Source of the DNA: Burkholderiales bacterium
Lineage (GTDB): Bacteria; Pseudomonadota; Gammaproteobacteria; Burkholderiales; Burkholderiaceae_C
Assembly (NCBI GenBank): GCA_038227445.1
Contig: JBBRPV010000005.1
Span: 584 to 64,583 of the forward strand
Length of the DNA: 64,000 nt
Direction: 5' to 3'
How positions within the stretch are numbered: position 1 is the first letter of the stretch; each line of letters opens with the position of its first letter. Below are positions 1 through 64,000 of the stretch, in pieces. The notes under the pieces were generated by a model. That model made no database searches and was not told where the DNA came from. It was given only the letters and a program-made list of their open reading frames with translations. The position numbers and the translations under genes were made by a program.

Positions 1-121
1 TGAAGCCCGCTGTCAGAAGTGCCGATGGCATTGCCCATGGTGTGTTCCTGAGGCCAGGCTCAGTCGAGAAAGGGGGCGAATTGTGCCTGCGAACAGCAAG
101 CAGCAAAGAACACGCGCTCTT

Positions 122-127
122 TACAAT
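122..127 (+). promoter_or_regulatory. Putative sigma70 -10 hexamer TACAAT, 8 nt upstream of the ATG at 136
   Basis: TACAAT at 122-127; no Shine-Dalgarno between it and the ATG. Confidence 0.5.
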
Positions 128-135
128 CGGCCTCG

Positions 136-1245
136 ATGAACAGCTTCGACGTACAGGTTTTGGGCGCGGGCATCGTGGGGCAGAGCCTCGCGCTGGCGCT
201 GGCGCGTTCCGGGCTCACGGTCGCGCTGCGTGGCGAACCGGCGCGAAGCGGCGCCACAAGCGATGTTCGCGCCTACGCCCTCAACGCCGCCTCGGCAGCT
301 CTGTTGCGCAGTCTCAAGGTCTGGGAAAGTCTGCCGGCGCATGCCACCACGCCTGTACTCGACATGCGCGTGCGGGGCGACGTGCCGCCCGCGGTGCTCG
401 AGTTCTCTGCCTGGCAGCAGCGCGTAGACGCGCTGGCGTGGATCACCGACGCCGCGGTACTGGAGCGCGAACTGGCGCAGGCAGTGCGCTTCGCGCCGCA
501 CATCAGCGTCGTTGACACGGAAGTTGAGGCGCCGCTCACGGCTATTTGCGAAGGCAAGACCTCAGCCACCCGCGCTGCGCTTGGCGTGCAAGCTGATCGC
601 CAAAGCTACGGCCACGAGGCGATCGCCGCGCGGCTCACGTCTTCCCGAAAACACCAGGGGCTGGCGAGGCAGTGGTTCCGCTCGCCCGATGTGCTGGCCC
701 TGCTGCCCTTCGATACCCCGGAGCCCGACCAATCTTACGCGCTGGTCTGGTCGCTGCCGCAAGCGCGCGCCCGTGAACTGCTGGCGCAGGACGACACCGC
801 GTTCGAGCAAGAACTGATGCTGGCCACCGCGGGCGAGGCCGGCACGCTCAAGCTGGCTGGCGCGCGCGCCGCCTGGCCGTTGACGCTGGCAAATGCCGCC
901 GCGTGGTCGGGACCCGGCTGGGTATTGCTGGGTGATGCAGCGCACGTCGTGCACCCGCTGGCAGGGCAAGGCTTGAACCTGGGCCTCGCCGACGTGGCCG
1001 CCTTGTGCCGCGTGATTTCCGAACGCGAGCCTTGGCGTGGGCTTGGAGACGAAAAACTGCTGCGCAGATATGCTAGCGAGCGGCTCGCGCCCACCTGGGT
1101 GATGGGCCAGGTCACCGACGGCTTGCTTCGCCTTTTTTCACACCCGCAACCGTTGGCCCGGGAACTTCGCAACCGCGGGCTGAATCTGGTTAACCAGCTC
1201 ACTCCCCTAAAGCGTTGGCTCACCCAACGCGCGCTCGACTCCTGA
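136..1245 (+). CDS. FAD-dependent monooxygenase, UbiH/UbiF/VisC ubiquinone hydroxylase family
   Basis: N-terminal VLGAGIVG FAD motif; LLGDAAHVVHPLAGQGLNLG motif. Confidence 0.9.
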   Translation: MNSFDVQVLGAGIVGQSLALALARSGLTVALRGEPARSGATSDVRAYALNAASAALLRSLKVWESLPAHATTPVLDMRVRGDVPPAVLEFSAWQQRVDALAWITDAAVLERELAQAVRFAPHISVVDTEVEAPLTAICEGKTSATRAALGVQADRQSYGHEAIAARLTSSRKHQGLARQWFRSPDVLALLPFDTPEPDQSYALVWSLPQARARELLAQDDTAFEQELMLATAGEAGTLKLAGARAAWPLTLANAAAWSGPGWVLLGDAAHVVHPLAGQGLNLGLADVAALCRVISEREPWRGLGDEKLLRRYASERLAPTWVMGQVTDGLLRLFSHPQPLARELRNRGLNLVNQLTPLKRWLTQRALDS

Positions 1246-1256
1246 AAGCCCTGCTC

Positions 1257-1985
1257 ATGAACAAGCTGATTCGTTTTGCCCTCTCTGCCGCCATCGCCGC
1301 CCTGTTTACGCAAGCTGCCCTTGCACAGGAGGCGGTGATTCGCAAAAACATTGCCGAGCGCTTGCCAGACTTCCCGAAAATCGACGAAGTGACCAAGACG
1401 CCAATTCCTGGTGTCTACGAGTTGCGCGTCGGCACCGATCTGGTCTACAGCGATGAACGTGGTGAGCACCTCATCCAGGGTGCGCTGATCGACACGAAGA
1501 CCGGTGTAAACCTGACCGAAGCACGCGTCGAAAAACTCACTGCGATTGACTTTGCCGCTCTGCCGCTCAAAGACGCCATCGTCTACAAGCAGGGCGCTGG
1601 CATGCGCAAGCTGGTGGTCTTTGCTGACCCAAACTGCGGCTATTGCAAGAAGTTCGAGCGCGAGTTGTTGCAGGTGAAAGACGTGACGGTCTACACGTTC
1701 CTCTACTCGATTCTCGGTGGCGATTCTCCCGAGAAGGCGCGCAACATCTGGTGCGCCAAAGACAACACCGCAGTCTGGCGCGATTGGATGGTCAACGGCG
1801 CCGTGCCGCCGCGCGGTGCCGCGCAGTGCGATGCGGGCGCTTTGCAGCGCAACCTGGCCATGGGCAAAAAGTACCGTGTGAACGGCACGCCTGCGCTGGT
1901 GTTTGAAGACGGCAAGCGCGTTCCCGGTGCTTTGCCACCGGCTCAGATCGAGGCACAGCTCACGGCGAGCCGCGCGAAGTCTTAA
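1257..1985 (+). CDS. dsbC: DsbC-family thiol:disulfide isomerase
   Basis: Signal peptide, FADPNCGYCKK CxxC site, VNGTPALV cis-Pro motif; start placed at ATG 1257. Confidence 0.9.
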   Translation: MNKLIRFALSAAIAALFTQAALAQEAVIRKNIAERLPDFPKIDEVTKTPIPGVYELRVGTDLVYSDERGEHLIQGALIDTKTGVNLTEARVEKLTAIDFAALPLKDAIVYKQGAGMRKLVVFADPNCGYCKKFERELLQVKDVTVYTFLYSILGGDSPEKARNIWCAKDNTAVWRDWMVNGAVPPRGAAQCDAGALQRNLAMGKKYRVNGTPALVFEDGKRVPGALPPAQIEAQLTASRAKS

Positions 1986-2169
1986 GAGCTTGGAACGACG
2001 CCCGGCACACCAGCACAGCAGCCTCAAGCGGGGCCACTCGCTGGTGCCAATGTTCGTCGTAGCCCGTAGCCCATAGCCAATCTGTGCCCTGCGCCTAGAT
2101 TGACTCAGTTTGGGCCGCCCCTCGGGCTCGCCGCACGCCGCACGCCGTCTGAGGCCCGCGGGGCGAGCT

Positions 2170-3174
2170 TCAGGCGTACTTCAACTCGCCAGTCTTGCCG
2201 CGGAACACGCGGTACGAAAACACCGTGTAGCCGGCAATCGCCGGCACCGAAATGCACACCCCGAACAAGATCACTTTCAGGGCCGCAGCGCTGCTGGCCG
2301 CCTGCCAGATGGTGAGCTTGTCGATCACTACGAACGGGTAGATGCTGTAGGCCAGCCCTAGAAAGCCCAGCACGAACACGCCGATCAGCAATACGAACGG
2401 CAGCCAGCACAGCGGCCCTCGCACCGTTTGCGATTTCAGCAGCATGCGAACGGTCACCAAGGCGATGCCGGTGACGAGCGGAATCGCCGAAAGCGCGATG
2501 ACCTCGGGCAAGGCGAACCAGCGCTCGCGCACCGTCGCGCTGATCCACGGCGTGGCCATCGAAATCAGCACCATGCCTGCCACCATTGGCCCCCACGCGG
2601 TGCTGGCCCAGGCGATTGCGCGCTCCTGCAACTCGCCTTCGGTCTTCATCACCAGCCAAGCAGCACCGAGCAGTACGTACGCCATTGGCAGCGCGATGGC
2701 GATGGCGCCGGCGAACAGCGGGTAATTCCAACCCTCGCCGAACCCGCTGACGTAGCGCCCGAGCATCCAACCTTGCGACACCGACGCGAGCAGTGACCCG
2801 GCGAAGAAAAGGCGGTCCCAGGTCTGCTTGTGCTTGTCCTTGGCCTTGACGCGAAAGTCGAAGGCCACGCCACGCAACGTCAGGCCGATCAACATCAGCG
2901 TGACCGGCAGGTAGAGCTCGCCCAGCACCACGCCGTGTGCTTTCGGGAAGGCGACCAGCAGGATGCCGATGCCGAGCACGAGCCAGGTTTCGTTGGCGTC
3001 CCAGAACGGACCGATTGACGCGACCATGACGTCTTTTTCGGCGTCGGTGGCGCGGGGCATCAGCATGCCAACGCCGAGGTCGTACCCGTCGCTGATCACG
3101 TAGACCAGCATCGAAATACCCATCAGCGCCATGAAAATCACCGGCAGCATGGCATCGAAGCTCATCACGCTCAT
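2170..3174 (-). CDS. cydB: Cytochrome bd (CIO-type) ubiquinol oxidase subunit II
   Basis: DGYDLGVG and GPFWDANETWLV motifs; ATG overlaps the cydA stop (ATGA at 3171-3174). Confidence 0.95.
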   Translation of the reverse strand: MSVMSFDAMLPVIFMALMGISMLVYVISDGYDLGVGMLMPRATDAEKDVMVASIGPFWDANETWLVLGIGILLVAFPKAHGVVLGELYLPVTLMLIGLTLRGVAFDFRVKAKDKHKQTWDRLFFAGSLLASVSQGWMLGRYVSGFGEGWNYPLFAGAIAIALPMAYVLLGAAWLVMKTEGELQERAIAWASTAWGPMVAGMVLISMATPWISATVRERWFALPEVIALSAIPLVTGIALVTVRMLLKSQTVRGPLCWLPFVLLIGVFVLGFLGLAYSIYPFVVIDKLTIWQAASSAAALKVILFGVCISVPAIAGYTVFSYRVFRGKTGELKYA

Positions 3175-4583
3175 GCTGCGCTCCCGCTCGACAAGATCGG
3201 CGACGTGCTGGCGCCGGCCGGCGTCACCGCTTGTTCGATCACATCCAGCCGCAACACCTCTTCCGGCTTTTCGGCCATGTACTTCAACACTGTCACGTAG
3301 GCGACGATCAACGCGAGGTAGAGCGTGATGTAGAGCGCCAGCGTCAGCCCGATCATGGCCGGGGGCACCGCAGACACCACATCGGCGGTTGCGATCAGTC
3401 CGTACACGATGAAGGGCTGGCGGCCGATCTCGGTCACGTACCAGCCGGCGACTGTGGCCACCCAGCCCGAGAAGGTCATGCCGGCAAGCAGCCACAGCAG
3501 TGCGCGTGGCAAGGCGGCGGGTTGCCACTTCGCGCGCCGGTACAAGCACCAGCCGGCCCAGCTCGTGGCCAGCATCAGCATGCCCACGCCGACCATGATG
3601 CGAAAGGCGAAGAACAGCGGCAGCGGCGGCGGGTGCTTGTCGCCGAAGGAATTCAGGCCCTTGATCTCTCCGTCGAGGCTGTGCGTGAGGATCAAGCTCG
3701 CGAGCTTCGGCACTTTGATCTCGAAGTGGTTGCTGCGCGCTTGCCTGTCGGGAATGGCGAACAGCAGCAGCGGCGCGCCACGTTCCGTTTCCCACACGCC
3801 CTCCATCGCGGCAATCTTCGCGGGTTGGTGCTTGAGCGTGTTCAGGCCGTGCGCGTCGCCCGCGATGATCTGCAGTGGAATGGCGATCGCCGCCACCGTG
3901 AGACCCACGCGAAGCACGCGTGCTGCCGAGCGCTCGGCCACGCCGTGCAGCACCTGCCAGGCACTCAGGCCGGCCATCAAAAAGGCGCAGGTCAGGGCAG
4001 ATGCCAGAAGCATGTGGGTGAGGCGGTACGGGAACGAGGGGTTGAAGATCACCTCGACCCAGCTTGTCACGTGGTACACGCCGTTGACCACTTCGTAGCC
4101 TGCCGGCGTCTGCATCCACGAGTTCAGTGCCAGGATCCAGAACGCGCTGAGGGTGGTGCCGAAGGCCACAAAAAACGTCGCCATCAGGTGCGCACGCTCG
4201 CTCACCTTGCCGTGGCCAAACAGCATCACGCCGAGGAAGCCGGCTTCGAGGAAAAACGCGGTCAGCACTTCGTAGCCGAGCAGCGGCCCGGCGATGTTGC
4301 CGACCTTCTCCATGAAGCCTGGCCAGTTGGTGCCGAACTGAAAGCTCATCGTGATGCCGCTCACGACGCCGAGCGCGAAGCTCAGCGCGAACACCTTGGT
4401 CCAAAACCGGTAGGCGTCGAGCCAGCCCTGAGCTGCGGCCTTGTCTGGGCCGTTGCGCGTTTTCAACCAGCGCAACCGAAAGAACAGCAGTGCCCAGCCC
4501 ATGCCGATGCTGATGGTTGGGAACAAGATGTGAAAAGTGATGTTCGCCGCGAATTGCATGCGGGCAAGAATCAGTGCGTCCAT
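3171..4583 (-). CDS. cydA: Cytochrome bd (CIO-type) ubiquinol oxidase subunit I
   Basis: RMQFAANITFHILFP, FQFGTNW, QPAKIAAMEG and GWYVTEIGRQP motifs. Confidence 0.95.
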   Translation of the reverse strand: MDALILARMQFAANITFHILFPTISIGMGWALLFFRLRWLKTRNGPDKAAAQGWLDAYRFWTKVFALSFALGVVSGITMSFQFGTNWPGFMEKVGNIAGPLLGYEVLTAFFLEAGFLGVMLFGHGKVSERAHLMATFFVAFGTTLSAFWILALNSWMQTPAGYEVVNGVYHVTSWVEVIFNPSFPYRLTHMLLASALTCAFLMAGLSAWQVLHGVAERSAARVLRVGLTVAAIAIPLQIIAGDAHGLNTLKHQPAKIAAMEGVWETERGAPLLLFAIPDRQARSNHFEIKVPKLASLILTHSLDGEIKGLNSFGDKHPPPLPLFFAFRIMVGVGMLMLATSWAGWCLYRRAKWQPAALPRALLWLLAGMTFSGWVATVAGWYVTEIGRQPFIVYGLIATADVVSAVPPAMIGLTLALYITLYLALIVAYVTVLKYMAEKPEEVLRLDVIEQAVTPAGASTSPILSSGSAA

Positions 4584-4599
4584 GGCGTTACTTTCCTTG

Positions 4600-5154
4600 T
4601 CAACGTTTCCCGGCCGCGCTGCCCCGGCCGGTGAATTCGAGCACTTTTTGTACTTTGGCGCCCATCTTCATCAGGCGCGAAAGCGTCTGCTGGTCCATGC
4701 GCCGCACGTCGTCGAACCAGGTGGTCGTGAGCTCGATCAGGTCATGCATGCCGCGCATGCGCTCGAGCGCAACGCGGTCGGCTTCGCTGGCGGGTTCTTC
4801 CAGCAGCGCGTTTCGCAGCATTGACAGCGTGGGCTCGATCTCGCGCCGGCGGCGCTCTTCGGCGAGGGTGCGAAAGATCTCCCACGCGTCGCTCGGGGCG
4901 TCGAAGTATTCGCGCCGGTCGCCGCTCAGGTGGCGCAGGTTCACGAGCCGCCAGGCTTGCAGTTCCTTCAAACCCATGCTGACGTTCGAGCGCGAGAACT
5001 CCAGCTTTTCGGCAATGTCGTCGGCGTTCAGCGCGGTGGGCGACACGAAGATCAGCGCGTAGATCTGGCCAACCGTGCGGTTGACTCCCCAGCGGCTGCC
5101 CATCTCGCCAAAGTGGGCCACGAAGCTGCGAACCAGTGGGGAGAGCGATGTCAT
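4600..5154 (-). CDS. GbsR/MarR-family transcriptional regulator (CydE-like) heading the cydAB operon
   Basis: HFGEMGSRWGVNRTVGQIYALI and SRSNVSMGLKEL winged-HTH pattern; directly upstream of cydA. Confidence 0.85.
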   Translation of the reverse strand: MTSLSPLVRSFVAHFGEMGSRWGVNRTVGQIYALIFVSPTALNADDIAEKLEFSRSNVSMGLKELQAWRLVNLRHLSGDRREYFDAPSDAWEIFRTLAEERRRREIEPTLSMLRNALLEEPASEADRVALERMRGMHDLIELTTTWFDDVRRMDQQTLSRLMKMGAKVQKVLEFTGRGSAAGKR

Positions 5155-5172
5155 GCGCGAAGTCTATCGAAG

Positions 5173-5196
5173 TTTCAGTAATTGCTGAAAATTCAG
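5173..5196. promoter_or_regulatory. Palindromic operator candidate TTTCAG-TAATTG-CTGAAA plus a third half-site TTCAG
   Basis: Inverted repeat 5173-5190 lying 18 nt before the regulator ATG; TTCAG at 5192-5196 also pairs with CTGAA at 5185-5189. Confidence 0.65.
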
Positions 5197-5262
5197 GAAT
5201 GAGGAGTGCAGGGTTGTTGCGCCCTGCGGCGACAATCTGGAACCGTTTTTCAGGAGCCTTGT

Positions 5263-5703
5263 TTGCCTGACCAGTCACCAGCATCAAGTTACCCGGTAGC
5301 CTTTCGCCTGGGCTACCTCGCTTTGTTGCCTTTCGTGCTCGGCGCAGCATTGGTCTGGATCGTGCGGGCCGACGCGCACCCCTACGTTACGGCCGCGCTG
5401 TCGGGCTATGCGGCGGTCGTGCTGGCCTTTATTGGCGGCATTCACTGGGGCTTCGGTTTTCGCGAAAAGAACCCGCCGCCTCGCCTGTTCATCTGGGGCG
5501 TGGTGCCCTCGCTCGTGGCATGGGTCGCGGTGGTGATGCAGCCTTACGCCGGCCTCGTGCTGCACGGGGTGATGTTCGTCGTGTGCTACCTCGTCGACCG
5601 CAAGGTCTACCCCGAGCATGGCGCCGCGCGCTGGCTCACGCTGCGGTTTCGGCTCAGCGTGCTCGCGAGCTTGAGCTGTTTTGTCGGCGCCGCCGGCAGC
5701 TGA
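5263..5703 (+). CDS. DUF3429-like integral membrane protein
   Basis: LGYLALLPF, YAAVVLAFIGGIHWG and LTLRFRLS pattern; TTG start after an AGGAG RBS. Confidence 0.75.
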   Translation: MPDQSPASSYPVAFRLGYLALLPFVLGAALVWIVRADAHPYVTAALSGYAAVVLAFIGGIHWGFGFREKNPPPRLFIWGVVPSLVAWVAVVMQPYAGLVLHGVMFVVCYLVDRKVYPEHGAARWLTLRFRLSVLASLSCFVGAAGS

Positions 5704-5741
5704 CCCTTCCCCTTCTGAACCCGTTCGATCTGGCACCCCCA

Positions 5742-7490
5742 ATGATCACGTACCGCATCGACGTTGCTGACGCCCACGCCCACCTGTTCCGCGTCACGCT
5801 GACGGTACCCAAGCCCGCCGCCGAACAGCGCCTGAGTCTGCCGGTGTGGATTCCCGGCAGTTACCTGGTGCGCGAGTTCGCGCGCCACCTGTCTGGCATG
5901 CGGGCCGTGCAGGGCACACGCGAGCTTCCCTTGCAGCAGCTTGACAAGGCCACCTGGCTCGCACGCTGCGCTGGGCGAGGTTCACTCCGCGTGAGCTACC
6001 TTGTCTACGCCTTCGACACCTCGGTGCGTGCCGCCTTCCTCGACGCGCAACGCGGCTTTTTCAACGGCACCGGCTTGTGTCTGCGCGTTGAAGGCTCTGA
6101 AGCCTTGCCACACCGCGTGGAGCTGCTCGCGCTGCCGGCCGGCTGGCAGGTGGCCACGGCAATGCGCACGGTCAAGGCCGATGCGGCAGGACGGGGCTCC
6201 TACGAGGCGGCCGATTACGACGAACTCGTTGATCACCCGGTTGAGATGGGTCGCTTCTGGCGCGGCCAGTTCAAGGCCTGCGGCGTGGTGCACGAGTTCG
6301 TGGTGGCCGGTGCCTTGCCCGACTTCGACGGCGAGCGCTTGCTCAAGAACAGCCAGCGCATCTGCGAAGCGCAGATCCGGTTCTGGCACGGCAAAAACAG
6401 GCCACCGTTTGAGCGCTACGTCTTCCTGCTCAACCTGATCGAAGACGGCCACGGCGGCCTGGAGCACCGCGCCAGCACAGCGCTGATCGGCTCGCGCCGC
6501 GACCTTCCGCAGGTCGGCAAGGCCGAGACAAGCGACGGCTACGCCAACCTGCTCGGCTTGATCAGCCACGAGTACTTCCACGCCTGGAACGTTAAGCGCC
6601 TGCGCCCGGCTGATTTCATGCACTACGACTACACACGAGAAAACTACACCGAGCTGCTGTGGTTCTTTGAGGGCTTCACTTCCTACTACGACGATCTTTT
6701 CCTGGTGCGCTGCGGGCTGATCGACACCGCGCGTTACCTCAAACTGGTCAGTCGCACGGTGAGCGGCGTGCTGGCGCTGCCGGGCCGCAAGGTGCAGAGC
6801 GTGGCGCAGTCGAGCTTCGACACCTGGGTTAAGTACTACCGCAACGACGAGAACACACCGAACTCGACCATCAGCTACTACACCAAGGGCTCGCTGGTGG
6901 CGCTCGCGCTCGACCTCACATTGCGCCGCGAAGGCCAGGGTTCACTTGACGCTGTGATGCGCGAGCTGTGGGCTGTGAGCGCGGGCGGGCCGATCACCGA
7001 GGCGCAGATTCGCGCCGTGCTGTGCAAGGTCGGCGGCCGCGCGTTCGACGTCGAGCTCGATGCCTGGGTACACGGCACCGACGATCTTCCGCTGCAAGGC
7101 GCGCTGGCCGCGTTCGGCGTTGACTGGGCCGGTGAAGCTGCCACGCTCGCCCAGCGCCTCGGCCTGCGCGTCAGCGAAAGTGCGCTCACCGGTGTGAAGG
7201 TGAGCCACGTGCTTCGGGGCGGTGCTGCCGAGCGCGCCGGGCTGTCGGTGGGTGACGAGTTGCTGGCGCTCGAAGGTTGGCGCCTGCGCCGGCTCGATGA
7301 AGCCTTGCGGCTGATGAAGGCCGGAATGCCGGCCACTTTGCTCGTCGCTCGCGACCAGCGGGTGCTGAGCTTGTCGCTCACGCTGCCAATGGCGGCCGCG
7401 TCGGTCATCGGGCCTGGCGTGACGCTCAAGCTGGCAGACAAGCCGGACGCGGCCGCCGCCGCGCTGCAAAAGGCATGGTTGTCCCACTGA
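5742..7490 (+). CDS. M61-family (glycyl aminopeptidase-like) metallopeptidase with C-terminal PDZ domain
   Basis: LPVWIPGSYLVREF, GGLEH, HEYFH zinc motif, SYYTKG; PDZ-like GGAAERAGLSVGDELLAL. Confidence 0.9.
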   Translation: MITYRIDVADAHAHLFRVTLTVPKPAAEQRLSLPVWIPGSYLVREFARHLSGMRAVQGTRELPLQQLDKATWLARCAGRGSLRVSYLVYAFDTSVRAAFLDAQRGFFNGTGLCLRVEGSEALPHRVELLALPAGWQVATAMRTVKADAAGRGSYEAADYDELVDHPVEMGRFWRGQFKACGVVHEFVVAGALPDFDGERLLKNSQRICEAQIRFWHGKNRPPFERYVFLLNLIEDGHGGLEHRASTALIGSRRDLPQVGKAETSDGYANLLGLISHEYFHAWNVKRLRPADFMHYDYTRENYTELLWFFEGFTSYYDDLFLVRCGLIDTARYLKLVSRTVSGVLALPGRKVQSVAQSSFDTWVKYYRNDENTPNSTISYYTKGSLVALALDLTLRREGQGSLDAVMRELWAVSAGGPITEAQIRAVLCKVGGRAFDVELDAWVHGTDDLPLQGALAAFGVDWAGEAATLAQRLGLRVSESALTGVKVSHVLRGGAAERAGLSVGDELLALEGWRLRRLDEALRLMKAGMPATLLVARDQRVLSLSLTLPMAAASVIGPGVTLKLADKPDAAAAALQKAWLSH

Positions 7491-8623
7491 AAGCCCTGAT
7501 CGGGCCAGCCCCGAGAACGGCACGGTGGGCCGGCTTGGCTGGCGTGGTCGTGCTCGTGCTGGCCGTGCACGGCTGGCTCACGCAGCAGCTTGCCGAGCGC
7601 ATTGCCGACATCCAAAGCGAGACCACGAAGCTCGAACGCATTGAGGTGGCTTACGTGCGTGAGATGGCACTGAGCGCGCCGACCCTTGCCGCGCCCGCGG
7701 CGCCACCAACGGCCGAAGCACCGCGCGTGGCGCGAAGCAAGGCCGCCAAGCCCGCCAAGGTTGCGTCTGCGCCCGAAGAGCCGCCGGTGGTGCCCGACGA
7801 GCCCCCAGTGATGCCCGAGCCGGTGCTGCCCAAGCCGGTGCTGGCTGCCGCCACGTCGGCGACCGAGCCCGCCGTGGCGGCACCCACTGCGCCGGAGTTG
7901 GTGGACGCGGCCGCGAGTGCCCCGCTCGACGCCGCCGGTGCGCTGGCCGCTTTTGCGTGGCCCTCGTCCACGCGTGTGAGCTACCTGCTCACCGGCTACT
8001 TTCGCGGCGACGTGAACGGCACCGCACAGGTCGAATGGATTCGTTCCGGCCCGCGCTATCAGGTGCATCTCGACCTGGTCGTCGGCCCCAGCTTGGCGCC
8101 GCTCATCACGCGACGCATGAGCAGCGACGGCGAAATTTCTGCCAGCGGTTTGATCCCGCGCCGCTACCAACAAGACACCAAGGTTGTGCTGCGCAACCGC
8201 AGCATCGTGAGCCTGAGTTTTGAGCCCGGCAGTGTGGTGCTCGCCAACGGCGAGCGGCGCGACACGGTGCCCGGCGTGCAAGACACTGCGAGCCAGTTCG
8301 TGCAGCTGATGTATGTTTTCAGCACCCAGCCCGAACTGCTGCGCGTGGGCAACACGGTCGAGATTCCGCTGGCGCTGCCGCACAAGGTGGACCTGTGGAC
8401 GTATGACGTGGTCGCCGAGGAAGTGCTCGACGCGCCCTTCGGCCCGCTGCCGACGATTCACCTGAAACCGCGCAGCCGCAGCGAGCGCCGGGTCGGTGAG
8501 CTCAGTGCCGAGATATGGTTCGCGCCGCAGCTGCGTTACTTTCCGGTGCGCATCCGTATCCAACAGGACGACGAGACCTTCATCGACCTGATGATCTCGA
8601 AGCGGCCCGAGTTGGCCGGATAG
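7475..8623 (+). CDS. DUF3108-like membrane-anchored protein with a long Ala/Pro-rich linker
   Basis: N-terminal TM helix, low-complexity linker, [10 protein letters not shown] and [16 protein letters not shown] motifs; start uncertain. Confidence 0.7.
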
Positions 8624-8684
8624 CGCGCAACGCTGCATCAGAGTCACACAACACCCGTCACACAGCACCCGAAGGAGCACCACC

Positions 8685-9473
8685 ATGAGCTTTGAAAACA
8701 TCCTGACCGAAACCCGCGGCGATGGCGAGCGCAAGACTGGCCTGATCACACTGAACCGGCCCAAGCAACTGAACGCGCTGAACGACGCGCTGATGGACGA
8801 GCTCGGCGCTGCACTGAAGGCCTTCGACGCCAACGCTGGCATCGGCTGCATCGTCATCACCGGCAGCGAAAAGGCCTTCGCTGCCGGCGCCGACATCAGC
8901 GCAATGGCGCACTCCAGCTTCAACGATGCCTATGGCGGCGACTTCATCACCCGCAACTGGGAAACCATTCGCAGCATTCGCAAGCCGGTGATCGCTGCCG
9001 TGGCGGGCTTCGCGCTTGGAGGTGGCTGCGAGCTGGCGATGATGTGCGATTTCATCATCGCCGCCGACACCGCCAGGTTCGGCCAACCCGAGATCAAGCT
9101 CGGGATCATTCCCGGCGCCGGTGGCACGCAGCGCCTGCCGCGTGCGGTGGGCAAGGCCAAGGCGATGGACATGGTGCTGACCAGCCGCATGATCGACGCG
9201 GCCGAAGCCGAACGTGCCGGGCTGGTCTCGCGCGTGGTGCCGTTCATAGAGCTGCTGACCGTGACGCTCGCCGCGGCGCAAACCATCAACGAACTCAGTG
9301 GCCCGAGCGTGATGATGGCCAAGGAAAGCGTGAACCGAGCCTTCGAAGGAACGCTTGCAGACGGCGTGATGTTCGAGCGCCGACTGTTCCAGTCGCTGTT
9401 TGCGACCGCCGATCAGAAGGAAGGCATGGACGCCTTCCTTAACAAGCGCAAGCCGGCGTTCAGCCAGCGCTGA
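8685..9473 (+). CDS. Enoyl-CoA hydratase (crotonase family)
   Basis: [45 protein letters not shown]; GAAGGAG RBS. Confidence 0.95.
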
Positions 9474-10055
9474 TCACGGCTGCAGCCAGCGCGCGCCGTG
9501 TTCGTCGAACACGGCGCGGCGGTGACCGTCACGGTGCAGTTCGAGCCAGTCGATTGCCAGCACCTGGGCGTTGACGACCGCGAAGTACGCGCGTTCGAGC
9601 GGGGCTGCGACAGGCACTTCGAGTTCGGCCGCGCGCTGGCCCGGTGGTGTGTCAAGCGCCGCGCCGGGCGGTAGGCGGGTCAGGTAGTCTTGTGCGGCCG
9701 GCGTGAGTTTGATGCAGGCCCAGCGCGACGTGGACGAGAGGCCCGTCATCTCCAGCGAAAGCAAGACCCGGCAACGCAACTGCCAGCTCATGGCGCGCGA
9801 CCACATCACCATCGTTGCACGCGGGTGGCGCAGCATTTGAGCGACCTTGCCGGCCCGATCATCGGTGAAGGTCATCAACTGCTTTTGTGCCACGTCGACT
9901 TCGCGCAGGATCACGGTGCGAGCATCGGCTTCGTCTGCGTTCACCGTGGCCAGCACCGGGGTGTGCCACTCGTGGTGTTTGTCGTGCGAGGCGCGTTCGA
10001 GCTGCTGCCAGACCTCGGCTTCGATCTCGGCCAGCGTGGACAGCCGATCGGGCAT
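9474..10055 (-). CDS. Pyridoxamine 5'-phosphate oxidase-like FMN-binding protein
   Basis: PVLATV..ARTVILRE, FTDDRAGKV and QLR motifs; 1 nt downstream of lysS. Confidence 0.8.
   Translation of the reverse strand: MPDRLSTLAEIEAEVWQQLERASHDKHHEWHTPVLATVNADEADARTVILREVDVAQKQLMTFTDDRAGKVAQMLRHPRATMVMWSRAMSWQLRCRVLLSLEMTGLSSTSRWACIKLTPAAQDYLTRLPPGAALDTPPGQRAAELEVPVAAPLERAYFAVVNAQVLAIDWLELHRDGHRRAVFDEHGARWLQP
9492..9518. terminator. Perfect 13-bp inverted repeat; possible terminator hairpin for the convergent plus-strand operon
   Basis: CGCGCCGTGTTCG-T-CGAACACGGCGCG, 18 nt after the enoyl-CoA hydratase stop; no U-tract. Confidence 0.4.
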
Positions 10056-10056
10056 A

Positions 10057-11535
10057 TCAGCTTTCCTTCCTCAGCGAAGGAAACAGGATCACATCGCGAA
10101 TGCTCGGCGAATCGGTGATCAACATCATCAACCGGTCGATGCCGATGCCGCAGCCGCCGGTGGGCGGCATGCCGTATTCGAGCGCGCGGATGAAATCGGC
10201 GTCATAGAACATCGCTTCTTCGTCGCCCGCTTCTTTATTCGACACCTGCGACTGGAAACGCGCGGCCTGATCTTCAGCGTCGTTCAGCTCCGAAAAACCG
10301 TTGGCGTACTCGCGCCCGGTGATGAAGAGCTCGAAGCGTTCGGTGACGCTCGGGTCGCTGTCAGAGGCGCGCGCCAGCGGCGACACTTCAACGGGGTAGT
10401 CGATGATGAAGGTCGGCTCCCAAAGCTTTTCTTCGACCACCGCTTCGAAGAGGCCGAACTGCAACTCGGCCAGTTTCCAATGCGCCAGCGCTGGCTTGTC
10501 GTGGGCCTTGAGGGCGGAGCGCAGCAAGGTTGCGTCGACTGCCTCGGTGGCCGTCAACCCCGCATGGGCGACGAGCGAATCACGCACCGTGAGCCGCGCA
10601 AACGGCCGGGCCAGGTCGACTTCTTTGCCGCCATAGCTGAGCGTGGCCGAGCCGGTCGCCTGGCGCGCTGCGTGGCGCAGCACTGCTTCGGTGAAGTCCA
10701 TCAGATCATGGTGGTTCCAGTAGGCGGCGTAGAACTCCATCATCGTGAATTCTGGGTTGTGCCGAACCGAGATCCCTTCGTTGCGGAAGCTCCGGTTGAT
10801 CTCGAACACACGCTCAAAGCCACCGACGATCAGGCGCTTGAGGTAGAGCTCGGGCGCGATGCGCAGGAACATCTGCTGGTCGAGCGCGTTGTGGTGCGTG
10901 ACGAATGGCCTGGCGTTCGCGCCGCCCGGAATCGGGTGCAGCATGGGCGTTTCCACTTCCATGAAGTGGTGCTCGACCATGAACTGGCGAATCGAGCTCA
11001 GCGCCTTGCTGCGCGCCGCAAAACGCGCGCGCGCGTCGCCATCGGTGATCAGGTCGACATACCGCTGGCGGTACTTCTGCTCCTGGTCGGCCATGCCGTG
11101 AAACTTGTCGGGCAGCGGGCGCAAGCTCTTCGTCAGCAGGCGCAGCACGCTCACACGCACCGAGAGTTCGCCGGTCTTGGTCTTGAAGAGCGTGCCTTCG
11201 GCGCCGACGATGTCGCCCAGGTCCCAGTGTTTGAACGCGGCGTAAGGCTCTTCGCCGAGCGCATCGCGCGTGACGAACAGCTGGATCTGGCCACTGCCGT
11301 CTTGCAGCGTTGCGAAGCTGGCCTTGCCCATCACGCGCTTGAGCATCAGCCGGCCGGCAACAACGACGTGAACACCGAGTGGCTCCAGCTCGTCGTTGGG
11401 CTGGGCGTCGTGTTGGCGCAGCAATTCGGCCGCGTGGTGCTTCGGCTTGAAATCGTTCGGGAAGGCCACGCCTTGTTGGCGAATGAGCGCGAGTTTTTCG
11501 CGGCGCTCGGTGATCAGCTGGTTTTCGTCCGTCAT
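10057..11535 (-). CDS. lysS: Lysine--tRNA ligase (class II)
   Basis: [55 protein letters not shown]. Confidence 0.98.
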
Positions 11536-11554
11536 GGGGGGCTCTCGGGTGAGG

Positions 11555-11619
11555 GGGCGATTTTAGGCGCGCGAACCCCGTCGGGCCGACCGTGCCGGCG
11601 CTGGCCCATAAAATCGCCC
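11555..11619. promoter_or_regulatory. Back-to-back promoters of lysS and the wlb-like cluster; identical TAAAATCGCCC on each strand
   Basis: GGGCGATTTTA at 11555-11565 and TAAAATCGCCC at 11609-11619 are exact reverse complements. Confidence 0.6.
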
Positions 11620-11654
11620 GCTGGCCACCCCGGGCCGTTAGATGCCCACCGCCC

Positions 11655-12713
11655 ATGTCCACACCCGCCACCCGCCCCGCGCCAAAGATTCGATTCGCCG
11701 TCGTGGGTTGCGGGCGCATTGCCCAGAACCACTTTGCCGCGCTCAATCAACACAGCGCCCGCGCCGACCTGGTGGCCGTGTGCGACAACCGCCCACAGGC
11801 GCTGACCGAGGCCGTCGGCACAACCGGAGCGCAGGGTTACGCTTCGCTCGACGCGCTGCTCGCCGGCAGCGACCCCGAGGTGGTCGTGCTTGCCACTCCG
11901 AGCGGCCTGCATTCGCGCCAGGCGATCAGGGTGGCGCTCTCAGGCCGCCACGTGCTGAGCGAGAAGCCCATGGCGACCAAGTGGGACGAAGGCGTGGCGA
12001 TGGTGCGCGCCTGCCGCGACGCCGGCGTGAAGCTCTTCATCGTCAAGCAAAACCGCCTTAACGCCACGCTGCAACTCGTGAAGCGCGCGGTCGAGCAGGG
12101 CCGATTCGGGCGCCTGGCGATGGTCAACGTGAACGTCTTCTGGACCCGCCCGCAGGCCTACTACGACGCTGCCCCGTGGCGTGGCCGCTGGGACATGGAC
12201 GGCGGCGCATTCATGAACCAGGCCAGCCACTACGTCGACATGGTTGACTGGCTGGTTGGACCGGTCGACAACGTACACGCCTACACCGCCACGCTGGCGC
12301 GCGACATCGAGGCCGAAGACACCGGTGTCATGAGCCTGCGCTTGCGCAGCGGCGCGCTCGCGTCGGTCAACGTGACGATGCTCACCCACAACAAGAACTT
12401 CGAAGGCAGCATCACGCTGCTGGGCGAGCGCGGCACGGTGCGCGTCGGCGGCGTGGCTGTCAACAAAATCGAGCACTGGGAATTTGACACGCCGCACGAA
12501 GACGACGCCAAGGTGGCGGGCGCGAGCTACGGGGTAGAAAGTGTGTACGGCGCAGGTCACCCGCTGTACTACGACAACGTGATCAACACGCTGCATGGCG
12601 TGGCCAACGCGGCAGTTGACGGTTACGAAGGGCTGCGCTCGCTCGAAGTGCTGATCGCGGCCTACCGTTCGGCGCGTGATGGCGTGCGGGTCGGTTTACC
12701 GCTCGTTTCCTGA
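11655..12713 (+). CDS. wbpB: UDP-GlcNAcA 3-dehydrogenase, WbpB/WlbA family (copy 1)
   Basis: Gfo/Idh/MocA fold: [33 protein letters not shown]; start at 11655 inferred. Confidence 0.88.
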   Translation: MSTPATRPAPKIRFAVVGCGRIAQNHFAALNQHSARADLVAVCDNRPQALTEAVGTTGAQGYASLDALLAGSDPEVVVLATPSGLHSRQAIRVALSGRHVLSEKPMATKWDEGVAMVRACRDAGVKLFIVKQNRLNATLQLVKRAVEQGRFGRLAMVNVNVFWTRPQAYYDAAPWRGRWDMDGGAFMNQASHYVDMVDWLVGPVDNVHAYTATLARDIEAEDTGVMSLRLRSGALASVNVTMLTHNKNFEGSITLLGERGTVRVGGVAVNKIEHWEFDTPHEDDAKVAGASYGVESVYGAGHPLYYDNVINTLHGVANAAVDGYEGLRSLEVLIAAYRSARDGVRVGLPLVS

Positions 12714-12746
12714 CCGCGACCTTCTCAACTTGGACCTTTTCTCAAC

Positions 12747-13328
12747 ATGATCCACTCCTCTGCCATCGTTGACGCGGGCGCCCAGCTCGGCGCCGGCACG
12801 CATGTTTGGCACTTTGCGCACGTGTGCGCTGGCGCGCGCATCGGCGACGGCTGTTCGCTGGGGCAGGGCGTGTTCGTGGCCAATGACGTGCGCATCGGCC
12901 GCAACGTGAAGGTGCAAAACAACGTGTCGGTGTATGACGCAGTCACGCTCGAAGACGACGTCTTCTGCGGCCCGAGCATGGTGTTCACCAACGTGCACAA
13001 CCCTCGTTCGGCCGTGCAGCGCAAAAGCGAATACCGGCCCACGTTGGTCAAGCGCGGCGCCACGCTGGGCGCCAACTGCACGGTGGTGTGCGGCACCACG
13101 ATCGGGTCTTACGCCTTCGTTGGTGCCGGGGCGCTCGTGAGCCGCGACGTGCCCGACTTCGCGCTCGTGGTCGGCGTGCCGGCGCGGCGTATTGGGTGGG
13201 TCAGCCGGCATGGCGAGCGGTTGACGTTCTCGGATGAGCCCAACGGCGAGGCGGTGTGCCCGGCAACGGGTGAGCGTTACCACTTGCGCGCCGGCGTTTG
13301 TTCGATCGCGGGTGAGGGAAAAGCATGA
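12747..13328 (+). CDS. wbpD: UDP-Glc(2NAc3N)A N-acetyltransferase, WbpD/WlbB family (copy 1)
   Basis: Hexapeptide repeats; [27 protein letters not shown]. Confidence 0.9.
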
Positions 13329-14443
13329 CCGACAGCGTGGCCAACAAGCTCGACTTCATCGACCTGAAGAGTCAGTACGATGCGCTCAAGGGCTCCATAG
13401 CCGAACGCATGCAACGGGTGCTAGACCACGGCCAGTACATCATGGGCCCCGAGGTCAAGGAGCTCGAAGACCGGCTCGCCGCTCGCACAGGCGCGGCCCA
13501 TTGCATCACTGTGGCCAGCGGCACCGAGGCGCTGCTGGTCTCGCTGATGGCGCTCGGCCTGAAGCCCGGTGACGAAGTCATCACCACACCCTTCACCTTC
13601 GCGGCCACGGCCGAGATGATCGTGCTGCTCGGCGGTGTGCCGGTGTTCACCGACATCGAGCCCGACACCTGCAACATTGACGCCGCGCTGATCGAAGCGA
13701 AGGTCACGCCGCGCACCCGCGCGATCATGCCGGTGAGCCTGTACGGGCAAGTGGCCGACATGCAGGAGATCAACGCCATCGCCGCGCGCCACGGTCTGGC
13801 CGTGATCGAAGACGCGGCGCAGAGTTTCGGCGCCACCTACCAAGGCCAGCACAGCGGCAACCTGAGCACGCTTGGATGCACCAGCTTCTTCCCGAGCAAG
13901 CCACTGGGCTGTTACGGCGACGGCGGAGCTGTCTTCACCAACGACGCAAAGCTGGCGCAGGCCTGCCGCGAGATTCGCGTGCATGGCCAGAGCGCGCGCT
14001 ACACCCACACCCGCCTGGGCGTGGGCGGGCGCATGGACACGCTGCAATGCGCCGTGGTGCTCGCGAAGTTGGAGCGTTTTGATTGGGAGATCGAGCGCCG
14101 CCTCGCGCTTGGCGAGCGGTACCGGCGGCAGCTGGCCGGCGTGCGCGGCCTGCGTTTGCTGACCGTGCGCGGCGACCGCGACTGCGTTTGGGCGCAGTAC
14201 ACGGTCTTCGTCGAGCGCCGAGCCGCGGTGCAGGCGGCGTTGACGGCGCAGGGCATTCCTACCGCGGTTCATTACCCCAAGCCCGTTCACCACCAGCCAG
14301 CCTACGCTGCGCTGTGTTGCCCCGATTGCTGCCCGCAGAGCGTGCTTGCCGGCGAGCAAGTGATGAGCCTGCCGATGAGTGCCGACTTGAGCGAGGCGCA
14401 GCAAGACCGCGTGGTCAGCGCCGTGCTGTCCGCGCTGCAGTGA
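13325..14443 (+). CDS. wbpE: UDP-3-keto-GlcNAcA aminotransferase, WbpE/WlbC family (copy 1)
   Basis: DegT family: [34 protein letters not shown]. Confidence 0.9.
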
Positions 14444-15243
14444 TGCCCGCGGAAAAACGCGGCGCTGCGCCCGGCGGTGTCGACTTTTCGGCGCTCTACG
14501 ACGAGCACCCGGAGTACGTGGCGCGTCGCGCCGTTGGTTCGTTCGAGCAGGCGCAGATCGACATCGAGGTGCGCTTGTTCAAGCTGCCGCAGCTGATGCG
14601 CCTGCTGGCGCCGGGGCGCACACTGAACAGCGTGCTTGAGATCGGCTGCGCGACCGGCGAACTGATCAACGCCGTGCCGGTTGCGCGTGGCGGCCACAAG
14701 TGCGGCCTGGACATCTCGGCCGCCAATGTGGCGGCAGCGCGCAACCGATTCCCGCAGGTCGAGTTTCGTTGCGGCGATTTCCGCGGCGCGCCGGGCCAGC
14801 ACTTCGACGCCGTGATCATGAGCGACGTGCTCGAACACGTGCCCGACGACGAAGCCTTTCTTCGCGACGCCGCCGCGCTCGGCGACACCGTGCTCGTCAA
14901 CCTGCCGCTCGAAGACAACTGGCTCAACCGCCGCCGCGTTTACGGCCCCGACGACGTGTCAGGTCACCTGCGGCGTTATTCCTTGGCCGACGGCCTGGCG
15001 CTGTTTGAGCGTGCCGGGCTGGAGGTGACGGCGTTCGCGCAGGTCTGGGTTCATGAAACGGCGGCCGAACCGGCGCGGCGCGCGCTGCGGCGCGAACGAC
15101 AGGGCGCGCAGTACACAGGAGCCTGGCCGCAGCGCGTCATGAAAGCCGCGGTGTTCAAGGCCGCCACCGCCGTGCCCGCCATCGGCCGGCGCCTGTTCGC
15201 GTCGAACCTGTTCGCCGCAGCGCACCAGCGCTCCGCCACTTGA
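14443..15243 (+). CDS. Class I SAM-dependent methyltransferase
   Basis: VLEIGCATG motif I, FDAVIMSDVLEHV; ATG overlaps the wbpE stop. Confidence 0.85.
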   Translation: MPAEKRGAAPGGVDFSALYDEHPEYVARRAVGSFEQAQIDIEVRLFKLPQLMRLLAPGRTLNSVLEIGCATGELINAVPVARGGHKCGLDISAANVAAARNRFPQVEFRCGDFRGAPGQHFDAVIMSDVLEHVPDDEAFLRDAAALGDTVLVNLPLEDNWLNRRRVYGPDDVSGHLRRYSLADGLALFERAGLEVTAFAQVWVHETAAEPARRALRRERQGAQYTGAWPQRVMKAAVFKAATAVPAIGRRLFASNLFAAAHQRSAT

Positions 15244-16439
15244 GCCTGCGCCGGCAACTCGGCGTGTCGCTGCTCGTGCAGGGCGCCGGCTCGGCCTCGC
15301 TGCTGCTGGCCACCCTGTGGCTCGGCGCCCACCTGGGTCCGGAGCAGCAGGGCGCGTTCAGCCGAACCAAGGCTGAGATTGAATTCGTCGCCGCATTCGC
15401 GATGTTCGGCCTGCCACAGGCCTTGTTTTACTTCGTGAAGTCGTCGCGGCTTGGTGGCGGTGCGGCCCTGCGCTGGGCCGCTGGCAGTGCGGCGCTCGCC
15501 GTGCCGATCGCCACACTCTACGGGCTCGTGCAGCACCCGCAGGGCGGGCTGTGGCCCATGGTCGCATTAGCACTCGCCGTTGGACTGGGCGTGTTGCAGG
15601 GGCAACTGCGGGCCCTCTTGCTGGTGGGCCGGCGCACCGAGTGGTTCAACATGGTCACGGCCCTGCCTCAACTTGTGTTGCTGATCGGCGTGCTCGCGCT
15701 GGTGGCGACGGCCTCTGTGAAAGAGCAGAACTGGCCGTGGCTGTTCGCGCTGGCCTTCGCAAGCGCGGCCGGGTTCGCGCTGTGGCGGCTGCACGGCGCC
15801 GCGAGTTCGGCGCCGGCAGCAGCGCAAGTTGGCTGGCGCGAGCTGGGCCAGTACGGCCTGGCCGCGTGGCTTGCGGCCGCGCTGTACGCCGCTGCCATCT
15901 TGCTCGCTCAGCGTTGGGTCGAGCACGCTGCGGGCGCGGTCGTGCTGGGCGTGTTCACCATGGCGCTGACGCTTGGGCAGGTGCCGCTCACACCGGTCAG
16001 TTACGCCGCGCCGTTGTTGTTCAAGCGCTGGATGGAACGGCCCGGCGCGCGGGCCGCGCAGCGCTGGGCGCTGGCGTTGTTCGCTGCGCTGCTCGGTATC
16101 GCGGCGCTGGTGTGGCTCGCTGCGCCGCTGTGGCCGCGCCTGGGTCTGGGCGCCGGCTACGACGGGTTGGCGCGCGCGCTTGCGGTGCTGCTCGTGGGCG
16201 GCGCTGGCGAGGCGGCTTCGCGCGTGCTGGGCGTGAACGCCAACGCGAGCGGTGCGCCGTGGGTCGCGGTGCGCGCCGAAGTGGCGCGCTGGGTTGTGCT
16301 GGGCGGCGGCGTGTGGTTTGTTTCGCCGTCGGGTGTGTTGCCAATGTGCGCCCTGTGGTCGGCGTCTGCGCTCGCTGGCGCCGCCGTGTTTGTGTTTCAT
16401 GCGAGAAGCGCTGCGCCACTCGAAGGTGACGCCGCGTGA
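15240..16439 (+). CDS. Wzx-like oligosaccharide flippase (MOP superfamily)
   Basis: Polytopic hydrophobic protein with LGPEQQGAFS early-loop pattern; glycan-cluster context. Confidence 0.65.
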   Translation: MSLRRQLGVSLLVQGAGSASLLLATLWLGAHLGPEQQGAFSRTKAEIEFVAAFAMFGLPQALFYFVKSSRLGGGAALRWAAGSAALAVPIATLYGLVQHPQGGLWPMVALALAVGLGVLQGQLRALLLVGRRTEWFNMVTALPQLVLLIGVLALVATASVKEQNWPWLFALAFASAAGFALWRLHGAASSAPAAAQVGWRELGQYGLAAWLAAALYAAAILLAQRWVEHAAGAVVLGVFTMALTLGQVPLTPVSYAAPLLFKRWMERPGARAAQRWALALFAALLGIAALVWLAAPLWPRLGLGAGYDGLARALAVLLVGGAGEAASRVLGVNANASGAPWVAVRAEVARWVVLGGGVWFVSPSGVLPMCALWSASALAGAAVFVFHARSAAPLEGDAA

Positions 16440-17539
16440 GGATCGCCCTGCTCGGCCCGGCCAACTCAATCCACCTTCAACGCTGGGCCGCGGCGCTGGT
16501 GGCGCGCGGGCATGCTGTCAGCGTGGTGTCGCAACACAGAGTCGAGCGCGCGTTGCTGCCCGAGCGAGCTGACGTTTGCTGGCTGCCGCGTGCAGGGCAG
16601 CTCGGGTATTTCACCAACGCGTGGGCCTTGCGCCGGCACCTGTCTTCATGGCGACCCGACTTGCTGAATGTGCACTACGCGAGCGGCTACGGCACCACCG
16701 GTGCGCTGGCTGGGTTTCACCCGACGCTGCTCTCGGTGTGGGGCAGCGATGTCTACGACTTCCCTTATGAAAGCGCCATCAAGGGCTGGCTCGTGCGCAC
16801 GGTGTTGCGCCGCGCCACGGCGGTGGCGTCCACCAGCCGCGCCATGGCCGAGCAGGTGCGGCGCTTGACACCCGAGCGGCGCACTGTTGCCGTCACGCCG
16901 TTCGGTGTCGACCTGGCGCGGTTCTCGGCGAAGCCATCGTTACCGAAGCCATCGTTACGCGGCCCGCTCACGCTGGGCATCGTCAAGGCGCTGGCGCCGA
17001 AGTACGGCGTTGACCTGCTGTTGCGCGCCTTCGCCGGCCTGTGCGCCGACGCCGAAGTGCACGCAGCGCATCCTGCCTGCCGGCTGCTGATCGTGGGCGA
17101 CGGGCCGCAGCGCGGGGAGCTGGTGCGGCTGGCCACGCAGCTCGGCATCGGCGAGCGCGCCCAGTTCGTCGGCGCGGTCGCGCACACCGATGTACCGCAC
17201 TGGCTGCACCAGCTTGATATTTACGCCGCGCCCAGCCGGCTCGACAGCGAAAGCTTCGGCGTGGCCGTGATCGAGGCGGGTGCCTGCGGGCTGCCGGTGG
17301 TGGTGAGCGACGTTGGCGGCCTGCCCGAAGTGGTGGTGGCCGGCGAGACCGGCCTCGTCGTGCCGCGCGGCGACGTGCCCGCGTTGCAAGCCGCGCTCAA
17401 GCGCCTCGTGCTCGACGCCGGCTTGCGCAAGAGGCTCGGTGCAGCGGGTCGCGCCCACGTGGAGCGCGAATACGAGTGGGGCCGATGCATCGACCTCATG
17501 GAGCGCTGCCACGCTGAAACGGTCAAGGCTCACACATGA
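16436..17539 (+). CDS. GT4 glycosyltransferase
   Basis: SVWGSDV, LLIVGDGP, SESFGVAVIEAGACGLPVV (EX7E) motif. Confidence 0.92.
   Translation: MRIALLGPANSIHLQRWAAALVARGHAVSVVSQHRVERALLPERADVCWLPRAGQLGYFTNAWALRRHLSSWRPDLLNVHYASGYGTTGALAGFHPTLLSVWGSDVYDFPYESAIKGWLVRTVLRRATAVASTSRAMAEQVRRLTPERRTVAVTPFGVDLARFSAKPSLPKPSLRGPLTLGIVKALAPKYGVDLLLRAFAGLCADAEVHAAHPACRLLIVGDGPQRGELVRLATQLGIGERAQFVGAVAHTDVPHWLHQLDIYAAPSRLDSESFGVAVIEAGACGLPVVVSDVGGLPEVVVAGETGLVVPRGDVPALQAALKRLVLDAGLRKRLGAAGRAHVEREYEWGRCIDLMERCHAETVKAHT
16929..16958 (+). repeat. Perfect 15-bp in-frame tandem duplication (CGAAGCCATCGTTAC x2)
   Basis: Read directly; encodes KPSLP-KPSLR. Confidence 0.9.
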
Positions 17540-18774
17540 ACATTTTGCTCGTCAACCACTACGCCGGATCAAAGCAGCACGGCATGGAATACCGCCCGTA
17601 CTACCTCGCGCGCGAGTGGGTGCGGGCCGGCCACCAGGTGATGATCGTGGCGGCGGCCTACTCGCATGTGCGCAGCACGCAGCCCGACCTGAGCCCACCA
17701 ACGCAGCCACTCGACGAGCGCATCGCCGGCATCAACTACCGGTGGTTGCCGGCGCCGCACTACGTGGGCAACGGCCTCGGTCGGGCGCGCAACATCTGGG
17801 CTTTCTTGAAGCGCTTGTGGCGCGAAGCGCCTGCGCTGGTGCGAGAGTTCCGGCCCAACGTGGTGATTGCCTCCAGCACCTACCCGATGGACATTTGGGG
17901 CGCGCGCCGCTTAGCGCGGCTGGCGTGCGCGAAGCTGGTCTACGAAGTGCACGACCTGTGGCCGGCGTCGCCAATCGAGCTCTCGGGCCTGTCGCCGCGC
18001 CACCCCTTCATCGTGCTGTGCCAGAAGGCTGAGAACGATGCCTACCGCGATGCCGACGTGGTCGTCTCGATGTTGCCAAAGGTCGCCGCGCACATGCAAG
18101 CCCACGGCCTGGACCTGCGCAAGCTGCACATCGTGCCAAACGGCATTTCTCTCGAAGAGTGGCAGGTTGAGCCGCTGCCGCTCGCGCCCGATTTGGCCGC
18201 ACACCTGTTGGCGTTGAAACAAGCTGGCCGAACCATCATTGGCTACGCCGGCTCGCACGGGCTGCCGAATGCGCTCGACGTGCTGCTCGATGCAGCAGCG
18301 CTGGTGCGCGACAACACGGTGTCGTTCGTGCTGATAGGCGGCGGCCACGAAAAGGCGCGACTCCAAGCGCGTGTTCGCAGCGAAGGCTTGGCCCACGTTG
18401 CGCTGTTTGCGCCCATTCCGAAAGCGCAGATACCGGCCTTCCTGCACGAGATCGACATCGCCTACATCGGCTGGCAGCGGGCATCGATCTACCGTTTTGG
18501 AATCGCTCCCAACAAGCTGATGGACTACATGATCGCCGGCTGTGCGGTGCTGCATTCTGTCGAGGCGGGCAACGACCCGGTGGCCGAAGCAAACTGTGGC
18601 CTGACCGTGGCACCCGAGTCGGCGCAGGCCGTGGCCGAGGGCGTGCTCAGCCTCGCGGCCTGCAGCATCGGCGAGCGCCGTGCGATGGGCGAGCGCGGCC
18701 GGGCTTTCGTGCTCGCGCACCACACCTACCCGGTGCTGGCGCAACGGTTCATTGACGCGGTGGAGGCGGCGTGA
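17536..18774 (+). CDS. GT4 glycosyltransferase, WbuB/WlbE-like
   Basis: YEVHDLWPAS, YAGSHGLPNALD, PNKLMDYM motifs. Confidence 0.9.
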   Translation: MNILLVNHYAGSKQHGMEYRPYYLAREWVRAGHQVMIVAAAYSHVRSTQPDLSPPTQPLDERIAGINYRWLPAPHYVGNGLGRARNIWAFLKRLWREAPALVREFRPNVVIASSTYPMDIWGARRLARLACAKLVYEVHDLWPASPIELSGLSPRHPFIVLCQKAENDAYRDADVVVSMLPKVAAHMQAHGLDLRKLHIVPNGISLEEWQVEPLPLAPDLAAHLLALKQAGRTIIGYAGSHGLPNALDVLLDAAALVRDNTVSFVLIGGGHEKARLQARVRSEGLAHVALFAPIPKAQIPAFLHEIDIAYIGWQRASIYRFGIAPNKLMDYMIAGCAVLHSVEAGNDPVAEANCGLTVAPESAQAVAEGVLSLAACSIGERRAMGERGRAFVLAHHTYPVLAQRFIDAVEAA

Positions 18775-19466
18775 CGAACGCGCAGCGCGAACCCGAAGCC
18801 GTGGCCCAGCGCTACGCACGCCGTGCCACGAGTGATCGCTACAGCATGCTTCGACCCGACGTGTGGCAGACCGTGCAAGAGCGCCAGCGCGCGATGCTGC
18901 GTTTGTTTGCGCGGCTGGGCTTCGACGATCTGGCGGCGTTGAGCCTGCTCGAAGTGGGCTGTGGTGGCGGCGGCAATCTGCAAGAGCTGTTGCGGCTCGG
19001 CTTCGCCCCGCAGCACCTGAGCGGCGCCGAACTGCTGGCCGAACGTATCGCGCAGGCGCGTGCGGGGCTGCCGGCCACTGTCGCGCTGTTTGAGGGCGAC
19101 GCCACCCTGCTCGACCTGCCGCCAGCGTCGTTCGACATGGTGTTTGTCTCCACCGTGTTTTCTTCCCTGCTCGACAGCGCCTTTCAGCAGCGCCTGGCCG
19201 ATACGATCTGGCGCTGGGTCAAACCCGGCGGCGGCGTGCTCTGGTACGACTTCACCGTGAACAACCCAAGCAACCCCGATGTGCGCGGCGTGCCGCTCGG
19301 TCGCGTGCGATCAATGTTCCCTCAAGGCCGAGTGCAGGCACAACGCGTCACTCTGGCGCCGCCAATCGCGCGCGCGGTGACCCGTGTGCACCCTGCGCTT
19401 TACGCTCTGTTCAGCACCGTTCCGCTGCTGAGAACGCATGTGCTCGCGTGGATCGCCAAACCCTGA
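18771..19466 (+). CDS. Class I SAM-dependent methyltransferase
   Basis: LLEVGCGGG motif I, FDMVFVSTVFSS, KPGGGVLWYD. Confidence 0.85.
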   Translation: MTNAQREPEAVAQRYARRATSDRYSMLRPDVWQTVQERQRAMLRLFARLGFDDLAALSLLEVGCGGGGNLQELLRLGFAPQHLSGAELLAERIAQARAGLPATVALFEGDATLLDLPPASFDMVFVSTVFSSLLDSAFQQRLADTIWRWVKPGGGVLWYDFTVNNPSNPDVRGVPLGRVRSMFPQGRVQAQRVTLAPPIARAVTRVHPALYALFSTVPLLRTHVLAWIAKP

Positions 19467-19583
19467 CTGCCGGGCTCACTGGCGCGCCTCTCTAAAATGA
19501 GTCGCTTGGTTTCATGCCGGTGTGCCGCCGGAAGCACTTGAGCCGCATCTCTGCGGCAGCCCATCGAGGGAGCGCGCAGGTTC

Positions 19584-20210
19584 ATGACTGATCGACAAGC
19601 AAGCAGCTTTTTCCTGACGCTCGAAGGCATTGACGGTGCTGGCAAGTCGTCCCACGTGGTGGCGGTCTGCAACCACTTCAAAGCTCAGGGCCGTTCGGTT
19701 GTGATGACTCGCGAGCCCGGTGGCACACCGCTGGCCGAAGCGCTGCGCGAAATGATTCTGCACGACCCAATGGACCCACTCACCGAGGCGCTCCTGATCT
19801 TCGCCGCCCGGCGCGACCACGTGGTCAACGTGATCGCCCCGGCGCTCGCGCGTGGCGACGTGGTGGTTTGCGACCGCTTCACCGATTCCACCATCGCCTA
19901 CCAGGGTTTCGGCCGCAGGTTTCCGCTGCCGGTGCTCGAACAGCTGGAGCGCTGGGTGCACGCCGAACTGCAACCCGACCTCACGCTGTGGTTCGACCTG
20001 AGCCCTGAGCTGGCGGCAATGCGGCTGGCCGGCGCAAGGACACCAGATCGGTTCGAAAGCGAACAGCTGGAGTTTTTCAACCGCGTGCGGTCGGGTTATG
20101 CGCAGCGCGCAGAAAGCCACCCGGCGCGGTTTCTGAGGGTCGATGCGGCCGCAGAAAGAAGCGAGATCAGCCGCCGAATCGCAGAGGTGCTGGTCAACGC
20201 AGCAGGGTGA
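19584..20210 (+). CDS. tmk: Thymidylate (dTMP) kinase
   Basis: [12 protein letters not shown]-loop, [38 protein letters not shown]. Confidence 0.93.
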
Positions 20211-20279
20211 CCTTCAGATGAAAATCCTCGCAGTCAAGTATCGACAGCACCATGTGATCACCCCCAAGCCGCCACTGAC

Positions 20280-21461
20280 ATGACCCAAGCTTTCCTCCCG
20301 TTCGCATTGCCCGATATCGGCGAAGAAGAGATCGCCGAGGTGGTCGACACGCTGCGCTCCGGCTGGGTCACCACCGGGCCGAAGGCCAAGCGCTTCGAAC
20401 AAGACTTCGCCGCATTTCTAGGCGACCCGGCGCTGCACTGCATGGCTGTCAACTCGGCCACCGCCGGGCTGCACCTCGCGCTCGAAGCACTGGGCATCGG
20501 CCCCGGCGACGAAGTCATCACGACCACCCACACCTTCACCGCCACTGCCGAAGTGGTGCGGTACCTCGGCGCCGACGTGGTGCTGGTCGACATCGACCCG
20601 GCAACACTGTGCATCGACGTCAACGCCATCGAAGCCGCCATCACGCCGCGCACCAAGGCCGTGATGCCGGTGCACTACGCCGGCCTGGCGGTCGACATGC
20701 GCGCGCTGCTTGCTCTGGCGAAAAAGCACGGCCTCAAGGTTGTGGAAGATGCGGCGCATGCACTGCCCACCACCAGCGGCGGCGAACTTGTAGGAACGCT
20801 CGCATCAGACGTGACCGTGTTCAGCTTCTACGCCAACAAGACCATCACGACGGGCGAAGGAGGCATGGTCGTGACGCGCAACGCAGAACTGGCCAAGCGC
20901 ATCCAGGTGATGCGCTTGCACGGCATGAGCCGCGACGCGTTCGACCGCTTCACCGCCAAGGTACCGAGCTGGTACTACGAGATCGTCGCGCCGGGGTTCA
21001 AGTACAACCTGACCGACATTGCGGCGGCACTCGGGCTCCAGCAGTTGAAGCGTGCGCGTGCATTCCAGGTCAAGCGCCAAATGCTCGCGAACGCGTACCA
21101 CGAGGCGCTTTCTGGCCTGCCGCTGCTGCTGCCGCCTGAACCGGCCGCGGGCGACATGCATTCTTGGCACCTCTACGTCGTGCGCTTGCAAAACGCCATG
21201 CCGGGCGCGCGCGATGCATTCATAGAAGGGCTGTTCGCGTCCGGAATCGGCTGCAGCGTGCACTACATCCCGCTGCACCTGCAGCCCTACTGGCGCGACC
21301 GGTACCGCTTGCGCCCGGAGCAGTTCCCGCACAGCCAGCATGCGTTCGAGCGGCTCGTGAGCCTGCCGATGTACACCCGCATGACGGTTGACGACGTGCA
21401 ACGTGTGGCGCGGGCGGCGAAGGGGGCGCTGGCAGCGCGGGGCGGCGCCGGCGCTGCATGA
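20280..21461 (+). CDS. DegT/DnrJ-family 4-aminotransferase, WlbF/PglE/ArnB-like
   Basis: [39 protein letters not shown]. Confidence 0.9.
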
Positions 21462-22900
21462 TCAAACGACTGGTCGACGTGCTGGTGGCCGGGTTTGGCC
21501 TGCTGCTGCTCGCGCCACTGTTCATGCTGCTGGCCATCTTGATCAAGCTCGATTCGGCCGGGCCAGTGTTCTATCGGCAGGAGCGTGTGGGGCGGCACGG
21601 GCGGCCATTCCGCATCTTCAAGTTCCGCACGATGGCCACGCTGCAGAGTGCCGGCTCGGCGCAGATTACCGTGGCTGGCGACAGCCGCATCACCCGGGTG
21701 GGGCACTGGTTGCGCCGATCCAAGCTCGACGAGCTTGCGCAGTTGCTCGATGTGCTGCGTGGCACGATGAGCCTGGTTGGCCCACGGCCCGAAGTGCCGC
21801 GCTATGTCGAGCATTACCCGCCGCAGTGGCGCGAGAGGCTGCTCAGTGTGCGACCGGGCATCACCGACTTTGCATCGGTACGCTTCCGCGACGAGAGCGA
21901 ATTGCTGGCGCGTGCGGCCGATCCCGAGCGCGAGTACATCGACGTGATCCTGCCGACCAAGCTGCGTTATGCCTTGCGCTACGTTGAACAACCGACGCTC
22001 GTCAACGACTTGCGGGTGCTGGGCCTCACGCTGACAACCGTCTTCATTCCGACCCTGCCCTCACCGAGGAGGTGGCTTCCCATGAACGACAGCAAACTGT
22101 GGATCTGGCTCGACGACTCGATGTCAGCCTTGCGGCCGCGAAACCGCAGCATTGCGATGGCGGTGGACGCGCTCACCGTGCTGGCCTGCTGGCACATCAC
22201 CTACCTGTTTCGCTTGGGCTTCGAGCGCTGGCAGCCGGGTCGCCCTTGGTATGACGACTACGTGTCGTTCGGTGTCGTGCTGACTTACCTGGCGATGCTG
22301 GCGATCACCGGTGTCCCTCGCGGGCTGTGGCGCTTCTTTGGTTTCGACGATTTCAAGCGCATCGCCGCGGCTTGCCTGATCGCCGGCTTGCTGAGCGCGG
22401 TCGCGGTGCTAACGGCACACCTGAGTGGAGTTGCGCGCGCGGTGCTCTTGCTGCACCCACTGTTCTGCGTGCTTGCGTTGAGCTTGCTGCGCATGGCTTA
22501 CCGCATGGTGTGGGAGAACGCGCGCGCACGGGTCAGTGACGATGAAGGCGAGCCGCGTCGCGCCGTGGTGCTGGGGGCTGGAGAGGCGGCGCGGCAGTTG
22601 GTCGGTGCCATTCACCGCCGCGATGGCTGGACCGTGCTGGCGCTGCTGGACGATGACCCCGCCAAGCAAGGGTTGCGACTTGGGGGCGTATCGGTTCAGG
22701 GCGCGCTTGGAGACCTTGTGCTGCCACACATTTTGGCCGGCGCCACCCACGTGATCGTTGCGATGCCCGGCGCAGCGAAAGACGACCGTGACCGCGCGCT
22801 GGCGCTGGCCCGGCACACCGGCCTTCCGGTGATGAACGTGCCGAGCAAGATGGAGTTGCAGAGCGGCGCGGACGCGTCAGGTATGGCGGCTGCGTCGTGA
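21458..22900 (+). CDS. Fusion: WlbG/PglC-type phosphoglycosyltransferase plus the TM and first Rossmann domains of a WbpM/WlbL protein (no catalytic domain)
   Basis: [35 protein letters not shown]; then 4 TM helices and VVLGAGEAA...LLDDDPAK. Confidence 0.85.
22067..22084 (+). promoter_or_regulatory. Internal RBS (AGGAGG) and in-frame ATG at the fusion junction
   Basis: AGGAGG at 22067-22072, 9-nt spacer, ATG at 22082 in frame with 21458. Confidence 0.6.
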
Positions 22901-22929
22901 CACAAATCTGAAACTGAAACCGACCGTGA

Positions 22930-24846
22930 TCAGCGCCGGGCCAGCGCTGCTGAGGCCTCTGCGTTGACCTCATCGGCGGAGCGAAACTCTGGCACCAGGT
23001 GGCGAATCTGGCGCAGCATCGCATCGGTATCGCCGCTGCTGCATGCCTGCAGCAAAGACTGCAACATTTTGTCCAGCAGCACCGGCTCGATGTGACGCTC
23101 GCGGGCGCACATGATGCGCGGGTGGCTGCTCGGCACCACGTCGTCACCGATCAGCAGCTCCTCGAAGAGCTTTTCGCCCGGGCGCAGGCCCACCGCCTTG
23201 ATCTCGATCTCGCCGTTCGGCTCGTCGGCGGTTTTCTCTGTCAGGCCCGACAGCCGGATCATCGAGCGTGCCAGGTCGGCAATGCGCACCGGCTCGCCCA
23301 TGTCGAGAACGAACACGTCACCGCCGCGTGCCATTGCACCAGCCTGAATCACGAGCTGCGCCGCCTCGGGAATCAGCATGAAGTATCGAACGATGTCGGG
23401 GTGGGTGATCGTGATCGGCCCACCCGATTGAATCTGGCGCCGGAACAAAGGAACCACGGAGCCTGAAGAACCGAGCACATTGCCGAAGCGCACCATCGAA
23501 AAGATGGTCTTGCCGTTGGAGCGAATGGCCGACGCCTGGAACAGCAGTTCGGCGATGCGCTTGGAGGCGCCCATCACGTTTGTCGGACGCACCGCCTTAT
23601 CGGTCGACACCAGCACACAGGTTTCTACCGATGCCTCAAGCGCTGCGCGCGCCACGTTAAGCGTGCCGAACACGTTGTTGCGCAGACCCTGCTGTATGTT
23701 GGCCTCCACCATCGGCACGTGCTTGTACGCGGCAGCGTGATAGATGGTCTGCACGCGGTGGCGCTGGAGCAGATCGCGCATCAGGCCGACGTCGACCGCC
23801 GAACCGAGGTGGGCGACGATCTGCGCGCCTTGCGCGGCCTGTTGCAGTTCGTGATCAATCGCGTAGAGCGAGTATTCCGAGTGGTCGAACAGCACCAGCA
23901 GCTTCGGCTTTTGCGACAAGATTTGCCGGCACAGCTCGCTGCCAATCGAGCCACCGGCACCGGTCACCAGCACGCTCTTGCCCACGATATTGCGTGCGAA
24001 CAGGGTTGGATCCGGCGGCACGGCGTCGCGCCCGAGCAGGTCGGCCACATCGACCTCGCGGATGTCCGACACGTCGGCTTGCCCGTCGACCAGATCGACC
24101 AGGCCAGGCAGGATGCGCACGGGCAGGCCCGCCGTTTCCACGCGCTGGATCAGGCGCCGCTTCTGCGCCGTGTTGGCCGACGGAATCGCAACGACGATCT
24201 GGCTTGCGTCGTGGTGGAAGATCGCTTTGGTCAACGCGTCGGGCGAATACACCTTCAGCCCCGCAACGGTCTTGTTTTGCAACACCTTGCGATCATCGAG
24301 GAAGCACACTGCCTTGTGCTCAAGGCTGAATTGCATGGCCTGGGCCAGCTGCGCTCCGGCATTGCCAGCACCGTAGATGATGGTGCGCAAGCGCGGCCGG
24401 CCGCCATTCTTTAACCCGCGGCGCAACAGTGCGCGGGCGATGAAACGCGACGACACCACGTACGCAAAAGCGACGAACCAGTAGATGAGCAGCGCTGAGC
24501 GCGGCAGCATATCTACGTCGAACAGCTGCGCCAGCGCGTAGACGAGCAACACTGCCACCGCGAGTGCACCGCTCGCGGCAACCAGAACGCACAAATCGAT
24601 ATAGCGCACGACAGTGCGGTACAGACCGGCCGCGCCGAGCACTGGCAGCGCGAGCAGGGCCAGCGCGATCTGGACACCGGGCACCGTCTCGAGCCCGGTG
24701 GTTAGCGACCCGGTCCGAAAGGTCGTCGCCGCGAACATGCACAGCGGCAGGAACAGCGCGTCGCCACCAATCATGACCCACACCTTGGCGCGCGGCGAAA
24801 GCTGTGCGAGCTGGCGGGCGATGGACATCGGTGAAAGCAGGAACAT
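22930..24846 (-). CDS. wbpM: UDP-GlcNAc 4,6-dehydratase, WbpM/CapD/PglF family (full length)
   Basis: TM helices, IYGAGNAG, DLLGRD, LVTGAGGSIGSEL, HAAAYKHVP, STDKAV, VRFGNVLGSSGSV. Confidence 0.93.
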   Translation of the reverse strand: MFLLSPMSIARQLAQLSPRAKVWVMIGGDALFLPLCMFAATTFRTGSLTTGLETVPGVQIALALLALPVLGAAGLYRTVVRYIDLCVLVAASGALAVAVLLVYALAQLFDVDMLPRSALLIYWFVAFAYVVSSRFIARALLRRGLKNGGRPRLRTIIYGAGNAGAQLAQAMQFSLEHKAVCFLDDRKVLQNKTVAGLKVYSPDALTKAIFHHDASQIVVAIPSANTAQKRRLIQRVETAGLPVRILPGLVDLVDGQADVSDIREVDVADLLGRDAVPPDPTLFARNIVGKSVLVTGAGGSIGSELCRQILSQKPKLLVLFDHSEYSLYAIDHELQQAAQGAQIVAHLGSAVDVGLMRDLLQRHRVQTIYHAAAYKHVPMVEANIQQGLRNNVFGTLNVARAALEASVETCVLVSTDKAVRPTNVMGASKRIAELLFQASAIRSNGKTIFSMVRFGNVLGSSGSVVPLFRRQIQSGGPITITHPDIVRYFMLIPEAAQLVIQAGAMARGGDVFVLDMGEPVRIADLARSMIRLSGLTEKTADEPNGEIEIKAVGLRPGEKLFEELLIGDDVVPSSHPRIMCARERHIEPVLLDKMLQSLLQACSSGDTDAMLRQIRHLVPEFRSADEVNAEASAALARR

Positions 24847-24857
24847 GTTGGATTCTT

Positions 24858-25421
24858 TCAAATGCGGGGAGGATTCTGCATCTCGCCGACGCACAGCCTC
24901 TGGCCGGGTTGAAGCGCCTGGCCAGCGGCCAACTTGGCGCCGGGTTCGAGCACCGAGCCGCCGCCCATGCTGGAGCCCGCTCCCAAGTGCCCGTAGGCTC
25001 CCACGTGGGCATGATGATCGAGCAGCGCACCGGCGTTGACGATGGCGCCCTCGTCGACACGCGCTTCGGTTGCGACCACACTGCCGGCCATGATCGTCAC
25101 GCCCGACCCGATCATCGCGCTCGACGACACGATTGCTCGGGGGTGGACGAGGCTCACGCAGCCGAAGCCGGCCTCGACGGCGCTTTCGCAGGCCCGACGG
25201 CGTGCAACGTTGTCACCGATGGCTGGCACCACGGCATCTGCCATCAGGCGCAGCGAGGCGAGGTCGGCTACGCGGCCGACGACCGGAACGCCACCGACCG
25301 GCGCGAGGTCGGGCCAGCGGTCGTCCACGAATCCCACCAGCGTGTGTTTGCCGTCGACCAACACCAGCTCGGCCACGGCGCGGCCATACCCCCCGGCGCC
25401 GATCACGAGAAGGCGCGCCAC
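24858..25421 (-). CDS. PglD/NeuD-family sugar N/O-acetyltransferase
   Basis: LLVIGAGGYG, AIGDNVARR, LVHPRA, hexapeptide repeats with DHH. Confidence 0.85.
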   Translation of the reverse strand: MARLLVIGAGGYGRAVAELVLVDGKHTLVGFVDDRWPDLAPVGGVPVVGRVADLASLRLMADAVVPAIGDNVARRRACESAVEAGFGCVSLVHPRAIVSSSAMIGSGVTIMAGSVVATEARVDEGAIVNAGALLDHHAHVGAYGHLGAGSSMGGGSVLEPGAKLAAGQALQPGQRLCVGEMQNPPRI

Positions 25422-25586
25422 GTGTCAGAGCCTTTGAATGAATCCGGCGCGCGCGAGCGGGCGACGCATGCGAAGCCAATCTGGGCGCAAAGCCCAGCCG
25501 CAGTTTGGGCGACCCCGAGCGTTTGCGACGATGAGGGGCGCGGTTCGGGGCGGCAGTGCGGGTGTGTTGGGGTTGTCCACAGGGTC

Positions 25587-26636
25587 TCAGACCTCTTGCG
25601 CGGCCCGGTCGCCGGCCTTGCAGCGAAAAGCGAGCCAGACCAGCGGTGCATACGCCACGATGCTGCCGAGCAGGCCGTCGACGTGCCCAGTGGCCACCAG
25701 CAACGCGATCGGCAGAAGCCACAAAGCGTTGATCGCACCCACGGCGAGGGTGACCTTCTCATGCGAGGCCAGCCTGCGCGAGGCGTACTGGAACGCGTGG
25801 CTTCGGTGGGCGACCGAGAAGCGCTCACCGCGTCGCACCCGGCGGATCAGCGTCGTGGTTGCATCCGTCATGAAGCAGCCGAATAGGATGAACCAGCACC
25901 AGAACACCTGCGGCGCCTGCTGCGCAGACCAGAGTGAGAACAACGCGAGCACGAGGCCGACGAAGCCGCTGCCGGCGTCGCCCATAAAGATCTTCGCGGG
26001 CGGGTAGTTCCACACTAAAAAGCCCGCGATGCAGCTCGCGAAAACGACCGGCAACGGCCAATGGGCTGTGCCGGTGGCAAGCCACCAGCACAGCGCGCCG
26101 CCAAGCGATGCCGTGATGGCTTCGACACTGGCGATGCCGTCGATGCCGTCCATGAAGTTGCACAGGTTCACCATCCAGACGATGTAGACCGCCGCCAGCG
26201 CGAGGCCGAACCAGCCCAGGTCCACTGGCACGCCGAACATCGGCACCGGCGGAATGCCGCGCATCACCCACAGCATCCAGACCGCCGCAGCGGCGTGGGC
26301 CAGGAAGCGCCAGCGCGCCTGCAACGGCCGCTGGTCGTCGATAAAACCGACCAGTGCCACCAACCCGCCGCTGCCAAGCAACGCGACCAAAAGCCCTGTG
26401 GGCATGGCGCGCATTTGGTACAACCCCGCCGCCAGCGCAACGAAAGAAACCACGATCGACACCCCACCGCCGCGCGGCGTGGGCACCGTGTGCATGCTGC
26501 GGTCATTGGGCTTGTCAAGAAGCTTCGCTGAGAGCGCGTAGCGCCGCATCAACCCGGTGAGCCACCAAGCCAACGCAACGCCGAGAAACGTGGCCACCAG
26601 GATGATCGGCCCGGGGAAATTGATGTCGAATGGCAT
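25587..26636 (-). CDS. WbpL/WecA-like polyprenyl-phosphate HexNAc-1-P transferase (MraY superfamily)
   Basis: PNDRSMHTVPTPRGGG, GFIDD, NFMDGIDG, IFMGDAGS, AHRSHAFQ. Confidence 0.92.
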   Translation of the reverse strand: MPFDINFPGPIILVATFLGVALAWWLTGLMRRYALSAKLLDKPNDRSMHTVPTPRGGGVSIVVSFVALAAGLYQMRAMPTGLLVALLGSGGLVALVGFIDDQRPLQARWRFLAHAAAAVWMLWVMRGIPPVPMFGVPVDLGWFGLALAAVYIVWMVNLCNFMDGIDGIASVEAITASLGGALCWWLATGTAHWPLPVVFASCIAGFLVWNYPPAKIFMGDAGSGFVGLVLALFSLWSAQQAPQVFWCWFILFGCFMTDATTTLIRRVRRGERFSVAHRSHAFQYASRRLASHEKVTLAVGAINALWLLPIALLVATGHVDGLLGSIVAYAPLVWLAFRCKAGDRAAQEV

Positions 26637-26684
26637 GCGGAAGAGGCCAGGGCGAACAGGGCGTCGCTTTTCGCTTGGTCTTGG

Positions 26685-26713
26685 ATTCTAAGGTCGCGGG
26701 TGCGGGCGATAAT
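26685..26713. promoter_or_regulatory. Divergent -10 candidates: TAGAAT (minus, 26685-26690) and GATAAT (plus, 26708-26713)
   Basis: Hexamers in the gap between the divergent wbpL-like and gtrA-like genes. Confidence 0.4.
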
Positions 26714-27149
26714 TCTGCGCTTGAGTCCCAACGCCACTCCTTCCGCCGAGCCTTCAGGTACATCGCAGAGAACGCTCCGGCAACTGCTGCGCTTTGTTCT
26801 GGTGGGCTTGGGACTCAATGCGGTGTTGTACGCCTGTTACCTAGGCCTTGTTGATCGCGGTCTGCTCCCGATGCTTGCGATGACCGCTGTGTACGTGGCC
26901 GGCACCGCGCTGGGCTTCGTGCTGCACCGCTTGTGGTCTTTCGGCAGCCGCGGGGCCGTGCATCGTGAGTGGGGGGCTTATGTCGCCGTCTACGGAGCCG
27001 GTTATGTGTTCAACCTGGCGGCACTCGCCTTCTGCGTCGGCCTTCTCGGCTGGCCACACGCCTGGGTTCAGGGCGTGATGGTGTTCGTGGTGGCCGCTAC
27101 GACCTTTGTTCTCAACAAATTCTGGGTGTTCCGCGCCCCGCGACACTGA
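26700..27149 (+). CDS. GtrA-family small flippase for Und-P-sugar
   Basis: QLLRFVLVG, four TM helices, FVLHRLWSF and FVLNKFWVF repeats; true start may be TTG 26721 or later. Confidence 0.85.
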   Translation: MRAIILRLSPNATPSAEPSGTSQRTLRQLLRFVLVGLGLNAVLYACYLGLVDRGLLPMLAMTAVYVAGTALGFVLHRLWSFGSRGAVHREWGAYVAVYGAGYVFNLAALAFCVGLLGWPHAWVQGVMVFVVAATTFVLNKFWVFRAPRH

Positions 27150-27151
27150 CC

Positions 27152-28306
27152 ATGGCCACCGAGACACGCGTCGACATACCGTTCAACAAGCCGTACATGA
27201 CTGGCCGCGAGCTGAGCTACATCGCTGAGGCGCATTCGGCCGGGCACCTTGCGGGCGACGGTATCTTCTCTCGCCGCTGTGCGGCCTGGCTCGAGCAACG
27301 CACGGGCGCGCACCGGGCGCTGTTAACGCACTCGTGTACTGCCGCGCTGGAGATGGCCGCGATGCTGGCCGACATCGGCCCCGGCGACGAGGTCATCATG
27401 CCTTCGTACACTTTTGTGTCGACCGCTAACGCATTCGTGCTGCGTGGCGGCGTGCCGGTGTTCGTTGATGTGCGGCGCGACACGCTCAACATCGATGAAG
27501 CGCTCGTCGAGGCCGCGATCACGCCGCGCACGCGCGCCATCGTGGTCGTCCACTATGCCGGCGTAGGGTGCGAGATGGACACGATCATGGCGATTGCCGA
27601 GCGCCATGGCCTGCTCGTGATCGAAGACGCGGCGCAAGGCCTGATGTCGCAGTACAAGGGGCGGCTGCTGGGCAGCATTGGCCACCTCGCGGCGCTGTCT
27701 TTCCACGAGACGAAGAACATCATCTCGGGCGAAGGCGGTGCGCTGCTCGTGAACGATGCGCGCTTCACCGACCGCGCGGAGGTGCTCCGCGAGAAAGGCA
27801 CGAACCGGAGCCGTTTCTTCCGTGGCCAGGTCGACAAATACACCTGGACTGACATTGGCTCCTCTTTCCTGCCGGGCGAGATTGTGGCCGCCTTCCTGTG
27901 GGCGCAGATGGAAGAAGCGCAGGCCATCACTGACCGGCGGCTGGCACTCTGGGCGCGATACCACGAGGCGCTCAAGCCGCTTGAGCGCGCTGGGCTCGCT
28001 GTGCGGCCAAGCCTTCCGGCCACCTGCCTGTTCAACGCACACATGTATTACCTGCTGCTGCCCGGGCTCGCCGAGCGCACCGACTTCATTGCGCGGCTGC
28101 GTGCGGTGGGCATCTACTGCGTCTTCCATTACGTGCCCTTGCACAGTTCTCCGGCAGGCCTTCGGTTCGGGCGTGCGCACGGTGCGCTCGGCGTGACCGA
28201 CGAGGCCGGGGATCGCCTCGTGCGGTTGCCGATGTGGGTCGGGCTGGAGACGCACCAAACGCGGGTCATCGACTCGGTCGTGCGCATAGCCAGCGGTCCG
28301 GCCTGA
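27152..28306 (+). CDS. wecE: dTDP-4-amino-4,6-dideoxygalactose transaminase, WecE/RffA family
   Basis: IPFNKP, LTHSCTAALEMAA, SFHETKNIISGEGGAL, REKGTNRSRFFRGQVDKYTW. Confidence 0.9.
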   Translation: MATETRVDIPFNKPYMTGRELSYIAEAHSAGHLAGDGIFSRRCAAWLEQRTGAHRALLTHSCTAALEMAAMLADIGPGDEVIMPSYTFVSTANAFVLRGGVPVFVDVRRDTLNIDEALVEAAITPRTRAIVVVHYAGVGCEMDTIMAIAERHGLLVIEDAAQGLMSQYKGRLLGSIGHLAALSFHETKNIISGEGGALLVNDARFTDRAEVLREKGTNRSRFFRGQVDKYTWTDIGSSFLPGEIVAAFLWAQMEEAQAITDRRLALWARYHEALKPLERAGLAVRPSLPATCLFNAHMYYLLLPGLAERTDFIARLRAVGIYCVFHYVPLHSSPAGLRFGRAHGALGVTDEAGDRLVRLPMWVGLETHQTRVIDSVVRIASGPA

Positions 28307-30063
28307 TGCGGCGCTCGTTGGTTGGCGCTCCGGCGCTGGCGTTGCTGGGTGCTCAGATCGGCCTGTTCGTCTGGATGGCCGGGCATGGGCTCGACTTCAC
28401 CGACGAGTCGTACTACCTGCTGAACTACCAGCACTGGCGCACGCTCACGGCCACGTCCACCTTCTTCGGTGCTTACTTTGAGTGGCCGTTTCGCGCCTTG
28501 GGCGGCGACGTTGGCGCAATGCGGATTTTTGGCCTGGTGCTGCTTGTCGCTGCCGGTGGGTTTTTCACCTGGCGGGTATTCGTGTTCAGGCGCGACGCCG
28601 CCGAGCCGGTGCCTTGGAGGTATGTCATTGCGGGCATGGCAGGGTCGCTCTACTACTACAGCTTTGTCACGACGCTGCGGGCTCCTTCGTACAACCTGCT
28701 TGTGCTGTTTTGCATCCTCGTCGCGACTGGCCTTCTTTTGGTGCTGACGGAAGGCCGCAGCTCACGCGAGCGCCTGCTGTGGGTCTCGTTCGGGTACGGC
28801 TTGCTCGTCGGTGCATGCGCGCTCACCAAGGCGACCAGCGCATTGGCCATGGTCGTCTGTCATCTTGTTTTTCTGTTGACCTTCGGGCCGGTGAAGCGTG
28901 TTCCTGAGTGGGTGGCCGTCGCCGCCGCCGGAGTCGCTGCCAACCTGCTCGCATTGCATCTGGCCCAGCCACGTTGGTTCGATGTATTGCGCGAAGGCGT
29001 GTTACTCACCACCACCCTTGATGCGCGCTACACGACGATCCCGTTCGGCGCCCTCTGGGACGCCGTGCTGCGTGGTGCGACCCGCTTGTTGCCGGCGTTG
29101 GCCATCGGTGCATTGGCATTCGTGATCGTGGTGCGGCGCTGTGGGCGGCCGCACCGTTGGGTCATGTCACTCCTGGTTGTGCTGCTTGTCGGCGGCATTT
29201 TTTGGACGATTCAGGTTCAGGGTTATGGCAAGTCCTGGTGGGCTCTGATCGCATTTGGCACGGCCTTGCTGTGGATGGCCGAGAGGCTGTGCCGCGAAAC
29301 GCCCGTGCCGCGCTGGTGCGACGTGCGTGGGGTGGCCGCGCTGACGGTGTTGCTGTTCATGATGCCAATCTGCTATTCGATCGGCACCAACGGTTCGTTG
29401 CCGGCGCACACCCAGATGGCGGCCGTTTTCGCGATCGTCGCGATGATGTTGCCCCTGCGTCGCCTGCACGCGCTCGGCCTGCTTCACGAGCGCGCCTTGT
29501 CGGTCGCACTGGCGCTGATGTGCGTGCCTATGCTCGTATCTCAATGGCGCTCGCTCGGCGACCCCGCCTTTGCCTATCGGTTGCGCAATGGTCTGATGGA
29601 CCAGCAACAGCCCCTTGCTCTCGGTTCAAACGGGCGTGTGCTGAAGATCGACGCGATCACCCGCGAAGGCGTGGTCAAACTCACGCAGAGCCTGGTTGAT
29701 GCGGGTTACCGAACCGGCGAGCCGATCATCGACGCAACCGGCGATGGCCCCGGCCTGGTCTACGCACTCGGCGGGCGCCCGCTCGGCGTGGCGTGGATGA
29801 TCGCTGGCTACCCTGGCAGCGAGCGAGTTGCGGCGCGCGTACTCGATACATTGCCGCCTGCCGAACTGCGACGTGCGTGGGTGCTGACAGCCGAAGACAA
29901 TCCGCGGGCCTTGCGCGGCTTTCCGGAATTACTGATCCAGCGTACCGGCGGGCGCGGGCACGAGCTTGTCGGGAAGGTCAATATCGTTCCCCAGTACCGC
30001 TGGGACGGGCTGCCCGCCTTGCCGGTTTCCGTGTCGCTGTGGAGGCCGTGTGTGCCGGGCTAG
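28306..30063 (+). CDS. Polytopic membrane protein, probable GT-C glycosyltransferase with a C-terminal periplasmic domain
   Basis: DFTDESYY acidic motif after TM1, many TM helices, soluble C-terminal domain; ATG overlaps the wecE stop. Confidence 0.6.
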   Translation: MRRSLVGAPALALLGAQIGLFVWMAGHGLDFTDESYYLLNYQHWRTLTATSTFFGAYFEWPFRALGGDVGAMRIFGLVLLVAAGGFFTWRVFVFRRDAAEPVPWRYVIAGMAGSLYYYSFVTTLRAPSYNLLVLFCILVATGLLLVLTEGRSSRERLLWVSFGYGLLVGACALTKATSALAMVVCHLVFLLTFGPVKRVPEWVAVAAAGVAANLLALHLAQPRWFDVLREGVLLTTTLDARYTTIPFGALWDAVLRGATRLLPALAIGALAFVIVVRRCGRPHRWVMSLLVVLLVGGIFWTIQVQGYGKSWWALIAFGTALLWMAERLCRETPVPRWCDVRGVAALTVLLFMMPICYSIGTNGSLPAHTQMAAVFAIVAMMLPLRRLHALGLLHERALSVALALMCVPMLVSQWRSLGDPAFAYRLRNGLMDQQQPLALGSNGRVLKIDAITREGVVKLTQSLVDAGYRTGEPIIDATGDGPGLVYALGGRPLGVAWMIAGYPGSERVAARVLDTLPPAELRRAWVLTAEDNPRALRGFPELLIQRTGGRGHELVGKVNIVPQYRWDGLPALPVSVSLWRPCVPG

Positions 30064-30102
30064 CACCTCGCAGAGCGGGCGAAGAAACAGCAGGGATCCG
30101 GG

Positions 30103-30828
30103 TCAGCCCATCAGGCCGACGCGAACCTCGTCTCGCCAGCCCCAGATGTACCGCGGTGCCTCGGGGCCCACGTTGAACAACAAGTCGAGAATCGACACGG
30201 CGGGGTCGAAGGGCGGAAATCGCTGCGGGTGGTCGGGGTAGCCGGCGTAGTTTTTCCATCGCAGTTCGACGCTTCGTTCTCCGAAACGCTCAGGCACGAT
30301 GTAGTCCTTGGCCGCCGGCCCTGACAGGTAGCTTGTGGCGCCGGTCTGGCCCACGAGATCGAGCAGACGGTCCAGCTTCTGGCCGCCGGCGCGGTAGTCG
30401 CGCGAATCAGCGAACTCGGTCGTGATGCCCAGGAACTCGCGCGAGACATGGCGGATCAGCGACTGGTTCAATGCCGAGAGCTTGTGCCACTCCGTGCCGA
30501 GGTACACGTGCTCGAAGTACGCGCGGTAGCGCTCGAAGTGCTCGCACTTGCCATAGTTCATCAGCAGCGTACGCCAGTGCCGGGCTTGCCATGCGTGGTC
30601 ACGCAGCTCAACGTCGCAGATCAGCCGGTCGGTCTGTGCCCCGGCCGGGATCGAAAGCCACTGCGTGCCCTGCGCCGTTTTGATGCGGTTGCGATTGCGC
30701 CAGTCGTTTTTGGTGAACTGCGAATCGTCATAAAAGACGAACAGATCGACGTCGTGAATGACATCGAAGTATCCCCGCCACGGAATGTAGTTCGACTGCA
30801 GGACCGCAACGCTGCGTGAGGGCTTCAT
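30103..30828 (-). CDS. WbqC-family protein (proposed glycine transferase)
   Basis: LQSNYIPWRGYF, YDDSQFTKNDWRNRNRIKT, YLSGPAAKDY, SILDLLFN. Confidence 0.88.
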   Translation of the reverse strand: MKPSRSVAVLQSNYIPWRGYFDVIHDVDLFVFYDDSQFTKNDWRNRNRIKTAQGTQWLSIPAGAQTDRLICDVELRDHAWQARHWRTLLMNYGKCEHFERYRAYFEHVYLGTEWHKLSALNQSLIRHVSREFLGITTEFADSRDYRAGGQKLDRLLDLVGQTGATSYLSGPAAKDYIVPERFGERSVELRWKNYAGYPDHPQRFPPFDPAVSILDLLFNVGPEAPRYIWGWRDEVRVGLMG

Positions 30829-30832
30829 GCCT

Positions 30833-31810
30833 TCATCGGTGGATGTCGCGAATGATGTATGTGGGCCGGTTCTGGACCTGGTTGAAGACCTTTCCCAGGT
30901 AGATGCCGACGAGGCCGAGCCCAGTGGTGAGAATGCCCAGCGTCATCGCCATCATCGCCATCATCGACGTGAAGCCGAGCAGGGAATCGTCGAAGAGCAA
31001 CTTGCGCGCGATCAGGTAGCCGGCGTAGCCGAAGCTGGTGAAGGTGATGAGCACTCCACTGTTGAACAGCCACACCAGCGGCTTCGACGAAAACGAACTG
31101 ACCGCGTTCACCATCAGTTGCACCCGTCGCATCAGCGTGTACGTGCTCTCGCCTTCACGCTGCTGCTTGCCGACCGACATGCCCACCTGGCTGAAGCCGG
31201 CCCAGCTCATCATGCCGCCCATGAAGAGGTTGTAGTCACCCATGCTCAGAAGCGCGTCAACAAAGCGCCGCGTCATCACGCGTTCGGTAACCAGGTTCTC
31301 GGGAACCCGGGTGTCGCTCATGTGGTTGAACCCTTTCCAGAACAGGCGGCCGCTGAATCGTTCGAACCAATGGCCCTTGCGTGCCTCCTGGTAGCCAAAG
31401 ACCACGTCGGCGCCGCTCTGTCGCAGCTTGGGCAGGAAGGCCGCCAGCACGGCTGGGCGAACTTCCAGGTCGCAGTCGATAAGAAACACCAGATCACCCC
31501 GCGACTCGCGCAGCCCGGCCTGAATGGCCTGGTGATGCCCGAAGTTGCGCGAAAGATCGATCACCACGAGCTCTGGAATGTCGCTGCGGCGGGCAAGCAC
31601 ATAGGCCAGCGAGTCGTCGGGCGAGCCGTCGTTGACGAGGACGATCTCGTAGCGCTCGCAGCCGGTCGACGCGAGGATCTGCACACACTCTGCGAGAAAG
31701 GTCTCGAGAAAGCGTCGGGATCGATACATCGTGGACACGATGCTGACCTCAGGGAGATCGGTGCTCGTCGATGCGGTTCTGTGCGGCATGATGTTGACTG
31801 TGGCGTTCAT
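30833..31810 (-). CDS. GT2 polyprenyl-phosphate glycosyltransferase, GtrB/ArnC-like
   Basis: VLVNDGSPD, LSRNFGHH, IDCDLE, two C-terminal TM helices, GIYLGKVF..QNRP. Confidence 0.88.
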   Translation of the reverse strand: MNATVNIMPHRTASTSTDLPEVSIVSTMYRSRRFLETFLAECVQILASTGCERYEIVLVNDGSPDDSLAYVLARRSDIPELVVIDLSRNFGHHQAIQAGLRESRGDLVFLIDCDLEVRPAVLAAFLPKLRQSGADVVFGYQEARKGHWFERFSGRLFWKGFNHMSDTRVPENLVTERVMTRRFVDALLSMGDYNLFMGGMMSWAGFSQVGMSVGKQQREGESTYTLMRRVQLMVNAVSSFSSKPLVWLFNSGVLITFTSFGYAGYLIARKLLFDDSLLGFTSMMAMMAMTLGILTTGLGLVGIYLGKVFNQVQNRPTYIIRDIHR

Positions 31811-31845
31811 CTGTCCCCTCGGTCGACGACCTTCGGTGCTCTTGG

Positions 31846-32523
31846 TTATTTCAGGAACGCCCAACCTACCTCCTGCGCCAGCGACGGATGCACGAACGCG
31901 GCAGGACTGAAATAGACCGTCCGCCCGGCCAGCACGGTCGACTCGCATGCCTGCGCGCGCCATGCCGAAAAGTCTGGCGCATAGGATGCGACGGCGTTCA
32001 GCAAGCCCACGCAGCCACAACGAAAGAGCAGTTCCATCAGGGACTCTAGTTCCGGAACCGAAGGCGTTGCAGTGAGAGCCTGAATGATCGGGCGGCCGGT
32101 GTCGAGCTGCTCGTCGACGTGGTGAACCGTTATTCCTACGAACTTCGCCCCATAGTCGAGCGCCCTTCGGACAGGCTTATCGCCGATCGCTCCGGCAAAT
32201 GCCGGCAGCATCGAGTAGTGAAGGTTGACGAGCTTGCCTCTAAAGGCAGCGACCAGTTCGGGAGCCAGGATCCTGTGGACCGTGGTCACGATGACGTCGG
32301 GGCTGATCGCCTGCAACCTCCTCGTCACGGCTGGCTGAGCCGGCGCGGAAAAATCCATCACTTCGGCAGGGAGGCCTCTGGCTCGGGCGAAGGTGTTCGC
32401 CCCGCATTCGCGATCAGAAAGCACTGCGCATATCTGCGCGCTGTTGCACCAGCCCAGTCGGATAGCCCTGTCGATGAATCTGAGGTTGCCACCGTTTCCG
32501 GAACACAGGAATGCGATTCTCAC
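31846..32523 (-). CDS. PurN-like N10-formyl-THF-dependent formyltransferase (probable sugar N-formyltransferase)
   Basis: AFLCSGNGGNL, VNLHYSMLPAF, GITVHHVDEQLDTGRPI; GTG start with AGGAG RBS. Confidence 0.8.
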   Translation of the reverse strand: MRIAFLCSGNGGNLRFIDRAIRLGWCNSAQICAVLSDRECGANTFARARGLPAEVMDFSAPAQPAVTRRLQAISPDVIVTTVHRILAPELVAAFRGKLVNLHYSMLPAFAGAIGDKPVRRALDYGAKFVGITVHHVDEQLDTGRPIIQALTATPSVPELESLMELLFRCGCVGLLNAVASYAPDFSAWRAQACESTVLAGRTVYFSPAAFVHPSLAQEVGWAFLK

Positions 32524-32616
32524 CGGCGTTCTCCTGCGCCCGAGGAGCCGTCTGCTGCACTGGTGTGATCGAAGGCGCGTGACCGCCTGGGTACTTGGCG
32601 CCGCTTCTGTTCAGCC

Positions 32617-33849
32617 TCAGGGGGTGTCATGCACCAACTCCTGCACCCAGCCTTCGAGCTTCGCCATCGAACCTGCACGCCCGAACTCGCGCTCGCCGTA
32701 GACCCGACCGCGTTCGCCCATCGCCGAGCGCTCGGCGGGTGAAAGGCGCATCAGCGATTGCACGCAGCGTGCGAGATCGGCCCCGGCCCCGGCTGCACAC
32801 ACCGCGCCCGCGCCCGACTGCTCGATCACCGCGGCCCCTTCGCCGTCGAGCATCGCAAGGATGGGCAGTCCCGTGGCAAGGTAACTCTGCACCTTGCCCG
32901 GTATCGTCATCGCGAAAGCCGGGTCTTTCTTCAGCGACACCAGAAGCGCGCTGGCGCCGCGGAAGAACGACGGCATGCGCTCGATCGGGTGGCGGCCGAG
33001 CAGCACCACGTTTCGCTCGAGGCCCCGGCTCGCGATTTCGCTGCGCACCCACTCGGCCGCGCGGCCGTCGCCCACGATCAGCCAGCGCAGGCCGGCTTCG
33101 TTGCGCAGCGCCGTGGCTGCGTCGAGGATCGCAGGGAAGTCTTGAGCGTCGCCGATGTTGCCCGCGAACAGCACGTTGAAGGTGTCCGCATACGGTGCCA
33201 CTTCAGGCGCGGGCTGGATCGCGGCCAGCGGCCCTTCGAAGATCGCTTCGGCCCAGCCGGGGAAGTAGCGGATGCGTGAAGCGTCGCCTGAGTATTTTTC
33301 GACGTTGCCGCAGAACGCACGCGACTGCACCAGCACACGGTCGCAACGCCGGTAGATGAAACCCACCAGCTTGCCGACCCAGCCCAGCACGCGTGGGGAG
33401 CGCACCACGCCCACCGCTTCTAGCGTGTCGGGCCAGAGGTCGAGTACCCACATCAGCAAGGGCGCGCCCTTCAGCCGGCGCTGCAGCAGGCCGGGCAGCG
33501 CCAACGTGACCGGCGAGACCTGGAACACGAAGATCGCATCGAAGCGGCGGCCGCGCAGCCGCCACGCGCCGAGCGTCAGGCCTGCCGCGGCAAAGCTCAG
33601 GTAATTCAGCACCAGCCGCACGCTGCTTTTGCCACGCGGCAGCAGCGGCACACGGACGATCTCGGCACCGCTGTAGTTCGAGAAGCCGTTGGGTTCGCGC
33701 GCGAAGGCGGGAAACACCTCGCCTTCCGGGTAGTTCGGAATGCCGGTCAGCACCGTGACCACGTGGCCGCGCCGCACCAGCTCGGTCACGAGATCGTTGA
33801 TGCGAAAGGTTTCGGGCCAAAAATACTGGCTGACGACGAGCAGGCGCAA
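32617..33849 (-). CDS. GT4 glycosyltransferase, WbuB/WbjE-like (L-FucNAc transferase candidate)
   Basis: SQYFWPE, WVLDLWPDTL, FAGNIGDAQ, IPGKVQSYLA. Confidence 0.88.
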   Translation of the reverse strand: MRLLVVSQYFWPETFRINDLVTELVRRGHVVTVLTGIPNYPEGEVFPAFAREPNGFSNYSGAEIVRVPLLPRGKSSVRLVLNYLSFAAAGLTLGAWRLRGRRFDAIFVFQVSPVTLALPGLLQRRLKGAPLLMWVLDLWPDTLEAVGVVRSPRVLGWVGKLVGFIYRRCDRVLVQSRAFCGNVEKYSGDASRIRYFPGWAEAIFEGPLAAIQPAPEVAPYADTFNVLFAGNIGDAQDFPAILDAATALRNEAGLRWLIVGDGRAAEWVRSEIASRGLERNVVLLGRHPIERMPSFFRGASALLVSLKKDPAFAMTIPGKVQSYLATGLPILAMLDGEGAAVIEQSGAGAVCAAGAGADLARCVQSLMRLSPAERSAMGERGRVYGEREFGRAGSMAKLEGWVQELVHDTP

Positions 33850-33859
33850 TCCGAGCCGC

Positions 33860-34993
33860 CTACAAACTTTTGCGCCAAACCACGCGGTTCACGTAGTCGG
33901 TGTAGCTGTGCAAAATGCGCAGCACCTTGGCCGAGACGTTGGACATGCTGTAGTCGGCCACCAGCCGCAGGTCGCGCTGCGCCCCGCGCGCCTGGGTTTC
34001 GAGGATCGCAAGCGCCTGGCGCACGCGCACCGTCTCGAGGCCGACCATCATCACCGCTGCTTCTTCCATGCCTTCGGGCCGCTCGTGCGCCTCGCGCAGA
34101 TTGAGCGCCGGAAAGTTAAGGATCGACGACTCTTCGTTGATCGTGCCGCTGTCGGAGAGCACGGCGCGTGCGTTCATCTGCAGCTTCACATAGTCGAGAA
34201 ACCCAAGCGGCTTGAGCAGCCGCACATTGGCGTGAAAGCTCACGCCCATCGCGTCGATGCGCTTCTGAGTGCGCGGGTGGGTCGAGACGATCAGCGGCAG
34301 GGCGCGCTCTTCGGCCACCGCGTTGAGCACCTCGACCAGCTTCGCGAAGGTCTGCGGTGCGTCGATGTTCTCTTCGCGGTGCGCGCTGACCACGAAGTAC
34401 TGTTGTGGCGTCAGGCCCAAACGCGCGAGAACGTCGGAAGCCTCGATCTTCGGCCGGTAGTAAGCCAAGACCTCGAACATCGGGCTGCCGGTCTTGATGA
34501 CGAGGTCGGGCGGCAGGCCCTCGCGCAGCAGATATTCGCGGGCGATGTCGCTGTAGGTGAGGTTCACGTCGGCAGTGTGGTCGACGATGCGGCGGTTGGT
34601 TTCTTCGGGTACGCGCAGGTCGAAGCAGCGGTTGCCGGCTTCCATGTGGAAGATCGGGATCTTGCGACGCTTCGCCGGAATCACCGCGAGACAGCTGTTG
34701 GTGTCGCCGAGCACCAACATGGCGTCGGGCTGCTCGGTGGCGAGCACACGATCAATCGCAATGATGATGTTGCCGATCGTCTCGGCTGCGTTGCCACCGG
34801 CGCTGCCCAGGAAGTGCGCCGGCTTGGCGACCCCCAGGTCGTCAAAGAAGACCTGATTGAGTTCGTAGTCGTAGTTTTGCCCGGTGTGCACGAGCACGTG
34901 CTCACAGTGCTCGTCGAGCTGCGCCATCACGCGCGACAGGCGGATGATCTCTGGCCGTGTGCCGACGACCGTCAGGACCTTTAGCTTCTTCAT
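33860..34993 (-). CDS. fnlC: UDP-2-acetamido-2,6-dideoxy-L-talose 2-epimerase, FnlC/WbjD/Cap5G
   Basis: [36 protein letters not shown]. Confidence 0.9.
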
Positions 34994-35023
34994 GTGTGAA
35001 ATCTCGTGGCGGCGCTTCTGTGT

Positions 35024-36169
35024 TCAGCAACTGCGTGCGGACAGCGGCCGGGGCGCGGGAATACCTACGTCAAGCACGACCTTGAGAAGATTCTCGTTGT
35101 ACCTCGCGGTGGTGTACTGACGCAGCGCCGTTAGATGGTTGTGCTGAGCCATAGGCGCGAGTCTCTCGGGCGCGCTAACGATTGTGTTCAGGGCAGCCTG
35201 AAGCGAAGCCACCGAGCGCTTCTCCACGGCCATGCCGTTGACTCCGTCGGCGAATGTGTCGAAGATTCCACTGTGGTCGGTGGTGATGACGGCGCAGCCG
35301 GCGGCGTAGGCCTCAAGGATGCTGATGGGCTGGCCTTCGTAGGGGTAGTAGGTGGGCAGGCAGAACACGTGGGCTGCGGCGAACAAAGCGCACTTTTGCT
35401 CGCCGTGTACGGTTCCGTGGTACCGCAGCTGGGCATGTGACGCTATCTCGGCGAGGAAATCCTGCTTCGCCTGCTCGGACTTGAACCCGCCGGCGAAGTC
35501 GATGCGCAGCGACTCGCGCACCGCGGGCTCGAGTGCCACGAAGGCCCGCAGCAATTCGAGGTGGCCCTTGCCCGGCAAGAGGTTGCTCAGGAACAGCAGG
35601 CGCAATGGGCGCACCTGCGAGAACTTCGCTTTGATTGATTCGCGACTCGCGAACAGCTCGTTTTGCGCAAAGTTCGGAACAACGTGGATTCGCTCGGCCG
35701 GTGCGGCTCCGGCGAACACGTCGCGATGGCGCTCACCCAATACGACGACTGCGCCCAGGCGACGCAAAAACACGGCGTTTAACCGGCGCAGCCAACCCCA
35801 GCGCCCGCGCATCAATTCGCGCATGCCCGCACCGCCGTGCAGGTGCACGACCATCTTGCGTAGGCGCGCGAAGCACACTGCGTAGATCAACAGGTCCTTG
35901 GCGTTTCCGGCCAGCGATTCGGAGATCGTAAAGTAGATGACGTCGGCTGAGCTTTGGAGCGCACGCACCTGACGGATGATCTGGAGCACCTCTCGAATGC
36001 GCGAAGCCGAATCCACACCTTGCTTGAAACTCGCCTTGCTCAGGTTGACCACCTGAACATCGCAGTGCAATTGAAGCTCCTCCAGGAAGACCTGGCAAGC
36101 AAGCGACTGTCCAGTGACAGGGTCGGGTAGCGGCCCGATGAAGAGTGCCTTTGTGCGCGGCAGCGTCAT
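35024..36169 (-). CDS. GT4 glycosyltransferase
   Basis: FLSNL..KG, YEGQPISILEAYAAG (EX7E). Confidence 0.88.
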   Translation of the reverse strand: MTLPRTKALFIGPLPDPVTGQSLACQVFLEELQLHCDVQVVNLSKASFKQGVDSASRIREVLQIIRQVRALQSSADVIYFTISESLAGNAKDLLIYAVCFARLRKMVVHLHGGAGMRELMRGRWGWLRRLNAVFLRRLGAVVVLGERHRDVFAGAAPAERIHVVPNFAQNELFASRESIKAKFSQVRPLRLLFLSNLLPGKGHLELLRAFVALEPAVRESLRIDFAGGFKSEQAKQDFLAEIASHAQLRYHGTVHGEQKCALFAAAHVFCLPTYYPYEGQPISILEAYAAGCAVITTDHSGIFDTFADGVNGMAVEKRSVASLQAALNTIVSAPERLAPMAQHNHLTALRQYTTARYNENLLKVVLDVGIPAPRPLSARSC

Positions 36170-37278
36170 GGGCGCAACTTCATCGCCACGGTGTCGGGCC
36201 GCTCGCGGTCGAACACTTCGTTGGCCCAGAGCATGACGATCACCTCGTCGTCACCGATGTTGGTGATGTCGTGTGTCCAGCCCGGCACTGTCTCGACTAT
36301 GCGCGCTTCGCCGCCGCGCGTGACGATCTCGTGGATCTGCCCAGTTTCGATGTGACGGAACCCGAACTGTGCCGTGCCCTTGATGACGAGGAACTTCTCG
36401 GTCTTGCTGTGATGGTAGTGCCCGCCGCGGGTGATGCCCGGGTGCGCAGTGAAGTACGAGAACTGGCCGCAGTCGGGCGTTTTGAGCATCTCAACGAATA
36501 CACCGCGCGGGTCGCCGTGGCAGGGCACCTCATACGCAAACGATTCGGGGGGCAGGAAGCTGACGTAGGTGGCGTAAAGCGCCCGCACGAGGCCCGTGCC
36601 GACGCGTGGTGTGGTCAGCGTGCCGCGGCTGGCGGCGAAGCCGCGCAGTGTCTCGGCCAATTCGCCGACCGTCGTGGAATGAACCGGCCCGGCCGCCACG
36701 AATCCGCCAGCAGAAGGCGGCGCCGCGAGAAGGGCGGTGAAGGCAGCAACCACGTCGTCGACGTAGATCAGACGCAAACTTGCCGTCGGATCATTGACCG
36801 TGATCGGCAGGCCGCGTGCGATGTGATGGCAGAACGTGGCGACGGCCGAGTTGTAGTTCGGCTTTGACCATTTGCCGAACACATTTGTGAGGCGCATCAG
36901 ATGCACCGGCACGCCAAAGCTGCGGCCATGTTGAAGCAATGCTTCTTCCGCTGCGCGCTTGCTGCGGCCGTAGGGGTTGTCGATCTCGGCCTGGATCGAA
37001 GAGGCAAACACGATCGGCGCGCGGCAGCCCGAGGTGGCGAGCACCTCGCACAACGCTTCGGTGAAGCCGACATTTCCGGTTTCGAACTCGGTCGGGTCTT
37101 TCGGCCGGTTGATTCCGGCAAGGTGAAACACCATGTCGGCGCCTTGCAGGGCTTCCTGAAGTTGAACAGCGGAACTCTTGCGCGTCACGCTGACCACGTC
37201 GGTGTGGCCGAGTTCGTGCAGCCGGACGCGCAGATTGCTGCCGAGGAAGCCATCGGCCCCGGTGATGACGATGCGCAT
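36166..37278 (-). CDS. fnlB: FnlB/WbjC/Cap5F reductase with C-terminal cupin domain
   Basis: ITGADGFLG, HLAGINRP, NVFGKWSKPNYNS, HPGITRGGHYHH. Confidence 0.92.
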   Translation of the reverse strand: MRIVITGADGFLGSNLRVRLHELGHTDVVSVTRKSSAVQLQEALQGADMVFHLAGINRPKDPTEFETGNVGFTEALCEVLATSGCRAPIVFASSIQAEIDNPYGRSKRAAEEALLQHGRSFGVPVHLMRLTNVFGKWSKPNYNSAVATFCHHIARGLPITVNDPTASLRLIYVDDVVAAFTALLAAPPSAGGFVAAGPVHSTTVGELAETLRGFAASRGTLTTPRVGTGLVRALYATYVSFLPPESFAYEVPCHGDPRGVFVEMLKTPDCGQFSYFTAHPGITRGGHYHHSKTEKFLVIKGTAQFGFRHIETGQIHEIVTRGGEARIVETVPGWTHDITNIGDDEVIVMLWANEVFDRERPDTVAMKLRP

Positions 37279-37283
37279 GCGGC

Positions 37284-38318
37284 TCAGTCCTCCGCCATGG
37301 CGGCTTCGCCGCGGGCGATGCGTTTCATGAAGTCGAGCGTCAGAAGGAGTTGCTTCATGCCTTCGACATCGAGCCGGTTTGTATTGTGCGAGTTGTAGTC
37401 CTCGCCATGGGTGATGCGCTGTTCTCCCTGTTCGATGAACTTGGCGTAGTTGAGGTCACGGCCATCGGGCGGTACTCGGAAGTAGTCGCCGAGGTCCTCG
37501 GCACAGGCGCGTTCCTCGCGGCTGAGCAGGGCCTCATAGAGCTTTTCGCCGTGACGGGTGCCAATCTCGCGCACCTCGTGGCTTGGTCGACGCAACAGCT
37601 CAAGCAGCGCGCGCGTCAGCACCTCCACGGTGGCGGCCGGCGCCTTCTGGACGAAGATGTCGCCGTTTCCGCCGTGGCGGAAGGCGTATGTGACCAACTC
37701 GACCGCGTCATCGAGCGTCATCATGAATCGCGTCATCGCTGGGTCTGTGACGGTGATCGGTTTCCCGGCGAGGATCTGCTCGACGAAGAGCGGGATCACC
37801 GAACCGCGCGAGGCCATGACGTTGCCGTAGCGGGTGCCGCAGATGACGGTCGCAGTGTTTTCGAGGTTTCGCGAGGCGGCCACCATCACCTTCTCCATCA
37901 TCGCCTTGGAGATACCCATCGCGTTGATCGGGTAGACCGCCTTGTCGGTGCTCAGGCACACAACTCGCTGGACGCGCGCGGCAATCGCAGCCTCGAGCAC
38001 GTTTTCGGTCCCCAGCACGTTCGTGCGCACCGCCTCCATCGGATGGAACTCGCACGAGGGCACCTGTTTTAGGGCTGCAGCGTGAAAGCAGAAGTCCACC
38101 CCCCGCATCACTCCGGCCACTGCGCGCTCGTCGCGGACATCGCCCAGGTAGAACTTCAGCTTCCCGCTGCTATAGCGCTTGCGCATGTCGTCCTGTTTCT
38201 TCTCGTCGCGACTAAAGATGCGGATCTCTCGCAAATCGGACGACAGGAAACGGCGCAGGACGGCGTTTCCGAACGAGCCCGTTCCACCAGTAATTAACAG
38301 CGTTCTATCTTTGAACAT
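37284..38318 (-). CDS. fnlA: FnlA/WbjB/Cap5E UDP-GlcNAc 4,6-dehydratase/5-epimerase
   Basis: LITGGTGSFG, SRDEKKQDDMR, HAAALKQVPSCEF, TRYGNVMASRGS. Confidence 0.93.
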   Translation of the reverse strand: MFKDRTLLITGGTGSFGNAVLRRFLSSDLREIRIFSRDEKKQDDMRKRYSSGKLKFYLGDVRDERAVAGVMRGVDFCFHAAALKQVPSCEFHPMEAVRTNVLGTENVLEAAIAARVQRVVCLSTDKAVYPINAMGISKAMMEKVMVAASRNLENTATVICGTRYGNVMASRGSVIPLFVEQILAGKPITVTDPAMTRFMMTLDDAVELVTYAFRHGGNGDIFVQKAPAATVEVLTRALLELLRRPSHEVREIGTRHGEKLYEALLSREERACAEDLGDYFRVPPDGRDLNYAKFIEQGEQRITHGEDYNSHNTNRLDVEGMKQLLLTLDFMKRIARGEAAMAED

Positions 38319-38376
38319 GGTTTTCTTGGATCGGGAGAGATGACGGTAGTCGTTGTTCGTGGAGGCGCGTGAGCCC

Positions 38377-39105
38377 TCACGCAATCGATGCAGGGCGCGC
38401 CAGCGCGCCGCAGTGATAGCAAAAGAAGCGCGAAGCCAGAATCGGGTTCATGCGCAGCATGGCCCGGCGTAGCAGCATTCGCGTGCGCCCCTTCAGGTTC
38501 GACGTGTTGAATCGGTGCACGTCCAGCGAATGATCGAAGAGCTGCAGATCCATCACGTCGAGTCCCGAAGTCTGCAAGAGCACCAAAAAGTGCTCTGGAC
38601 TGTAGGCGTTGATGTGGCCGGTGTTGAGCGCCGCCTGAAGCACGGCCCTCGGGATCCGAACACGTTGCTCGCAAGGCACCTCGATGTAGATCAGTTTTCC
38701 CGCCACTCGTGCGAGCTCGGCGATGAAGCCGCGCGGATTGGGAACATGCTCGACCACATGACTGGCCACGACCAGATCGAAGCTGCGGTCGGCAAACGGA
38801 AGCGTGATGCCGTCGTAGGCGCGCAAATCCAGACCCTTCGCGCCAGGATCGACATGCGCGGTCGGATCGGCAAGATCCACCCCGACATGGCGGGTGCCGA
38901 TCTTGCGCCGCGCAACCTCCGCCAGAACCGAACCAGTACCGCAGCCGACTTCGAGAACCGAGCCCACTGGCCTGCCCGCGAGCAGGCGTTCGAGGTTGGT
39001 CGTCTTGTCGATTGCGCCCAGGCGCCGCCACTCGAGCTCGGAGGGGCTGTATGTTCCTTCGTAGTGGCGGTTGAGCGCCTGGGTTTCGTATGGCCTAACT
39101 AGCAT
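38377..39105 (-). CDS. Class I SAM-dependent methyltransferase
   Basis: VLEVGCGTG, FDLVVASHVVEHV. Confidence 0.85.
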   Translation of the reverse strand: MLVRPYETQALNRHYEGTYSPSELEWRRLGAIDKTTNLERLLAGRPVGSVLEVGCGTGSVLAEVARRKIGTRHVGVDLADPTAHVDPGAKGLDLRAYDGITLPFADRSFDLVVASHVVEHVPNPRGFIAELARVAGKLIYIEVPCEQRVRIPRAVLQAALNTGHINAYSPEHFLVLLQTSGLDVMDLQLFDHSLDVHRFNTSNLKGRTRMLLRRAMLRMNPILASRFFCYHCGALARPASIA

Positions 39106-39192
39106 GTTGGTCTTTCGTTGACGGAAGCGTCGCGCGGCGCTGTCCGCTTCGCTCGCGGAGACACGAGTTAATTGGCGAAACGGCCGTCGGGT

Positions 39193-39906
39193 TCAATGAC
39201 GGCGTACGAAGAGGAATTCCTCGTTGCTGACGGGCGAGCGCCAGGCACAACGGAATCCAAGATCGTTGAGTGTCTTCACGGCATCGGCGGTCGAGCGTCG
39301 ACCGAAGACTTCCCATCGATGGTGAAATTCTATGCAGATGGTCTCGATATTCGGCGCCAATCGCCTGAAGTCGTCGCTGGCAAGAAGTGCGTACTCGGCG
39401 CCTTCGATGTCAAGCTTCAGCAGATCGATTCGCTCACAGCCCACGCGTTCGAAGACGTCTCCCAGGCTGATCAACTGGACCTGGATCTTTTTCGAGCCGA
39501 CGTGTCCTGCCTTTGTCAGGGAGCCGCTCACATGCGCCTCTTCGTTCGGCAAGTAGAACTCGGCAGGACCGCGCTGCGCCGCCACGCCGACTTCGTGCAA
39601 CACAAAACCCGGTGGCGCCGACTCTCGAACGAACCTGATGGCCCTCGGTGTCGGATCGAATCCGTGCGCCACGCATCCGTACTTCGCCATCAGCGAGGTC
39701 GTGAACGAGATGTCCTCGCCGAGACCGACATCGACCACGACTGATGCGCGACGCAGCGAATCGCGCGGGATGTTCCACCCGCAATAGTCGTTGCCGTGGA
39801 ACTCGAGTTTCGTCGAGGTTTGTAGCGGTACATAGGGCTCGATGCGCAGTGCTTGCTTGGACAGCACGCGAAGCCGCCGGTAGGTTTTCAGCAGGGTCGC
39901 TTGCAT
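39193..39906 (-). CDS. FkbM-family methyltransferase
   Basis: VVDVGLGEDISF, GFDPTP, IDLLKLDIEGAEY, ICIEFH. Confidence 0.85.
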   Translation of the reverse strand: MQATLLKTYRRLRVLSKQALRIEPYVPLQTSTKLEFHGNDYCGWNIPRDSLRRASVVVDVGLGEDISFTTSLMAKYGCVAHGFDPTPRAIRFVRESAPPGFVLHEVGVAAQRGPAEFYLPNEEAHVSGSLTKAGHVGSKKIQVQLISLGDVFERVGCERIDLLKLDIEGAEYALLASDDFRRLAPNIETICIEFHHRWEVFGRRSTADAVKTLNDLGFRCAWRSPVSNEEFLFVRRH

Positions 39907-39950
39907 TGTCGATTCTTGGCGTTCGTCATGGAGGTGCGATAAAAGTCGCA

Positions 39951-40733
39951 TCAGCCAGATCTTCGAATAGACCCAAAGAGCGCCTGTTTGGCGATCGGGT
40001 CCGGGTAGCTGATGAGAACGGCTCGATAGGAGCCCTTGAAGACAAATAGGCTTCCCGCTGCAGCGCCGACGATACCGCAGGCCTCGACCAGCGTGCTCAG
40101 GTCGGCCAGCGAACCCGCGCCGCCGAGGACTGTCATCGGGATGCGAACCGTCTCGCGCACGCGCTTGGCCAGACCAAGGTCGTAGCCCTTCATCTGGCCA
40201 TCGTTCTCGATCGAGTTGATGACGATCTCGCCGGCGCCGCGAGTCTGCGCGTCGAGCGCCACGTCGAGCACCGCCTTCTTGGTGTTCTTGCGGCCGTTGT
40301 GCGTCCACACGTCGTATTCTTTGCCGAGCAGACGCTTCTTCACATCGAGCACGACCACGACGCTCTGGCTGCCGATCTCTTCGGCAATGCGCGTGATCAG
40401 CGTCGGGTCGTCGAGCGCGGCCGCGCTGAGCGCGACCTTTTCCACGCCAAGGCCGATGATCTTCTTGGCCTGTTGCACCGTGCGCACGCCGCCGCCGTAA
40501 CAGAGCGGCATGCGGCATTCAGCGGCGAGCCGGGCGATCAGTTTGAAGTCGGGCTCGGCGTTGTTGACGGTGGCGTCGATGTCGAGCACGATCAGTTCGT
40601 CGGCTTCTTTTTCATTGAAGATCTTGACCGCGTTGATCGGGTCGCCCACGTACTTCGGATCCTTGAAGCCGACGGTCTTCACGAGGCCGCCTTCGTGCAC
40701 GAGCAGGCAAGGGGTGATTCTGGGCCTCAGCAT
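39951..40733 (-). CDS. HisF2/WbuZ-like cyclase subunit (glycan-associated)
   Basis: LVKTVGF..YVGDPINAVKIFNEKEADEL, YGGG, GYDL, AAAGSLFVF. Confidence 0.9.
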   Translation of the reverse strand: MLRPRITPCLLVHEGGLVKTVGFKDPKYVGDPINAVKIFNEKEADELIVLDIDATVNNAEPDFKLIARLAAECRMPLCYGGGVRTVQQAKKIIGLGVEKVALSAAALDDPTLITRIAEEIGSQSVVVVLDVKKRLLGKEYDVWTHNGRKNTKKAVLDVALDAQTRGAGEIVINSIENDGQMKGYDLGLAKRVRETVRIPMTVLGGAGSLADLSTLVEACGIVGAAAGSLFVFKGSYRAVLISYPDPIAKQALFGSIRRSG

Positions 40734-40734
40734 G

Positions 40735-41349
40735 TCAGAGCTCCGCGAAGTTCTGGAGCAGCCGGGCGCCCCAGTGGTGGCTCTTTTCGGGGTGAAACTG
40801 AACCCCGAAAATGTTGCCCGAGCGCACGCTGCAGGCAAAGTCGATGCCATAACTGGCCGTCGCAGCCACGTTCTCAGCGTTCGCACATTGAAAGAAGAAC
40901 GAGTGCAGGAAGTAGAAGCGCGCGTCGTCGTTCATGTTCACGAAGAGCGGCATCCCGGTTGCTGGCCGTGCGTCATTCCAGCCCATGTGCGGCAGCGCCA
41001 GGCCTGCCGCTTCAGGCAGTGACCCGAAGGCACGCACGCGGCCGTCGATCCAGCCCAGGCCTTGCAGCTTGCCTTCGTCGCTGCCCTTGGCCAGGATCTG
41101 CATGCCGACGCAGATGCCGAGCACAGGCACCTTGTCTTTCAGCACCAGTTGATCGAGCGTGGCGCGCATGCCCGAAGCGTCGAGCAGCTCCATTGCATGG
41201 TCGAACGCGCCCACGCCGGGCAGGATGATCTTGTCTGCGCCGACCAGCTCGTCTGCCGTTCGGGCGACGCGGGCTTCGATGTTCAAGCGCTTGAACATGT
41301 TGGCGAACGCGAGGATGTTCCCCAGCCCGTAGTCGACGATGGCAATCAT
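40735..41349 (-). CDS. HisH2/WbuY-like glutamine amidotransferase subunit
   Basis: DYGLGN, PGVGAF, LGICVGMQ, GVQFHPEKS. Confidence 0.92.
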   Translation of the reverse strand: MIAIVDYGLGNILAFANMFKRLNIEARVARTADELVGADKIILPGVGAFDHAMELLDASGMRATLDQLVLKDKVPVLGICVGMQILAKGSDEGKLQGLGWIDGRVRAFGSLPEAAGLALPHMGWNDARPATGMPLFVNMNDDARFYFLHSFFFQCANAENVAATASYGIDFACSVRSGNIFGVQFHPEKSHHWGARLLQNFAEL

Positions 41350-42485
41350 CGGATGATGGCCCGCTGCACGCCCACCGCGCGCATGACCTTGGTGCCGAGT
41401 TCGATCAGGCCCATCGCGTTGGCGTAGTCTTTGTAGCTCTTGTTCTCGCCGTCCATGATCTGCTGGAGCTCGGGCACGCTGAGGTCGAGCTTGGTGGCGA
41501 TGTATTCGAAGTCTTCGGCCAGGCTTTCGGCGCTATAGGCGGTCTTGGCGATGCGCTCGAGTGCGTCGGCGCGCGAGAGCTGGCCGGTCAGAATCAGGCT
41601 CGAGAAGTGCGCGCGGCGCTTGTCGTAGCCGAACTTGGTGGGCAGCCAGTAGCCTTCGTAGAAGCGCGTGAAGCGCGACTCGTAGTGCTTGTGCGCGTAC
41701 TTCTGCCAGCCGAACTTGTCGACCAGCTCCTGCATTGCTTCTTCTTTGTGGAACGGGACCTCGTTGAGCGGCTTGACGATGCGCACGCCCTTCACGAATC
41801 GGTAGTAGAGCTTGTAGGTGAAGATGTCCGCCTGCGGAAAGGTCTTCAGCGGCCGCTTGCCGAAACGGCGGTGAATGTCACGCAGCTGGCGCAGGTCGGA
41901 GGCGTGGTAGTGCCACTCGAGCGGCTCGCGCACGCACTCGGTCGAATAGTTGGCTCCTGTCAGGATGTACTTGAACTTATTCTTGGCGGCGAAGTTGTAG
42001 AGGGAAGCAAAGAACGCATGGTCTTGCGGCGTGTCGATGTGCGGAACCTGGGCCTTGAAGAACGCGAGTTGCAGGTCTTTCATCTCTTCCCAGTTGACGA
42101 CCTCGGTGTGCAGGTCCAGGCCCAGGCCGTCGACCATTGCCTCGATGTTGTTGACCGCCTGCTGAGAGTTCCAGCCGGCATCGACGTGAAAGAGCAGCGG
42201 ACGCAGGCCGAACTTTGCCTTCGCAAGGTAGGCGACGTACGAGCTGTCGACACCACCGCTGATGCCGATCAGGCAGTCGTGGTCACGTCCCTTGCCGTCG
42301 CGCTTGATCTGCTCCACTTGTGCGGCAATGCGCTTGGCGCCTCGCTCGTCGGGGTGCCAGTTCGGCAGGATGTTGGTGTGGTAGTTGTTGCAGTAGTCGC
42401 ACCAACCGCGCGAGTCGAACGTGATGTTCGAGTCGGACGTGTCCATGATGCAGTTACTGCAGATGTTGTACTTGGTTGACTTCAT
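41346..42485 (-). CDS. N-acetyl sugar amidotransferase, WbpG/WbuX family
   Basis: N-terminal Cys pairs, DCLIGISGGVDSS PP-loop, PQDHA, KHYESRFT. Confidence 0.9.
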   Translation of the reverse strand: MKSTKYNICSNCIMDTSDSNITFDSRGWCDYCNNYHTNILPNWHPDERGAKRIAAQVEQIKRDGKGRDHDCLIGISGGVDSSYVAYLAKAKFGLRPLLFHVDAGWNSQQAVNNIEAMVDGLGLDLHTEVVNWEEMKDLQLAFFKAQVPHIDTPQDHAFFASLYNFAAKNKFKYILTGANYSTECVREPLEWHYHASDLRQLRDIHRRFGKRPLKTFPQADIFTYKLYYRFVKGVRIVKPLNEVPFHKEEAMQELVDKFGWQKYAHKHYESRFTRFYEGYWLPTKFGYDKRRAHFSSLILTGQLSRADALERIAKTAYSAESLAEDFEYIATKLDLSVPELQQIMDGENKSYKDYANAMGLIELGTKVMRAVGVQRAIIR

Positions 42486-42537
42486 GGCGGCGGGAGCAGG
42501 TCGGCGAAATAAGAGTGTCGATGCGGAACAGCGTGCG

Positions 42538-43749
42538 TCACGCGTTCTCCGGCTTGCGCCGCCAGGCCGTGACGGCCCGCTGGAGAACGTCGGTGAAGCG
42601 CCGAGCGATTGGCACATAGTCGTAGTTGTCGAGCACGTAGCTGCGGGCCTTGGCTCCAATCTCCGCAAGGCGTTCGTCTGGCAGCGAAGCGAGCCCCATG
42701 AGCTTGCTTCTGAAATCATCCACGCTGCCCGGTGCGAAGAGGAAAGCGTTGCCGCTCGGGGCGCGCTGATTGTTGATCTCGTTTTCTTCAAACAGCACCG
42801 GCAGGCCGCATGACTGTGCTTCAAAGAAGCTCAGGCTGCATTGTTTCGCAAACACCGCGAGGTCGGCCGCTTGATAGAACTGCGCCAGGTCGAAATAGCG
42901 TTGGGTAGGCAGACGAACGAGCTTATTCTCGCTGGTTGAGAAACGGCGCTCGACTTCCTCGCCGTAGCTGCCATCGCTGGTGCCGATGACTAGCAATTCG
43001 ATTGTCCGGCCCGCCGCGAGTGGGAACTTTTGGTGCAATGTCTCTGCTAGGAAGGCGCCGCCTTTGGTTTCGTCCAGCTTGCCGGCATACAGGACGAGGA
43101 AGGCGTCAGGATCGATGCCAATGCGGGCGCGAACGGCTTTCCGTGCTTCTGCGTTGGGGCTGAAATGAAAGGTGTCCGTGCCGAACGAAAGTAGATCCGT
43201 ATGGGCCAGCGGGATACCCAAACATTTCTGAACGTAGTCGCTGTCCACGACCCTGATCAGAGGGATGTTCTCGCGCAGGATGACGGGCGTGATAAAGCGC
43301 CGGAAGAACGCCCGGAAGTATTCCCGGAACCGATTGAGCGACGCCATTTCGAGCATGTGGCAATCCAGAACGAGTGGGTACTTCAGCCACTTCGAGAGGC
43401 GGACGAACAGCATGCCAGTGACAGTGTCCTCGCCATGGACGAAAACCACGTCTGGTTTAAGCCTGGAGACCGTTTGAACAAGCAGGCGCGGATAGAAGAT
43501 CGCGCGCCCGCTGTAGAAGCCCAACAACGGAACCCGCAAGATGCTGACGCCGGTTTCGCGCTCGAACGCTCTGTCCTTTTCGGGGATGTTGTCCGTACCG
43601 AAGAAGGCCGTGAGAAATGAAGGTACCTTGTCGAGTTCTGCCGTAACCACGGTGACTCCGTTGCCTTCCGCCTGCTGAAGGCGAGAGAGCAGATTGACCT
43701 GGTAGCCGGCATCCGGGTGGAAAAAATCTTCGACGTGGACAATGTTCAT
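42538..43749 (-). CDS. GT4-like glycosyltransferase
   Basis: YAGKLDETKG, SLSFFEAQSCGLPV; GT-B fold pattern. Confidence 0.8.
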   Translation of the reverse strand: MNIVHVEDFFHPDAGYQVNLLSRLQQAEGNGVTVVTAELDKVPSFLTAFFGTDNIPEKDRAFERETGVSILRVPLLGFYSGRAIFYPRLLVQTVSRLKPDVVFVHGEDTVTGMLFVRLSKWLKYPLVLDCHMLEMASLNRFREYFRAFFRRFITPVILRENIPLIRVVDSDYVQKCLGIPLAHTDLLSFGTDTFHFSPNAEARKAVRARIGIDPDAFLVLYAGKLDETKGGAFLAETLHQKFPLAAGRTIELLVIGTSDGSYGEEVERRFSTSENKLVRLPTQRYFDLAQFYQAADLAVFAKQCSLSFFEAQSCGLPVLFEENEINNQRAPSGNAFLFAPGSVDDFRSKLMGLASLPDERLAEIGAKARSYVLDNYDYVPIARRFTDVLQRAVTAWRRKPENA

Positions 43750-43769
43750 GGAATGAAATGGAAAGGAAT
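43750..43769. repeat. Four degenerate pentamers GGAAT-GAAAT-GGAAA-GGAAT abutting a start codon
   Basis: Read directly; the coding strand reads ATTCC TTTCC ATTTC ATTCC ATG. Confidence 0.55.
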
Positions 43770-43781
43770 GGGCAGCGGCGA

Positions 43782-45122
43782 TCAGGCCAGAGATACCGAA
43801 TCGGCACAGCTGGTGGGGACGGAGCGCTCGCGCTCGGATTTAATCGGGCGACGATGCATTGACGGCTTGCGAGCAAGCCAGAGCAGCAGCAGTGTCATCG
43901 CACCGCCGCCAGATAGCACTGCGGTGGACAGTGGAAGATTGAGCATGGCCAGCCAGAATCCCACGAGCCACAAAACCACGAATCGCGGGGAGTAGCCGCT
44001 GGCGATGCGATTGATGGCGAAGAACACTGCGCACAGCGCTGCGGTCACGACCGGCACACCCAGTACACCGAGTGCGGCAAATCCGTCGCTGGCCCAGAAA
44101 TTGGCGTTGAAATTCGCTTGTTCAGAACCGCTGTATTGAAGACCGATTAGCTGCCCGAGAGAGTACGCGCCGTACGGATACCCGCCGATCAATGCGTTGA
44201 CGGGCCCGATGTGGGTATAGAAGGTGTAACCGTTGGTCGAAAAGTAATCGTAGTAGGTCGTCATGTTCCAGCCACCCGCACCGAGCACGCGAAGCAGAAG
44301 AATCGACTTCACCCAAAACAAGACCCCATCGTCAGGGAGCAGTTCGATGACCAGGAGGATCGAGACGGCCAACACGGTGACAAGTCGCAGCAGGAAGTCC
44401 TCGCCCGAACCGAATAGCAAATTCAGTATGACGATGACCGCCGGCATCAGGATGGCAGCCTTCGATCCGGTCGCGGCGTAGATCAGTACACAGCCGAGCA
44501 GGCCGATCGCGAGGTCGGCAAGGTTGCGGCGTAGCACACCCCTGGCAAAGTAGAACGGCAAGAAGCAGTAGGACAACCATGAGATCAGGTAGTTCACGGT
44601 GCCGCTTCTCTCGTTCTCGTTGGCAGCGAAGCGCAAGTCGTAGACATCTTCAAACGACACCAGTCGCATGTATTCGTGGTAACTCGCCACGAGCACGATC
44701 ATCGAGACAACGGTCAGAACGCCGAGGATAGTCGCCAAGTGATGAACGGAGCGGATCGGCGCGTTGGCTTTGCATCCGAGTCCCGATGCCTGCAGTAGCG
44801 TCGCCATGCTCGCTGCCAGGAAAGCCTGCACGACTATCAATTCGCTGCTAGATCGTTCCCAATTGAAGACCATGATTAACTGCGCCGGAACATAACAAAG
44901 CGCGAAGATAAGCGCTGCGCCGTACGCTGCTGGCGCACCCGACGACCTGTACGCGACGACCGGCGCGCAAACGAGCAGATACGTGTAGAGCAGCTCGAGT
45001 TCAGATGGCGCAAGGTACAGGTAGTGGGCGTACTCGAATGCCGGGTTGATGAATGCGACGTAGGCATAGTGAAACACCGCGCCATAGGCCAGGGCTACCA
45101 GGGGCAACGGGAGCTTACGCAT
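43782..45122 (-). CDS. wzy: Probable O-unit polymerase (Wzy-like)
   Basis: About 10-12 TM helices with a large late loop; between wzx and a GT; no other polymerase candidate. Confidence 0.65.
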   Translation of the reverse strand: MRKLPLPLVALAYGAVFHYAYVAFINPAFEYAHYLYLAPSELELLYTYLLVCAPVVAYRSSGAPAAYGAALIFALCYVPAQLIMVFNWERSSSELIVVQAFLAASMATLLQASGLGCKANAPIRSVHHLATILGVLTVVSMIVLVASYHEYMRLVSFEDVYDLRFAANENERSGTVNYLISWLSYCFLPFYFARGVLRRNLADLAIGLLGCVLIYAATGSKAAILMPAVIVILNLLFGSGEDFLLRLVTVLAVSILLVIELLPDDGVLFWVKSILLLRVLGAGGWNMTTYYDYFSTNGYTFYTHIGPVNALIGGYPYGAYSLGQLIGLQYSGSEQANFNANFWASDGFAALGVLGVPVVTAALCAVFFAINRIASGYSPRFVVLWLVGFWLAMLNLPLSTAVLSGGGAMTLLLLWLARKPSMHRRPIKSERERSVPTSCADSVSLA

Positions 45123-46485
45123 GGGGCGTCCCTCCGGCGGCGGCCAGGTCGCTGCGCTTGCAGCAGCGGTAGGCCAGAACGACCATCAATGCAGACCCTG
45201 TGAGCGTGAGAAGCGAAGACAGCAAGAGCGCTCGCTCCAAGTCACCGCTCAAGCCACCAAGCACGACCCCGATCAACGGCAACGTTGTCACTGCGGTCTG
45301 TACGAGCAGGCCGAGTCGCACATGTCCGGTCGCAACGAAAACATAGCCGAACGGCTGCGAGATGAACTGGGCCAGTACGCCAATGCACAGACTCCGCGAC
45401 AGATCCCCAGAGGTGCGGTAGGCGTCGCCAAGAACGAATGCGAAGAGCGACGGGGCGATCAGGAAGAAGGCGCTGAAGACCGGTATCGCGAACAGTGCGA
45501 GCTTGCGCAGGGTGCGGCGGAAGAAACTGGAGGTCTCGAGCCCGTTGTTGAGTCGACCGACGAATTCGGGCCGGAACGCCTCGGCAACCGCACCCCCCAC
45601 GAGCGCACCCGGCACGAGCAGAAAGCGATAGGCAATGGCGTAGTGGCCAACCTCCCGCAGCGAAAACAGCGCCTGAAGCAAAAACGGCTGCGCGCTCAAG
45701 CCCAGCGTTGCCACGAACGAGGAAGGGAGTACGAACAAGGGAAAGTGCCCATACTCTTTCGCCGCCTTGACAAGACTGGCAATGCGCACAACGGGCCGCC
45801 GATCACTGTCGCGCGCCTTCCGAAAGCCGAGCCAGAGATATACCAAGCCGGCCGCGAGGCCCGCCACGAAGCCTGCGACCAGACCGCCAAACAACCTTGC
45901 GGCAGTCACCGCAAGCAACGTGCTGGCCCCTACGTTGGTGAGTGCGTTCACCACCTGACTGCGGGCAAAGCGCCCGTAGTCGTTTGTCCTCGCGCCCCAT
46001 TGCTGCGCGGACGTGTACGCTGCCGCGAGCACGGCGCTGAGTGGAAGCAGGAGGTAATGGCCGTGCGCCGGAACTCCGAGACCGAAGTGGCCAACGCACA
46101 GCGAGGCCAAGAGCACCAGCGAGAGCACCAGCGAGATCGACACCGTTAGGACAGTCAGGTCGACGGCCTTATCGTGCTCGCGCGGCAAAATGATCGACAG
46201 CTCGTATTTCAGGGTGAATAGGCCCGCGACGATGGCATGCAGCGCCGTGAACACAGCAAGCGCTCCGAAGTCCTCTGGTCGGTAAAGCCGGGTCAGCAGC
46301 GGTGTGGCAGCAACCACGGTCACCTGACTGGCGATCATGCCGGTGGCGATGCGGACGATGTTGCGCCGAAAGCGCGATTCGGGTTGGATGGCTTTTCCCT
46401 GCGTCAGCGAGGTGTCAGGCACGACTGGCAGTAGACGCAGATCGCTTGTTGAAGAAAGCACGCTGTCACCCTGCCGCTCAACCAA
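45115..46485 (-). CDS. wzx: O-unit flippase
   Basis: TPLLTRLYRPEDFG, YELSIILP, EVGHYAIAYR; start uncertain. Confidence 0.85.
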   Translation of the reverse strand: MVERQGDSVLSSTSDLRLLPVVPDTSLTQGKAIQPESRFRRNIVRIATGMIASQVTVVAATPLLTRLYRPEDFGALAVFTALHAIVAGLFTLKYELSIILPREHDKAVDLTVLTVSISLVLSLVLLASLCVGHFGLGVPAHGHYLLLPLSAVLAAAYTSAQQWGARTNDYGRFARSQVVNALTNVGASTLLAVTAARLFGGLVAGFVAGLAAGLVYLWLGFRKARDSDRRPVVRIASLVKAAKEYGHFPLFVLPSSFVATLGLSAQPFLLQALFSLREVGHYAIAYRFLLVPGALVGGAVAEAFRPEFVGRLNNGLETSSFFRRTLRKLALFAIPVFSAFFLIAPSLFAFVLGDAYRTSGDLSRSLCIGVLAQFISQPFGYVFVATGHVRLGLLVQTAVTTLPLIGVVLGGLSGDLERALLLSSLLTLTGSALMVVLAYRCCKRSDLAAAGGTPHA

Positions 46486-46488
46486 GGA

Positions 46489-47571
46489 CTAACGCGACGC
46501 AAGAAGCACATCGAGGATGCGGTTGGCAGCATCACCGGCGCCGTAGGGGCTGACCTCCACCCTTTCCTGCTGTGCATGCTGCTCGACCGCCTGGATCAGC
46601 CTGGCCGCATCGCTGCCGACCAACGTGTTCCAGCCGGCATCGACGGTCTCGACCCACTCGGTTTCCGCGCGGGTGGTTACACACGGAACCCGATAGAAGA
46701 AAGCTTCCTTCTGCACGCCCCCTGAGTCGGTGACGATCACTTGCGCATGCTTCTCGAGTGCCACCATGTCCAGGTAGGACACCGGTTCGATCATAGTGAC
46801 GTCTCCGAGCGCGTCGTCCATGCCGTATTCCCGAATCTTGGCTTTGGTGCGCGGATGGATCGGAAAGATCACCCGCCGCGATGCGGCGATGCCGGCCAAG
46901 CCCTTGACAATGCCGGCCAGGCACTTCGGGTCGTCGGTGTTTTCGGCACGATGGCAGGTGGCCAGGACGTAGCCCTTTGGCGCGACGCCGAGCTCCGCGA
47001 GGATGCTCGTGCGCTGTTCGGCCAGCCCAGCGAAGAGCAGTGCCACGTCGTACATCACATCGCCGACGAGGTGAACGCCGCTCGAAAGACCGTCACTGGC
47101 GAGGTTTGCGACGGCCGTTTCGGTTGGACAAAGCAGCAGCGAAGACAAGCGGTCAGCGACGATCCGATTGATCTCTTCCGGCATCCGCATGTTGAACGAA
47201 CGCAGCCCCGCTTCGACGTGGGCAATCGGTATGTGTAGCTTGCTGGCGGCGAGCGCCGCGGCGAGGGTAGAGTTGGTGTCGCCGTAGATCAGCACCCAAT
47301 CCGGACGCTGTTCGAGGAGTACCTGTTCCAACGCTTCGAGCATCCTTCCGGTCATCGCCCCGTGGGTTCCCCCAGAGATGGCCAGGTTGTAGGCTGGCGC
47401 GGCGATGCCGAGTTCCTCAAAGAAGACATCGGACATCTTCTGATCGTAGTGCTGCCCGGTATGGACGAGCACTTCGGTCACGCCCGCCACGCTGCGAGCA
47501 AGCAGCGCGCGAGAAAACGCTGCGGCCTTGATGAATTGAGGGCGAGCCCCGACGACAGTCAAGATTTTCAT
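46489..47571 (-). CDS. wbpI: Non-hydrolysing UDP-HexNAc 2-epimerase, WbpI/WlbD-like
   Basis: VVGARPQFIK, HTGQHYD, GDTNSTLA, HVEAGLRSF, DSGGVQKEA; directly after wbpE copy 2. Confidence 0.85.
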   Translation of the reverse strand: MKILTVVGARPQFIKAAAFSRALLARSVAGVTEVLVHTGQHYDQKMSDVFFEELGIAAPAYNLAISGGTHGAMTGRMLEALEQVLLEQRPDWVLIYGDTNSTLAAALAASKLHIPIAHVEAGLRSFNMRMPEEINRIVADRLSSLLLCPTETAVANLASDGLSSGVHLVGDVMYDVALLFAGLAEQRTSILAELGVAPKGYVLATCHRAENTDDPKCLAGIVKGLAGIAASRRVIFPIHPRTKAKIREYGMDDALGDVTMIEPVSYLDMVALEKHAQVIVTDSGGVQKEAFFYRVPCVTTRAETEWVETVDAGWNTLVGSDAARLIQAVEQHAQQERVEVSPYGAGDAANRILDVLLASR

Positions 47572-47590
47572 TGAAACATTCCGGGAAAAT

Positions 47591-48715
47591 TCACTGGATC
47601 GCGGCGTGCACAGCGTGGATCACCCGGTCCTGTTGCAGTTCGGAGAGGTCGGCGCTGATCGGCAGGCTCATGACGTGCGCTGCAGCAAGATCGCTACTCG
47701 GGCTGGCGTTGGCAGAGCCGTAAACCGCGTAGGCCGGCTGCCGATCCAGGGGTAACGGGTAGTGTATTGCGCTAGGGATTCCCACCGCTGCGAGACGCTC
47801 CTGCATAACTGCGCGGTCATCGGCGAAGATCGTGTACTGAGCCCAGACGCAGTCGCGGTCGCCCTTGACCTGCAGCAAGCTCACGCCGCGGAGCCCTGCT
47901 AAGGCTGCGCCATAGCGTTCGCCAAGCGCCTTGCGCTGCGCCAGCTCCCACTCGAAGCGTTCGAGCTTGCCGAGCACCACGGCGCATTGCAATGTGTCCA
48001 TGCGCCCGCCGACACCGACGCGTGTGTGGTGGTAGCGCTTGCTCTGGCCATGCACGCGGATCTCGCGGCAGGCCTGCGCGAGTGCGTCGTCGTTCGTGAA
48101 GATCGCGCCGCCATCGCCATAACAGCCGAGCGGCTTGCTGGGAAAGAAGCTGGTGCAGCCGAAGGTGCTTAGGTTGCAGCTTTTTCGCCCCTTGTAGCTT
48201 GCGCCAAAGCTTTGTGCGGCGTCTTCGATCACGGGGATGTTGCCGTGGCCTGCCGCGATGGCGTTGATTTCGTCCAGGTCGGCCACCTGGCCGTACAGAC
48301 TCACCGGCATGATGGCCCGGGTGCGTGGCGTGATGGCCGCTTCGATCAACGAAACATCGATGTTGCAGGTGCCGGGTTCGATGTCCACGAAGACCGGCTT
48401 CGCACCGGCGAGCACGATCATCTCTGCCGTCGCCGCGAACGTGAACGGCGAGGTGATGACTTCGTCGCCCGGCTTCAGCTCGAGCGCCATCAGCGCGATG
48501 AGCAGCGCCTCGGTGCCGCTCGCCACGGTGATGCAGTGCTTCGAGCTGGCGTAGGCGGCCAGCCGCTCTTCGAGCTCCTTCACTTCCGGTCCCATGATGT
48601 ACTGGCCGTGGTCGAGCACCCGCTGGATGCGTCCGTTGATCGACTCGCGCAGCGCCGCGTACTGCGACTTGAGATCGATGAAGTCGAGGGGCTTGAGCAT
48701 GTCGGGGGCGTTCAT
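47591..48715 (-). CDS. wbpE: WbpE/WlbC aminotransferase (copy 2)
   Basis: [24 protein letters not shown]; colinear with 13325-14443. Confidence 0.9.
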
Positions 48716-49308
48716 GGTTTGGTTTCCTCGTGTTCGGCAACGGCCAGCACGCCACCGCGCAGGATGAAGTGATCGCCTGTATGCGGGCAGCGTGTTTCCC
48801 CGTTGCCTTGTAGCGGCAGTTCCAGCCGCTCGCCGAAGCGGCTCATCCAGCCGATCTGGCGGGCCGGCACGCCGACCATCAGCGCAAAGTCGGGCACATC
48901 ACGGTTGATGACGGCGCCGGCGCCCACGAAGGCGTAATGGCCGATCGTCGTGCCGCAGACGATGGTGCTGTTGGCGCCCAGGGTCGCGCCACGTTGCACC
49001 AGCGTGCGCCGGTATTCTTCCTTGCGCGTCACGGCCGAACGCGGGTTGTAAACGTTGGTGAAGACCATGCTCGGACCGCAGAACACGTCGTCTTCGAGTG
49101 TCACCGCGTCGTAGACCGAGACGTTGTTCTGGATCTTGACGTTGTCGCCAATGCGCACGTCATTGCCCACGTAGACGTTCTGCCCGAAGGAGCAGCGCGC
49201 GCCGACGCGGGCACCGGCGCTGATGTGTACGAAATGCCAGACCCAGCAGTCGGCGCCCAGCACGGCGCCGTTGTCGACGATGGCCGAGGAATGGATGGTG
49301 GTGGCCAT
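48712..49308 (-). CDS. wbpD: WbpD/WlbB N-acetyltransferase (copy 2)
   Basis: [27 protein letters not shown] shared with 12747-13328. Confidence 0.9.
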
Positions 49309-49322
49309 GCGCGGGCGGTGCC

Positions 49323-50384
49323 TCAGTAGGCCAGCGGCAGATTGACGCGCTTGCCGTCACGGGCCGAAAGGTACATCGCGATCAGCAGCTCGAGCGACTT
49401 CAGGCCTTCCCGGCCGTCGATCTCGGGGGCTGCTTCGCCGCGCAGCGTGTCGATCACGTTGCTGTAGTAAAGCGGGTGTCCGAAACCGTAGACAGAGGTG
49501 GTGCGGTAGCTGGCGTCCTCGATTTGCTGGTCCATCGGGTCGGTGTCGGCGAACTCCCAGTGTTTGATCTCGTTCACTGCAACGCCGCCGATCCGTACAG
49601 AACCCCTCTCGCCCAAGATCGTGATCGAGCCTTCCAGGTTCTTCGGGTAGGTCAGCATGGTGACGTTGATCGAGCCCATGGCGCCGTTACGCCATTTGAG
49701 CGCGGCCACGCCTGTGTCTTCCACTTCAATGTCGCGCGCGAGCGTGCCGGTGTAAGCCATGACGCTTTCGACCGGTCCGACGATCCAGTCGAGCAGGTCG
49801 ACGTAGTGACTTGCCTGGTTCATGAAGGCGCCGCCGTCGAACTCCCACGTGCCGCGCCAGGCGGCGCTGTCGTAGTACTCCTGCGGACGGGTCCAGAACA
49901 CGTTCACGCCGACCATGTAGATCCGGCCGAAGCGACCTTTTTCGACCGCATGCTTGAGCAGTTGCAGCGTACGGTTGCGTCGGTTCTGTTTGACGACGAA
50001 GAGCCGTGCGCCGGCTTCGTCACAGGCTCGCACCATGGCCAGTCCGTCTGTCCAGCGTGTGGCCATGGGCTTTTCGGTCATCACGTCGAAGCCTGCGCGT
50101 GCGGCTTCGGCTGCCTGGGCGGGGTGCAGGCCGCTCGGCGTGGTCAGCACAACGCAATCTGCGCTCGAAGCTGCCAACATCGCGCTCAGGTCGGTGTGGC
50201 CCATTGCGCCGGTCTTCTTCACGGCGTTGGCAAGCGCGGCTGGGTCGACTTCGCAGACGTCTGTCAGTTCGCAGCGTTCAGCGTGCGTCGCAATCGAGTC
50301 AAAGTGGTTGTTGGCGATGCGGCCACAGCCGACCAAGGCAAAGCGCACCTTGCGGTCGGTGATGGGCAGGCGGCGTGAGTGCAT
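49323..50384 (-). CDS. wbpB: WbpB/WlbA dehydrogenase (copy 2)
   Basis: [28 protein letters not shown]; start at 50384 inferred. Confidence 0.88.
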
Positions 50385-50454
50385 GTTGTCGTCTCGTCCG
50401 TGGGGTTCATTGAGCGGTTTCAAGGTGACGGCAAACGCAGATGGTCGAATCGCG

Positions 50455-50829
50455 TCACCGAACCTCCTGTGGAAGTTCGTCTTTGAGCGTTGCGATCAGG
50501 TGCCGCATTTGCTCAAACTCAGCTTCCTTTCGCGACAGGAAGGATCGTGTCAAGCGGATTTTCTCGCGCAGCCCGCTGGGCGTGAGCACGTAGGCGTAGG
50601 CCAGCTTGTTGTCGCTGCGCCGAAAGTTACCCACCTTGACCAAGCCTTTGTCGAGCAGGGCATGCAGCACGTAGTGGGTTTTCCCCAAACTGAGTCCGAG
50701 GGCAGACGACATTTCTCGCTGCGACATGTCGGAACGATGCTGGAGTAGGCGCAAGACAGCCAGCCGAGCGCCTTCGGTGTCCCCATGCGATGGTCGATCA
50801 GGTGACACCGAATCTGCTTGTTCAAACAT
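50455..50829 (-). CDS. MarR-family EPS-associated transcriptional regulator
   Basis: SQREMSSALGLSLGKTHYVLHALLDKGLVK, YAYVLTPSG. Confidence 0.88.
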   Translation of the reverse strand: MFEQADSVSPDRPSHGDTEGARLAVLRLLQHRSDMSQREMSSALGLSLGKTHYVLHALLDKGLVKVGNFRRSDNKLAYAYVLTPSGLREKIRLTRSFLSRKEAEFEQMRHLIATLKDELPQEVR

Positions 50830-50845
50830 TGAACACTCGATTGTA
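50819..50845 (-). promoter_or_regulatory. Palindrome TGTTCAA-N3-TTGAACA over the MarR start codon, with an upstream TACAAT -10
   Basis: 7-bp arms at 50819-50825 and 50829-50835; TACAAT (minus) at 50840-50845. Confidence 0.5.
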
Positions 50846-50957
50846 ATCTAGTCCGCCGACGATCCAACGCCCTGTTCGGACCCATTGCTGAAGCGAGGAG
50901 CCGCTAAGGTGAGAGCCGTGCAGGCACGGGGTCGGGGGTCGTAAAAACCGCAGCGGG

Positions 50958-52193
50958 TTAGCCGCGAAAGCGCCAAGCCCGGGCGAGCTGCTCCCGACGC
51001 TGCGCGTCCAGAGGGTTCACCTCACGCGACCAGACCCTGTAACGCCGGGCAAACACAAAGAAGCTCGACGCCAGAAACGCGAGCAGCGTGCTGGCCATGG
51101 CGACCTGCGCAATTGACGGCTTGGACTTGTGGTCGGGCGGCTCCGCAATGTCGACCTTCTGGAGTGCCGGGCCTTCCTTGGCCTCATCGAGCTTCGCGGC
51201 CTCGAACTGACGAATCATCGTTTCGAGCAGAGTCTCCTGGATTTTGACCTCGCGTCTCGCGCGCACGTAAGCGATGCCAGCCTCAGGCAGCTTGCCAACC
51301 GGCATGTCGACTGCGCTGCCCGGGTTGCCGCCTTGCGTCGATTCCATGCGGGCCAATTCCCCACGCAGGGCTCGCAATTCCGAATTGAGTCGAATGACTT
51401 CGGGGTTTTGCTCGGTAGCCGCGGTACGCAGCACCTTGAGTTGCACCTCGCGCTCGGCGACCAAGGAGCGCAACTGTGCTGCGCCCAAGATCAGGGCCTC
51501 GGCTTGCTTGTCGAGCATGATCAGGCCCGATTTCTCTTGCACCTGACGGAGGTCCTGTTCCGCATTGATCAGGTGTTCTTTAGTGTCGTTGAGCTGCTTC
51601 TCGAAAAATACCCGCCGCAACTGCGCTTCCGAGACTGCGAGACGATCCAGCACCTTTGTGATTTCGCCGGCATGGGCGTTGGCCAGGTCGGCCGCGAACC
51701 GAGGCTCGCGGTCGTCCACTTCGACAGTGATCAGGCCGCTTTTCTTGTCCGATGAGACTCTGATGTAGTTGGGCAGGGTCTTGCGAAGGGCTTCATTGGT
51801 CGCAGCGCCGTATCGCGCCTTCAATGCGAATCGCTCGGCGATCGCGCGTTGCACGCTGTCGCTTTTCAGCAGCGCCACATACAACTCGTCGGGTGACTTC
51901 GGTGCCGCACCTCCCACCAGGCCGCCGAGCGAGCCGAGCGCTGCCAGCGCTGCTGCCGACCCGCTCGGTTGCTGCGAGCCCGGGGCCAGCAAGGTGGCGC
52001 GTGCCGTGTACGTCTTCGGCAGCAGAAGACCGACCCCGATTGAACCGATTGCCGCCAAAACCGTGACCGCGGCGATCAACCGTTTGCCCTCACCGATCCA
52101 GGTCAGGGCCTGGGTCAAACTAACGGTGGCCCCCTCGTCTTCGAATACTTCCGCTGTGGCCGGCGGAAGCTGCTGCAGGTTTGTGCTCTTCAT
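50958..52193 (-). CDS. Polysaccharide co-polymerase / chain-length determinant (Wzz/GumC-like PCP, no kinase domain)
   Basis: Two terminal TM helices, YTARATLL, coiled-coil periplasmic region, VDIAEPPDHKSKP. Confidence 0.85.
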   Translation of the reverse strand: MKSTNLQQLPPATAEVFEDEGATVSLTQALTWIGEGKRLIAAVTVLAAIGSIGVGLLLPKTYTARATLLAPGSQQPSGSAAALAALGSLGGLVGGAAPKSPDELYVALLKSDSVQRAIAERFALKARYGAATNEALRKTLPNYIRVSSDKKSGLITVEVDDREPRFAADLANAHAGEITKVLDRLAVSEAQLRRVFFEKQLNDTKEHLINAEQDLRQVQEKSGLIMLDKQAEALILGAAQLRSLVAEREVQLKVLRTAATEQNPEVIRLNSELRALRGELARMESTQGGNPGSAVDMPVGKLPEAGIAYVRARREVKIQETLLETMIRQFEAAKLDEAKEGPALQKVDIAEPPDHKSKPSIAQVAMASTLLAFLASSFFVFARRYRVWSREVNPLDAQRREQLARAWRFRG

Positions 52194-52206
52194 GAGGGTC
52201 CCCGCA

Positions 52207-54627
52207 TCAAAGCGAATGAATGGCGGCGATACCTATGCCGAACCCGGTGAAGATCTGCGCAAAGTCTTTCAGATTTCGAACGAACGCCCGGCCCCAGGTT
52301 TCAAAGTCGAGCTGGTTCGGCACGATGAGCGCGTCGCCGGGTTGCATGACCTGCGACTCGAGTCTGCTGCGACCGAAGAAACTGCGCTTGTCACCAGCAT
52401 GGCTCACTGTGCCGTCGGCGCGCAGGATGAACATGTTGTCGGGCTCCGCGGCTTCGTCGGCGCCGGCCAGGCGCAGGTAATCGCCGGCAGTGCGGCCCGG
52501 TTTCCAGAGGAACGCGTTGCTGTTGACCACCGCACCCGCCACAGTGACGAAGCCGGGCCGCGAGGGTATGACGATGCGGTCGCCGCCTTCCAGCGGCACG
52601 TCGGGGAGCGACTCCGGCGCCACTGTCTCGGGGTCAAGTTCGAGCGCGATGCGGCCGTTAGGCTGAACGTTGCGTAAGCGTGCAAGCTGGGCCTGCGTGG
52701 CGGCATTGCTCACCGCCGTGGTCGACGCTGCACCCACGGCGTCATCGCGTCGGTTGGCGGCGTCGCGTGCGGCTTGCACTGCAGACAAAGACTCAAGCCG
52801 CGCGATGGCCGCCACGAGGTTCTCGCGTTGCCGCTGGCGCGTTTCTTCGCGGCTGAATTCCATGCCGTAAAGGTAGGCCTGGCCGGTGAATCCACCGGCG
52901 CGTTCGATCACGCTCTTCAGCGTGTCGCCCGCCTGCAACTGGTACACACCCGGCGAGCCCACTTCGCCTTCCAGCGACACGAGGCGCGTCTGGCGCGAAA
53001 GCGGCACGCGGATGTCTTTCTGGCTGTAGACCGTGACGACGTCACCGGCCATCAGCTCGATGTTGTTCGCCGCGTCGCCTTGCAGCACGGCCTTGCCGAG
53101 GTTGAATGGGATCACCTGAGTGCTTAGGTCTTGGGTGTTGAGCCGCTCGATCACCGCATAGTCCCAGTTCAGTTCATCGAACAAGGCCGTCGGTGTCCTT
53201 TTCGACGCTTCGAGCACGACACGGTCTTCCCTGCGGCGTTGGCGTTCGGCGCGGCTGCGCGGGGCTGCCGCCGCGGCGGCGTTCGGACCAACGGCCAGGC
53301 CGGCGTCGGCACGCAAGTCGTCATCGTCTTCGAGCACTTGGACGAGCAGGTTCTTGCGGCGATAGAAGTCGGGCGAGATCAGCGCGTCGCGGTCGGGGAT
53401 CAGGTCGCGAATGCGCATGCCGGGTTTGAACGCGTAGCGCAGCGGCTGTGCCACATGGCCACGCAGCGTGACCGCATTGGCGAACTGCGGGGAAATTGCC
53501 AGCAAGGTCAGCATGTCGCCGTCGCGCAGCAGCTGTTGCAGGCCGTTGCCGTCGAGCTTGAACTCTTCGACAAAGCGAGCTTTCGCTTGCCCGGTGTCGA
53601 CGCGTTCGAGATGCGCCCGGTTCGGGTTGGCGAGCAGCGGCAGGCCGCCGGCGTAGCGCAGCACTTCGCGCAATGGTTCTTGCGGCGTCTTGAGCTCGTA
53701 GATGGCCGAGGTGTCGATCGCGCCGGTGAGCGCCACACGGGCACCCGTGGGCTGAAACACGATCACATCGCCGGCCGCGAGTTGCACGTCTTTCGACTTG
53801 TCGCCTTGCACCAGGAACTCATAGACGTCGAGCTCCGAGACCACCTTGCCATCGCGGCGCAGCAGCACCTTGCGCATCGAGCCATTTGGTGCCGGCCCCC
53901 CGGCCATGACGACGGCCGAGAGCATGGTGGATTGGCTCGACAACGTGAACACGCCGGGCTGGCGCGCCGGGCCAACGACGAACACCTTGAGGCCACGCAA
54001 CTGCCCGAGCGAAACGCTCAAATTGAAGTTGGTGTAGAGGCGCCCGATCTGACCGCGCAGGTGCTTCTCGAGGTCGGCTGCCTTGACGCCAGCAACGGTG
54101 AAGCTGCCGACCTTGGGCAGGCTCAGCAGCCCGTTGCGGTCGACCTTGGCTCGGTAGTCGACGTCGATCGAACCCCAAGCGCGCAACATGATTTCGTCGC
54201 CCGGGCCTACGGTGTAGTCGGCGGAGACAGGCACGTTGTCGGCAGGCGCGAAGGCGTCGGCGTTTTCAGCGAAGAACCTGTCGCCGAAAATCGGAAGCAA
54301 ACGGCCTGTTGCGGTTTCGACGAATTTCTGAAACTCGCTCGGCTTGGCCGGGGGTAAATCGATGCGCCGCGGCGGCTGGTCGAGCGTATTGCCGGTCGGC
54401 TGGCCGCGCGCTGCGGCGTCGGTCGCATTGATGGTCGGAACCGGGCGCTGCTGCCCCGCAGGGTTCACGGCGGGCCCGCCCTTCAACGTGGCCGAACCTG
54501 GGTAGCTTGGGGTGTTGAACGAGTTGGCGCCCCCAGGCTGATCGTCGGCCGCGTGCGCCGTGGCAGCGCTCACAACGAAGCTCATCAGGAATAAGAGGCG
54601 AAGGGGGCTCAGGGCGGCAGCGGTCAT
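52207..54627 (-). CDS. Large OPX polysaccharide export protein with multiple SLBB repeats (KpsD/OtnA-like)
   Basis: YTVGPGDEI, VDRNGLLSLPKVG, repeated V.G.V..PG.Y / AGG motifs; signal peptide ending AHA with no lipobox Cys. Confidence 0.88.
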   Translation of the reverse strand: MTAAALSPLRLLFLMSFVVSAATAHAADDQPGGANSFNTPSYPGSATLKGGPAVNPAGQQRPVPTINATDAAARGQPTGNTLDQPPRRIDLPPAKPSEFQKFVETATGRLLPIFGDRFFAENADAFAPADNVPVSADYTVGPGDEIMLRAWGSIDVDYRAKVDRNGLLSLPKVGSFTVAGVKAADLEKHLRGQIGRLYTNFNLSVSLGQLRGLKVFVVGPARQPGVFTLSSQSTMLSAVVMAGGPAPNGSMRKVLLRRDGKVVSELDVYEFLVQGDKSKDVQLAAGDVIVFQPTGARVALTGAIDTSAIYELKTPQEPLREVLRYAGGLPLLANPNRAHLERVDTGQAKARFVEEFKLDGNGLQQLLRDGDMLTLLAISPQFANAVTLRGHVAQPLRYAFKPGMRIRDLIPDRDALISPDFYRRKNLLVQVLEDDDDLRADAGLAVGPNAAAAAAPRSRAERQRRREDRVVLEASKRTPTALFDELNWDYAVIERLNTQDLSTQVIPFNLGKAVLQGDAANNIELMAGDVVTVYSQKDIRVPLSRQTRLVSLEGEVGSPGVYQLQAGDTLKSVIERAGGFTGQAYLYGMEFSREETRQRQRENLVAAIARLESLSAVQAARDAANRRDDAVGAASTTAVSNAATQAQLARLRNVQPNGRIALELDPETVAPESLPDVPLEGGDRIVIPSRPGFVTVAGAVVNSNAFLWKPGRTAGDYLRLAGADEAAEPDNMFILRADGTVSHAGDKRSFFGRSRLESQVMQPGDALIVPNQLDFETWGRAFVRNLKDFAQIFTGFGIGIAAIHSL

Positions 54628-54670
54628 GTAGGGGCGTCAGCGGGTTTGTTGCGGGCGGTGAGCACGGGCT

Positions 54671-56107
54671 TCACTTGCGCCCGTAGGTGTCTTCAAAGCG
54701 CACGATGTCGTCTTCGCCGAGGTACGAGCCCGACTGCACTTCAATGATCTCTAGCGGCACCTTGCCGGGGTTGGCCAGGCGGTGGGTCGTGCCGAGCGGA
54801 ATGTAGGTGCTCTGGTTTTCGGTTAGCAGGATCACTTTGTCGCCGTTTGTCACCTCGGCAGTGCCAGAGACCACGATCCAGTGCTCGGCGCGGTGGTGGT
54901 GCATCTGCAGGCTCAAGGCTGCGCCGGGCTTGACCATGATGCGCTTCACCTGGAAGCGAGCGGCAGCGTCAATGCTGTCGTACCAGCCCCATGGCCGGTT
55001 CACCCGGCGGTGCAAATTCTGTTCGGTGCGGCCCTGCGCTTGCAGCTCGGCCACGACCTTCTTAATGTCTTGGCTGCGGCTGCGATCCGTTACCAAAACG
55101 GCATCTGCGGTTTCTACGATGACGACGTTGTCGAGGCCGACAGCGCTTACGAGCCGGCTCGATGCATGCACCAGCGTGTTGCGGTTGTCGAACATCAGCA
55201 CGTCGCCGGCGCTGGCGTTGCCCGCGGTGTCCTTGTCCGCAACCTGCCATACGGCGTCCCACGCGCCCAGGTCCGACCAGCCAGCATCTAGCGTTTCCAT
55301 GCCGATGTGAATACTGCTGCCGGGACATTTTTCCATCACCGCATAGTCGATCGATTCGCTCGGTACCGCCTCGAATTCGCAGCGGCCCGGGCGAATGAAG
55401 CTGGCGTCGATTTCGCGCTTGGCCCAGGTGTGGCGCGTGGCCAGCAAGATGTCGGGGCGGAACTGCTCAAGCGCGGCCAGCCACACAGAAGCCTTCAACA
55501 CGAAGATGCCACTGTTCCAAAAATAGTTGCCAGCGGCTAAATACGATTGTGCGGTTACGAGGTCGGGCTTTTCCACGAATTGCGCCACGGCGAGGCCGCC
55601 GCTGGCTTCTGCGGTGCGGATGTAGCCGAAGCCGGTTTCCGGCGCTGTTGGTGCCACGCCCAATATCAGCACCGAGCCATTGGCGGCACGGCGCACGGCC
55701 CGCTGCAGCGCGGCCGAGAACGCCGTGGCGTTGGTCACGGTCTGGTCGGCGGGTGACACCACCATCACCGGGTCGTTGCCGCCCTCGATCGCTTGGAGCG
55801 CAGCCAGCGTCAGGGCGGGTGCGGTGTTTCGCCCCACGGGCTCCAGCAAGAGCGAAGCGCCGTTCAGCTTGAGCTCGCGAAGTTGTTCGAGCACCAGAAA
55901 TCGATGTTCGTCGTTGCCCACCACCATCGGCTGCGCAACGTCGATGTCGCCCGTGGCGAGCGCGTGCAAGCGCAAAGCGGCTTGCTGAAACAGGCTGTTC
56001 GTGCCCGACAACACCAGGAACTGCTTGGGGAACTGGGCTCGCGAGAGCGGCCACAGCCGGGTGCCGGAACCGCCGGCCATGATCACGGGTTGGACTTGAA
56101 TTGGCAT
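54671..56107 (-). CDS. manC: Mannose-1-phosphate guanylyltransferase / mannose-6-phosphate isomerase
   Basis: MAGGSGTRLWPLSR..PKQF, EPVGRNTAPA, WSDLGAW, RPWGWY, SLQMHHHRAEHW. Confidence 0.95.
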   Translation of the reverse strand: MPIQVQPVIMAGGSGTRLWPLSRAQFPKQFLVLSGTNSLFQQAALRLHALATGDIDVAQPMVVGNDEHRFLVLEQLRELKLNGASLLLEPVGRNTAPALTLAALQAIEGGNDPVMVVSPADQTVTNATAFSAALQRAVRRAANGSVLILGVAPTAPETGFGYIRTAEASGGLAVAQFVEKPDLVTAQSYLAAGNYFWNSGIFVLKASVWLAALEQFRPDILLATRHTWAKREIDASFIRPGRCEFEAVPSESIDYAVMEKCPGSSIHIGMETLDAGWSDLGAWDAVWQVADKDTAGNASAGDVLMFDNRNTLVHASSRLVSAVGLDNVVIVETADAVLVTDRSRSQDIKKVVAELQAQGRTEQNLHRRVNRPWGWYDSIDAAARFQVKRIMVKPGAALSLQMHHHRAEHWIVVSGTAEVTNGDKVILLTENQSTYIPLGTTHRLANPGKVPLEIIEVQSGSYLGEDDIVRFEDTYGRK

Positions 56108-56269
56108 GCTTGTGTTGGTGCGCGGGGCTCGGCGAACGCGGGCGCCGCAGCAGGAAGGTTCAGGGCCACCCCGCAAAACCGGCGATTATCCACACTTGGC
56201 ACGCCTGCTCGTTCAAGGCTGCGTGTGCGGATCGAGCAAGGGGGCGGGGTGCGCCGCAGGGATACAGCG

Positions 56270-56821
56270 TCAGGGGAAAAGCGTTGCGGCAGCAAGAAAC
56301 GGCGCTTGCGCGTCTTTGCTCGCCACAAGGGGCTGCTCGCCACCGAGCGGCCAAGTGATGTTTACGCTTGGGTCGTTCCAGCGCAAAGCAGCTTCGGCAT
56401 GGGGCGCGTAGTAGGCGGTGGTCTTGTAAAGGAAATCGGCCGAATCGGTCAGCACCAGAAAGCCGTGCGCGAAGCCAGGCGGAACCCACAGCATGCGGTG
56501 GTTACTGCCGGTGAGCTCGGCACCCGCCCATTGTCCGAAGGTGGCGCTGCTCTTGCGAAGGTCTACCGCCACGTCGAGCACGCCGCCGTTGGTTACTCGC
56601 ACCAGCTTGCCTTGGGTATGTGGTGGAAGCTGGTAATGCAGGCCGCGCAGTACATTCTTCGTCGAGCGTGAATGGTTGTCCTGAACGAACACAAACTCTT
56701 GCCCCACGGCTTCGTTAAACAGCTTCTGGTTGAAGCTTTCCATGAAAAAGCCTCGGTCGTCGCCAAAGACTTTCGGCTCAAGAATCAACACTTCGGGAAT
56801 GGTGGTCGGGATAACTTTCAT
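56270..56821 (-). CDS. rmlC: dTDP-4-dehydrorhamnose 3,5-epimerase
   Basis: FGDDRGFFMESF, QDNHSRS, LRGLHYQ, WVPPGFAHGF. Confidence 0.95.
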   Translation of the reverse strand: MKVIPTTIPEVLILEPKVFGDDRGFFMESFNQKLFNEAVGQEFVFVQDNHSRSTKNVLRGLHYQLPPHTQGKLVRVTNGGVLDVAVDLRKSSATFGQWAGAELTGSNHRMLWVPPGFAHGFLVLTDSADFLYKTTAYYAPHAEAALRWNDPSVNITWPLGGEQPLVASKDAQAPFLAAATLFP

Positions 56822-56886
56822 GGCGGAAATTGTCAGTCAAAAAAATGGCTGACTGCTGGCGCTTTCGAATGGCAGGAGCAGCGCTT

Positions 56887-57927
56887 TCAGGCTGCACCAT
56901 GGCCAGCGTTGGCCACGTACCAAGCCATTGCCTGCGCTAAGCCTTCGCGCACGCGGTAGGCGGGGTCGTAGCCCAGGCGCGCCCTGGCCTTGCTGATGTC
57001 GGCCAGCGAATGCAGCACGTCACCTTCGCGAAACGCGCGCCGCTGCGGGCTGGCTTCGCGCAGGTGGTCGAAGCGTTCAGCCAAACTCGAGCGCAACAGT
57101 TCGTACAGATCGTTCAACGAGGTTCGGTCGCCCACAGCAATGTTGTAGATCTGGTTTGGCGCGTCGGGGTTTTTAGCCAGCGCTGCCAACAGGTTCGCCT
57201 GCACGGCGTTGTCAACGAAGCAGAAATCGCGGCTGGTCTCGCCGTCGCCGTTGATGAAGACCGGCTGGTTGCGCAGCATCGATGCGATCCACTTCGGAAT
57301 GACGGCGGTGTAAGCGCCGTTCGGGTCTTGGCGCGGGCCGAACACGTTGAAATATCGCAGGCCGATCGACTCGAACCCGTAGCAACGCGCGAACACGTCG
57401 GCATAAAGCTCGTTCACGTATTTTGTGACGGCGTAGGGCGAGAGAGGCCGACCAATCGCGGCTTCTACTTTCGGCAATGCCGGGTGGTCTCCGTAGGTCG
57501 AGCTGGACGCTGCGAAGACAAAACGCTTCACGCCAGCGTCGCGCGCGGCAGTCAGCATGTTCAGAAAGCCCGTAATGTTGGCGCTGTTGGTGAGCACCGG
57601 GTCGGCCAACGAGCGCGGCACGCTGCCAAGCGCCGCTTGGTGCAGCACGTAGTTCACACCAGCGCAGGCCTCCGTGCAGTCTGCCGTCTCGCGGATGTCA
57701 CCACGAATGAAGCGAAAGCGCGCCCACTGTTCGGCTGATACGAGCGAACGCACTTCGTCCAGGTTGTGCTGGTGGCCCGTGGCAAAGTTATCGAGGCCCA
57801 CCACCTGCTGGTCGAGCTGGAGCAAGGCTTCGAGAAGGTTCGAGCCGATGAACCCGGCCGCGCCCGTCACGAGCCAGGTGAGGCGCTCTGTGCGAAGGCG
57901 CAATTGCAGGTCGGTGAGGGCGCTCAT
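56887..57927 (-). CDS. wbpP: UDP-GlcNAc(A) 4-epimerase, WbpP/TviC family
   Basis: [49 protein letters not shown]. Confidence 0.92.
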
Positions 57928-57938
57928 GGTGCTTCGGA

Positions 57939-59234
57939 TCAAAGGCGCCAGAGGTGCATGCCGGTGGCTGCGATCGCGGTGGCGTCGAAGCTGGCTTTCA
58001 CGTCGACGAACACGGCACCGGGCACGCCCATGGCGGCCACGCTGGCGACCGGAAGTTCCTTGTATTCGCGATGGGCCACCGCGGCCACGATCGCTTGCGC
58101 CTTGGGCATGTCTTTCAGGCTCTTCAGCGAAACGCCGTACTCGTGCTCGGCTTCGCTCGGGGCGGCCAGCGGGTCGTGCACATGCACGGTGGCGCCGTAA
58201 CTCTGCAGCTCTCGGATCACGTCGATCACCTTGCTGTTTCGCAGGTCGGGGCAGTTTTCTTTGAAAGTCAGGCCAAGCACGATGATGTCGGCGCCCTTGA
58301 CCGGCAGGTTGTTCGCGATCATTTCCTTGATGGTCTGTTCGGCGATGTACTTGCCCATGTTGTCGTTGATGCGACGCCCGGCCAAAATCACCTGTGGGTG
58401 GTGGCCCAGCATCTCGGCTTTGTGCGTCAGGTAGTACGGGTCGACGCCGATGCAATGGCCTCCCACCAGGCCTGGGCGGAACGGCAGGAAGTTCCACTTG
58501 CTGCCGGCCGCCTCCAACACTTCGGTCGTGTCGATGCCGATCTTGTGGAAGATGATCGCAAGCTCATTCATCAGAGCGATGTTCAGATCGCGCTGGGTGT
58601 TTTCGATGACCTTGGCAGCCTCGGCCACCATGATGCTGCTAGCCGGGTAGACGCCCGCGGTGATGATCGAGCCGTACATTTTCTCAACAAGCGCGAGCGT
58701 GGCCGGCGTGTCACCGGCAACGACCTTTTTGATCTTCGTGACGGTGCGTTCCTTGTCGCCCGGGTTGATGCGCTCTGGGCTGTAGCCAACGAAGAAGTCC
58801 TGCTTCCATTTAAGCCCCGACAGGCGCTCGATGATCGGAATGCAGATCTCTTCAGTGGCGCCGGGGTACACGGTCGACTCGTACACCACGGTCGCGCCGC
58901 GCTTGATGTGCTTGCCCACCGATTCCGAGCTTTTCACGAGCGGCGTGAAGTCGGGGCGGTGCGCGTCGTCGACCGGCGTGGGCACCGCGACGACGATGAA
59001 ATCGGCCTGGGCAAGCACAGCGGGGTCTGTGCCGTAGCTCAGTTGTCTGGCTGAGCGCAGGTCGTCCTCGCTGACTTCGCCGGTCGGGTCGAAGAAGCGC
59101 TGGTACGCGGCAACCTTCTCGGCCGACATGTCTAGGCCGAGCGTGAGGTACTTCTTGCCGAACTCAACGGCGAGTGGCAAACCCACGTATCCGAGACCGA
59201 TGACAGCAACGGTGGGCGAGGTGGTATCGATCAT
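57939..59234 (-). CDS. wbpO: UDP-HexNAc 6-dehydrogenase, WbpO/TviB family
   Basis: [57 protein letters not shown]. Confidence 0.9.
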
Positions 59235-59374
59235 GAGCGTTCTCGTTCAAATTCGTAGAGTGGGGCGGCGCCGGCCAGCGCGCCATAAGGATCTGATGTA
59301 GCAGGCAAAGCCTGGAATTCTAGTGTCGCCAATCGAGCAGGCAACGCCGATCCGTGGGGGGCGATAATCGAAGG

Positions 59375-60889
59375 ATGATTGAAATCGCGATACCAACCGC
59401 TGCCAGCGCCGCAGCCGAAACTTCGATGGACGAATCTGCACTCTCTGAGGCGCCACCTTTGGCACTTGAATTTTCGAGCGTTGGGTTGGCTCCAAGCCTG
59501 CAACGTGCGGTGGCGGTTCAGGGTTACACGTTGATGACCCCGATCCAGGCCAAGGCGATTCCGATCGTGCTGGCGGGCCGCGACGTGATGGGCGCAGCCC
59601 AAACCGGCACCGGCAAGACGGCCGCGTTTTCGCTGCCGCTGCTGCATCGAATGTTGCGCCACGAAAATTCGAGCATGTCGCCCGCCCGTCATCCGGTGCG
59701 CGCCCTCGTGATCGCACCCACTCGCGAACTCGCCGACCAGGTCGCCGCCAACATCAAGGGCTACGCGGCACAGACCAAGCTGCGCGTGGCGGTGGTTTAC
59801 GGTGGAATCGACATGAAGCCGCAGACGCTGGAGCTCAAGGGCGGCGTCGAGGTGTTGGTGGCCACGCCGGGCCGGTTGCTTGACCATATTGAAGCCAAGA
59901 ACTGCGTGCTGAACCAAGTGGAATACGTGGTGCTCGATGAAGCTGATCGCATGCTTGATATCGGTTTCCTGCCCGACCTACAACGCATCCTGAGCTACCT
60001 GCCGAAAACACGCCAGACGCTGCTGTTTTCGGCCACGTTTTCTCCAGAAATCAAGCGGCTGGCTGAGAGCTACCTGCAAGACCCGATCCTCGTGGAAGTG
60101 GCGCGCCCGAATGCGACTGCCACCAATGTAGAACAGCGCTTTTTCAGTGTTGCCACCGACGATAAGCGCGGCGCCGTGCTCAAGATCTTAAAAGAGCGTT
60201 CGATCACGCAGGCTCTAATTTTCGTCAACTCCAAGCTGGGTTGTGCGCGGCTGGCGCGCTCCTTCGAGCGCGACGGCTTGCGCACCAACGCGCTGCACGG
60301 TGACAAGTCGCAAGACGAGCGCTTGAAAGCTCTTGATGCCTTCAAGGCCGGTACGGTCGATGTTTTGGTGGCAACAGACGTTGCCGCTCGCGGACTCGAC
60401 ATCGCCGACCTGCCGGCGGTGTTCAATTTCGACGTACCGTTTAACGCAGAAGACTATGTGCATCGCATCGGCCGAACAGGCCGTGCCGGAGCCTCCGGGC
60501 TGGCGGTGACGCTGGTGTCTTCTTCCGACACGCGGTTGGTGGCAGACATAGAAAAATTGATTAAAAAGAAGATTGATCTCGAGCCGATGGAGTTCGACGA
60601 TGGAGCCCCCCGTCGCGAGTACCGAGACCGGGCTCGCCACGATGGCGATGGCGTTGAAGAGCGGCCAGCTCGTGTTGCGCCGGTGGCGCGCACCCCCAGC
60701 GGCACACCGCCGCGTGCGCACCGGGATCCGTTCTTCGACCAGCCCTACGTGCCTTCTGCGGCCGCTGCCGAGCTGGCCTGGGAGAGCAAGGCGCCGGCGC
60801 CAGCGCGTGGCCTGTCGCCCAATATCAAGCCGAAGAAGCGGCTGGCTGCATTGTTCGGCGCGAAGCAGCCAGACGAAGCTGTGACCTGA
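59375..60889 (+). CDS. rhlE: DEAD-box RNA helicase, RhlE-like
   Basis: Q motif, AQTGTGKT, PTRELA, DEADRML, FSAT, HRIGRTGRAG; start 59375 (after GATAAT) or 59426. Confidence 0.9.
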   Translation: MIEIAIPTAASAAAETSMDESALSEAPPLALEFSSVGLAPSLQRAVAVQGYTLMTPIQAKAIPIVLAGRDVMGAAQTGTGKTAAFSLPLLHRMLRHENSSMSPARHPVRALVIAPTRELADQVAANIKGYAAQTKLRVAVVYGGIDMKPQTLELKGGVEVLVATPGRLLDHIEAKNCVLNQVEYVVLDEADRMLDIGFLPDLQRILSYLPKTRQTLLFSATFSPEIKRLAESYLQDPILVEVARPNATATNVEQRFFSVATDDKRGAVLKILKERSITQALIFVNSKLGCARLARSFERDGLRTNALHGDKSQDERLKALDAFKAGTVDVLVATDVAARGLDIADLPAVFNFDVPFNAEDYVHRIGRTGRAGASGLAVTLVSSSDTRLVADIEKLIKKKIDLEPMEFDDGAPRREYRDRARHDGDGVEERPARVAPVARTPSGTPPRAHRDPFFDQPYVPSAAAAELAWESKAPAPARGLSPNIKPKKRLAALFGAKQPDEAVT

Positions 60890-61062
60890 GGCGCCAGCCG
60901 GCCCGCCGATGCATTTGGCTCGCGCAATCCGGCAACCTGATCGTCGTCAATCGAACCGCAAGGCACGGCACGGCCTTCGCTCGGGTTGCGGTGGGCATTT
61001 TCAAGCACGGTCCGCGCCGTTTGAGTCGGCGAAGCGGGTGAGTCGAGTTTGCTCGCAGGCGG

Positions 61063-61827
61063 TCAGGCGGCGAGGATGCAGTACACCACCGGCACGTCGG
61101 CGGGCAGGGGGCTCGGGCGGGCTTTCCAGCGGTCGACCGTGTCGGTGCGGGTGAAGCCCGAGGGCAGCGTCAAGCCGCAGCTCACCGACACGCGCGTGCT
61201 TCCTTGCAGGTGCGTGAGCAGCGCCGCCAGGAAGGCTTCGTTGCGGTAGGGCGTTTCAATCATCAACTGCGTTTGCCCGGCGCGGCGCGACAGCGCCTCA
61301 AGTTCGCGCAAGCGCGTGCCGCGTTCGTTCGCATCCACCGGCAGGTAACCGACAAACGAAAAGCTCTGCCCATTGAGGCCACTTGCAGCCAGCGCCAGCA
61401 GAAGCGAGCTGGGGCCGGGCAGGGTGACCACCGTCAAGCCTACGGCGTGTGCGGCCGCTACCAGAGTGGCGCCCGGGTCGGCCACGGCGGGCAGGCCGGC
61501 TTCCGAGATCAGGCCGATGTCGCGTCCTTTCATGGCGGGCGCCAGCAACTCGTCGAGCCTCAGCATTGCGGCCGCGCGCGCGCCTTTTTGCGGGCGCGGT
61601 AATTCCACAATGTCGAGCGCTTGCAGCGCTTGCTTGAGTGGCACCACGGCGTCGACACGTTTGAGGAAAGCGCGCGTAGTCCTCGCGTTTTCGGCGACCC
61701 AGTGCTGCAGCGCGGCGGCACGCCGAATCACGCCGATCGGCAACACCTCCTGCAGGTCAGGAACGGCGCCGGGTGCCCCGAAGTCCAATGTGTTCGGCAC
61801 CAGCACCAGCTCGCCGCGGCGGCTCAT
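61063..61827 (-). CDS. Tetrapyrrole-methylase-family SAM-dependent methyltransferase (RsmI-like)
   Basis: VAENARTTR, ISEAGLPAVADPG, PGPSSLLLAL..SG, IETPYRN. Confidence 0.88.
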   Translation of the reverse strand: MSRRGELVLVPNTLDFGAPGAVPDLQEVLPIGVIRRAAALQHWVAENARTTRAFLKRVDAVVPLKQALQALDIVELPRPQKGARAAAMLRLDELLAPAMKGRDIGLISEAGLPAVADPGATLVAAAHAVGLTVVTLPGPSSLLLALAASGLNGQSFSFVGYLPVDANERGTRLRELEALSRRAGQTQLMIETPYRNEAFLAALLTHLQGSTRVSVSCGLTLPSGFTRTDTVDRWKARPSPLPADVPVVYCILAA

Positions 61828-62426
61828 GGTTGTAGTGCCAAGAGCGGGTCTACGCCTGCTGCCCGCAGCAAGGCGCAGGTGCGAATCAACGGTAGGCCAA
61901 TAAGGGCTGTTGGGTCATCGGATTCGATAGCCTGGAGCAGTGCGATTCCGAGCGTTTCGGACTTGGCGCTGCCGGCACAGTCGTAAGGTTGCTCGGCGCG
62001 CAGGTACAGCTCAATCTCTTCATCCGAGAGTTCGCGAAACCGGACCCTGACCGGTACCAGAGCTGTGCCGACATAAGCGCTGCTTGCGCAGACCACCGCC
62101 ACCGCGGTCTGAAACACGACGCTGCGCCCGCTCATGCTACGCAGCTGAGCTACCGCGCGCTCGTGGGTTCCGGGTTTGCCGATGGGCTGGCCATCGAGGT
62201 CGGCAATCTGGTCAGAACCTATCACGACCGCTTCGGGGTGTAAGCGCGCAACGGCATGGGCCTTGGCCAGGGCCAGCCTCTGCGCGAGCGCGGCAGGCGC
62301 TTCGCCTGGCAGCGGCGTTTCGTCGACCTCAGGCGCGTGCACTTCGAACGGTAGCCGCAAACGGGCGAGCAGACCGCTCCGGTAGACAGAGGTGGAACCC
62401 AGGATCAACGGCGGTCGTATTCTCAT
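61824..62426 (-). CDS. Maf-family nucleotide pyrophosphatase (YceF-like)
   Basis: LILGSTSVYR, VDETP, AKAHAV, IGSDQ, IGKPGT, DCAGSAKSE, LIGLPL. Confidence 0.92.
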   Translation of the reverse strand: MRIRPPLILGSTSVYRSGLLARLRLPFEVHAPEVDETPLPGEAPAALAQRLALAKAHAVARLHPEAVVIGSDQIADLDGQPIGKPGTHERAVAQLRSMSGRSVVFQTAVAVVCASSAYVGTALVPVRVRFRELSDEEIELYLRAEQPYDCAGSAKSETLGIALLQAIESDDPTALIGLPLIRTCALLRAAGVDPLLALQP

Positions 62427-62482
62427 CGGTTCATTGTCCCATCGAGGGCGCCGACGATTGCCGAGGGTCTTACACTCAGCAG

Positions 62483-63037
62483 ATGGCATCGCGTGATTTC
62501 GACCCCTTGAACCTTGATGTGCAGGCGTTCGCCAAGGAGATCGGCCAACTCGACGGCCGTTGGCCTCTGCTGCAACTCGCGCGCCTTGCGAATTCCGTAC
62601 TTGATGATGTCGGAGCAAACCGCAGTGACACGGAAGTCGTTTGGAGCGTGCGCGGCGACCAGCGCCCCGCGCCCGGTAGAGACCTGCAGGTCTGGCTTCA
62701 CGTCAAGGCCGCCACCGTATTGTTGCTCGAATGCCAACGCTGCCTGCAGCCTATGGCTGCGACGCTGGATGTCGACCGCAGCTTCCTGTTCGTTCATGGT
62801 GAAGATGCTGCCGCGCAGCTCGATGCCGACGGCAAAGACGATGTGCTAGCGCTCACCCGCTCCCTCGACCTGCGCGAGCTGGTCGAAGATGAATTGCTGC
62901 TCGCTCTGCCAATCGTGCCGCGACACGACGTTTGCCCCGAGCCGCTGCCGGTTCGCCCGAACAACCCACTGTCAGAAGAAAAGCCCAACCCTTTCGCGGC
63001 GCTGGCTATCCTTAAGCGCGGGCGGTCTGCGAACTGA
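62483..63037 (+). CDS. yceD: YceD/DUF177-family protein
   Basis: CQRCL, LVEDELLLALP.VPRHDVC, KPNPFAALA; upstream of rpmF. Confidence 0.9.
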   Translation: MASRDFDPLNLDVQAFAKEIGQLDGRWPLLQLARLANSVLDDVGANRSDTEVVWSVRGDQRPAPGRDLQVWLHVKAATVLLLECQRCLQPMAATLDVDRSFLFVHGEDAAAQLDADGKDDVLALTRSLDLRELVEDELLLALPIVPRHDVCPEPLPVRPNNPLSEEKPNPFAALAILKRGRSAN

Positions 63038-63055
63038 CCCAGGCTCTCCCCGCCA

Positions 63056-63064
63056 TGCTAGAAT
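63056..63064 (+). promoter_or_regulatory. Extended -10 promoter TGnTAGAAT for rpmF-plsX
   Basis: TGCTAGAAT about 200 nt upstream of rpmF. Confidence 0.55.
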
Positions 63065-63266
63065 TTTGGGCTCGATAGAGGGCACGCCAGTACACCGTTT
63101 GTCTTTAGGGCTAACGGCGCACCCAAGCGCTGCTTGCTCAATCCCCGTCAGTTAAATACCCGTCAGTGCATCAGTAATTTTTTGCGCTGCATTCAGCGAA
63201 ACCACCCGGCGACTTTTTCTGTCGCAGCGCTGGCCCCGGCTTGAATGAGGGCCCAAGGAGAGTTCC

Positions 63267-63449
63267 ATGGCCGTTCAACAAAACAAGAAATCCCCTTCCA
63301 AGCGCGGCATGCACCGTGCCCACTACGCGTTGAGCGCGCCCGGTACGGCCATCGAGCCAACCACCGGCGAGTCGCATCTGCGCCACCACATCAGCCCGAA
63401 CGGTTTTTACCGTGGACGCAAGGTGCTCAAGACCAAGGCGGACGCCTGA
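63267..63449 (+). CDS. rpmF: 50S ribosomal protein L32
   Basis: [19 protein letters not shown]...HLRHHIS; AAGGAG RBS. Confidence 0.98.
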
Positions 63450-63498
63450 GAGTTTCAGTGACCGGCCGATCAAGGCTGGTTCGGATCGTTGCCCTTCG

Positions 63499-64000
63499 AT
63501 GAGTGCGGCTCATGCGTCCCAGCACGGCGTAATTCGGCTGGCCGTTGATTGCATGGGTGGAGACTATGGCCCTTCGGTCACTTTGCCCGCCTGCCGCGCT
63601 TTTCTTGCTGCACACCCTTCTGCTGAACTGATTCTGGTTGGTCGCGTGGATGCACTGGCTAGTGCGGCCACTTGGTCCCGCTGCCGCGTGGTTGCAGCCT
63701 CAGAGGTGGTCGAGATGGACGACCCGATCGAGGTTGCTCTGCGCAGGAAGAAAGACTCGTCGCTGCGGGTAGCGGTCGGTCAGGTGAAGGTGGACGCGAA
63801 TGGCGTTTCACAAGCACATGCTTGTGTCTCGGCCGGCAACACCGGTGCGCTGATGGCTGTGGCCCGCTACGTGTTGAAGACGCTCGAGGGCATAGACCGC
63901 CCGGCGATTGCCACCGTGATGCCCAACGAGCGCGATGGATTTACGACTGTGCTCGACCTCGGCGCCAACGTTGACTGCACAGCCGAGCACCTCTTGCAAT
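63499..64000 (+). CDS. plsX: Phosphate acyltransferase PlsX (5' part, runs off the window; absent from the ORF track)
   Basis: Translated by hand: [51 protein letters not shown]. Confidence 0.93.

What the first reader, a model, noticed from the sequence alone, without database searches (positions are those of the whole stretch)
30103..32523. Formyltransferase plus WbqC could make an N-formyl-glycyl substituent
Established: WbqC-family genes occur in loci making Qui4N(GlyAc) and are proposed glycine transferases; sugar N-formyltransferases use the HxSLLP motif. Seen: both flank the GT2, with no acetyltransferase in the cassette, and this formyltransferase keeps a PurN-like SGNGGN start. PurN formylates the glycyl amine of GAR. 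Inference: product may be Fuc4N(Gly-formyl), using PurN-like chemistry on a glycylated sugar.
Basis: inference. Interest (0 to 1): 0.6.

Follow-up and report, generated by a model that had tools for sequence, protein, structure and literature searches.

The report
Amino-sugar side-branch cassette with PurN-like formyltransferase
Three tightly packed genes, plus three facing them, form a cassette that most likely builds a 4-amino sugar, attaches an amino acid to its amine, caps that with a formyl group and hands it on a lipid carrier to a periplasmic transferase. This gives a testable job to the widespread orphan protein family WbqC.

Summary
WbqC (30103-30828), a GT2 (30833-31810) and a PurN-like formyltransferase (31846-32523) lie head to tail on the minus strand, and the cassette has no acetyltransferase.

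What the tools add:
- **GT2.** It is an ArnC/GtrB-type polyprenyl-phosphate sugar synthase.
- **Facing operon.** It encodes a GtrA-like flippase, a WecE-type dTDP-4-amino-4,6-dideoxyhexose aminotransferase and a GT-C transferase whose best fold match is ArnT. The whole is an Arn/Gtr-like side-branch module at the end of a Wzx/Wzy polysaccharide locus.
- **Formyltransferase.** It belongs to a distinct ~225-aa sister clade of PurN. It keeps the Asn-His-Asp triad and PurN's SGxGxN loop. In 49 of 53 metagenomic loci it sits beside WbqC, and the other 4 are cut at a contig end. WbqC more often pairs with acetyltransferases.
- **WbqC.** Its model (pLDDT 97) is closest to BshC (Z 13.8) and to class I tRNA-synthetase cores. 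This suggests an ATP-dependent amino acid:amino-sugar ligase.
- **purN.** A true purN lies elsewhere in the genome.

The amino acid (glycine?) and the order of steps are inferred, not shown.

The scan has noted WbqC with BshC and WbqC with formyltransferases before, on other DNA. No paper found assigns WbqC a function.

The parts
26700..27149 (+). GtrA-like small membrane protein, candidate flippase for the lipid-linked sugar
   Evidence: PF04138 GtrA_DPMS_TM, 62 bits. A homologue is present in 16 of 53 formyltransferase loci, and an SMR-like small membrane protein (weak Pfam hits, below cut-off) in another 18.
27152..28306 (+). WecE-type dTDP-4-amino-4,6-dideoxyhexose aminotransferase (probably makes dTDP-Fuc4N)
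   Evidence: TIGR02379 at 608 bits and NF008687 at 602 bits, both over cut-off. The listed ORF starts at 26969, but the family match begins near the Met at 27152. A homologue lies next to WbqC in 17 of 26 loci and next to the formyltransferase in 42 of 53.
28306..30063 (+). 585-aa GT-C fold membrane glycosyltransferase with a C-terminal periplasmic domain
   Evidence: No Pfam or NCBIfam hit. AF2 model pLDDT 91.9. Top Foldseek hits are ArnT 5f15 (probability 1.00), AftD, PglB/STT3/AglB, ALG12 and PMT. Asp-Glu of DFTDESYY in the first loop is invariant in 44 homologues. Its ATG overlaps the WecE stop as TGATG.
30103..30828 (-). WbqC family protein, candidate ATP-dependent amino acid:amino-sugar ligase
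   Evidence: PF08889 at 241 bits. AF2 pLDDT 97.2. BshC 4wbd at Z 13.8 over 223 residues, class I LysRS at Z 11.6, GluRS at Z 8-9, MshC at Z 7.4. Natural fusions to GNAT acetyltransferases and to a methyltransferase exist.
30833..31810 (-). ArnC/GtrB/PgfS-type GT2: polyprenyl-phosphate sugar synthase with C-terminal membrane helices
   Evidence: PF00535. Full-length matches to NF047588 PgfS (158 bits) and NF007986 ArnC (128 bits), both below the equivalog cut-offs. Start ATG at 31810 behind GAGGGG. A homologue is present in 47 of 53 formyltransferase loci.
31846..32523 (-). PurN-like N-formyltransferase of a distinct ~225-aa subfamily
   Evidence: PF00551. TIGR00639 PurN at 89.7 bits, below the 150.1 cut-off. 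Closest solved structures are PurNs at E about 1e-16. Invariant across the subfamily: CSGxGGNL, Asn100, His102, Asp141. Separated from PurN/PurU by a branch with support 96/87.

Best explanation
The six genes at 26700-32523 form one Arn/Gtr-like module that adds a decorated amino-sugar side branch to a surface polysaccharide.

Proposed steps (only the gene assignments and fold matches are shown by tools; the steps themselves are inferred):
1. dTDP-4-keto-6-deoxyglucose, made by rmlA/rmlB elsewhere in the genome, is aminated by the WecE-type enzyme to dTDP-4-amino-4,6-dideoxyhexose, probably Fuc4N.
2. WbqC, a minimal class I synthetase/BshC-like enzyme, activates a small amino acid with ATP and joins it by an amide bond to the sugar's 4-amino group. 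Glycine is the leading guess.
3. The PurN-like formyltransferase transfers formyl from N10-formyl-tetrahydrofolate to the new alpha-amine. This mirrors PurN acting on the glycinamide amine of GAR.
4. The ArnC/GtrB-like GT2 moves the finished sugar to undecaprenyl phosphate.
5. The GtrA-like protein flips it across the membrane.
6. The GT-C enzyme transfers it in the periplasm onto the polysaccharide made by the adjoining Wzx/Wzy locus.
For: **Gene identities and fold matches:**

**Genomic linkage**
- The formyltransferase subfamily is tied to WbqC. Of 53 metagenomic loci of at least 6 kb, 49 have WbqC, 47 the GT2 and 42 the WecE-type gene. The 4 without WbqC are cut at a contig end.
- The linkage survives changes of gene order and identity down to about 33%.
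- The reverse does not hold. Among 25 WbqC loci from genomes, only 3 have this formyltransferase. In 19 of the 25, a hexapeptide acetyltransferase gene lies within 7 kb of WbqC, directly adjacent in seven of them.
- Natural GNAT-WbqC and WbqC-methyltransferase fusions exist.
- This asymmetry fits cap enzymes (acetyl, formyl, methyl) acting on what WbqC makes.

**One-amine argument.** The WecE product has a single amine. A BshC-like amide ligase and an N-acyltransferase can both be used only if they act in sequence (inference).

**Formyltransferase features**
- It keeps the SGxGxN loop, which PurU and Fmt lack. From my memory of the E. coli PurN structures, this loop binds the GAR phosphate.
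- It lacks the conserved PurN Glu-His pair further on. From the same memory, that pair contacts the GAR ribose.
- This fits a phosphate-bearing glycinamide-like acceptor on a different sugar.

**Housekeeping and precursor genes**
- A housekeeping purN, purU and fmt exist elsewhere in the genome.
- rmlA and rmlB are present on contig C25.

**Chemical precedent.** Amide-linked N-acetylglycine and other amino acids are known in E. coli O antigens (PMC7685785).
Against: - No biochemistry exists for WbqC or for this formyltransferase subfamily.
- The BshC reaction itself has never been reconstituted in vitro (PMC5790435), so the analogy rests on genetics and fold.
- WbqC shows no sequence-level link to BshC, and a shared fold does not prove a shared function.
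- Nothing in the sequence names the amino acid.
- The cassette matches the Arn pathway slot for slot except ArnD. That also fits direct formylation of the sugar amine, as ArnA does.
- The 80 formyltransferase loci may descend from one ancestral module, so their co-occurrence counts are not independent.
- No report of an N-formylglycyl sugar was found.
Confidence: 0.5

Rival explanations
1. Arn-like direct formylation. The formyltransferase formylates the 4-amino group of dTDP-Fuc4N itself, as ArnA does with UDP-Ara4N. The GT2 takes the N-formyl sugar to undecaprenyl phosphate. WbqC does something else, for example esterifying an amino acid to a sugar hydroxyl or adding another acyl group.
For: - Five of the six Arn functions have counterparts: aminotransferase, formyltransferase, ArnC-like GT2, small-membrane flippase and an ArnT-like GT-C.
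- Every sugar formyltransferase among the solved structures that matched this protein (ArnA, WbkC, PseJ) is, from my knowledge, one that acts directly on a sugar amine.
- Class I synthetases, WbqC's other fold relatives, make esters to hydroxyl groups (for the fold; the chemistry is general knowledge).
Against: - This reading gives no reason why the formyltransferase subfamily is never seen without WbqC.
- The enzyme is nearer to PurN than to ArnA, WbkC or PseJ. The E-values are 1e-16 against 1e-5 or worse.
- It keeps the PurN-specific SGxGxN loop.
- WbqC's closest fold match is BshC, which is needed for an amide to a sugar amine (PMC5790435).
Confidence: 0.25
2. Transient acylation with WbqC as the deacylase. 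Formylation drives the amination and marks the sugar for the GT2. WbqC then fills the ArnD/NaxD slot and strips the formyl group from the lipid-linked sugar, so a cationic free amino sugar reaches the surface.
For: - WbqC is the only cassette member without an Arn counterpart, and ArnD is the only Arn function without a cassette counterpart.
- Elsewhere WbqC co-occurs with either acetyl- or formyltransferases plus an ArnC-like GT2.
Against: - WbqC has a nucleotide-binding class I synthetase/BshC fold. ArnD belongs to the polysaccharide deacetylase family PF01522 (my recollection); no such family was hit by any cassette gene, though no family is excluded by its absence from a fold list.
- GNAT-WbqC fusions would make and undo the same bond in one protein.
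- Earlier scan notes, not tested here, report WbqC beside separate PIG-L deacetylases, which would be redundant.
Confidence: 0.07
3. Same ligase-then-cap logic, but the residue WbqC adds is not glycine. It could be alanine, serine or another small acid, giving for example an N-formyl-alanyl sugar.
For: - E. coli O antigens carry amide-linked alanine, N-acetylserine and allo-threonine as well as glycine (PMC7685785).
- An N-formyl-L-alanyl group is mentioned in a paper on Vibrio anguillarum O-antigen gene clusters (PMC10059132, listed; not read).
- Nothing tested here fixes the amino acid.
Against: - The PurN kinship of the formyltransferase points to a glycinamide-like acceptor.
- The WbqC namesake comes from a cluster for an N-acetylglycyl sugar. 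This rests on my memory, and one search supports only the sugar structure.
Confidence: 0.15

Closest known systems
Arn pathway for L-Ara4N on lipid A (ArnB, ArnA, ArnC, ArnD, ArnE/F, ArnT)
   Same: Both have an aminotransferase, a folate-type formyltransferase, a GT2 that loads undecaprenyl phosphate, a small-membrane flippase and a GT-C transferase. ArnT is the top fold match of the GT-C protein.
   Different: - The sugar is a dTDP-4-amino-4,6-dideoxyhexose, not UDP-Ara4N.
- No UDP-GlcA decarboxylase and no ArnD-type deformylase were found among the cassette genes.
- The formyltransferase is PurN-like, not ArnA/Fmt-like.
- A BshC-like WbqC is added.
- The cassette sits at the end of a Wzx/Wzy polysaccharide locus.
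GtrA/GtrB/GtrC-type three-component periplasmic glycosylation of O antigens
   Same: A GtrA-family protein, a GtrB/ArnC-like GT2 and a multi-pass GT-C enzyme lie beside a polysaccharide locus.
   Different: Gtr systems transfer plain glucose. This cassette carries its own pathway for a decorated amino sugar.
BshB/BshC of bacillithiol synthesis (and MshB/MshC of mycothiol)
   Same: WbqC's best fold match is BshC (Z 13.8, 223 residues), and MshC also matches (Z 7.4). BshC is required to add cysteine to the amine of GlcN-malate (PMC5790435).
   Different: - WbqC is 241 aa against 540 aa for the BshC chain.
- No sequence similarity is detectable.
- The acceptor would be a nucleotide- or lipid-linked sugar.
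- The BshC reaction itself has not been reconstituted.
PurN, glycinamide ribonucleotide transformylase
   Same: The N-terminal SGxGxN loop, the Asn-His-Asp triad and the H-x-S-(L/M)-L-P motif are shared, and PurNs are the best sequence matches.
   Different: - The score is below the PurN cut-off (89.7 against 150.1 bits).
- It forms a separate clade.
- It has a 3-residue insertion after the catalytic motif.
- The PurN Glu-His pair is replaced by Gly-Cys.
- The C-terminal ~75 aa are its own.
- A true purN exists elsewhere in the genome.
E. coli O121 / Shigella dysenteriae type 7 Qui4N(N-acetylglycyl) O antigen
   Same: It is a 4-amino-4,6-dideoxyhexose with an amide-linked, N-capped glycine (structure: PMC7685785). 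That the WbqC family is named after a gene of that cluster is my recollection and was not checked here.
   Different: - The cap there is acetyl, not formyl.
- The sugar there is built into the main chain by a Wzx/Wzy pathway (my recollection), not delivered through undecaprenyl phosphate and a GT-C enzyme.
- No enzyme has been assigned to the glycine step in any paper I could find.

Membership tests
PurN (TIGR00639, GAR transformylase) | Score over the curated equivalog cut-off (150.1 bits) | tested here: not met
   89.7 bits. The genome's true PurN scores 233.6.
PurN (TIGR00639, GAR transformylase) | Catalytic Asn-His-Asp triad and N-terminal SGxGxN loop | tested here: met
   Asn100, His102, Asp141 and CSGxGGNL are invariant in 28 subfamily members and align with PurN.
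PurN (TIGR00639, GAR transformylase) | Conserved Glu-His in the C-terminal helix (ribose contact of GAR, from my memory of the E. coli structure) | tested here: not met
   PurN rows have EREH, EAEY or EQEH. The subfamily has an invariant Gly and a mostly conserved Cys at the aligned place.
Known sugar N-formyltransferases (ArnA, WbkC, PseJ, VioF type) | Closest relatives are Fmt/ArnA-like sugar enzymes | tested here: not met
   PurN structures match at E about 1e-16. WbkC, PseJ and ArnA match at 4e-6 to 5e-5. The VioF-type model NF005755 does not appear among the hits.
WbqC (PF08889) | Full-length match over the gathering score | tested here: met
   241.3 bits against a cut-off of 21.3, profile positions 1-217 of 218.
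BshC family | Shared core fold | tested here: met
   4wbd at Z 13.8, rmsd 3.3, 223 residues aligned. It is also the top Foldseek hit, probability 0.99.
BshC family | Detectable sequence homology and full BshC length with its dimerising coiled coil | tested here: not met
   Neither the single sequence nor a 76-sequence profile finds BshC among PDB chains. WbqC is 241 aa against a 540-aa chain. The coiled coil of BshC is described in PMC5790435.
Class I aminoacyl-tRNA synthetase-type ligase | ATP-dependent amino acid activation | not testable with these tools
   Only the fold is shown. The canonical HIGH and KMSKS motifs were not seen in the sequence by eye.
Arn-like pathway | Aminotransferase, formyltransferase, ArnC-like GT2, flippase and GT-C transferase together | tested here: met
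Arn-like pathway | ArnD-type deformylase and UDP-GlcA dehydrogenase/decarboxylase domain | tested here: not met
   No such family was hit among the genes of 26700-32523. The formyltransferase is a stand-alone 225-aa protein.
GtrABC-type three-component glycosylation | GtrA-family protein, GtrB-like GT2 and a GT-C enzyme in one locus | tested here: met
   PF04138. GT2 with full-length ArnC/PgfS matches. GT-C fold.

The most novel reading that the evidence does not exclude
A descendant or sister of GAR transformylase has been recruited to sugar chemistry because a 4-(glycylamino)-4,6-dideoxyhexose 1-phosphate resembles GAR. In both, a glycinamide sits four bonds across a sugar ring from a phosphate ester. 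Its obligate partner WbqC would be a minimal class I synthetase-like glycine:amino-sugar ligase. Together they would define a widespread, undescribed route to N-formylglycyl sugars delivered through undecaprenyl phosphate. They would also give the first assayable model for the unsolved BshC-type reaction.
Probability: 0.3. Interest if true: 0.75.

Novelty: new variant of a known kind. Interest (0 to 1): 0.6.

Why it matters
- **An orphan family gets a test.** WbqC (PF08889) is large, with over 10,000 clusters at 50% identity at E up to 0.001, and none of the held papers that mention WbqC assigns it a function. The fold and the gene linkage give a concrete test: ATP, an amino acid and a dTDP-4-amino sugar.
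- **A missing enzyme.** A positive result would name the enzyme for amide-linked amino acids in O antigens such as E. coli O121. It would also offer a small, soluble model for BshC, whose reaction is still not reconstituted.
- **A second origin.** The PurN-like subfamily would be a second evolutionary origin of glycan N-formyltransferases.
- **Practical use.** Capped aminoacyl sugars change surface charge and antigenicity, which matters for serotyping and for phage or immune recognition.

Tried and rejected
- Contexts came from the search for related loci plus my own ORF clustering instead.
- **Papers not held.** PMC2168959 (the dTDP-Qui4N pathway in S. dysenteriae 7) and PMC4303302 (the BshC structure) could not be read.
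- **Literature on WbqC.** A full-text search gave 15 papers. The one I read calls it uncharacterised, and the other titles are unrelated or genome surveys. I could not confirm that it is a 'proposed glycine transferase'.
- **N-formylglycyl sugars.** No paper on such a sugar was found.
- **WbqC against solved structures by sequence.** Neither the single sequence nor a profile gave a significant hit. Only fold comparison links it to BshC.
- **E. coli O121 cluster.** I did not check that it holds a WbqC gene. The E. coli collection takes DNA queries only, and I had no accession.
- **Acetyltransferase at 24858-25421 as the hidden cap: set aside.** It overlaps the WbpM-like dehydratase gene, it belongs with a PglF/E/D-like set, and it is 26% identical to a WbqC-adjacent acetyltransferase. 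It is not excluded.
- **WbqC as an ArnD-like deformylase: judged unlikely** on fold and on the GNAT fusions.
- **The formyltransferase as the housekeeping PurN: rejected**.
- **Orthologues in relatives.** None was found in 200 genomes of the same family, one per genus; the only hits there look like the housekeeping PurN (40-47% identity over residues 2-158). The cassette is therefore patchy in those searched.
Full report

Yes. On the minus strand lie three genes:
- WbqC at 30103-30828 (PF08889, 241 bits).
- A GT2 whose ORF reaches 32020. Its likely start is the ATG at 31810, behind GAGGGG.
- A formyltransferase at 31846-32523 (PF00551, 92.9 bits).

The gaps are 35 nt and 4 nt, so the three probably share a transcript with the glycosyltransferase genes upstream. 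The formyltransferase begins VRIAFLCSGNGGNL. Its motif reads NLHYSMLP, and an Asp sits in HHVDEQLDTG. The 'HxSLLP' motif is HYSMLP here and HYSLLP in most relatives. No acetyltransferase gene lies in 26700-32523.

**2. What surrounds it**

The GT2 matches ArnC (NF007986, 128 bits) and PgfS (NF047588, 158 bits) over its full length, and it has hydrophobic C-terminal helices. It is therefore a polyprenyl-phosphate sugar synthase, not a chain-building transferase.

A second operon converges on the trio from the plus strand:
- A GtrA-family protein at 26700-27149.
- A WecE-type aminotransferase at 27152-28306, over the cut-offs of TIGR02379 and NF008687.
- A 585-aa multi-pass protein at 28306-30063, whose ATG overlaps the WecE stop.

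The 585-aa protein has no Pfam hit. Its AF2 model (pLDDT 91.9) matches ArnT best, then AftD, PglB/STT3/AglB, ALG12 and PMT. All of these are GT-C enzymes. An Asp-Glu pair in its first loop is invariant in 44 homologues.

Upstream on the minus strand are FnlA/B/C, WbuX/Y/Z-like genes, methyltransferases, several GT4 genes, a Wzx, a probable Wzy, a Wzz-like gene and a Wza-like gene. The cassette therefore sits at the end of a Wzx/Wzy surface-polysaccharide locus. It looks like an Arn/Gtr-type side-branch module. The genome has rmlB and rmlA on another contig, so the dTDP-4-keto-6-deoxyglucose precursor is available.

**3. The formyltransferase**

- It scores 89.7 bits on the PurN model, below the 150.1 cut-off.
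- Its best solved relatives are PurNs at E about 1e-16. WbkC, PseJ and ArnA come at 4e-6 to 5e-5.
- A database search shows about ninety clusters of full-length relatives of 220-240 aa. There is then a sharp drop to true PurNs at E about 1e-17 with partial coverage.
- In a tree, the subfamily is separated from PurN plus PurU by a branch with support 96/87.
- CSGxGGNL, Asn100, His102 and Asp141 are invariant.
- Against the genome's own PurN, PurU and Fmt, only PurN shares the SGxGxN loop.
- The subfamily has a three-residue insertion after the catalytic motif. It replaces the PurN Glu-His pair with Gly-Cys, and it has its own C-terminal ~75 residues.
- From my memory of the E. coli PurN structures, the loop binds the GAR phosphate and the Glu contacts the ribose. 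This would fit a phosphate-bearing acceptor on a different sugar, but it is inference.
- The genome has a true PurN (233 bits, next to trpS rather than purM), a PurU and an Fmt.

**4. Linkage**

A metagenome scan with the subfamily alignment returned 80 loci. Among the 53 loci of at least 6 kb:

| Neighbour of the formyltransferase | Loci (of 53) |
|---|---|
| WbqC | 49 |
| ArnC-like GT2 | 47 |
| WecE-type aminotransferase | 42 |
| RmlA | 19 |
| GtrA-like or SMR-like small membrane protein | 34 |

- Methyltransferases are frequent, and no acetyltransferase is among the conserved neighbours.
- The four loci without a full WbqC are cut at a contig end, and two of them show a partial WbqC by tblastn.
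- Gene order varies: WbqC-GT2-FT, GT2-FT-WbqC-WecE, FT-WbqC-WecE, and divergent pairs. Identity falls to about 33%.
- The reverse does not hold. Of 25 WbqC loci from species genomes, only three carry this formyltransferase (L005, a Rhizobacter MAG with the same cassette; L024; L027).
- Sixteen of the 25 have a WecE-type gene, and 19 have a hexapeptide acetyltransferase gene within 7 kb, directly adjacent to WbqC in seven.
- Natural fusions join WbqC to GNAT acetyltransferases and to a methyltransferase.
- The formyltransferase therefore occupies the place that an acetyltransferase holds in other WbqC modules.

**5. WbqC**

- The family is large: 10,671 clusters at 50% identity at E up to 0.001.
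- The AF2 model is confident (pLDDT 97.2).
- Foldseek's top hit is BshC 4wbd, probability 0.99.
- The Foldseek-independent search gives BshC at Z 13.8 (rmsd 3.3, 223 of 241 residues). Next come class I LysRS at Z 11.6, GluRS at Z 8-9, and TyrRS, CysRS and MshC at Z 7-8.
- BshC is needed to add cysteine to the amine of GlcN-malate, though its reaction has never been reconstituted (PMC5790435).
- No sequence-level link to BshC was detectable.
- The one held paper I read that mentions WbqC calls it uncharacterised.

**6. Reading**

The WecE product has one amine. By analogy a BshC-like ligase needs an amine, and an N-formyl- or N-acetyltransferase also needs one. Both can be used only in sequence: the ligase first, giving a new alpha-amine, then the cap.

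Three further points agree with this:
- The linkage is one-way. The formyltransferase is always with WbqC, but WbqC is often without it.
- Acetyl-, formyl- and methyl-transferases are interchangeable partners of WbqC.
- The formyltransferase is akin to PurN.

Together these make the N-formyl-aminoacyl reading the best supported, at about 0.5. Glycine is the leading but unproven candidate.

The main rival, at about 0.25, is ArnA-like direct formylation of the sugar amine, with WbqC doing something else. The cassette's slot-for-slot likeness to Arn keeps this alive. WbqC as an ArnD-like deformylase is unlikely on fold and on the GNAT fusions.

**7. Novelty**

- The parts are of known kinds. Arn/Gtr-type delivery is known, and so are capped aminoacyl amino sugars such as the N-acetylglycine of E. 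coli O121 (PMC7685785).
- I found no paper that describes the PurN-like formyltransferase subfamily or its fixed pairing with WbqC, and none that assigns WbqC a function.
- No orthologue of the formyltransferase was found in 200 genomes of the same family, as expected for a variable surface-glycan cassette.
- Earlier notes of this scan report WbqC with BshC 42 times and WbqC with formyltransferases 79 times on other DNA. I reached the BshC match independently before reading them.

Noticed in passing
21458-22900 (+): A Bac_transf phosphoglycosyltransferase domain continues in frame into a CoA_binding_3 region like the N-terminal part of WbpM.
   Followed up: no
33860-42824 (-): FnlA/B/C-like genes plus WbuX (303 bits, over cut-off), a HisH-like amidotransferase and a HisF-like gene (39951-40886) suggest an L-FucNAc/L-FucNAm-type acetamidino sugar. 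Two methyltransferase genes lie among them.
   Followed up: partly
43782-45122 (-): A 446-aa ORF with no Pfam hit lies between a GT4 gene and the Wzx gene. By position it is a candidate Wzy polymerase.
   Followed up: no
L001 (own genome, contig C38): The housekeeping purN lies directly downstream of trpS (706 bits), not next to purM.
   Followed up: partly
L030-L109: In formyltransferase modules the small membrane protein is either GtrA-like (16 loci) or SMR-like (18 loci; weak Pfam hits below cut-off). One to three methyltransferase genes are common there but absent from this window's cassette.
   Followed up: partly
P0251, P0292, P0330, P0338, P0372: WbqC occurs as a tandem double domain (494 aa). 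It is also fused to a methyltransferase, to GNAT acetyltransferases, and in one case to a Glyco_tran_28_C domain plus a GNAT.
   Followed up: partly
L008, L011, L012, L013, L019: In five WbqC loci a radical SAM/SPASM protein of about 317 aa lies within about 1.7 kb of WbqC (Pfam checked for the L012 member only). In four others a GH130-like protein does, with a weak Pfam hit.
   Followed up: no
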